NCBI GenBank assembly: GCA_032718475.1
Contig: JAUCBJ010003596.1
Location: forward strand, 1 to 49,821
DNA length: 49,821 bases
Direction of reading: 5' to 3'
Source: Nemertoderma westbladi
Taxonomy: Eukaryota; Animalia; Xenacoelomorpha
Shown: in pieces, positions 1 through 49,821 of the stretch
How positions within the stretch are numbered: position 1 is the first letter of the stretch
How the letters are laid out: the number at the start of each line of letters is the position of its first letter
The notes under the pieces: generated by a model
Told to the model about the DNA's origin: nothing
What the model saw: the letters and a program-made list of their open reading frames with translations, nothing else
Databases searched by the model: none
Translations under genes and position numbers: made by a program

Positions 1-352
1 TAAAGAGTAAAGACACCTATAAACTAAAAATAACAATTTTCCTATCGGCATTATTATTGAACGTTAACTTCTAAATTTACAACAATCAAAATTTAAACCT
101 CCCACCCAAGCCTCCTTTATTTTTATTGGATAATTTAATTATCCTACTATAATATAAGCTAGGCCTGCAAGGTGCAGTAATGGTTTGTTGATGGTTTTTC
201 TATGACAGTATGAGATAAGACTGAAGACAGATAATATAACTGTTGCTTAAAAGCAAAAAGCAACAAACTGACAAAGGGTTTAGGTTAACACTATCACTGC
301 TGCACTGTATCAGCAGTCAGCAGTAGGCAGATACAGAGATACTGAGATAACG

Positions 353-1705
353 ATGAGTGAACCGGATGACGACGGAGAAGAATACGAAGAGGAAATCGTG
401 GATGAACTTACGGGGGAGGCGCCGTTGAATATAAGCAAAACCAGTCCGGGGCCGTCTATCCTACCCAAATCGGTCACCTTAAAGATGTTAATCCGAGACG
501 GGATCCTGGACTCGGGGGACGGTGTTCTATCCATGGATTATCTCGGCACAAAGTTTATCGGGGACCTTCTCAGTTCCGGTAAGATACGATGTCCTCAGAC
601 AGAGGAGTTATTTAATTCTCCTTCATCCTTCTCTCTCTTCTGCAAACAGCAGGTGCACCCCTCGAAGAAGAGCGGCTGCGGTTGGGTTTGCGTTAAATAC
701 AAAGGGCAGCGACTCGACAGCTATAAAACCCTTTGGTACCGCCGTCATCGCCCGGAAGGCACGGTAATTCTGACCCACACCGACCCGAGTTTATCCGACT
801 CAGTTCCGACCGAACAGCCGAACCCTACGGAAACCCGATCGCGGGAGAACACCGGAACGCCGCAGAACCTTCCGCCCATAAAATCCGGTTGCAAAAAGTT
901 AAACTTCGAGGAAAACGTAGTGATGGAGTACCGCGATCTTCCTGTGGGTTCGAGAACGCTGGGATTGAATCCGCGCTCTATGATACTCCCGTCTAGCTAT
1001 CAGGATATCGGTAAATCGCAACCGTTCCTCGTGTCTGTCGCGCAGTCCGCTCTGCTAGTCATGGACCTGCACTGCCATCTCTCTATACGCGAAGTAACCG
1101 GATACCTAGGCGGCTATTGGGACCAGACCAGCCAACATCTCCTTATAGTCCGGGCGTTCCCCTGTAAACACCGCGAGGGTGACGCCCCTAGCGGCGTGGA
1201 GACCCAGATACAACAGTCTATGTCGTGGATGGGCCTTATCCCTGTCGGCTGGTACCACAGTCACCCTACCAGTTCCCCCTACCCGACGCTAAACGATATT
1301 GACTTCCAGATGGAGGTTCAGATCGAACTGGGTTCCAACTCGGATTCCTACATGCCCTGCGTCGCGTTCGTTGTGTCTCCCTCGTCTACGAACAGTCCGA
1401 AACCCTCGGGGATCCAATGCTACACGGTGTGCGCCTCGGAACCCAGACTGGAGGACTTCCCCCAGCCCATGGACGTGCAGTACACCACCCACCCGGACCC
1501 CTTCCTCACCCAGGACGTTATCAACGAGATATTCCTTGTCATCGAGTTCTATAAGACTTCCTTGTTGCGTCTCGGCCCCTCCAGCGAGTCGTGGTATAAA
1601 GACGTTTACCTCGGTAAGCTGAGGGGATCCATAGAGAAACGGCTGCCCAAAGACGGAATGGAGGCAAAGATGATAAACTACATAGACAGTTTGATTGCTC
1701 CTTAA
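353..1705 (+). CDS. MPND: MPN domain-containing protein (N-terminal RAMA domain, C-terminal MPN/JAMM domain), single exon, 450 aa
   Basis: RAMA-like segment VTLKMLIRDGILDSGDGVLSMDYLG...FNSPS...KKSGCGWVCVKYKG; MPN segment LVMDLHCHL..EVTGYLGG and JAMM motif GWYHSHP...PTLND; uninterrupted ORF, GC-richer than its flanks. Confidence 0.93.
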   Translation: MSEPDDDGEEYEEEIVDELTGEAPLNISKTSPGPSILPKSVTLKMLIRDGILDSGDGVLSMDYLGTKFIGDLLSSGKIRCPQTEELFNSPSSFSLFCKQQVHPSKKSGCGWVCVKYKGQRLDSYKTLWYRRHRPEGTVILTHTDPSLSDSVPTEQPNPTETRSRENTGTPQNLPPIKSGCKKLNFEENVVMEYRDLPVGSRTLGLNPRSMILPSSYQDIGKSQPFLVSVAQSALLVMDLHCHLSIREVTGYLGGYWDQTSQHLLIVRAFPCKHREGDAPSGVETQIQQSMSWMGLIPVGWYHSHPTSSPYPTLNDIDFQMEVQIELGSNSDSYMPCVAFVVSPSSTNSPKPSGIQCYTVCASEPRLEDFPQPMDVQYTTHPDPFLTQDVINEIFLVIEFYKTSLLRLGPSSESWYKDVYLGKLRGSIEKRLPKDGMEAKMINYIDSLIAP

Positions 1706-2735
1706 TTTATTTACTTATTGTATTTGGTGTTATATAAAATATAATATATCAATAGGAAATCAAACAGTGGCGAGCTGTTCTAACCAAAACAATAAACGAA
1801 CGTCAATAGTACAGGTAATAGTTTCATTTTTGTTTATAACAACCGTTGTCGGCTGTTATTGTCGGCTGTCGGCTGTTATTGTTGGCTGTCGGCGTAACTT
1901 TACTTACCATGCTCAGTAGTCAGTAGCATAAATTCGATTTCAACATTATTTATCTTTGATGGGTATTTTTTATTATTTTATTTATTGTGATTGTCACCAT
2001 GTTTATTTTTCATTAGGTTCGCCATTTTTTTTAAAACCATTATAAACCATTAACGATTAAATCTTTTTGTTGCTAAATACGTTATTCCAGGCCTAACAGC
2101 CGAATACAATTGCACGATCCTTCGCACTAAATATTTTTAGTTGCGTTTGCTAAATATTTAGGTTTATCTTCCATAAACTCCTAACCCTAAAACAATATGA
2201 AGCTCTACCCCTAGCTAAGAACCTAAATTTGGTTACATACCCGAATTGATGTGCAATTTATTATTATACGTCTGATTGATATTACGAGTCTCTTGTTATT
2301 TATACATTGTAAGTATAACAATGAATGCCATCCATGTTTGATGTTTTACATTGATTGTGGGGCGAGCCACGAAGTATGTGAGACTTTAGGTATAGACCTA
2401 TAATTAGTGGACCGAATGTCGACATCGTTGGATATGTTGGAACGAAACCAAACTTGGTACACATGTAGTTTATAAAAAGTTTAGAAATTCTACACACAGA
2501 CAGACTTCAATAGTTTATGTGTCGGCCGCTAGGGGGCGAATTGTCCGACACCTCGAAGTATCTACATTCTAGAACCAACCATGACTTCGTACTGCGCGAG
2601 GCCCCATGAACATGTAACAATATAAATAATTTTTGAAAAAGATTCCATAATAACCCAAACTTATTTGTTTATTTGTTTACAAGAATCAGTATTATTTATT
2701 ACTAATATGATGTGCATTGTAGGTCTGGAACAGAT

Positions 2736-3107
2736 ACGATACAGTGCAACACTCAAACACGATACAGTGCAACACTCAAACACGATACAGTGCAACACTC
2801 AAACACGATACAGTGCAACACTCAAACACGATACAGTGCAACACTCAAACACGATACAGTGCAACACTCAAACACGATATAGTGCAACACTCAAACACGA
2901 TACAGTGCAACACTCAAACACGATACAGTGCAACACTCAAACACGATACAGTGCAACACTCAAACACGATACAGTGCAACACTCAAACACGATACAGTGC
3001 AACACTCAAACACGATACAGTGCAACACTCAAACACGATACAGTGCAACACTCAAACACGATACAGTGCAACACTCAAACACGATACAGTGCAACACTCA
3101 AACACGA
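2736..3107. repeat. Minisatellite, 23-bp unit GATACAGTGCAACACTCAAACAC, ~16 copies
   Basis: Directly visible period of 23 (e.g. 2761 to 2784); one C>T variant near 2880. Confidence 0.97.
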
Positions 3108-3549
3108 TTATTTTCAGCAAATTAAAGAATAATAAATTAATAATTGTATTTATCATTAATATATGGCACATATAAAGTACAAGAATAACATTAAAGTACA
3201 CGCACTCCTACGAAATAAGATACAATTACAATTAAATATAAAATAAAAAATATGGAGACTGACATTCCTGTTTAAAGAGGGGCAGACAAACTAAATTCCG
3301 CCAAAAATATAATCACAGACTACGACAACCTCTACAATGGGAAGTTTTAATAAAGTTGCGTACTTCGAGCTTCGTAGTCGTTGTAAACCAGTGCCGTCAA
3401 ACTTGAATAAAACATTTCATACTCTATCAGTACACTGTATGTAAAGTAAAGTACCGAAAATCTAAAAACCGAAAAATAGATCTCTATAAAAATATTAATG
3501 GAAAAGATAAAGTTACAGCGGGTTTTTTTAAACCAAAAATTCCCTCTAG

Positions 3550-3760
3550 AGGTTACTTTTTTTACTTTAGGATACTTTTTGAGTAACTTTTTTAACTCTA
3601 GGTTACTTTTTTACTTTAGGTTCTTTATGAGTTACTTTTTTTACTCTAGGTTTTTTTTTTTACTTTAGGTTACTTTTTGAGATACTTTTTTACTCTAGGT
3701 TACTTTTTTTACTTTAGGTTACTTTTTGAGATACTTTTTTTACTCTAGGTTACTTTTAAT
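3550..3760. repeat. Degenerate T-rich tandem repeat (GGTTAC-Tn-ACTTTAGG / GAGATAC-Tn-ACTCTA modules)
   Basis: Recurring ctctaggttactttttt/actttaggtt motifs with variable T runs. Confidence 0.75.
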
Positions 3761-3994
3761 TTTTACCTTCGGGTTTGGCTTTCGGCATAATGTAGATTGA
3801 CACGTTATTTTACGGTGGCTTTGAGGCCAAAGTTTGCGGGAAATAAAATTTATACACAGTACAATTATGGTGTCTGTTATTAGTTTCCATACTCAGGTAG
3901 ACTAAGTAGAAGTCGTCTCAATGTGTTGAGTATTAACTAGACGGTCTGGTCAACGTCTCTCTCCTGCGAGGCAGCAGCCGATGGCCGTGGTTGT

Positions 3995-4133
3995 CTATAA
4001 TTTAGAATACAAGACTTTGTCTTTGTAAATGACGTAGATAAGGAATAACATCACAACAATCCCAGCAGTCAGAATCATTCCGCCGAAGAAACTAGCAGCA
4101 CTGAATGATGATTCGGTTGCTGACTCATCTGTC
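3995..4133 (-). CDS. CD164: CD164/porimin (endolyn, MGC-24) family membrane protein, exon 2: TM helix and short tail
   Basis: TDESATESSFSAASFFGGMILTAGIVVMLFLIYVIYKDKVLYSKL* resembles the family FDAASFIGG motif, followed by a TM helix and a terminal YxxL sorting signal. Acceptor tttatgtttAG|G at 4135-4134; phase matches exon 1. Confidence 0.82.
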
Positions 4134-4134
4134 C

Positions 4135-6969
4135 TAAACATAAAGCAACGATTAGGTTGTAATACAATATGTTCTGGGTAAACATAAAGCAACGATTAGG
4201 TTGTAATACAATATGTTCTGGGTAAACATAAAGCAACGATTAGGTTGTAATACAATGTGTTCTGGGTAAACATAAAACAACGATTAGGTTGTAATACAAT
4301 GTGTTCTGGGTAAACATAAAGCAACGATTAGGTTGTAATACCATATGTTCTGGGTAAACATAAAGCAACGATTAGGTTGTAATACAATATGTTCTGGGTA
4401 AACATAAAGCAACGATTAGGTTGTAATACAATGTGTTCTGGGTAAACATAAAGTAACGAATAGGTTGTAATACAATGTGTTCTGGGAAAACATAAAGCAA
4501 CGATTAGGTTGTAATACAATGTGTTCTGGGTAAACATAAAACAACGATTAGGTTGTAATACAATGTGTTCTGGGTAAACATAAAGCAACAATTAGGTTGT
4601 AATACAATGTGTTCTGGGTAAACATAAAGTAACGAATAGGTTGTAATACAATGTGTTCTGGGTAAACATAAAACAACGATTAGGTTGTAATACAATGTGT
4701 TCTGGGTAAACATAAAGCAACGATTAGGTTGTAACACAATATGTTCTGGGTAAACATAAAGCAACGATTAGGTTGTAATACAATATGTTCTGGGTAAACA
4801 TATAGCAACGATTAGGTTGTAATACAATGTGTTCTGGGTAAACATAAAACAAGGATTAGGTTGTAATACAATGTGTTCTGGGTAAACATAAAGCAACGAT
4901 TAGGTTGCAATACAATATGTTCTGGGTAAACATAAAGCAACGATTAGGTTGTAATACAATATGTTCTGGGTAAACATAAAACAAGGATTAGGTTGTAATA
5001 CAATGTGTTCTGGGTAAACATAAAGTAACGATTAGGTTGTAATACAATGTGTTCTGGGTAAACATAAAGCAACGATTAGGTTGTAATACAATGTGTTCTG
5101 GGTAAACATAAAGCAACGATTAGGTTGTAATACAATGTGTTCTGGGTAAACATAAAGCAACGATTAGGTTGCAATACAATGTGTTTTGGGTAAACATAAA
5201 GTAACAATTAGGTTGTAATACAATGTGTTCTGGGTAAACATAAAGTAACGAATAGGTTGTAATACAATGTGTTCTGGGTAAACATAAAACAACGATTAGG
5301 TTGTAATACAATGTGTTCTGGGTAAACATAAAGCAACGATTAGGTTGTAATACAATGTGTTCTGGGTAAACATAAAGTAACGAATAGGTTGTAATACAAT
5401 GTGTTCGGGGAAAACATAAAGCAACGATTAGGTTGTAATACAATGTGTTCTGGGTAAACATAAAGCAACGATTAGGTTGTAATACAATGTGTTCTGGGTA
5501 AACATAAAGCAACGATTAGGTTGTAATACAATATGTTCTGGGTAAACATAAAGTAACGAATAGGTTGTAATACAATGTGTTCTGGGAAAACATAAAGCAA
5601 CGATTAGGTTGTAATACAATGTGTTCTGGGTAAACATAAAGCAACGATTAGGTTGCAATACAATATGTTCTGGGTAAACATAAAGCAACGATTAGGTTGT
5701 AATACAATATGTTCTGGGTAAACATAAAACAAGGATTAGGTTGTAATACAATGTGTTCTGGGTAAACATAAAGTAACGATTAGGTTGTAATACAATGTGT
5801 TCTGGGTAAACATAAAGCAACGATTAGGTTGTCATACAATATGTTCTGGGTAAATATAAAGCAACGATTAGGTTGTAATACAATGTGTTCTGGGTAAACA
5901 TAAAGCAACGATTAGGTTGTAATACAATGTGTTCTGGGTAAACATAAAGCAACGATTAGGTTGTAATACAATATGTTCTGGGTAAACATAAAGTAACGAA
6001 TAGGTTGTAATACAATGTGTTCTGGGAAAACATAAAGCAACGATTAGGTTGTAATACAATGTGTTCTGGGTAAACATAAAGTTACGACTAGGTTGTAATA
6101 CAATGTGTTCTGGGAAAACATAAAGCAACGATTAGGTTGTAATACAATGTGTTCTGGGTAAACATAAAGCAACGATTAGGTTGTAATACAATGTGTTCTG
6201 GGTAAACATAAAGCAACGATTAGGTTGTAATACAATGTGTTCTGGGTAAACATAAAGCAACGATTAGGTTGTAATACAATGTGTTATGGGTAAACATAAA
6301 ACAAGGATTAGGTTGTAATACAATGTGTTCTGGGTAAACATAAAGCAACGATTAGGTTGTAATACAATGTGTTCTGGGTAAACATAAAGCAACGATTAGG
6401 TTGTAATACAATGTGTTCTGGGTAAACATAAAGCAACGATTAGGTTGTAATACAATGTGTTCTGGGTAAACATAAAGCAACGATTAGGTTGTAATACAAT
6501 GTGTTCTGTGTAAACATAAAGCAACGATTAGGTTGTAATACAATGTGTTCTGGGTAAACATAAAGCAACGATTAGGTTGTAATACAATGTGTTCTGGGTA
6601 AACATAAAACAAGGATTAGGTTGTAATACAATGTGTTCTGGGTAAACATAAAGCAACGATTAGGTTGTAATACAATGTGTTCTAGGTAAACATAAAGCAA
6701 CGATTAGGTTGTAATACAATGCGTTCTGGGTAAACATAAAGCAACGATTAGGTTGTAATACAATGTGTTCTGGGTAAACATAAAGCAACAATTAGGTTGT
6801 AATACAATGTGTTCTGGGTAAACATAAAGCAACGATTAGGTTGTAATACAATGTGTTCTGGGTAAACATAAAGCAACGATTAGGTTGTAATACAATGTGT
6901 TCTGGGTAAACATAAAACAGCGATTAGGTTGTAATACAATGTGTTCTGGGTAAACATAAAGCAACGATT
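4135..6969. repeat. Intronic satellite, 44-bp unit TAAACATAAAGCAACGATTAGGTTGTAATACAATGTGTTCTGGG, ~64 copies
   Basis: Directly visible tandem array with scattered point variants; lies within intron 4134-7502. Confidence 0.98.
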
Positions 6970-7144
6970 CCTATTGCATGAAGGCCTACAGTAGCTAATG
7001 ATGAATGGGTACTGTTGTTGTGTACAGTAGATACACCGAGTGGTGTAGGCCTATAATCAGTAGTTACACCAATGAACGTAGTGAGTGAGTGAAAATTGGC
7101 GTACCGTATATATATATTTTGTATATATTTTTATAATTTTAATG

Positions 7145-7480
7145 GATTTAATTTCGCTCTACCAAGTCGCCAGGGCGACATATTTTCTTATTATATATCG
7201 CTGTGCGACATTATTTTTCAGTAAGTCCCTACGCCATACATTTACTATGTAGTGTATGTCCAGTATGTCACTGCGTCATTATTAGGTTGTTCTAGAAAGT
7301 TTAAGTGCATAACTACAAATAAATCCCCACAAATAAATAAAATTAGATTCGCCATTGTTCATAATTAGCACTTTAAAGCTTTTACGGCCCTCGTTCTATT
7401 ATTTCCCTCGCTGTCGCTTGGGAAACAAAATCACTCGTGCCGTAACGCTATAAAGTGCTATTTTATGAACAATGACGTAT
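7145..7480. mobile_element. Short interspersed repeat / MITE-like element, copy 1, with internal inverted repeats
   Basis: Blocks such as ccccacaaataaataaaattagattcgccattgttcataattagcacttta and gccagggcgacatattttct recur inverted at 40905-41460. Internal inverted repeat cattgttcataattagcacttta / taaagtgctattttatgaacaatg. Confidence 0.7.
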
Positions 7481-7502
7481 ATACAGTAGTTATTTGGCTT
7501 AC

Positions 7503-7783
7503 TTAGTATTTTCATCATCGGGATTGAGATTCTCACAGGAATCGTTGTTGACCACCTCGGACTCTCCGCAGTCTATTCCTTCCGATACGTAGGCGCATTT
7601 ACCGAGACCTATAACTCCCTGACAAACCAGCCAATGGCAATCCGTGTTAAACTCCCTACACGCCGTGCAATTAGCGAACTTGGGACAACTGTCGCTTACA
7701 TCCATTTCCTTTGTGGTATCGCCGCAAACGTGTGCAACAAAAGTAAGAAATATTACTGACGCTAATAGTCTTATTATATCCAT
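7503..7783 (-). CDS. CD164: CD164/porimin family protein, exon 1: signal peptide and Cys-rich (PSI-like) domain
   Basis: MDIIRLLASVIFLTFVAHVCG signal peptide; C.....C..C.....C.W..C pattern; donor AA|GTAAGC at 7503/7502. Joining to 4133 gives AA|G = Lys in frame, 139 aa in total. Confidence 0.82.
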
Positions 7784-8311
7784 TGTGTTTAATAATGTAT
7801 AAAAATATAATTTACCACCCATGTACTGCAGGCCTACAGTAACCAGTACCAGTAGCTTTTAACAGCAGGCTTACGCCTACATTATTTATTGCTATTTATG
7901 GCAACTCATGTGGGTACTGTATTTCCCTGCGTGAGGCAAAAATTAGCGACTAATCCTCTAACCATCAATCATAACGAGGGGTCAGATTCTCATAGTCGAG
8001 TTTGGCCTCCCCTGGGGGTCGTTAGGGGAGATCATCACATAGCCTTTATCACTTTACTATTGCAAAACAACAATAATTAAATTAAGTTGTAATTGATATT
8101 GTACATCCACATACTGTACATGTACATCCATATTTGGCTATCGTATCAATCGTATTAAACGTATCAATGGTATGCGTTGTCCCAGTTACAGCTGACTAAG
8201 TTTATAGAGTTGTGTCAAATACATTTCCTTTCAATTTCTTTCCTGTGTCTATGGAGATAGTCAACATTCAAGAAAGTTTACTCAACCCATTTCCACTGCC
8301 ACAACATAGAA

Positions 8312-11300
8312 AGTGAAATGTAGTGCCCTTCAGGATTGCACCCGCCCAGTGTAGTATAGTGAAATGTAGTGCCCTTCAGGATTGCACCCTCCCAGTGTAG
8401 TATAGTGAAATGTAGTGCCCTTCAGGATTGCACCCGTCCAGTGTAGTATAGTGAAATGTAGTGCCCTTCAGGATTGCATCCGTCCAGTGTAGTATAGTGC
8501 CCTTCAGGATTGCACCCGTCCAGTGTAGTATAGTGCCCTTCAGGATTGCACCCGTCCAGTGTAGTATAGTGAAATGTAGTGCCCTTCAGGATTGCACCCG
8601 TCCAGTGTAGTATAGTGCCCTTCAGGATTGCACCTGTCCAGTGTAGTATAGTGAAATGTAGTGCCCTTCAGGATTGCACACGTCCAGTGTAGTATAGTGA
8701 AATGTAGTGCCCTTCAGGATTGCACCCGTCCAGTGTAGTATAGTGCCCTTCAGGATTGCAGCCTCCCAGTGTAGTATAGTGAAATGTAGTGCCCTTCATG
8801 ATTGCACCCTCCCAGTGTAGTATAGTGAAATGTAGTGCCCTTCAGGATTGCACCCGTCCAGTGTAGTATAGTGCCCTTCAGGATTGCACCTGTCCAGTGT
8901 AGTATAGTGAAATGTAGTGCCCTTCAGGATTGCATCCGTCCAGTGTAGTATAGTGAAATGTAGTGCCCTTCAGGATTGCACCCGTCCAGTGTAGTATAGT
9001 GCCCTTCAGGATTGCAGCCTCCCAGTGTAGTATAGTGAAATGTAGTGCCCTTCATGATTGCATCCGTCCAGTGTAGTATAGTGAAATGTAGTGCCCTTCA
9101 GGATTGCACCCGTCCAGTGTAGTATAGTGAAATGTAGTGCCCTTCAGGATTGCATCCGTCCAGTGTAGTATAGTGCCCTTCAGGATTGCACCCGTCCAGT
9201 GTAGTATAGTGCCCTTCAGGATTGCACCCGTCCAGTGTAGTATAGTGAAATGTAGTGCCCTTCAGGATTGCACCCGTCCAGTGTAGTATAGTGCCCTTCA
9301 GGATTGCACCCGTCCAGTGTAGTATAGTGCCCTTCAGGATTGCACCCGTCCAGTGTAGTATAGTGAAATGTAGTGCCCTTCAGGATTGCACCCGTCCAGT
9401 GTAGTATAGTGCCCTTCAGGATTGCACCCGTCCAGTGTAGTATAGTGAAATGTAGTGCCCTTCAGGATTGCACCCGTCCAGTGTAGTATAGTGCCCTTCA
9501 GGATTGCACCTGTCCAGTGTAGTATAGTGAAATGTAGTGCCCTTCAGGATTGCACCCGTCCAGTGTAGTATAGTGCCCTTCAGGATTGCACCCGTCCAGT
9601 GTAGTATAGTGCCCTTCAGGATTGCACCCGTCCAGTGTAGTATAGTGAAATGTAGTGCCCTTCAGGATTGCACCCGTCCAGTGTAGTATAGTGCCCTTCA
9701 GGATTGCACCTGTCCAGTGTAGTATAGTGAAATGTAGTGCCCTTCAGGATTGCACCCGTCCAGTGTAGTATAGTGCCCTTCAGGATTGCAGCCTCCCAGT
9801 GTAGTATAGTGAAATGTAGTGCCCTTCAGGATTGCATCCGTCCAGTGTAGTATAGTGCCCTTCAGGATTGCACCCGTCCAGTGTAGTATAGTGCCCTTCA
9901 GGATTGCACCCGTCCAGTGTAGTATAGTGAAATGTAGTGCCCTTCAGGATTGCACCCGTCCAGTGTAGTATAGTGCCCTTCAGGATTGCACCCGTCCAGT
10001 GTAGTATAGTGAAATGTAGTGCCCTTCAGGATTGCACCCGTCCAGTGTAGTATTGTGCCCTTCAGGATTGCACCTGTCCAGTGTAGTATAGTGAAATGTA
10101 GTGCCCTTCAGGATTGCACCCGTCCAGTGTAGTATAGTGCCCTTCAGGATTGCAGCCTCCCAGTGTAGTATAGTGAAATGTAGTGCCCTTCAGGATTGCA
10201 TCCGTCCAGTGTAGTATAGTGAAATGTAGTGCCCTTCAGGATTGCACCCGTCCAGTGTAGTATAGTGAAATGTAATGCCCTTCAGGATTGCATCCGTCCA
10301 GTGTAGTATAGTGCCCTTCAGGATTGCACCCGTCCAGTGTAGTATAGTGCCCTTCAGGATTGCACCCGTCCAGTGTAGTATAGTGAAATGTAGTGCCCTT
10401 CAGGATTGCACCCGTCCAGTGTAGTATAATGCCCTTCAGGATTGCACCCGCCCAGTGTAGTATAGTGAAATGTAGTGCCCTTCAGGATTGCACCCGTCCA
10501 GTGTAGTATAGTGCCCTTCAGGATTGCACCCGCCCAGTGTAGTATAGTGAAATGTAGTGCCCTTCAGGATTGCACCCGTCCAGTGTAGTATACTGAAATG
10601 TAGTGCCCTTCAGGATTGCACCCTCCCAGTGTAGTATAGTGCCCTTCAGGATTGCACCCTCCCAGTGTAGTATACTGAAATGTAGTGCTCTTCAGGATTG
10701 CATCCGCCTAGTGTAGTATAGTGCCCTTCAGGATTGCACCCGCCCAGTGTAGTATAGTGAAATGTAGTGCCCTTCAGGATTGCACCCGCCCAGTGTAGTA
10801 TAGTGCCCTTCAGGATTGCACCCGCCCAGTGTAGTATAGTGCCCTTCAGGATTGCACCCGTCCAGTGTAGTATAGTTAAATGTAGTGCCCTTCAGGATTG
10901 CACCCGCCCAGTGTAGTATAGTGCCCTTCAGGATTGCACCCTCCCAGTGTAGTATACTGAAATGTAGTGCTCTTCAGGATTGCATCCGCCTAGTGTAGTA
11001 TAGTGCCCTTCAGGATTGCACCCGCCCAGTGTAGTATAGTGAAATGTAGTGCCCTTCAGGATTGCACCCGCCCAGTGTAGTATAGTGCCCTTCAGGATTG
11101 CACCCGTCCAGTGTAGTATAGTGAAATGTAGTGCCCTTCAGGATTGCACCCGCCCAGTGTAGTATAGTGCCCTTCAGGATTGCACCCGTCCAGTGTAGTA
11201 TAGTGAAATGTAGTGCCCTTCAGGATTGCACCCGCCCAGTGTAGTATAGTGCCCTTCAGGATTGCACCCGCCCAGTGTAGTATAGTGCCCTTCAGGATTG

Positions 11301-14300
11301 CACCCGTCCAGTGTAGTATAGTGAAATGTAGTGCCCTTCAGGATTGCACCCGCCCAGTGTAGTATAGTGAAATGTAGTGCCCTTCAGGATTGCACCCGCC
11401 CAGTGTAGTATAGTGCCCTTCAGGATTGCACCCGCCCAGTGTAGTATAGTGAAATGTAGTGCCCTTCAGGATTGCACCCGCCCAGTGTAGTATAGTGCCC
11501 TTCAGGATTGCACCCGCCCAGTGTAGTATAGTGAAATGTAGTGCCCTTCAGGATTGCACCCGTCCAGTGTAGTATAGTGCCCTTCAGGATTGCACCCGTC
11601 CAGTGTAGTATAGTGAAATGTAGTGCCCTTCAGGATTGCACCCGTCCAGTGTAGTATAGTGCCCTTCAGGATTGCACCTGTCCAGTGTAGTATAGTGAAA
11701 TGTAGTGACCTTCAGGATTGCACCCGCCCAGTGTAGTATAGTGAAATGTAGTGCCCTTCAGGATTGCACCCGTCCAGTGTAGTATAGTGCCCTTCAGGAT
11801 TGCACCTGTCCAGTGTAGTATAGTGAAATGTAGTGCCCTTCAGGATTGCACCCGTCCAGTGTAGTATAGTGACCTTCAGGATTGCACCCGCCCAGTGTAG
11901 TATAGTGAAATGTAGTGCCCTTCAGGATTGCACCCGTCCAGTGTAGTATAATGCCCTTCAGGATTGCACCCGCCCAGTGTAGTATAGTGAAATGTAGTGC
12001 CCTTCAGGATTGCACCCGTCCAGTGTAGTATAGTGCCCTTCAGGATTGCACCCGTCCAGTGTAGTATAGTGAAATGTAGTGCCCTTCAGGATTGCACCCG
12101 TCCAGTGTAGTATAGTGCCCTTCAGGATTGCACCCGCCCAGTGTAGTATAGTGAAATATAGTGCCCTTCAGGATTGCACCCGTCTAGTGTAGTGTAGTGC
12201 CCTTCAGGATTGCACCCGTCCAGTGTAGTATAGTGCCCTTCAGGATTGCATCCGTCCAGTGTAGTATAGTGCCCTTCAGGATTGCACCCGCCCAGTGTAG
12301 TATAGTGAAATGTAGTGCCCTTCAGGATTGCACCCGCCCAGTGTAGTATAGTGAAATATAGTGCCCTTCAGGATTGCACCCGTCTAGTGTAGTGTAGTGC
12401 CCTTCAGGATTGCACCCGTCCAGTGTAGTATAGTGCCCTTCAGGATTGCATCCGTCCAGTGTAGTATAGTGCCCTTCAGGATTGCACCCGCCCAGTGTAG
12501 TATAGTGAAATGTAGTGCCCTTCAGGATTGCACCCGCCCAGTGTAGTATAGTGCCCTTCAGGATTGCACTCGTCCAGTGTAGTATAGTGCCCTTCAGGAT
12601 TGCACCCGCCCAGTGTAGTATAGTGCCCTTCAGGATTGCACCCGCCCAGTGTAGTATAGTGCCCTTCAGGATTGCACCCGTCCAGTGTAGTATAGTGCCC
12701 TTCAGGATTGCACCCGCCCAGTGTAGTATAGTGCCCTTCAGGATTGCACCCGTCCAGTGTAGTATAGTGCCCTTCAGGATTGCACCCTCCCAGTGTAGTA
12801 TAGTGAAATGTAGTGCCCTTCAGGATTGCACCCGTCCAGTGTAGTATAGTGCCCTTCAGGATTGCACCCGCCCAGTGTAGTATAGTGCCCTTCAGGATTG
12901 CACTCGTCCAGTGTAGTATAGTGAAATGTAGTGCCCTTCAGGATTGCACCCGTCCAGTGTAGTATAGTGAAATGTAGTGCCCTTCAGGATTGCACCCGTC
13001 CAGTGTAGTATAGTGCCCTTCAGGATTGCACCCGTCCAGTGTAGTATAGTGAAATGTAGTGCCCTTCAGGATTGCACCCGTCCAGTGTAGTATAGTGCCC
13101 TTCAGGATTGCACCCGTCCAGTGTAGTATAGTGCCCTTCAGGATTGCACCCGTCCAGTGTAGTATAGTGAAATGTAGTGCCCTTCAGGATTGCACCCGTC
13201 CAGTGTAGTATAGTGCCCTTCAGGATTGCACCCGTCCAGTGTAGTATAGTGAAATGTAGTGCCCTTCAGGATTGCACCCGTCCAGTGTAGTATAGTGCCC
13301 TTCAGGATTGCACCCGTCCAGTGTAGTATAGTGAAATGTAGTGACCTTCAGGATTGCACCCGTCCAGTGTACTATAGTGCCCTTCAGGATTGCATCCGTC
13401 CAGTGTAGTATAGTGAAATGTAGTGCCCTTCAGGATTGCACCCGTCCAGTGTACTATAGTGCCCTTCAGGATTGCACCCGTCCAGTGTAGTATAGTGCCC
13501 TTCAGGATTGCATCCGTCCAGTGTAGTATAGTGAAATGTAGTGCCCTTCAGGATTGAACCCGTCCAGTGTAGTATACTGAAATGTAGTGCCCTTCAGGAT
13601 TGCACCCTCCCAGTGTAGTATAGTGCCCTTCAGGATTGCACCCGTCCAGTGTAGTATAGTGAAATGTAGTGCCCTTCAGGATTGCACCTGTCCAGTGTAG
13701 TATAGTGAAATGTAGTGCCCTTCAGGATTGAACCCGTCCAGTGTAGTATACTGAAATGTAGTGCCCTTCAGGATTGCACCCGCCCAGTGTAGTATAGTGC
13801 CCTTCAGGATTGCACCCGTCCAGTGTAGTATAGTGAAATGTAGTGCCCTTCAGGATTGAACCCGTCCAGTGTAGTATAGTGCCCTACAGGATTGCACCCG
13901 TCCAGTGTAGTATAGTGCCCTTCAGGATTGCACCCGTCCAGTGTAGTATGGTGAAATGTAGTGCCCTTCAGGATTGAACCCGTCCAGTGTAGTATACTGA
14001 AATGTAGTGCCCTTCAGGATTAAACCCGTCCAGTGTAGTATAGTGAAATGTAGTGCCCTTCAGGATTGCACCCGTCCAGTGTAGTATACTGAAATGTAGT
14101 GCCCTTCAGGATTGCACCCGTCCAGTGTAGTATAGTGAAATGTAGTGCCCTTCAGGATTGAACCCGTCCAGTGTAGTATAGTGCCCTACAGGATTGCACC
14201 CGTCCAGTGTAGTATAGTGCCCTTCAGGATTGCACCCGTCCAGTGTAGTATGGTGAAATGTAGTGCCCTTCAGGATTGCACCCGTCCAGTGTAGTATACT

Positions 14301-15345
14301 GAAATGTAGTGCCCTTCAGGATTGCACCCGTCCAGTGTAGTATAGTGCCCTTCAGGATTGCACCCGTCCAGTGTAGTATAGTGAAATGTAGTGCCCTTCA
14401 GGATTGCATCCGTCCAGTGTAGTATAGTGCCCTTCAGGATTGCACCCGCCCAGTGTAGTATAGTGAAATATAGTGCCCTTCAGGATTGCACCCGTCCAGT
14501 GTAGTATAGTGCCCTTCAGGATTGCACCCGTCCAGTGTAGTTTAGTGAAATGTAGTGCCCTTCAGGATTGCACCCGTCCAGTGTAGTATAGTGCCCTTCA
14601 GGATTGCACCCGTCCAGTGTAGTATAGTGCCCTTCAGGATTGCACCCGTCCAGTGTAGTATAGTGAAATGTAGTGCCCTTCAGGATTGCACCCGTCCAGT
14701 GTAGTATAGTTAAATGTAGTGCCCTTCAGGATTGCACCCGTCCAGTGTAGTATAGTGCCCTTCAGGATTGCACCCGTCCAGTGTAGTATAGTGAAATGTA
14801 GTGCCCTTCAGGATTGCACCCGTCCAGTGTAGTATAATGCCCTTCAGGATTGCACCCGTCCAGTGTAGTATAGTGAAATGTAGTGCCCTTCAGGATTGCA
14901 CCCGTCCAGTGTAGTATACTGAAATGTAGTGCCCTTCAGGATTGCACCCTCCCAGTGTAGTATAGTGAAATGTAGTGCCCTTCAGGATTGCATCCGTCCA
15001 GTGTAGTATAGTGAAATGTAGTGCCCTTCAGGATTGCACCCGCCCAGTGTAGTATAGTGCCCTTCAGGATTGCACCCGCCCAGTGTAGTATAGTGAAATG
15101 TAGTGCCCTTCAGGATTGCACCCGTCCAGTGTAGTATAGTGCCCTTCAGGATTGCACCCGCCCAGTGTAGTATAGTGAAATGTAGTGCCCTTCAGGATTG
15201 CACCCGTCCAGTGTAGTATAGTGCCCTTCAGGATTGCACCCGTCCAGTGTAGTATAGTTAAATGTAGTGCCCTTCAGGATTGCACCCGTCCAGTGTAGTA
15301 TAGTGCCCTTCAGGATTGCACCCGTCCAGTGTAGTATAGTGAAAT
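8312..15345. repeat. ~7-kb satellite of interspersed 36-bp (GTGCCCTTCAGGATTGCACCCGTCCAGTGTAGTATA) and 46-bp (+GTGAAATGTA) units, roughly 170 units
   Basis: Directly visible; two length variants occur in irregular order. Confidence 0.98.
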
Positions 15346-16900
15346 ATGCGAAACGTATTTTAATGACTAACGATTAATCGCATTTCGTTTAATTATTAAG
15401 GTCAGCGCATATTATACGATTGATTGAAATACGATTGTCTCAAATACGATAACAAATACTGTACGATAGATATGTCCTGTATCAATGGAAATCAAATTAT
15501 CAAACAAAGAATCCCGTTGCTACAAGGAGTTCGACAGGGTGGAGTCCTATCAGCTGTACTATTTAACTTCTACCTACGCGACCTTATCATCATAGATCTT
15601 GGCAATAGCAAACTAGGAATACATATGAACGATGAATCATACTGCGTTATAAGTTATGCCGATGACATATTTCTCCTCGCTAATATACAATCAGACCTGA
15701 AAGACATGATGCAAATCTGTAACAATTACTTTGCACTACATAACCTAACAGTCAACCTTAAGAAGTCACATTATCTACATATTACGACAAAAGGGACTAC
15801 AGACACCAACGGATGCATTTATCTAGAAGGACTCAGTCTACCAGCAACTGCAAAATGCTCGTACATGGGACTACCACTACCGGCAACCTCAAACAACCTA
15901 AAGTTACACTTTATAACTAAAATATGGACCTCCGTCAGCCGAATAAATAATAGAGGCTTCGCAGTAGACAATGTACCACTGCCAGTGACGTCAAAAATCT
16001 GGAACTTAGTGTGCATACCGTCTATCTTATATGGATGCTCAATCCTGAGTATAAAGATATATCAATCCAACTAAGGAAAGCGATAAGAGGACTAGCTAGA
16101 ACCGGCAACTACATTTCAAACGAAGTTTTGCTTAATCTCTTCGATATTACAGATCCAGTCAAACATATAAACCTTGAGAGATGCCGCTTCATATATAATA
16201 CCCTCAACAGCCCAAATCATAAGATCCAATATTTATACCATAATGTACTCTTTAAGCATGTCTCAGGATACAGGAACTGTATAGCTTTTCAAAACTATCA
16301 ACTGAATGCCTGGGATGAAGGCCTACCCGCACTGACGTCAATAGCGACTCATCGCTATAATATTAAGCAATTAATACGTAATCACAAAAAACCTGATCCA
16401 ATGTCAACTAAAGGCCAATATCAGTATTATTATATCTCGAACATTCTTCAAAAGTACACTATTCCTCACTCAATCCGTCACAGTGTGCTACTAGATATGT
16501 TTGCGCACATAACCTCCTAGCAAGCGTCTCTCTACGAAACCCACCCCTACATCTTACCCACGGAATACGGATTTACTATATCTTAAATTGCAATTACTGG
16601 ATTGGGATATACAATTAGTTCTATTTTTAGTTTTCATTGGACTTGCAATTGGTAAAATATTGTGTAAATTCTATCTTATAATTACGACAACCCGCTATTT
16701 TTCACTATACACTTGAGCAAATAGTTATAATTTATATTATATCGTAAATACTTTTTGAACCACAGTATTCAGATTCAGTATGCACTTTACCCATACCTCT
16801 CTACTGGTGGTATTCTACTCGATGAAACTTATGTAATAACATTTTACTTAATTAATTAAAGCCACCGGGGCGACTAATGCCGGATGATGAAATGAAATCA
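15346..16900 (+). mobile_element. 5'-truncated non-LTR retrotransposon (LINE): C-terminal half of RT, frameshifted
   Basis: ORF 15424-16074 has GVRQGGVLSAVLFNFYL, YADD and VNLKKS RT motifs; it continues in another frame (16011-16520). The 3' boundary is approximate. Confidence 0.85.
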
Positions 16901-17694
16901 TACTTATACAAAATGTACTTCTCCGTAAAAATATGTTTGAATTATCAAGTCTAATATTAGGCCTAATAAAATTACTCCAGGGCTGATCAACAATGGGTAA
17001 ATTATACTTCTTATACTAATTTGCACTTCGTAGTAACATTTGAGACAATTTATTGAAAAGCATTGGCCTAATTAATTATATTATATGTTATATATATATT
17101 ATAAGTATTGCCAGAGTGGTGCGGTATAGTCGAGGAAATTTTACAAACCCACCACCGCGAAATTAAATTGAATGAATTTAAATATATACAGTAGGGGCTA
17201 CGGTAAAAAATATAACTTAAATAGACAAAATTCTAATTGCGAAATATAATTATTATTCTTGAATGCCAATAATATACTGTGTGGGGCGATTGAGGTTACC
17301 CAATTTCATGAAGAAGTCCTATGGAACACAATAAACGGAACATCTGTGCCGTGAAACATTGCCATTGCTTGGCTGCTTCAGTCCCTTTATGTGCTAAACT
17401 GCGCTGATCATAGAAATCTGCCCATAAATTGCACTGGTGTTCATTGTCAGTTATGTGATTGGCTAATAAAATTAGCAGTCGTATAGAGAGTGAATTATTG
17501 TGGCTGTGTTGCTTTGGGCAAAGCAAGATATCATTTAGGAAGGGCAGCTGTCACATTTTATCTGGTCGGGAAATATGTACAGTTTGTTCTGTTTCGACCG
17601 CTAAGTCTACATTACGCAATAAACCAACGCGTTTACACTACAGCCACCACAGAGAACAAAGTTTAATATGGATTCAAATCTCAGAACCACCAAA

Positions 17695-18206
17695 CGGACG
17701 GACGGACGGACGGACGGACGGACGGACGGACGGACGGACGGACGGACGGACACCCCCGTTCGGGGTAAATAAGCACAATAAAATAAAGTTAGACATTATA
17801 TGTGGACATATTTATACTGTCCAACCCTTCACCATATACTGTAGTTAGTAATGAGATAAAAGGAGCGTGTGAGCAGCTATAGTTGGGCGAGAGTAGCGAG
17901 TGGGGGGCAGGATGGGCATACGAGTACGTGATATCGGTCCTTGGAAGAATGGTTGCAGTAGCGACAGCAACACGAGCCAGATAGGTCATGGAATGGGCGG
18001 CGGTCAGTGCAAAGGAGGTGGTGAAATCCGTGAGCTGTAGCGCGAGTTATGACGTGTCTGTTTCGTTGACCAGGTCGGCGCCACGACGGGTTGTTGAATG
18101 CCGGCCCTCGCGTGTATTGTTCGGAAACGAAATTCTGTTCACGTTCCCTCCGGAATGCGTTATAATTATTTAAGACATCTTGTCTGAGTACTGAAGCTGG
18201 TGAATC
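17695..18206 (-). mobile_element. 3' part of the interrupted LINE: ORF C-terminus (stop at 17877), 3' UTR and (CCGT)n tail
   Basis: Reading from 32126 across the GAATC TSD continues in frame: ...ILRDSPASVLRQDVLNNY...TAHGFHHLLC...CRYCNHSSKDRYHVLVC...* (CCHC finger). Microsatellite tail at 17695-17750. Confidence 0.88.
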
Positions 18207-19443
18207 TGTTCGCGCTTTTGAAGACCTTTAGCAGTTTAACCTGCCAAAATTTATATGTCTTTTAGTTAATTAACACACCTTTAGCATACGACAATATTTT
18301 ATGCTAATACGCAAAACATTAGCCGAAGCCAGCCCATGCGCGATCATTCACCCGATGGATCTACACCCGGGAGGCTGAATTCGGATGCTTAGATTTTATT
18401 ATTGCAGTGTAAGGTTGCAGTGTAAACCTATTGTATTATTCGATAGATCACTAATATGTAATTTCTGACAGATATTATTAACTTTCGGGAAATATTAACA
18501 GTTCCTTTAGGACGTGGCGCTCTATCTATTTAAACAGAGCTAGGACTTATACTAAACGCAACGATAAGGCTTATGATTAAAGTATAAGTCGCATTCTTTA
18601 GGAAATGCTTTGTTACCAGTCACATCACACTCACAATCATGCACACTATTCTGCCGACCGTCAGTATATTTGATCACACATAAAGAGAACAGCAATTGAC
18701 TCAGGTAGTGTCTACTAAATAACATTAGATTCAATACACACCACATTGATATAAATCGCAATTGTTATATATAGCCCGCCTCTCTAACCTGTAGTGTATC
18801 AAGAAAATTGGGAATTTTGGGTGATTTATCCGTATTCTCCAAAGAGCAATATTTCCATCAACAAATAGATACAATTAATAACTGACGGTAAATAACAGTA
18901 CAAACAATATGATTAGTGCAGTTGAATTAAGTGAGGTAACACCGCCGCCGGTAACAGTTATACTTTCTATAATCTAAGCAGTTTTACTAGAGTTCTTCCC
19001 AAAAAGCCGGTGTTTCTGGCTTAGACAGCAATAACAACAAAGTATCAAGAAAAAACAGTAAGACTGAACACTCTCCTTATGATCGGCTGAAAAGCTACAC
19101 GTCGACAGGAAAAATCGCTCTGATTGGCTCAAGCCAAACAAAGAACCGTACATCCAATGGCTGTTTCCATGTCAGCAACCAGCTGTTAGATGTCGTAATA
19201 TGAATCATCACGGCTAAGCTGTGAAAGGTAATTAATGCATTACAGGTTTTTTGCCTTACCATGTCCGCCAAAACACGTATATAGCAGAATTACTTTTATG
19301 TCCGTTAAAACACCTGTAAAGGTACCTTGCGGGCGAGGGGAATATATATACAGTCAGAGAACCTTTTTTAGAGTATTCCAGCGCCTGGGGGAAACTGGAT
19401 TGCGAAGCAAAGGGGCCAGTTATATCCCACAGAAGCTTTTACA
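18207..19443 (-). repeat. 3' LTR (1237 bp)
   Basis: Direct repeat of 30889-32125. The minus strand begins TGTAAAAGC and ends CGCGAACA, with a CCAAT box (~19125), a TATA-like TATATAA (~18770) and AATAAA (~18397). Confidence 0.96.
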
Positions 19444-19521
19444 CCGCTCCCAGAAAATGGGATTTAAGTCTATAAAATATACAAAATCACAGTTTCTCAA
19501 ATACGAAAATACTCTAAACAG

Positions 19522-20810
19522 TTAGTCTTTCATGCGCGGACGGCGTTTACGCAGTTTTTTAAAGCTAGCCAGAGTCTTTTTCTCTTTGGGGCGAGCCACT
19601 TTACAAGGAGGGCTATAACTCCTGGGTGAAGGGTGCAACATGATTGCATCAGAGGGTATAGGATTATGGTCGGTGTATCCGCCAGTCGAAGTGCCGAGTT
19701 GATTGACATCAACGTCGGGGGAGAGGGGTCTAACGGCTTTGAGAGCTCGTTTCAAGACAGCCGCTCTTACGGGTCCTTTACGAGTGGTCTGAATGAGGGC
19801 CGTGGGTGGACCATAGGCAGTTAGAAACTTCCTTGGTTTAATGGTTCTTTCCAACTCGCGTTCGCGGGCTCGGTACTCGTAAGGCCGTCGATATACTTCC
19901 TGTAACTCGATATGCGTGATTTCTGTTCGACAGAAGCGAATAGATAAGGATGGAACGCATAAATTCCTTCGTAAGCGCGTCCAGGATAATAGCGATGGCG
20001 CGAATCACGATGTAAATCAGCGTTCGCTTCCCAAGCTCTAATGTAACGTAGTGTGATCATTTCATCTACGCTTTCCAAATCGCGATTAAAAGGGCAATCG
20101 AAACTGGCGTGTCCCTTTAGTGGACAGTGGTGACATTGAGTCATAAATTGGGGGCAAACCGCAAAAATATGCAAATTATTAAATCTGCAATACGCTCAAT
20201 AAATTTCCATCGCCGGTTGTTCGTGGAAATAGGAACAGCGGACGTTTGTGTCTATGGGCGTAACATGGTCTCTCGATGCGCATAACCGACAACGTTGCCG
20301 AGAAACATAGTTGGCATGGCGATAATCGTACGCAGTGAGACACTGTGGACCTTGATACCATTCTAGGATGTAATCGTTATCGCTGTTCCGAGCGCGATAG
20401 GCTGAATCTCCTCAGATTCTAGACATATTGGTTCGTCTTCCCAGTCTGTTACGAATAGAATTTTCGTGATCTATTCTCGGTTTATCGTTACGACGCCGCT
20501 GGGTATGATATTTAAATAGAACCATTTCCCTTTCGGTGTCTACATCGTCCGTATCATGTAAATCGATAGGATGGCCGCTGGTTAAGAAGTCCATATACGT
20601 ACCATTGCGATTCGTATAGCGAGCGGTGAATTTTCTATAGTCCAATTCACGCGTAAGTTGTTCCTGGGACATCGGCGGTTCGATATAACGACCATCGTCC
20701 TCCGTAATAGTCGGATCGGCTTCACCGCGTATCAAGCTATCCACAAACGCTTGTAAAGGTAGAGTATATCGCTCTCTAATACCAAGGTCATCTTCTATCA
20801 ATTCCGTCAT
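19522..20810 (-). pseudogene. Degenerate accessory ORF of the LTR element (zinc-knuckle protein with a basic C-terminus)
   Basis: 20810-19821 is a single frame broken only by two TGAs (20414-20412, 20198-20196). It contains CRLCASRDH and CHHCPLKGHASFDC (Cx2Cx4Hx4C). The overlapping ORF 19854-19522 ends KKLRKRRPRMKD. Confidence 0.6.
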
Positions 20811-22432
20811 ATCTGCTATCTGAGTTTGTTAATATCAATATAAGTTAATATTTTAGGCCAGCGGGCGTCGCTGCCTACTAGGCTTTTTGCCCCCGGACAG
20901 TGGGTTTCTCAGCGCCGATGTACCGCTGTCGCAGTGTTTACGCCAACATGTAGCACAGCACGACAACGATAACCGGCACAAGTCCCACCACTGTCCGTCC
21001 CAAAGGCTTGAATCCACTTGAGGTTATCTCGGTAGAGTTAAGGCTATTTTACAATTGCGATTAGCTACTGTAAACACACTTTAGTAGTAACATTCACCTA
21101 TAAACGCACAAATTCCATACAATCATTACTTACTGCACACATGCATACCATTTGTCCGTTAGTCAGTGTCTTCCAGAATGTCACGTATTTACTATGTATC
21201 CTTGGATACTAATAGTGCGCTATGTATACTCTTATGCTACGCAATGGGGCAAGCTTTTTATTGTTCTTTTAACTTGCTTCTAATTCTAGCGTGGGTGTTG
21301 CCATGGTGACATTATGGAAAACTAGCGGTAGAATTAGGGCAATCCTCATGCATACAGATCTGGGATGTTATTTAATAGTAATTCTTTAATTGTCAATATC
21401 CTCTTTATGCATGATTTTATAAATTTTATCGGCTATTGACTATATGTTGGAGATTCTCGCGCTCTAGTACACTCAATATGAATCTCCGCTCCCATGATCT
21501 ATTAATTACTGGAATTTTGGGAATGTTGTAAATTGCACAAAATGGCAATTTATGAAATTCATTCGAATATGAATTTAAATTTATTCCCGTGAATTTTATT
21601 ATTTGATATTAAATTGACATAAATTTTATTCCAGAGCATATCTGGGGACTCAGGATCCTTAATTCTGTAAATAGTCCTTCTAAGAATATCGGTAAATACT
21701 GCGATATCTTAATTGACTAGAAATTTTAAAGGATCGGGATTTTACAGATTTTAACAAATATTAAATTAATATTTAGGATGGGCACCAATTTATTCCAGAA
21801 CTTGTCTGGGGACGTTAACCACTGATTCTAGAATTTGTCTTTCAAGTATATCGGTGGGTGCCACGATATCTTAATCGACTAGAATTACAGAAGGTCAAAA
21901 GTTTAACAGATTTATTTGCGATTTACGCTACTGTTAGAGGGACCTCACGCTACTATATGTATTATTTGTTATAAGGTAGAAGAGCAATATCGCACGAAGC
22001 AATGTCAGTGTGAAGAGGCAAGTCGTTTCCAAGGTCTACCCAGAGCTTGGTTTAGCCGAGACACGAGGATCTAAACTTTGCATTCCTAATACTCTGCCTA
22101 CCAATAATACTTAAATATAGTAGTGGCTTTATTGTACTTTAATAAGTACGGACATGTCATCTTACTATAGTCTCGCATTTATAATATAATACGGACAGTA
22201 AGGAAAGAGAAAAATAATTATTTCTTGCCGTCGCACTAAATATATTATAAGTAATTAAGTACGTAATAAACACTAATATATTGCACTAATTTACTAAATA
22301 ATCGCTAAAATAACATTCTACTAAATAAAATTAAAGAAAACGATTATAATAAAATTACGTAATAATACATACATAAATATAAAATAAAAACAAATATAAA
22401 ATGATATAGTCACACACCCACTCCATATGTTA

Positions 22433-25390
22433 TTACGTTATGGAGTCCCTAGATATTTGTCGGATTAGGGAAGTGGTCGTAGGAAGAGTATCTTGCCTTC
22501 CATAGTTTCCGGACAGTTTTTGGTCTCTTTCCAGTAAACATAAACGACCAGCTGGGTGATTGGGTTGTCGTGTTACTTTCTCCGCTCCCTTGGCCTGTCT
22601 ACTCTCCGCCGTGGTAAGATGAGGAGGCCATTCATCTTCTTCTTTACTTAGGGAGTCGGGTCCACCTAACCAGCCGGGAGTATCTATCCGTTCTTGAGGA
22701 GTCGCTCCTCTGGAAGCGATGTCGGCTAGATTAATCATCTCGGGGCGATGTCTCCATTGATCTTCATTGGAGTTAATATCGTCATTATCTGAGGAGTATG
22801 GTGTTCCCTCAGTTAGTTCGTCCACATCACTGCTCTCCACTTCCCCCTTTACTTGGTATACCTGTTGTTGAGGTAATCTCTCTTTGAGAGTTCTACGGGA
22901 AGGGCCAGTGAAGTACCAACCTACTCTAGTTCTTACCGCATAGGTTTGTAGTGGCTGTGGTTGAGCAGGCCGTTTCTCTAATGGCTCGAGCGCCTCATGC
23001 GCGTTTTGGCCGATGAGTATTTGCACTCCATGATAATCGGTTTGGAATCGAGGTATCTCAAGATGTTGGATGCACTCGTCCTCGTCCCAATTATAAAGGT
23101 CTGCTTGGGTAGTAGCGAAGTTCTTTATAGCCACCATTTTTACTGACCTTATACTTTGTGCTCCTAATTTATCCTGGGGGGTGGACAACGCACCTACATA
23201 GTAATCTGCCGTTATGGTAGATTTCCAAACCTGCATAATTCCGGACATATTCAACTTAGTTTGGAATTTGGGTTGTCCAGCAAAGATATCTTCGGCTAGT
23301 TCTTGATCGATGAATGTTCCTGTGCTGCCGGAGTCAAGTAGGGCGTTCACTATGTAACTCTTGTTGGGACCATGAACTCGAACTTGCACTACAGGAAATT
23401 CTCTTATTCCTATGTTGGAAGTTGGAACTTTCCAAGATGGTTGTTTGTCAAAAGGAGTTGGAGTAAACTCGTCAGTGTCCTTTTCATCCGTAAGTGCTCG
23501 ATACACTGTGGTATTTATTAGGTAACAGGATTCGTTGGCATCGGAGAATTCGTCCGTATAGAATCCTTCCCACTCAGAACTTTGGTCAGTGTCGTTCACA
23601 TCACTGAATTGGACATGTGATTTGGGCTCACTTACCTGACTAGGGTTGTTTCGTTCGAATTCCGTGTGCAACAAGCTATGATGTTTCGCGCCGCACTTAG
23701 CACACCTTGCGTCAGAGTAACAGGTTCGCCGCTGGTGTCCGCGTCTGAGACAGTTATAACATAACCGTTTATCCCACAGGACTCCACGTCTATCTGCCAT
23801 GGATTTCTTTAGGAATTCTGCACACGCACTCAAACGGTGGGGCCCGTCGCACAGCGCACATTTTGGTTTGATGTTACTCACCTTAACTTGGTTAACGTTC
23901 TGCACTCTCGTTCTTTCTTCGGGCTTTCTTCCGTGAATTCTCTTAGGAGACGTAGGAGGAGTTGTTGTTACCTGTTCTCTCCTGTCACTGGTTCGAGACT
24001 TGTATTTACTTACGTCTTTATAGGTCTTGTTGTCATAGTAAGATCGTTCGGTGTCTTTCCCGCTGTCCTCTTCTTGAGAAGCTTGGCTTTCGCCGTCGTC
24101 AGTATAACACACTGGTATTATCCTTCTCCTAGAATCGGGTTTCTCACTTACCTTATTTTCCGATGTTTTCTCTCTGGCCTGCCTTATGAGTTGTAATTTT
24201 ACTTCACTATCTAAGAAAGACATGAGATCAGCCATGGTAGGACTTCGTCGTTGTTGTTCATTCATGTACAACACTTTCTTGTCCCAGCGCGTACATACTC
24301 CACCCTTTGGTAAAGTAGAGACTACGGCTCCAATAACCATGGAACTCTGATATTCATGCGACTTACCTAACCAGTCCAGTTGTCTACAGATCTCTTGAAT
24401 TTCATCGGAAAACTCTATAATCCCACTACTAAGGAAGTGTCGGGGGGCTACTAATTTTGTATACAAATACTTAGCTATGTTATCTTTGTTACCATACCTG
24501 ATATTTAATGTATCCCAAACTTGTCTTAATCCATCTGGATGTCCAATAAACTTTAACGCCATTAACTTGGGAGGTCCTTCCAAACACTTGATGAGGAATC
24601 TAAGTTTCTCTCCGTTAGATAGTACAGAGTTCTGTATGCTATCTTTGTAATATTCGTTGAAAGGTAACCATTTCATCTCATCTCCATTGAATTTGACGAT
24701 CTCTCCCACTTTGACCGCTTGGCGGGCTTCTGTTCTAGCCATCTGGCGCGTAAAGCTTTCTTGGGCCATCGTGTTATTTAATATCGAATTATCGGTATAT
24801 AAATTTCTCGGATCATTATCAGGTCTATAGGGAATATCATTAATAACAGGTCTATAATCACCCTTAATAGGGTTTGTTATAGGAGTTTCAACTTCACTAG
24901 CAGTATAGATGCGTGTAGGCTCCACACCTTGCGCATGTAATACTTCAGACCTAACAGGTTGACACAATGTTACAGGGGGTATTGGTATGCCCTTTTGTAT
25001 ATTGACTAATTTGTCGCGTTCTAGTGCGATACTTTGCTGCACTTCTTGCAACTCTGCTCTACCTTCCCTCACTGTTCCCTTAAGTTGGTGGACAGTCTCC
25101 TGCATCTGTCCTAGCAGGAGATTCATCCCCCGCCGTCCCTCTTCCACCCACTCAACCGCCGAAGCGGGAGTCGCCAACATAGTAGCGGGCTGACGCGGGA
25201 CGACGGGAGACAAATTATTGATTTCTCTCTCTGCTATCTGGACAGGGGTATTTGCATGGACTGTTCCACCGGGTACAGGCAGTGTAGTGCTGTGTAAAGG
25301 GAATTTAGAGTTAAGCTCTGGAAGTGCAGGGGTCTCTAGCACAGAAGTGACTTGGGGAACGACAGGCCTAATTATTTCAGGCTCATCAAC
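22433..25390 (-). CDS. BEL/Pao Gag-protease polyprotein, 3' part, with vestigial pol ends
   Basis: DUF1759-like FNGDEMKWLPF...LSNGEKLRFLIKCLEG; knuckles CALCDGPHRLSAC, CYNCLRRGHQRRTC and CAKCGAKHHSLLH; protease ALLDSGSTGTFI...ILIG; remnant WRH..INLADIASRG...WLGGPDSL....EWP. Confidence 0.92.
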   Translation of the reverse strand, partial: VDEPEIIRPVVPQVTSVLETPALPELNSKFPLHSTTLPVPGGTVHANTPVQIAEREINNLSPVVPRQPATMLATPASAVEWVEEGRRGMNLLLGQMQETVHQLKGTVREGRAELQEVQQSIALERDKLVNIQKGIPIPPVTLCQPVRSEVLHAQGVEPTRIYTASEVETPITNPIKGDYRPVINDIPYRPDNDPRNLYTDNSILNNTMAQESFTRQMARTEARQAVKVGEIVKFNGDEMKWLPFNEYYKDSIQNSVLSNGEKLRFLIKCLEGPPKLMALKFIGHPDGLRQVWDTLNIRYGNKDNIAKYLYTKLVAPRHFLSSGIIEFSDEIQEICRQLDWLGKSHEYQSSMVIGAVVSTLPKGGVCTRWDKKVLYMNEQQRRSPTMADLMSFLDSEVKLQLIRQAREKTSENKVSEKPDSRRRIIPVCYTDDGESQASQEEDSGKDTERSYYDNKTYKDVSKYKSRTSDRREQVTTTPPTSPKRIHGRKPEERTRVQNVNQVKVSNIKPKCALCDGPHRLSACAEFLKKSMADRRGVLWDKRLCYNCLRRGHQRRTCYSDARCAKCGAKHHSLLHTEFERNNPSQVSEPKSHVQFSDVNDTDQSSEWEGFYTDEFSDANESCYLINTTVYRALTDEKDTDEFTPTPFDKQPSWKVPTSNIGIREFPVVQVRVHGPNKSYIVNALLDSGSTGTFIDQELAEDIFAGQPKFQTKLNMSGIMQVWKSTITADYYVGALSTPQDKLGAQSIRSVKMVAIKNFATTQADLYNWDEDECIQHLEIPRFQTDYHGVQILIGQNAHEALEPLEKRPAQPQPLQTYAVRTRVGWYFTGPSRRTLKERLPQQQVYQVKGEVESSDVDELTEGTPYSSDNDDINSNEDQWRHRPEMINLADIASRGATPQERIDTPGWLGGPDSLSKEEDEWPPHLTTAESRQAKGAEKVTRQPNHPAGRLCLLERDQKLSGNYGRQDTLPTTTSLIRQISRDSIT

Positions 25391-25394
25391 TATT

Positions 25395-27403
25395 CTGCCG
25401 TTGTTTGGCAATACACCCTATCCTAAAAAAACACATTTTGAGATATTAACCTAAACGCGTTTCCCCTAATTCAACATTGAAGACATTGTGAGAAATCGCT
25501 GATAATGGGTCCTAAGGGAACTTAACAGGCCAACTTAGATTTTTTTAATAGAATAGATGGTGAGAGATGACGTAAAAGGGATTAAAGTGATGAAATAAAA
25601 TTATAGGCTGTTTTGCCATTCAATGTGAGCTGATTTGATGGAGATAGGGTGTTTAACCAATGGTTCTGGTTTCAAAGAAACTAGTATAAAACAGTGATTT
25701 TTTGTTCTGCCAGCATGATTTGTAGAGCATTTTGTATCACGTATTATTAGTTTAGAGCTTGCTGGAGTTGGGGTGTATTGCCATGTCAACAAGAAGTCAA
25801 AATGATGAATGATGAGGTGACTAAAATTAATTCCTTCCCAAATAAATACAAAAAGTAAAGGTATTTATTTAACCATCATCCCCAGTTCCAACCACATCTC
25901 CACCTTCCCCAGTTCCAACCACATCTCCACCTTCCCCCGTTCCAACCACATCTCTACCATCCCCAGTTCCAACAACAATTCCACCTTCCCCAGTTCCAAC
26001 AACCACTCCACCTTCCCCCGTTCCAACCACATCTCCACCTTCCCCAATTCCAACAACCATTCCACCTTCCCCAGTTCCAACCACATCTCCACCTTCCCCC
26101 GTTCCAACCACATCTCTACCATCCCCAGTTCCAACAACAATTCCACCTTCCCCAGTTCCAACAACCACTCCACCTTCCCCCGTTCCAACCACATCTCCAC
26201 CTTCCCCAGTTCCAACAACCATTCCACCTCCCCCAGTTCCAACCACATCTCCACCTTCCCCAGTTCCAACAACCATTCCACCTTCCCCAGTTCCAACAAC
26301 CATTCCACCTTCCCCAGTTCCAACAACCACTCCACCTTCCCCCGTTCCAACCACATCTCTACCATCCCCAGTTCCAACAACAATTCCACCTTCCCCAGTT
26401 CCAACAACCACTCCACCTTCCCCCGTTCCAACCACATCTCCACCTTCCCCAGTTCCAACAACCACTCCACCTTCCCCCGTTCCAACCACATCTCCTCCTT
26501 CCCCCATTCCAACAACCACTCCACCTTCCCCCGTTCCAACAACCATTCCACCTTCCCCAGTTCCAACAACAATTCCACCTTCCCCAGTTCCAACAACCAC
26601 TCCACCTTCCCCCGTTCCAACAACCATTCCACTTTCCCCAGTTCCAACAACCATTCCACCTCCCCCAGTTCCAACAACCATTCCACCTTCCCCAGTTCCA
26701 ACAAGAGCTCCATCTTCTTCACCTTCCGCTTCCCCAGTACCTAACACTACATCACCCATCCCAGGCCCGCGTCCAACTACTCCATCTGTCCCAGTTCCTA
26801 TTTCTCCTTCTGATGTAATAACAAATCTAAAAAACGTATCCAGATTCTCTTCCTCGTCATTATTGTCAAACTCCATTTCCCCTTAAAACTTACAAGACTG
26901 TTAGTACATTGTTGGTTGTAATAAAGAGTAAATTCCTAACAAAAATCAATATAACTAGATAGGGTAAATTAATTAGCGCCAGGTCAAATTAAAATAACTA
27001 AAATTAATTTCCCGCCAGACAGAGTTACCTTTAAGTAGTGTAAATAAATATTAAATGACAAAGGATATTACTTCTGATTGGTCAATTCCTTAACTAATTG
27101 ATTGGCTTAAAAGTAAAGCGCAAGGCAAAAAACCCTAACTCAAGGATAGGGTTATTTGGTCGACAGAGATAACAAAGCAAAGCACCCTATATGGTCGAAT
27201 TTAGCTATGGGGGGTTTTGCCTCGAAGCTGTTGATTTAAGATGCTGCCATGGGGTGTTTTAAGATTGAAAAAGTCCGATTTCGTGAAAGGAACACCCCAC
27301 TTTTCTTAGTTTCATTGAAAAGAGCGTGTCAAGTTACCCCAATTGGTCAAATAAAATTTTTTTTGAAAATTTTGAGATAGGGTGTATTGCCAAACAACGG
27401 CAG
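25395..27403. mobile_element. Non-autonomous TIR DNA transposon (2009 bp; possibly Sola-like) inserted in gag
   Basis: Perfect 28-bp TIRs CTGCCGTTGTTTGGCAATACACCCTATC (25395-25422 / 27376-27403); 4-bp TSD TATT (25391-25394, 27404-27407). The superfamily call is tentative and rests on the 4-bp AT-rich TSD. Confidence 0.9.
25873..26710. repeat. 27-bp minisatellite (CCACCTTCCCCAGTTCCAACAACCACT-type), ~31 copies, inside the TIR element
   Basis: Visible tandem array; translates as (GTGEGGxVV)n in ORF 25869-26876. Confidence 0.93.
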
Positions 27404-28645
27404 TATTGTAGGTAGTCTTTTGACCTGAATGGTTTGGTCTGTAGGTTCTGTACTACCTAACTCTGTGCTAGCTAGTTGTCTTCTGACAGCTGGGGGCAAA
27501 TCAGGCAATTTGTGACGGTAAGATGTTTTTCTACGCCTGTTTAGACGAGATCTATTTCCTCCGCCTTCAGGATCGGTGGTCTCGCCTTCCTCCGAGGATG
27601 TGTATCCCTGGCGCTTGGGAGTAGCTTTTCTCATCATCTGCATTTGATTAGCAGTAAACTGTTTATTTATACTGTCTTGTGTCTCTTGCAGATTTTCCAA
27701 CTCCAGTTGGGTAGTCTGCTCAGCGGCTCTCCGTTCTGCTTCGGCCACTGCCCTTTCCGCCTTTGCTTCTGCCGCCGCTGCCTTTCTTTTTGCTTCTGCT
27801 TCTGCCGCTGCTGCCTTTCTTTCTGCTTCTACTTCTGCCGCCGCTGCCTTTTCTGCTTTTCTTTCTGCTTCTGCATCTGCCATAGCTGCCGCCTTTTGTT
27901 CCTCTATCCTTCTTTTCTTTATTTGTTCTTCTCGGACTCTAATGAGGCGGAGTTTTTCATCACATTCAGCTTGGTTTGCAGCTAACATTTCGGCATCGAT
28001 TGCGTCCAACACAAGCTTGGTTCCTTCACTATTAGGGGAAAGTCCAGACAGCCGTCTCCTCAACTCTTCGTCTCCTAGGAATCGCTGATAGTCGGACAAA
28101 TAAATGTCGATAGCGTCTCTAGTTCGCGGCTTCTCTGCTGATGTTAATTCGCTTTCCACTTCGCTTTCCACCTCGCTTTCCACTTCGCTTTCCACCTCAC
28201 TTTCCACTTCGCTTTCCACCTCACTTTCCACTTGAGAAGAAGTGGCGTCGATTGATTCCCCACAGGCTGGCCGCCCATCATAAACCGTATCCGCCATCTT
28301 CGCTCCGCGTTCTGGCGTCCGCTCAACAGTATCCGAACTACTGGAGCTATCGGACCGCTGAGAACCAGGTTCTTGGCTAGGAGGTTGCTGCTGTTTTATA
28401 GCTTCTTCTTGATCCCGCTTGACTTGGGCCCGAGTGCCTATGGCAGACCAACGGCGCTTCACTAACTTCGCAAATTGCGAAATCTTTTCTACCAACCTAG
28501 GTTCTGTCACAACCACTGCAGGGGTTGCTCTTCTTATAGTATGAGGGGTTTCAGACCTCGGTCTGGGATTCTCTACACTTTGATCTGAGAAACAGGCTGT
28601 TGTTTCTAGGAGACTATCTGACAGAGTTTGCCTTGTGTCAGCCAT
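27404..28645 (-). CDS. BEL/Pao Gag, 5' part (414 aa; ESEV repeats, Ala/Glu/Lys coiled coil)
   Basis: Removing the TIR element plus one TSD joins ...KRLPTI|VDEPEII... in frame with 22433-25390. Confidence 0.85.
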
Positions 28646-30004
28646 GTTTGATTGTACAGTCGAATGCCTACTGCTATATTACAGTTAAAGCAAGTCTAGT
28701 AATTCAGTATCACTGTTAGCCTAATAATTAATTACCGATACTGCTACTCAGTGTAGCGTGATATATATATAATATATTAGAATACCGGTATGCTTATAAT
28801 ATATATATAAGTATTATTACAGACTAGATTTGTCACAGAGTACCGGTATATAATTTTAGCACAAATATATATAAATATATAATAGGCCTATCGTGAATAC
28901 CGGTATACAGCCTACACTTATAGTATATAAGTATAATTCTGGACTATAATTAATTACAGAGTACCGGTATGATTTCAGCACAAATTTATAGAAATAAATA
29001 TAATAAGCCTATGGTAAATACCGGTATGTCAATTATTTTAGAATAATTGAATTTCTGAATATTTTAGGGTTACTTGGTTACTTTAACTTACTTTATTACC
29101 GTTATTTAAGCAGCAGTCCAACTGATATTGAGACCTAGTTGTTGTATGGCAGGCCTACTATTTATAAATCGTTTGAGTTGATTTATAATATTTATATACC
29201 CGTTATATGGGTTTTTGTCAATATTTGAAATAATGTTATTATTTCTGGGGGGTCACTACACAGAAGCTGTGCGCTCTCAGTGGAGTGCTATTTATTGGAC
29301 ACTAAAACAGATAATTCTAATTTACCTAAGTTACTTAATACTACAAATTACTTACGATACGGGTGAGATTAAATCTCTAATTAAACACAACAAAAATATT
29401 ACGTACGAAATTTTTAGGGTAATTTTACAGGAAGTCTACAAACCAGCCTAACAAAGGGTTAGATTTCTGGCTATTACAAAGGACAGGGTACTACGGTATT
29501 TAAATAATAAGTAGTAGTAAATATATTGTACTGTCCAGATAGGAAAATACCACCGCCTGACGACCTATAACCGTATCGCTATAGGTACTACGTTATGTAT
29601 CACGGATTGTTCCTACCCGGAAGCTAATAGAGCTAACGAATGTGCCTATCAACCACTTTACAACACAAATATACTGCCTACACTAATTACTTCGGAAGGC
29701 ACTGTACTCTAAACCCTAAATTAGGTACAAGTACCGGTATAACAAATAATCAGTAGTTAAATATACTTGAACAGTTAAAAGAACCACGGCATCTGCTGGA
29801 GTGACCGAAGCACCAAGTCGTCAGTCTTTACCTACGCCAAGCAGCCCTGATGTAGTACCGGAGTTAGTTTAACTATAACGGTATGTATAACAAGCACAAT
29901 TACTGTAGGAATAAACTTGGGGACATGAATGTTGCGAATAATCGCATAAACTCTGAATAATAAATATTACGCTACCCGTACAGAATACTCAAACAAATAC
30001 AAAC

Positions 30005-30520
30005 CAAAACGCTGGCAGACTACTATCAAGCCTAAACAAACTACAGTATGTGCAGATTCTGAAACTGTTAGTTAGTATGCGTTCTAACACGGTAGTACGA
30101 CTTACTCTTTAAGAGGGGATTGTCCTTACAGCATATGGCTGCCCCAACTTACTAACGGCACTTGATCAGACCAACTCTACACACGCAGCAATCCCTTCAG
30201 ACCTAAAAATAGCTAGACAACAATCCAGCCTACAAATATTTGAGTAATAACTAGTACGGTACCTGAACAGACCACACAAACAAACACAGGCTAAAACACT
30301 GGCAGACTACGATCAAGCCTAAATAAACTACAGTATATGCAGACTCTGAAACTGTTAGTTAGTATGCGTTCTAACACGGTAGTACGACTTATTCTTTAAG
30401 AGGGGATTGACCTTCAGCATATGGCTGCCCCAACTTACTAACGGCACTTTATCAGACAAACTCTACACACGCCGTAATCTCTCCAAACTCAACAACAGTC
30501 AGACAGCAGCTCAGCCTACA
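30005..30520. repeat. Diverged direct duplication (~230-bp copies, ~288-bp spacing) in the 5' leader of the LTR element
   Basis: ctggcagactac...ctgaaactgttagttagtatgcgttctaacacggtagtacgactta...cagcatatggctgccccaacttactaacggcact occurs twice. Confidence 0.88.
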
Positions 30521-30888
30521 ATTATCTGGACAATCTGAGCAGGGTCACACGCCTTCTGCTCAATATTAGCCTACTAGTAAATAAAACTGAAAGAAATAGA
30601 CCTAAGTAAAATCTCAATAAAAACCAGGCGTCCCCGATTTAATATCGAGACCTACCGGTATACAATAATCAAAATCGAATAATACTAAATGTACTTGTAC
30701 AGCAGTACCGGTACCGGTGATGACAGTTAGGCCTACTGACCTACAGAAGCACCGGTTCAGTTTTACCAGTCACTACGGTATTTTGTAACCTTATTGCCTA
30801 CTGCAATAAGATCGATAACTGTTACTGTTCGACAGAACAGTATTAAACTGTATTTAATGCTTACACTGCAATAGAAACTAACTGTTAC

Positions 30889-32125
30889 TGTTCGCGCTTT
30901 TGAAGACCTTTAGCAGTTTAACCTGCCAAAATTTATATGTCTTTTAGTTAATTAACACACCTTTAGCATACGACAATATTTTATGCTAATACGCAAAACA
31001 TTAGCCGAAGCCAGCCCATGCGCGATCATTCACCCGATGGATCTACACCCGGGAGGCTGAATTCGGATGCTTAGATTTTATTATTGCAGTGTAAGGTTGC
31101 AGTGTAAACCTATTGTATTATTCGATAGATCACTAATATGTAATTTCTGACAGATATTATTAACTTTCGGGAAATATTAACAGTTCCTTTAGGACGTGGC
31201 GCTCTATCTATTTAAACAGAGCTAGGACTTATACTAAACGCAACGATAAGGCTTATGATTAAAGTATAAGTCGCATTCTTTAGGAAATGCTTTGTTACCA
31301 GTCACATCACACTCACAATCATGCACACTATTCTGCCGACCGTCAGTATATTTGATCACACATAAAGAGAACAGCAATTGACTCAGGTAGTGTCTACTAA
31401 ATAACATTAGATTCAATACACACCACATTGATATAAATCGCAATTGTTATATATAGCCCGCCTCTCTAACCTGTAGTGTATCAAGAAAATTGGGAATTTT
31501 GGGTGATTTATCCGTATTCTCCAAAGAGCAATATTTCCATCAACAAATAGATACAATTAATAACTGACGGTAAATAACAGTACAAACAATATGATTAGTG
31601 CAGTTGAATTAAGTGAGGTAACACCGCCGCCGGTAACAGTTATACTTTCTATAATCTAAGCAGTTTTACTAGAGTTCTTCCCAAAAAGCCGGTGTTTCTG
31701 GCTTAGACAGCAATAACAACAAAGTATCAAGAAAAAACAGTAAGACTGAACACTCTCCTTATGATCGGCTGAAAAGCTACACGTCGACAGGAAAAATCGC
31801 TCTGATTGGCTCAAGCCAAACAAAGAACCGTACATCCAATGGCTGTTTCCATGTCAGCAACCAGCTGTTAGATGTCGTAATATGAATCATCACGGCTAAG
31901 CTGTGAAAGGTAATTAATGCATTACAGGTTTTTTGCCTTACCATGTCCGCCAAAACACGTATATAGCAGAATTACTTTTATGTCCGTTAAAACACCTGTA
32001 AAGGTACCTTGCGGGCGAGGGGAATATATATACAGTCAGAGAACCTTTTTTAGAGTATTCCAGCGCCTGGGGGAAACTGGATTGCGAAGCAAAGGGGCCA
32101 GTTATATCCCACAGAAGCTTTTACA
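30889..32125 (-). repeat. 5' LTR (1237 bp)
   Basis: Same length as 18207-19443 and, by eye, the same sequence; the ORF track shows an identical 69-aa ORF in both copies. Confidence 0.96.
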
Positions 32126-34288
32126 GAATCTCTGAGGATGTCTTGGACAAGGGTGCTCTGATTTAACAGATTTAGAACCATTGTAGATGAGGCCGATTTA
32201 TGTAAGCTGAGCATCCGTTTGCAATACATTGATTTGACCCTGTCGATATCTTTCAGGTTAGCTAGAGTTAGGAACGGCGAGATTTCTGTGATAGCATATA
32301 ATATAATTGGGGCGATTTTTGCTTTGAATATTTGGAGGCCGGTGTCAATAGACATGAGAGGGAGATTATTAAGACAACCTATGGCGCTGTACGCTTTTTT
32401 CTTTTTCTTTAAGATATGACGAGTGAAGCAAAGGGTTGGTTGCATTGTAACTCCAAGATATTCGTACTCATTTGTGATTGGGACAATGTCACCTCCGTAA
32501 GTAAATTGATCTGTGTTGGACAATCGACCTGCTTTTCTGAATTTTACTATTTTTGTCTTAGTTAGGTTTACTATCATTCCATTATCTAGAGACCAGTCGT
32601 GTAATACATTTAATGCATTCTGAATGGATTCTTTATTACTTGAGAAGAAGGCTAGGTCGTCAGCATAGAATATAAATTTAACTAAAACAACCAGTTGACG
32701 CAGACGCGTGGCCAGGTCAGCGATGAAAATTAAAAAGCAAGTGGGAGAGAAACAATCGCCCTGTAGTACGCCGCGGAGTTGTTCTATAACGTTTGACAGT
32801 TGTAGCCCGTCAAAGACACGGAGTCTGTTGTCAAATAGGTCTTTAACAAGATTATACAGCTTTCCCCGGATACCAAAATTGTACAACTTGTAGAGTAGGA
32901 CTGCTCTGTTAACCATGTCGAAGGCCTTCTTGAAGTCCACAAAGGCCATACAGTAGATGTGCCGATCCGACCGCGCTGGTTGTTGCAAGGCAGAGGCTAT
33001 ATTATTAATAAGAGTCCGAATAGCATGTTGTGTTGATTTACCAATGGAGAAACCGAACTGTTCTGGTGGTAACAAGTGACCTATGTGTAGGCGAACTCTA
33101 GTGTTTATAATCGATGTGAAGATCTTGAGCATTACACAGATTAACGCGATGCCTCGGTAACTATCAGGATTAGATACTGCACCCATACCTTTGTACAATA
33201 TTACAATGATGCTCTCCTTCCATTTGGTCGGAATTTTCCCAATATTTAAGCATGTGTTATACAGTAATGTTAACATTGTGACTATAAAAGGAGCTAATTG
33301 TTTTAAATGTTCATAGAATATTCTGTCAGAGCCGCTAGCCTTTTTATTGGAAGAGTTGTTTATTGTTGAGTAAACCTCCTCTTCTGTGATCTCGGAGTTG
33401 AACCAGTCATTCGAGTTCATTTCAGCTTCATTCGTAGTGGGAATAGATGGCGCATTCCTAGCGGCAGACTGCTGCCCAAGGACATTGGTAAAATGAGATT
33501 CCAGTGTATTCGAATCTATTGGTGCGACTGAGGACTTTCTCTTCTCATTCATACACCACGGATTTATTTCTGAGTTTGAAATCAGTTCGAGTAGGCATTT
33601 TTCCTTGTAGGCCGAGCGTTTATTCTTAGTAAGTACCTTATACTGTTTCCTAGTTGTCCAGAATAATGTATTGTCATTATCGGAATTGTTTCGAGTTGAC
33701 ATGGCGGCCAGTAAAGAGGTTTTTAATGCCCGGCATTCGCTATCGAACCAGGGCTTGTTTATTCGGGGGAGCTCGCTTGGGGGCTGTGAAGTCAGATACT
33801 GCGCCAGTTAGGAGTTGGACTGCAGTCTCAATATCGTTTCGCTGGAGTGATATTCCAATTTCCACGAGATTTTGGTGTTCTATGAAGGTTGTAATGTTTA
33901 TTTTCCGTGAAAGGTTCTGTAATCGGGGTTGGTAGGAGTGGTTCCAGGTTAGTTCCATTTCCATTACAACACGGACGGAAACAGGTTGGTGTTTACGAAA
34001 GGGTTGTCTGCCAACACATGCAGTCGGTAGGTGCTTTGGGGTTGGGCCGTAATATTTTATAAACAGTAAGTCAATAACACTATCTCCTTGAGGTGAGATG
34101 TATGTGTGAGAGTTTGGCTGGTTTAGCTCATTAAAACCGAGAGTATATTTTAGAGAGTCCGTAAGGTCCCTGCCCCATGTGCCGTAGTCCATACGGCAGT
34201 TAAAGTCACCACCTATGACGATGGTCATTGGTTGGGTGGTGAATGAAAGGGCGTTGTTAAGGGTGAGACAAATGTCAGCAACTCTCAA
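32126..34288 (-). mobile_element. LINE (APE endonuclease + RT), 5'-truncated, interrupted by the LTR element
   Basis: Endonuclease motifs GGDFN, TYIS..G.SVIDL; linker KPWFDSECR; RT motifs KASGSDRI, SYRGIAL, QFGF, FVDFKKAFD, GVLQGDCFSP, FYADD, YEYLG. One frameshift near 33760-33780. Confidence 0.93.
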
Positions 34289-34545
34289 AAATCAGCAAAA
34301 ATCAATACTTTATAGTAAATAGATAATTTGTAAATATCAAATCATTTTACGAATATAAGATAAATAAATACAATTGACGAAAGCCAAACCAACCACCACC
34401 AAAACAAGTCAATGAAACCGATCCATTACCTTAATGTACAAATAAATTAACAAACATTAGACGGGTATTGTCATTGAAACCAGGAATCCCTTATCAACAA
34501 ATTTATCCACCATTGTACTGTATATAGCAACCAATAGGTCTGTCA

Positions 34546-35133
34546 TTAGCAACCATAATGTTTTGCAGGTGATCCGCAGTATCCATTTCCAATATAAACC
34601 GATCCTTCGCTGCACGACTGAGGATGAGCTATACCATGGGAACACCAAAAGTAATTTTGTGAACATTTCTCACCGGTTGCTCCATCTGGCTTCCCTACAC
34701 ACTCGGGGTCCGGTTCTCCACAACCGTAGAACTGTGGCGGGGAGCCACAACTCCCTCCCTCAATATAAACAGATCCTTCGCTGCACGACTGAGGATGAGC
34801 TATACCATGGGAACACCAAAAGTAATTTTGTGAACATTTCTCACCAGTTGCTCCATCTGGCTTCCCTACACACTCGGGGTCAGGTTCTCCACAACCGTAG
34901 AACTGTGGCGGGGAGCCACAACTCCCTCCCTCAGTATAAACATATCCCTCAGGACAGGACATTGGAATAGCGTCTCCATTGAAACACCAGTAATATGTTA
35001 CCGAACATTTCTCACCGGATGCTCCATCCGACTTTCCTTCACACATCGTTAAACCTTCAGCAGACCCTTTCTGAACTTCTGAAAGCGTAAATATTCCAAA
35101 TAAGATCCACGTTAATCTCATTATATTAATCAT
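34546..35133 (-). CDS. Secreted protein with three chitin-binding type-2 (peritrophin-A-like) domains, 195 aa, single exon
   Basis: Hydrophobic N-terminus; three 6-Cys units C.GK.DG....C...Y.WC..G......C.EG.VY.....C........C repeated at 56 aa (168 bp). Confidence 0.82.
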   Translation of the reverse strand: MINIMRLTWILFGIFTLSEVQKGSAEGLTMCEGKSDGASGEKCSVTYYWCFNGDAIPMSCPEGYVYTEGGSCGSPPQFYGCGEPDPECVGKPDGATGEKCSQNYFWCSHGIAHPQSCSEGSVYIEGGSCGSPPQFYGCGEPDPECVGKPDGATGEKCSQNYFWCSHGIAHPQSCSEGSVYIGNGYCGSPAKHYGC

Positions 35134-35719
35134 TTTTGTAACTATCCTTAATGACTAAACCTAAACAGATAAATATGCATAGGAGTTTAAATGGAGCAAT
35201 AATGGTGGGCTGTAAGTTTAAGTATACTGTAAAAAGAAGAAATTACCATAAGGTCAAACATGAGATTTGATTTGCCAACGTCTGTGGAAGCACTTACTGT
35301 AGTTATGTTTTACAAACTTATGACAATAATGCGCAACTACAGTAGGCCTACGACACGACTTATTCTCGCAGCCAAAAATATGGTAAAATTAAAAATAAAC
35401 ATTCTGGTATATTAAACTTACTTTACTCTTACCAGTTCAATAAACGTTGCACTACACTTTATACAATAATTTTAATAAATATATTAATGGATTTTAATTA
35501 ATTTTATATTATTTATTTATTATTTATTTCACACATTATACGCTACAACTGTATACGGGTACAAATGGTAAAGTACCAACTCTAACGCTTGAAACAAACC
35601 ATATATTAGCGAGAGCTTAATGTAGCACTTATGCAGCACATAGCACATATCACCACTAGCTTTATAAGATACCTCGTCATTAGGTCTATTACAGTAGTTA
35701 CTCTATTACGGTTTCCATA

Positions 35720-36110
35720 TCTAACTGCTGAGGACACCAAATCTCTGGATGGCACATTCACAAGAATGCTACGCCGGGTTCATTGTGTCAAGTACAATGC
35801 ACACATCTCCAACCAGACACTATATAACATTGGAGGTGTCTCATTGGTTCCCCCAAGCTTGACACTAGAACAAAATCGCCTCCGCTTTGCAGGACATTGC
35901 TTTCGCCGTGAGGACCAGCCAGTGCATAATCTTGTACTTTGGCAGCCTCATGGAGTGAATAAGCATGGTGGACAGCCCATGACTTTCTTGAGACGCATCT
36001 TAAAAGACACTGGCCTTAAAGATGCGGATGATCTAGCAAATGTCATGGGTGATAGGGAGTTGTGGCGGTGCAATTTTGTTGACAAGCCGGCACAGCATTC
36101 TTAAAAATGC
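35720..36110 (+). mobile_element. RTE-like LINE 3' fragment
   Basis: LDGTFTRMLRR...RLRFAGHCFR....VHNLVLWQP...DTGL...M.DRELWR, typical of the C-terminus of RTE-clade ORFs; a related copy lies at 41582-41705. Confidence 0.8.
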
Positions 36111-36756
36111 AGCTGCAATGCAGCATGCCGATCCTAGTAGTATATTGTTGTGGTGGCCTATTGATTTTATCTAGTTTCACTTCGGGTGGAATGATTTAGC
36201 AGGCTGTACTTAATTAGCCATGTAATTATATCGTTATGGATCGACTAAATATTGATTTTGTACATAATAATTGGGATAGAAATATTTCACGGGGTGGCCA
36301 GCCATGTGGCGCTTCTGTGGAGCCAAAGGGGAAAACAGGGGGGTTCATTCCGAGTAATGGTGTATTAGTTTATAAGAGGTTAAGTTATATCCAAAAGGTT
36401 CTGGAGCGATTGCCACGTTCCACGATACTGTTGAGAAGAGCAACCATCGTATTTAAATGTCTAGAGATACTTTATAGGAGGGTAGCGCTGTGGCGCTGTG
36501 GCGCCAGCACGAACGTTGTTTTGGAAAATCTATGAGTTTAAAGTTCTAGGTCTAAAACTCGGTCCGGGTTTCAGCTCGGGGAGACTAGTGAGACACCTAC
36601 AATATTGTATAGAATCTGATTGCTGATGTATTCATTGTACTTGAAACAAGTGAACCCTGTGTAGCATTCTTGTGTATGTGCCACCAAGATATTTTGTGTC
36701 CTCAGCTGTTAGAGCCCCATATACGGACGGGACCCCATACGTCAATGACTCCCATA

Positions 36757-38106
36757 CAGGGCCGGATTAACCAATAGGCTAACAAGGCTGAGCCGTGGGG
36801 CCCCCTAACTTTAGGGGCCCCAAGGAAGGGTGGGACAATATGATGATATTTAAATCATAATATGACTATAACTTCGTGGTATAATTTTGACTGGGTGTTT
36901 AAAAGCTGTTCAAAATTTAACACATACTGTACTGTATTTCTGGTCGCTCCGCTCGCATTGTTTCTTTGTACAGATGTACACACAGACAATAATTTGACAA
37001 AATAAAGAGTTAAATTTTAATAAGGGATTGAAATACAGTAGTAATTCTATTTTTAAACGGCCATCACACTGAATGAGAATGATAGTGGTGTAGTCATGAA
37101 ACGTAAGTATAGTAATATATAGTCAATCAAAGGAGAAAGTGTTCACTTTTTATTGAGATGGTATTCCTGTCTCCTTGGATATACTGTACTCAAATTTCTG
37201 CACGATTCATTCTTATCTACCAGTGTCAATGACCCAATATTTTTCAAAATTAATTTCAGAAACAGCGAAATTGAAAATTTCGGCTCGAACTCAGCCACAC
37301 CAAAAAATAGGAGTTGGAAATACTGTATAGGTATTATTTGTTTGGGAAGCTCGTCAACAAGAAGTTTTTGCGATAACTACGAACATCGATTCCTTTCCTG
37401 AGTCCCAGTAGTACAAGCACGATGAATGTGCCAAGGCCCAAGACCACCTCAGACCACCTCAGACCAGTGCTTCTGACCAAAATTTCAAAAATTGTGATGC
37501 TAATGGCCTTATCATATCAGGGGTGCTGCTGCCTGCCGGTTAAGGGCCCCTCATTGGTCGTTAGCCTGGGGCCCCTCATTGGTCGTTAGTAGGGGCCCCC
37601 AGCTGCTGCCTGCCGGTTAAGGGCCCCTCATTGGTCGTTAGCCTAGGGGGCCCCAGCTGCTGCCTGCCGGTTAAGGGCCCCTCATTGGTCGTTAGGGGCC
37701 CTTCATTGGTCGTTAGCCTAGGGGCCCCCAGCTGCTGCCTGCCGGTTAAGGGCCCCTCATTGGTCGTTACCCTAGGGGCCCTCAGCTGCTGCGTGCCGGG
37801 TAAGGGCCCCTCATTGATCGTTGGCCTAGGGGCCCCCAGCTGCTGCCTGCCGGTTAAGGGCCCCTCATTGGTCGTTAGCCTAAGGGCCCCTCATTGGTCG
37901 TTAGCCTAGGGACCCCCAGCTGCTGCCTGTCGGTTAAGGGCCCCTCGACCCTCATTTGTCGTTAGCCTAGGGGCCCCCAGCGGCTGCCTGCCGGTTAAGG
38001 GCCCCTCATTGGTCGTTAGCCTAGGGGCCCCCAGCTGCTGCCTACCGGTTAAGGGCCCCTCATTGGTCGTTAGCCTAGGGGCCCCCAAAACCTTAATCCG
38101 GCCCTG
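36757..38106. mobile_element. hAT-type non-autonomous element (1350 bp)
   Basis: 14-bp TIRs CAGGGCCGGATTAA / TTAATCCGGCCCTG; 8-bp TSD CTCCCATA at 36749-36756 and 38107-38114; no transposase. Confidence 0.93.
37523..38086. repeat. GC-rich subterminal tandem repeat, 54-bp unit with truncated variants
   Basis: GGGCCCCTCATTGGTCGTTAGCCTAGGGGCCCCCAGCTGCTGCCTGCCGGTTAA repeated about 10 times. Confidence 0.92.
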
Positions 38107-38529
38107 CTCCCATATATACAGTATGATTACTGGTTCTCTCTCTCTGCTGCCGTACATAATCCAACTTTCAGATTCCTATTCAATAAGGTACTGCCCCAGC
38201 CCATGCCTTATCCTTACTCTTCGGGCCTGACGTCTGGATCCTTGATCCAAAGAAGCAGAAGTCATTCTCATGCTCAAGCAAGCAGTGCGACCCAATTGTT
38301 TTGGACATATTATTAATTCAATGTTGCACTCAAAGAAATACAGTATAGCGATCGCCAATCTATTTAACACCTTGGAGGGAAATTTAAAATTAATATTTAT
38401 AGTTTTACACTTTACAGTGAAGATTTGAAGTAGGTCTAGTTAAACCTGTTTGATTAACTCGTACTGCAGTAATTCATGTAAACGGTTATCTACGGTAAAC
38501 TGTAATACATTACAGTTTACTTTTGCTGC

Positions 38530-40156
38530 GAAGCAACTTTGGGCAAGATCCATTGAAAGGAACAGGTTGCGATATACAGAGCTGCTAAGCGATGGAGACA
38601 GTTCTGTTTTCAAAGAGGTCCGAGAGAACCCTCCATATGACATCGAGCACCCAGTAAAGAAATATGAGTGTATTAACCATATCGCTAAAGGAGTTACCAA
38701 TGGCCTTGAATCAGTCCGTAAAGAAAAAAGGATTGGTGGTGTCAATGGGCTCTCTCAGCCACGGATCAGACAACACGCCAGTTATTACCGTAACACTATT
38801 GTTCACCATGTCTCTTCTGTAGACTACCGAACTATAGACCCAGACGAACTGGAGAACCTCGTTGACACCATAATACGGGAGGTGAAAGCTACTGTATTTC
38901 ATTACACGAATTATCCAGAATCTCAGCGGGAAAGAAAACATGAGGATTGTCCGATACGGTGGTGCAAAGCGATCCAGAAAGACCCAACCTACAAGGACAA
39001 ATCCTTCATCAAGCCCGAATGGCATGCCCACATTATGCCCGTATACAATAGACTTACAGATCGGAATCTATTGAAGCGTTGCCTTCCAGGTCTCACGCAG
39101 AACCAAAGTTAATCTATTCATGGTCGACTTTGGAACAAATGTGGGAAGGATAAGTTCCAGGGAAGAACAACATTGGAATTCCATGCGTACCGGTATTTAT
39201 ACTGGACTTGTGCACAACAGGGGTTCATCTGCAGCTCAGATACTGTATATGAAGTTGGGCCTGTGGTAAATATGGCGATAGGGTGCAAGGTGAGAGACCG
39301 CAAGAGAACTTCACGAAGCCTCCTCAAACGAAAATCAAGGAAATTCCGCCCGGATAACAATGATACCGCTTACAAACCTGGGGGGTTTTAGAAATTTATT
39401 TCAGTTTGCTACTGCGAAGTCCCCATAAATCTATATTTGCTTTATAACAGACTGTTGAAACCTGTCCAGTTAGATTCGTCATGTCGTTATTAGTGGTATA
39501 CAGTATGATATAACACATGAAATATACACCAGAAAAATTTTTTAAATAATATACTGTATTTTATTTAAGTATGTTTCACTTTCAAATGCATTTTTCTCAA
39601 AAGGAAATAATTTTGCACATTTTGTCTATCTACTTCTGAACGGCTCAGCCGATTTTGATTCTGTTTTCGCTATTGTAGCCCTTACCCTTATAACTGTAAA
39701 ATCTGAACAGACAAAATTTTGTATAAACATCTAGAAATTTTTTTCTTCGATTTTTTGTGTCATAATTTTCAAATAAATTGTAAATATCTGGTGAATGATT
39801 ACTTATGATATCATAAATTGGTAACCACTAACAATATCAAAATTTTGTCTGCTCAGATTATTGTCCACCCGATATTGGTCAAAATAAAAAAAAATTGAAA
39901 ATATTGAAAAGCAAAAAAGTAGATGCATTTTTAAAAATTCGCATTATTTTCGGTGAAAAAAAATGCAAAAATAAAAAAAAATTTGAAAAAAATATTTTTT
40001 TTTCATTTCAAAAATTTTTTCTGAGATTTCTACACCTTTTGGCTACAATATGGTGAAAAAAGTAAATTAATCGGACATGTGGTTCTAAAATGACAGCTTA
40101 TATATGTACTTTAGAATGGCAAATATATATTTTTCGGGGGTGTCCTCCCCGCCCCC
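38530..40156 (+). mobile_element. 5'-truncated DNA transposon with a dead DDE transposase (Mutator-like domain, Kolobok-type end)
   Basis: LRYTELLSDGDSS, KYECINHIAK, YYRNTI, H..CP..WC and LLKRC..G.TQNQS*SIH..LW (stop where Glu is expected). The AT-rich 3' region ends ...GCCCCC|TTAA at 40156. Superfamily tentative. Confidence 0.72.
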
Positions 40157-40904
40157 TTAAGCCATCAGCAAAGTCTAGATCAGTAAGGCACTTTCCTCTA
40201 CTTCTTGTGCCAGTAGGGGGTGTCACCATCACACCATCTTTTTATAATGGTCAAATTCGTTTAACATCAACCACAGTTACTTTATGAACTATTGTTGTGG
40301 AACCATTGTACAGTGATCTGAACATTAATTTACTAGAAACCTGGATTTTGTCTGGTCTATAAAATTAAATAAAAAACGAATACTTGAATTGTAATGTATT
40401 GTGAATTGTGTATAAGTATAATAGAATCCAAACAGTGATTACTATGTACTTTTGTGCTGCAGGAATCATTTTCCCACGTTAAACATGATAGTTTTATCAC
40501 ATACAGTATCTTTGGTTGCAACAAATAATTCGACATGTGAAACAAATAAGTCAATGTTATAGTGTTGGTTGACACACATGCCATCTACTGTACACCTGTA
40601 CTTTTGAACGTTCACATATACTGTAGGATACAGTAAGGATACAGTATGGATAGAGACAGAAGGGGGGGGGGACTTTCGATGCAATAAACATTCATCCCTC
40701 TCCAGGGGAAAATCAATGCCAAACAGCTGATTACTAATTTGTTATATTGACTTTAGTGGCGGCCCAAACCCTAATTAAGATTAGATCGATGTAATATGTC
40801 ATTGTATTTTTTTTTGTTATACAGTAGTATATTAGGTCGTTAATGAATTAGAATATTTATTTAATTATTCCATTGTTGAATAAATATATTAGTTGAATAA
40901 TAAC

Positions 40905-41460
40905 TATATTACGTCATTGTTCATATAGCATTTTATTTATAGCGTTACGGCACCAGTGATTTTGAATAAAATGAAATTATGTATTAACCTCGCTACGCTC
41001 GGTAAATAAAATATCTCGAGTCTAGTGAAAATAATGTTCTACATTATTTACCATGCAATAAATAATTATAAAGTGCTAATTATGAACAATGGCGAATCTA
41101 AATTTATTTATTTGTGGGGAATTATTTGTAATGATGCACTTAAAAACGTTCTAGAATAACCTAATAATTAGGCGGTGACATCTTGGATAAACTGGAAATA
41201 CATATCCCGCCGCAATGTTAAATTCTCTATTTAAGGAAAGGAGCAGGTTACAGTGGCACGATATTTTAACCAAAACAATAAACTAAACACAATATAACAG
41301 GTTACAGTTTTATTTTTGAGAGTAATCATCTGTTATTTGCGTCCAATTTCCCCTGGAGTGGGATGAAATTTTATTGCGTCAAGTTTTCCCCCCTATCATC
41401 TGACTGCGTTATAAAGTTAGAAAATATGTCGCCCTGGCGAGTTGGCAGTGCGAAATAAAT
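40905..41460. mobile_element. Short interspersed repeat / MITE-like element, copy 2 (inverted relative to 7145-7480)
   Basis: taaagtgctaattatgaacaatggcgaatcta...ttgtgggg...ttctagaataacctaataat and agaaaatatgtcgccctggcga are reverse complements of copy-1 blocks. Confidence 0.7.
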
Positions 41461-41581
41461 TTCATACAAATGAGTAAAAAGGGATATGAATTTCATCAAT
41501 ATTCCTAGACATCACTATTAAAGTGATTAATTAATTAAGTTAAGCGTTCGGAACCCCATGCTCTATGCTGAGAGAGAGAGA

Positions 41582-41705
41582 GGATAGCCCATGACTTTCT
41601 TGAGAGGCCTCTTACTAAGGAACACTGGTCTAGAAGATGCGGATGAACTCGCGGAAGTCATGGAGTTGTGGCGGCGCAATTTTGTCGATAAGCCGGCATA
41701 GCATT
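41582..41705 (+). mobile_element. Short RTE-like LINE 3' remnant
   Basis: agcccatgactttcttgaga...gatgcggatga...ggagttgtggcgg.gcaattttgt.ga.aagccggca matches 35970-36100. Confidence 0.8.
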
Positions 41706-42523
41706 TTACTGCACAATTGTGGATTGCATAGATTGCTTATTTTGGCTCTCGTGCTGCGCGAAAGCCGCACAACATGTTAACTAACCGACTAATGAAACGA
41801 ACATTAAAATACATAAAATATCGTACAGTACCCATTAAACTCAAGTAAAACGGGAAATTTAACTACTAAAAACGATTAACTACAGTAAATAAAATATTAA
41901 CTAATGAAACGAACTTTAAAATTTATAAAATATTGTGCCAAAAAAACGCAAATAAAACGAACATTAAAATTTAACTACTAACAAAACAAAACGAATAACT
42001 ACGGAGACCGACGTAGGATATAGGTTCTAAATTACAGTAGTACAAATAAATTAATACATGAGATGAGTCTAAAATTGTTTAATCTAAAATAAAGTATGGT
42101 CCGTACAGTAGCGGCCAAATATTTAAATTACACATTACCTGTACACCATTAGGGAATGAATTTTAGTGGGAGTTTTTCGTAATGCTTGTTTAAGCGCGAC
42201 TCAAAAACGTTCGATGATACGACAAATTCAGATAAAGCATTCCAATGGTCGATTACCCGAAAGTGGAACGTGGCGTTTCGTTGCTGAAGTCGTGCTTGCG
42301 GTTTAAATAACTTTCTCGAGTGGCCACGCCTACCAGATTCTTCTTGCTCTTGGTAATGGTAGCGGTAGGTAGCAGCGATCCTGATCCTGTGAAGGACGTA
42401 GTTACCTTTATATTTTTTAAATTATACCGTACTGCAGGGTGTACTGGTGTAGCGTGTAGCCTACTGTAGTCCGGTACTACAGTACTGTAGTATAGCTGTA
42501 TAGGTTATACCAAAGTTATCCAT

Positions 42524-43726
42524 ATGGACACAAAGAGACTAAAGACAGACAATCCTGAGGCCTCGGCAACTTCTCCAGACACTCTCCACCAGAATGGAAG
42601 TCTCCAAACCGCGGCTAATAATTCTACGAACACAGCTATGATAGAAGACCCTGTTGAGGATGTGTACGCACCGAAATACGCAGACAAAGCCTACCAATAC
42701 TGTATAAAGTATATGCACGGAGCCTGGCGGGATTTAAAGAGAATAGACTTTAAATGCGGCCACCTTAGTGGAGGAATGAGCAACCTGCTGTTTCTGTGTG
42801 CCTTATCCGAGGATATCGCGCTGATCGGGAAGGAGCCAAGACGCGTATTACTGCGGATATTCGGAAAAATGATAGAATGCCCTGTTCGCGAGAACGTTGT
42901 CTTCAGTATACTTGCCGAGAAGGGGCTGGGCCCCAGGGCTTACGGAGTCTTTAAGGAAGGCCGTCTGGAGGAGTATATAGAGAACTCTCGACCTCTTTGT
43001 AACTTGGAGTTATCAGAGAGCGCCATATACGAATCGGTGGCTCGCGATTTGGCAACTATTCATTACTTAGAGATGCCTTTACCAAAGGAGCCGATATCAG
43101 TAGTCAACAAAATGGAGGACTGGATGAGAGCACTTGTCTCATTAATAAGCCCAGAATCAGTCGACACCTCAGCTAATAGTTACACTAGCGTTCTTAGAGA
43201 TATATTTTCTGGACATAATTTAATCGAGGAGTTCAAATTTGCCATCGATTTACTGAAATCCTCGAAATCTCCCGTAGTTTTTTGTCACAACGATTTGCAG
43301 TGCGGCAATCTTCTGTTCCGTAAACCCTGTCCAGTTGGCTGTAAGTCGGTAGTTTTTATCGATTTCGAATATTGCGGCTACAATTTCCAAGCGTTCGACT
43401 TCGCTAATCATTTTAACGAGTACATGTTCGACTATTCGATTCGGGTTCCTCCGTATTTCGCGTGTAACGAGTCGCTTTACCCGGATAAACATCAGCAACT
43501 TCAGTTCTTGGAGGTTTATATGGAGAAAGTAATTGATTCCAGTGGCTGTCTGGCGGTTGAGGATTTGCTCGAAGAGATAGCTAGACTGGCTGTCGTTGTT
43601 AACATCGTGTGGGCGCTCTGGTCTCTTGTAATGGTGGTTTGTTCCGACCTAGGGGACTTCGATTATTTATCGCACGGAAAATTTAGATTAAAACTAGCGA
43701 ATCAATTCAAATCAAATCTTAAATAA
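42524..43726 (+). CDS. CHK: Choline/ethanolamine kinase (CHKA/CHKB-like), single exon, 400 aa
   Basis: GGMSNLLFLC, EPRRVLLRIFG, LGPRAYGVF..GRLEEYI, Brenner motif CHNDLQCGNLL and choline kinase motif IDFEYCGYN..AFDFANHFNE. Confidence 0.95.
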   Translation: MDTKRLKTDNPEASATSPDTLHQNGSLQTAANNSTNTAMIEDPVEDVYAPKYADKAYQYCIKYMHGAWRDLKRIDFKCGHLSGGMSNLLFLCALSEDIALIGKEPRRVLLRIFGKMIECPVRENVVFSILAEKGLGPRAYGVFKEGRLEEYIENSRPLCNLELSESAIYESVARDLATIHYLEMPLPKEPISVVNKMEDWMRALVSLISPESVDTSANSYTSVLRDIFSGHNLIEEFKFAIDLLKSSKSPVVFCHNDLQCGNLLFRKPCPVGCKSVVFIDFEYCGYNFQAFDFANHFNEYMFDYSIRVPPYFACNESLYPDKHQQLQFLEVYMEKVIDSSGCLAVEDLLEEIARLAVVVNIVWALWSLVMVVCSDLGDFDYLSHGKFRLKLANQFKSNLK

Positions 43727-44442
43727 AACAATCGTGTCGGTTTTGCTTTTACATTTAATTTTTAATCGTGATTCCATAATATGATTTTATTTTACCACCG
43801 ATGATACTTTAACTATTCGAATAACAGTTGATGTGGGAATGAAGGTGAAACTTTATTAATTACAATTTGCTACTTTAATTGAGTGTCGCGGCGCGGGGTT
43901 AATGTTTCTATAAAGTTTTGTTCGGGTTATTTTCAGCTCGGTGGTGAATTATGATGTGTATCTGTTGTTTTTTGAAGATCCTAGATTGGGATAGATAATT
44001 TTTCCACATCATCAACTTTAGTTTCTTTATGATAATTTTTTGGTGTAAATTTAACTGAACTGCGCCGACATCACTGAATCCGATACTGAACTTTAGTTAA
44101 GATTTCGACTTTCGGCAGGTCGGAACTCATTATCCTGGTCTCTGAGTTCGAGTATCTTCTTTAGTATCATATCGTTTTATTTGATTATTTCCATCTTGCT
44201 TTATTTTACTCTGATTATATGTATGTAAATGTATAATTTAGGAAGGGAAAAGGAAAGAATTCATTTTCTGTCTTTTAAAGTCTATCCTTGGTGCATATGG
44301 TAGATTTAGCAAAAATGTTATTGTATTACAAATTACTTTCACTTATGTTTGATTAAATGAATTAATTATTAATGTATTCAATTGATTTGAGATTTTATTG
44401 CCTGGGAACTGTTATGTTAGTCTTATGGGTTGCTTTTAGTAA

Positions 44443-44482
44443 CTAGAAAACCAGGCGCGCTTCGCGCGCCAAGCTTGCTAGT
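44443..44482 (-). mobile_element. Helitron-like 3' terminus (GC hairpin followed by CTAG|T)
   Basis: The minus strand reads GGCGCGC-GAA-GCGCGCC-TGGTTTT-CTAG|T. Confidence 0.6.
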
Positions 44483-44490
44483 CTACAGTC

Positions 44491-47400
44491 TTAGTATCTA
44501 TTATACTATAGATACTGTTAGTATCTATTATACTATAGATACTGTTAGTATCTATTATACTATAGATACTGTTAGTATCTATTATACTATAGATACTGTT
44601 AGTATCTATTATACTATAGATACTGTTAGTATCTATTATACTATAGATACTGTTAGTATCTATTATACTATAGATACTGTTAGTATCTATTATACTATAG
44701 ATACTGTTAGTATCTATTATACTATAGATACTGTTAGTATCTATTATACTATAGATACTGTTAGTATCTATTATACTATAGATACTGTTAGTATCTATTA
44801 TACTATAGATACTGTTAGTATCTATTATACTATAGATACTGTTAGTATCTATTATACTATAGATACTGTTAGTATCTATTATACTATAGATACTGTTAGT
44901 ATCTATTATACTATAGATACTGTTAGTATCTATTATACTATAGATACTGTTAGTATCTATTATACTATAGATACTGTTAGTATCTATTATACTATAGATA
45001 CTGTTAGTATCTATTATACTATAGATACTGTTAGTATCTATTATACTATAGATACTGTTAGTATCTATTATACTATAGATACTGTTAGTATCTATTATAC
45101 TATAGATACTGTTAGTATCTATTATACTATAGATACTGTTAGTATCTATTATACTATAGATACTGTTAGTATCTATTATACTATAGATACTGTTAGTATC
45201 TATTATACTATAGATACTGTTAGTATCTATTATACTATAGATACTGTTAGTATCTATTATACTATAGATACTGTTAGTATCTATTATACTATAGATACTG
45301 TTAGTATCTATTATACTATAGATACTGTTAGTATCTATTATACTATAGATACTGTTAGTATCTATTATACTATAGATACTGTTAGTATCTATTATACTAT
45401 AGATACTGTTAGTATCTATTATACTATAGATACTGTTAGTATCTATTATACTATAGATACTGTTAGTATCTATTATACTATAGATACTGTTAGTATCTAT
45501 TATACTATAGATACTGTTAGTATCTATTATACTATAGATACTGTTAGTATCTATTATACTATAGATACTGTTAGTATCTATTATACTATAGATACTGTTA
45601 GTATCTATTATACTATAGATACTGTTAGTATCTATTATACTATAGATACTGTTAGTATCTATTATACTATAGATGATACTGTTAGTATCTATTATACTAT
45701 AGATACTGTTAGTATCTATTATACTATAGATACTGTTAGTATCTATTATACTATAGATACTGTTAGTATCTATTATACTATAGATACTGTTAGTATCTAT
45801 TATACTATAGATACTGTTAGTATCTATTATACTATAGATACTGTTAGTATCTATTATACTATAGATACTGTTAGTATCTATTATACTATAGATACTGTTA
45901 GTATCTATTATACTATAGATACTGTTAGTATCTATTATACTATAGATACTGTTAGTATCTATTATACTATAGATACTGTTAGTATCTATTATACTATAGA
46001 TACTGTTAGTATCTATTATACTATAGATACTGTTAGTATCTATTATACTATAGATACTGTTAGTATCTATTATACTATAGATACTGTTAGTATCTATTAT
46101 ACTATAGATACTGTTAGTATCTATTATACTATAGATACTGTTAGTATCTATTATACTATAGATACTGTTAGTATCTATTATACTATAGATACTGTTAGTA
46201 TCTATTATACTATAGATACTGTTAGTATCTATTATACTATAGATACTGTTAGTATCTATTATACTATAGATACTGTTAGTATCTATTATACTATAGATAC
46301 TGTTAGTATCTATTATACTATAGATACTGTTAGTATCTATTATACTATAGATACTGTTAGTATCTATTATACTATAGATACTGTTAGTATCTATTATACT
46401 ATAGATACTGTTAGTATCTATTATACTATAGATACTGTTAGTATCTATTATACTATAGATACTGTTAGTATCTATTATACTATAGATACTGTTAGTATCT
46501 ATTATACTATAGATACTGTTAGTATCTATTATACTATAGATACTGTTAGTATCTATTATACTATAGATACTGTTAGTATCTATTATACTATAGATACTGT
46601 TAGTATCTATTATACTATAGATACTGTTAGTATCTATTATACTATAGATACTGTTAGTATCTATTATACTATAGATACTGTTAGTATCTATTATACTATA
46701 GATACTGTTAGTATCTATTATACTATAGATACTGTTAGTATCTATTATACTATAGATACTGTTAGTATCTATTATACTATAGATACTGTTAGTATCTATT
46801 ATACTATAGATACTGTTAGTATCTATTATACTATAGATACTGTTAGTATCTATTATACTATAGATACTGTTAGTATCTATTATACTATAGATACTGTTAG
46901 TATCTATTATACTATAGATACTGTTAGTATCTATTATACTATAGATACTGTTAGTATCTATTATACTATAGATACTGTTAGTATCTATTATACTATAGAT
47001 ACTGTTAGTATCTATTATACTATAGATACTGTTAGTATCTATTATACTATAGATACTGTTAGTATCTATTATACTATAGATACTGTTAGTATCTATTATA
47101 CTATAGATACTGTTAGTATCTATTATACTATAGATACTGTTAGTATCTATTATACTATAGATACTGTTAGTATCTATTATACTATAGATACTGTTAGTAT
47201 CTATTATACTATAGATACTGTTAGTATCTATTATACTATAGATACTGTTAGTATCTATTATACTATAGATACTGTTAGTATCTATTATACTATAGATACT
47301 GTTAGTATCTATTATACTATAGATACTGTTAGTATCTATTATACTATAGATACTGTTAGTATCTATTATACTATAGATACTGTTAGTATCTATTATACTA

Positions 47401-49821
47401 TAGATACTGTTAGTATCTATTATACTATAGATACTGTTAGTATCTATTATACTATAGATACTGTTAGTATCTATTATACTATAGATACTGTTAGTATCTA
47501 TTATACTATAGATACTGTTAGTATCTATTATACTATAGATACTGTTAGTATCTATTATACTATAGATACTGTTAGTATCTATTATACTATAGATACTGTT
47601 AGTATCTATTATACTATAGATACTGTTAGTATCTATTATACTATAGATACTGTTAGTATCTATTATACTATAGATACTGTTAGTATCTATTATACTATAG
47701 ATACTGTTAGTATCTATTATACTATAGATACTGTTAGTATCTATTATACTATAGATACTGTTAGTATCTATTATACTATAGATACTGTTAGTATCTATTA
47801 TACTATAGATACTGTTAGTATCTATTATACTATAGATACTGTTAGTATCTATTATACTATAGATACTGTTAGTATCTATTATACTATAGATACTGTTAGT
47901 ATCTATTATACTATAGATACTGTTAGTATCTATTATACTATAGATACTGTTAGTATCTATTATACTATAGATACTGTTAGTATCTATTATACTATAGATA
48001 CTGTTAGTATCTATTATACTATAGATACTGTTAGTATCTATTATACTATAGATACTGTTAGTATCTATTATACTATAGATACTGTTAGTATCTATTATAC
48101 TATAGATACTGTTAGTATCTATTATACTATAGATACTGTTAGTATCTATTATACTATAGATACTGTTAGTATCTATTATACTATAGATACTGTTAGTATC
48201 TATTATACTATAGATACTGTTAGTATCTATTATACTATAGATACTGTTAGTATCTATTATACTATAGATACTGTTAGTATCTATTATACTATAGATACTG
48301 TTAGTATCTATTATACTATAGATACTGTTAGTATCTATTATACTATAGATACTGTTAGTATCTATTATACTATAGATACTGTTAGTATCTATTATACTAT
48401 AGATACTGTTAGTATCTATTATACTATAGATACTGTTAGTATCTATTATACTATAGATACTGTTAGTATCTATTATACTATAGATACTGTTAGTATCTAT
48501 TATACTATAGATACTGTTAGTATCTATTATACTATAGATACTGTTAGTATCTATTATACTATAGATACTGTTAGTATCTATTATACTATAGATACTGTTA
48601 GTATCTATTATACTATAGATACTGTTAGTATCTATTATACTATAGATACTGTTAGTATCTATTATACTATAGATACTGTTAGTATCTATTATACTATAGA
48701 TACTGTTAGTATCTATTATACTATAGATACTGTTAGTATCTATTATACTATAGATACTGTTAGTATCTATTATACTATAGATACTGTTAGTATCTATTAT
48801 ACTATAGATACTGTTAGTATCTATTATACTATAGATACTGTTAGTATCTATTATACTATAGATACTGTTAGTATCTATTATACTATAGATACTGTTAGTA
48901 TCTATTATACTATAGATACTGTTAGTATCTATTATACTATAGATACTGTTAGTATCTATTATACTATAGATACTGTTAGTATCTATTATACTATAGATAC
49001 TGTTAGTATCTATTATACTATAGATACTGTTAGTATCTATTATACTATAGATACTGTTAGTATCTATTATACTATAGATACTGTTAGTATCTATTATACT
49101 ATAGATACTGTTAGTATCTATTATACTATAGATACTGTTAGTATCTATTATACTATAGATACTGTTAGTATCTATTATACTATAGATACTGTTAGTATCT
49201 ATTATACTATAGATACTGTTAGTATCTATTATACTATAGATACTGTTAGTATCTATTATACTATAGATACTGTTAGTATCTATTATACTATAGATACTGT
49301 TAGTATCTATTATACTATAGATACTGTTAGTATCTATTATACTATAGATACTGTTAGTATCTATTATACTATAGATACTGTTAGTATCTATTATACTATA
49401 GATACTGTTAGTATCTATTATACTATAGATACTGTTAGTATCTATTATACTATAGATACTGTTAGTATCTATTATACTATAGATACTGTTAGTATCTATT
49501 ATACTATAGATACTGTTAGTATCTATTATACTATAGATACTGTTAGTATCTATTATACTATAGATACTGTTAGTATCTATTATACTATAGATACTGTTAG
49601 TATCTATTATACTATAGATACTGTTAGTATCTATTATACTATAGATACTGTTAGTATCTATTATACTATAGATACTGTTAGTATCTATTATACTATAGAT
49701 ACTGTTAGTATCTATTATACTATAGATACTGTTAGTATCTATTATACTATAGATACTGTTAGTATCTATTATACTATAGATACTGTTAGTATCTATTATA
49801 CTATAGATACTGTTAGTATCT
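44491..49821. repeat. Highly homogeneous 27-bp satellite TTAGTATCTATTATACTATAGATACTG, ~197 copies, running off the window
   Basis: Period 27; the only variant noticed is a 3-bp GAT duplication near 45675. Confidence 0.98.

Follow-up and report, generated by a model that had tools for sequence, protein, structure and literature searches.

A young non-autonomous BEL/Pao retrotransposon of Nemertoderma westbladi that probably primes reverse transcription with its own RNA

Self-priming of reverse transcription has been shown for the fission yeast element Tf1 and predicted in some Ty3/gypsy and Ty1/copia groups, and BEL/Pao elements are officially described as tRNA-primed. In the accessible text of PMC7175516, the Tf1 primer is 11 nt long, with the cut made between bases 11 and 12; the primer site is copied by reverse transcription into the cDNA's 3' end, according to the portion available of PMC11042837. 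Tf1, Tf2, Tj1, Tosmo and the Tf1/sushi group are described, in the available sections of PMC7175516, PMC4600332 and bioRxiv 10.1101/2022.12.06.519325, as lacking a tRNA site and carrying an 11-nt LTR segment complementary to the site that follows the LTR. The plant literature, as excerpted from PMC6317226, predicts self-priming from a complementarity of at least 10 bp that starts 0–5 bp past the LTR. For the Belpaoviridae, the ICTV profile (PMC8742986) gives priming by a host tRNA, with an 18-nt site for tRNA-Arg or tRNA-Gly. The accessible parts of PMC3601003, PMC5445492 and PMC6934838 mention self-priming for other groups only, and term searches of the main text of PMC554778, PMC3118150 and PMC6238403 found no mention of tRNA. 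The preliminary description of the present locus knew of no self-priming in BEL/Pao; our literature search, to which older subscription papers, Repbase/GyDB records and supplements were external, likewise found no report of self-priming or of splice-built primers in this superfamily.

The window, a 49,821-nt stretch of DNA (contig JAUCBJ010003596.1), contains a young non-autonomous derivative of a BEL/Pao LTR retrotransposon that is dependent on a helper (Table 1). The whole element, 13.9 kb long, runs from 32125 to 18207 on the minus strand and has a 5-bp GATTC target duplication on both flanks (32130–32126 and 18206–18202). When the first 44.3 kb of the window were compared with themselves, one long perfect direct repeat emerged, the LTR pair, and the insertion is therefore young. 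The gag frame matches DUF1759 (PF03564, E 2.7e-12) and contains three zinc knuckles, a BEL-type arrangement of gag and protease, and the Pao peptidase (PF05380) is present in all six of six homologues of the element protein. Searches with eight BEL proteins (tblastn) found no RT or integrase in the element, and its RNase H remnant comprises 45–50 residues only, so that the assignment to BEL/Pao lacks the full set of RT, RNase H and integrase. Likeness to the Belpaoviridae lies in the LTRs of about 1.2 kb, the DUF1759 gag, zinc knuckles and protease, the RNase H remnant, the purine tract and the 5-bp target duplication; the element differs from them in its length, in having neither RT nor integrase and in the absence of the 18-nt tRNA-Arg/tRNA-Gly site of the ICTV profile (PMC8742986). 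LTR-bearing contigs from four studies have a depth far above that of the flanking DNA, so the family is abundant, depth not being copy number.

Table 1. Positions of the LTRs, reading frames and candidate priming elements in the window
Feature	Position	Strand	Description
5' LTR	30889..32125	minus	1,237 bp; TG...CA ends; identical to 3' LTR
3' LTR	18207..19443	minus	1,237 bp; short purine tract (GGGAGCGG) just before
gag (DUF1759, zinc knuckles), protease motif and short RNase H remnant	22433..25417	minus	994-codon ORF
Low-complexity, coiled-coil-like ORF upstream of gag	27347..28678	minus	443 codons; no Pfam match
Primer-binding position, module 1 (GTAACAGTTA)	30879..30888	minus	offset 0 from LTR end; no TGG
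Putative self-primer	31633..31643	minus	contiguous in DNA; pairs over 10 bp with module 1 and over 11 bp with module 2
7-bp extension	31646..31652	minus	pairs with 30877–30871 past a bulge; duplex −15.6 kcal/mol
Second module	30800..30831	minus	LTR-end copy GAACA, 11-nt primer site and hairpin arm
Leader arm of 14-bp stem	30860..30873	minus	exact complement of 31095–31082
Two tandem LTR copies complementary to leader arm	31082..31107	minus	31107–31097 (11 bp) and 31095–31082 (14 bp)
Third stem, 5' arm	31653..31662	minus	10 bp with 31077–31068
Third stem, 3' arm	31068..31077	minus	partner of 31662–31653
Possible intron upstream of primer	31697..31941	minus	donor-like ATG/GTAAGG (31941); U-rich tract with AG near 31745–31697; from sequence only

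The gag region is split by an insertion of 2,009 bp (25395–27403), which has long inverted repeats at its termini and a TATT duplication of 4 bp, and inside the insertion lies a 27/81-bp tandem array (25879–26717) with long open frames on both strands. The long leader contains a 287-bp tandem duplication of 86% identity (29954–30528), the number of units varying among contigs. Just upstream of the 3' LTR (19522–20828) are several short frames with Cys/His-rich motifs and a zinc-knuckle match that is sub-threshold only, possibly a broken extra 3' gene. The retrotransposon is itself inserted into a LINE-like element (32050–34291 and 17877–18227), whose endonuclease/RT frames lie upstream of the 5' LTR.

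The 5' LTR and the leader meet at GAACA/GTAACAGTTAG. The first TGG is found 120 nt downstream of the LTR, at 30768, and a whole-tRNA site is thus absent. Instead, positions 30888–30879 are the exact complement of 31642–31633 inside the LTR (10 nt), and the 3' C of the putative primer (31633) would pair with the first base past the LTR. In the second module, 30825–30815 are complementary to 31643–31633 over 11 nt without a mismatch; the start of this module can be covered by a local hairpin. Compared with a Tf1-type site, which adjoins the LTR and is complementary to it over about 11 nt, module 1 offers 10 nt, and module 2 and the family variants described below offer 11 nt. Among dinucleotide shuffles of the LTR, a boundary-anchored match of at least 10 nt arose in 19 of 5,000 (59 of 5,000 when an offset of 0–3 nt was allowed), and the energy of the combined 10+7-bp duplex was attained by 19 of 3,000. 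Under the laxest test (offset 0–5, spliced matches allowed), two of 21 foreign primer sites matched the long window LTR over 10 nt, which makes the 10-mer only modest evidence by itself; the LTR contains several further 9–10-bp self-complements. All coordinates in the preliminary description proved correct on recheck, and the missing TGG-type site, the boundary match, its extension (ATAGAAA/TTTCTAT) and the second module that it reported were all recovered. A segment upstream of the primer (31669–31653) resembles 30922–30906 near the LTR end, possibly through an old internal duplication.

Support for self-priming comes mainly from relatives rather than from the 10-mer of the window element. 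Starting from a homologue of the window protein, 36 BEL/Pao polyproteins were aligned, and the alignment was used to collect 104 loci (79 metagenome loci and 25 from genome bins). Eighteen families had an LTR end fixed independently by repeat alignment, with some placement by eye for L003, L051 and L079; the other 86 loci had no usable LTR end or duplicated a counted family. A self-complement of 10–15 nt starts 0–5 nt past the LTR in 15 of the 18 families. For 12 of these it exists only across a GT–AG splice junction in the LTR, with splice sites that are mostly near-consensus (e.g. GTAAGT...TTTCAG), and for three (L031, L079 and L012) it is contiguous. The softest entries among the 15 are L012, whose contiguous 10-mer is weak (11 of 300 shuffles), and L045, which combines a TGG at offset 1 with a 10-nt spliced self-match (L045 56–70) and could represent a transition between tRNA priming and self-priming. 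The signature is missing from L003, L084 and L100 (TGG-type), L084 pairing over 11 nt across a junction with one mismatch as read by eye. L006, L025, L030 and L089 have 11-nt spliced matches and were excluded from the count of 15 in 18, their LTR ends having been located by the same scan; nothing convincing was found for a self-complement in L007, L056 and L057.

Match length and sequence turnover both bear on these pairings. The site of one family, set against the LTR of another, matched over 10 nt in 26 of 462 pairs and over 11 nt in 11 of the 462; in four of those 11-nt cases the two families have the same site. Eleven nucleotides is the commonest match length, found in 12 of the 22 families scored, which include L006, L025 and L030. 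The 19 tabulated sites comprise 17 different 10-mers, most of them beginning GT, indicating that pairing is kept while the sequence changes. The preliminary description had made its proposal depend on whether relatives conserve the pairing and whether they have a normal primer-binding site; the self-complement recurs in the 15 families with letters that differ by family, and TGG occurs within the first 8 nt in only two of 18. The window site begins GTAA at offset 0, as do those of L005, L031, L086 and L097, and its primer is contiguous, as in L031 and L079, rather than across a splice junction. The primer lies 44–193 nt from the LTR end in relatives and ends 744 nt from it in the window element. 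With its distant, unspliced primer and a 14-bp stem that is not shared, the window element is atypical of the group, and it is a less striking example than the splice-dependent relatives.

The best relatives of the element protein are about 30–37% identical at most. In a gag–protease tree, from which L086, L084, L034 and L081 were left out for their short frames, the branch of the window element is long and falls outside the self-complementary clades, with no support for or against this placement. Thirty of the 42 best RT-bearing gag–protease matches fall within a clade (support 0.98) that holds 20 of 22 typed loci; the top match, P0127, groups with arthropod-type elements outside that clade. 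Searches of viral contigs found no relative. In one locus (L059 1–15884), a BEL/Pao element is assembled in perfect head-to-tail repetition every 6,138 bp, which is either an LTR-sharing array or an artefact of a circular form. Many bacterial and archaeal genome bins (L080–L104) include BEL/Pao contigs, some with whole elements, probably as host-animal contamination; L100 is located in a Wolbachia record.

Two further stems flank the primer duplex in the window element. The 14-bp stem between leader and LTR, which the preliminary description had likened to the U5–leader stems of Tf1, is perfect, and a match of at least 14 nt anywhere in the first 40 nt arose in none of 5,000 shuffles. It shares 3 nt with the 7-bp extension, and an AATAAA lies directly downstream of the two tandem LTR copies, at 31082–31077. 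The third stem adjoins both of the others (one of 5,000 shuffles, in a test chosen post hoc) and could close a three-way junction. Cofolding of the three segments predicts one such junction at −47 kcal/mol, which would be a pseudoknot within one RNA. The nested minimum-energy fold of 31670–30760, by a method that cannot draw pseudoknots, is without the primer/primer-site pairing; the predicted fold of the region is more stable than those of 20 shuffled sequences (z −5.5). Variants at 31073, 31074, 31078 and 31086 are common in family contigs: two produce G–U pairs, one falls inside AATAAA and one would break a third-stem pair unless compensated, and those at 31073 and 31074 would weaken the third stem absent compensation.

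The 14-bp stem was rejected as a feature shared by the group, since none of 18 relatives (here including L006, L025 and L030) reached p<0.05. The 14-bp arm was also considered as the primer, and dismissed by inference, since its match starts 15 nt from the LTR end, compared with 0–5 nt in relatives. The LTR arm of this stem sits where relatives carry their primer, just upstream of AATAAA, which suggests that the extra stems may make up for the 744-nt distance of the primer.

Variation within the family was surveyed by aligning contigs of runs X1 and X3, from two studies, to 30795–31680; the variants recorded appear to be those far from contig ends, some well-supported changes being absent. Module 1 of the window is mismatched at position 11 (30878), and the letter that would give the 11th pair accounts for 15% (X1) and 35% (X3) of depth there. 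Loose ends at 30831 occur in eight contigs of X1 and 11 of X3, with a joint at 30828–30904, and module 2 is directly joined to the last LTR bases in these numbers of contigs (8 and 11). Together, the 30878 variant and the direct joints show that an 11-nt match exists in the family. Depth, which does not measure copy number, is about 6,000 at module 1 and 44,000–58,000 at module 2, and module 1 of the window seems to be a minority form. At 30888, a change from G to A in 17–37% of depth is probably the flank of 3' LTRs and, less probably, a primer-site variant. The tandemly duplicated leader differs between copies, and an exact 23-nt LTR-end pattern had no match in metagenome contigs.

We conclude that the element's own RNA, not a host tRNA, is the likely primer of reverse transcription, a reading drawn from complementarity and its recurrence in relatives. 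Transcription would start upstream of 31662, and LTR positions 31643–31633 would anneal to the first 10–11 nt past the LTR, with the two flanking stems keeping the primer beside its site across a 744-nt loop. By analogy with Tf1, the RT/RNase H of the helper would then cut just 3' of C31633, and the new 3'-OH would be extended by RT into the LTR end. Plus-strand synthesis would recopy the primer site from the primer; such recopying in each cycle would explain both the matched change of primer and site and the match to a spliced junction. For most relatives, primer formation would have to await splicing of the LTR intron; in the window element the primer would be ready-made in the DNA. Of the analogy with Tf1, self-priming gains support, mainly from the 15 of 18 relatives; an RNA start near 31650 and the 14-bp stem as a common feature do not.

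Could a host tRNA half or another host RNA prime instead, the self-match being incidental or merely structural? Half-tRNA priming exists in Ty1/copia lineages, according to the text available of PMC6317226, and the ICTV lists BEL/Pao as tRNA-primed (PMC8742986). A common host primer could explain why most sites begin GT, and it would sit comfortably with the modest weight of the 10-mer under the laxest control. The best candidate we take to be tRNA-Asn, in the form of a 5' half; its anticodon loop is similar to the complement of positions 2–7. At the window site, however, it would presumably form only about six Watson–Crick pairs and two wobbles, with a mismatched 3' end. Past the GT, moreover, the sites differ among families and each tracks the LTR of its own family, in many cases over a splice junction. 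No tRNA-like gene was found in the window or element, ARAGORN found no tRNA gene in the window or the 104 loci, and Rfam gave no match in 17500–33000. We therefore regard host priming as unlikely. We consider it just as doubtful, if not slightly more so, that the complementarity serves a structural or regulatory fold (masking of the 5' poly(A) signal, dimerization, or 5'–3' circularization for strand transfer) with priming achieved otherwise. The placement of AATAAA between two of the stems and the folding score of the region favour such a fold, as does the order of segments, from which the three-way junction would be nested without a pseudoknot if its third strand came from the 3' LTR. A fold of this kind leaves unexplained why the match starts 0–5 nt past the LTR and is about 11 nt long across families, and what the alternative priming agent would be; relatives keep the primer match without the flanking stems. 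Structural roles could also coexist with self-priming.

A different objection concerns the transcript: the primer segment might lie in U3 and be absent from the RNA 5' end, with transcription starting after a GC-box/TATA-like motif at 31462–31447 and priming carried out by the 3'-LTR copy or a partner RNA. GGCGGG followed by TATATA (31462–31450), with CCAAT at 31493, lies downstream of the primer and favours this view. The TATA-like motif is not conserved in the family, however, 31461 differing in about 87% of depth and 31451 in 26–45%, and one divergent contig has the donor-like site at 31470 without the motif; this speaks against transcription starting downstream of the primer. In the 12 relatives with a primer across a splice junction, transcription must include the primer, begin upstream of it and be followed by splicing. 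A U3 location is accordingly very improbable, and the RNA probably does not start near 31650, given these 12 relatives and the donor-like site at 31941. That site is at LTR position 185, and the 11 donors listed in relatives span 171–365; the junction of the possible intron does not match the primer site. A stricter scan of donor–acceptor pairs of the window LTR found no splice-built match of at least nine paired nucleotides to either module. Under a lax scan the best splice-built primer reached 9 nt, equalled by 18 of 60 shuffles, and was rejected. Run X4, whose RNA origin is only guessed and which has no bearing on expression, showed no canonical intron joint. The least credible account, to which we give almost no weight, is that the LTR and leader, being A+T-rich and prone to repeats, acquired the matches by chance or through local duplication: the variable leader duplication and the other LTR self-complements speak for it, and against it stand three adjacent stems, each rare in shuffles, and the anchored signature in 15 of 18 relatives compared with 26 of 462 controls.

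Set beside Tf1, self-priming by the window element would be a known mechanism in a new variant, within a superfamily described as tRNA-primed. Tf1 and the sushi group are Ty3/gypsy chromoviruses, whereas the protein here is BEL/Pao. In the accessible accounts, the Tf1 primer consists of the 11 nt with which the RNA begins, and its cleavage has been shown; the window primer is probably internal, its cleavage is proposed by analogy, and in most BEL/Pao relatives, unlike Tf1, the primer is splice-formed. LTR–leader duplexes also flank the site in Tf1, the three-duplex 'pretzel' of the same accounts; one of its two flanking duplexes has a counterpart here, the 14-bp stem downstream of the site. 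The Tf1 duplex upstream of the site has no clear counterpart, and the third stem here joins two LTR segments. The window element also has the complementarity from which self-priming is predicted in plant TAR elements (Houba as well as Osr-1; Ty1/copia) and Tcn1 elements (PMC6317226); these belong to other superfamilies and hosts, and the available part of that paper mentions no splice-built primer for them.

A broader reading, for which we judge the case to be evenly balanced, is that a broad animal lineage of BEL/Pao has abandoned tRNAs as primers in favour of an internal self-primer, usually assembled by host splicing, which would tie replication to splicing of the 5' LTR. The window family would then be a rearranged branch with a ready-made primer and a family-specific three-way junction that brings the primer across 744 nt to its site while masking the 5' poly(A) signal. 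If this is true, tRNA-independent lineages exist in all three LTR superfamilies, and many BEL/Pao elements of aquatic animals that have no recognizable primer site would be explained. Self-primed elements would, we infer, escape silencing by tRNA fragments. The splice-built primer of relatives would connect host splicing to the initiation of reverse transcription in a new way, with exact and testable predictions of the cut site.

The region looks heterochromatic. Three large satellite arrays occupy 4135–6969, 8312–15345 and 44491–49821, with units of 44 bp, 46/82 bp and 27 bp. Two long uninterrupted frames are present, one encoding an MPND-like protein with RAMA and JAB domains (284–1705) and the other a choline/ethanolamine kinase (42491–43726).
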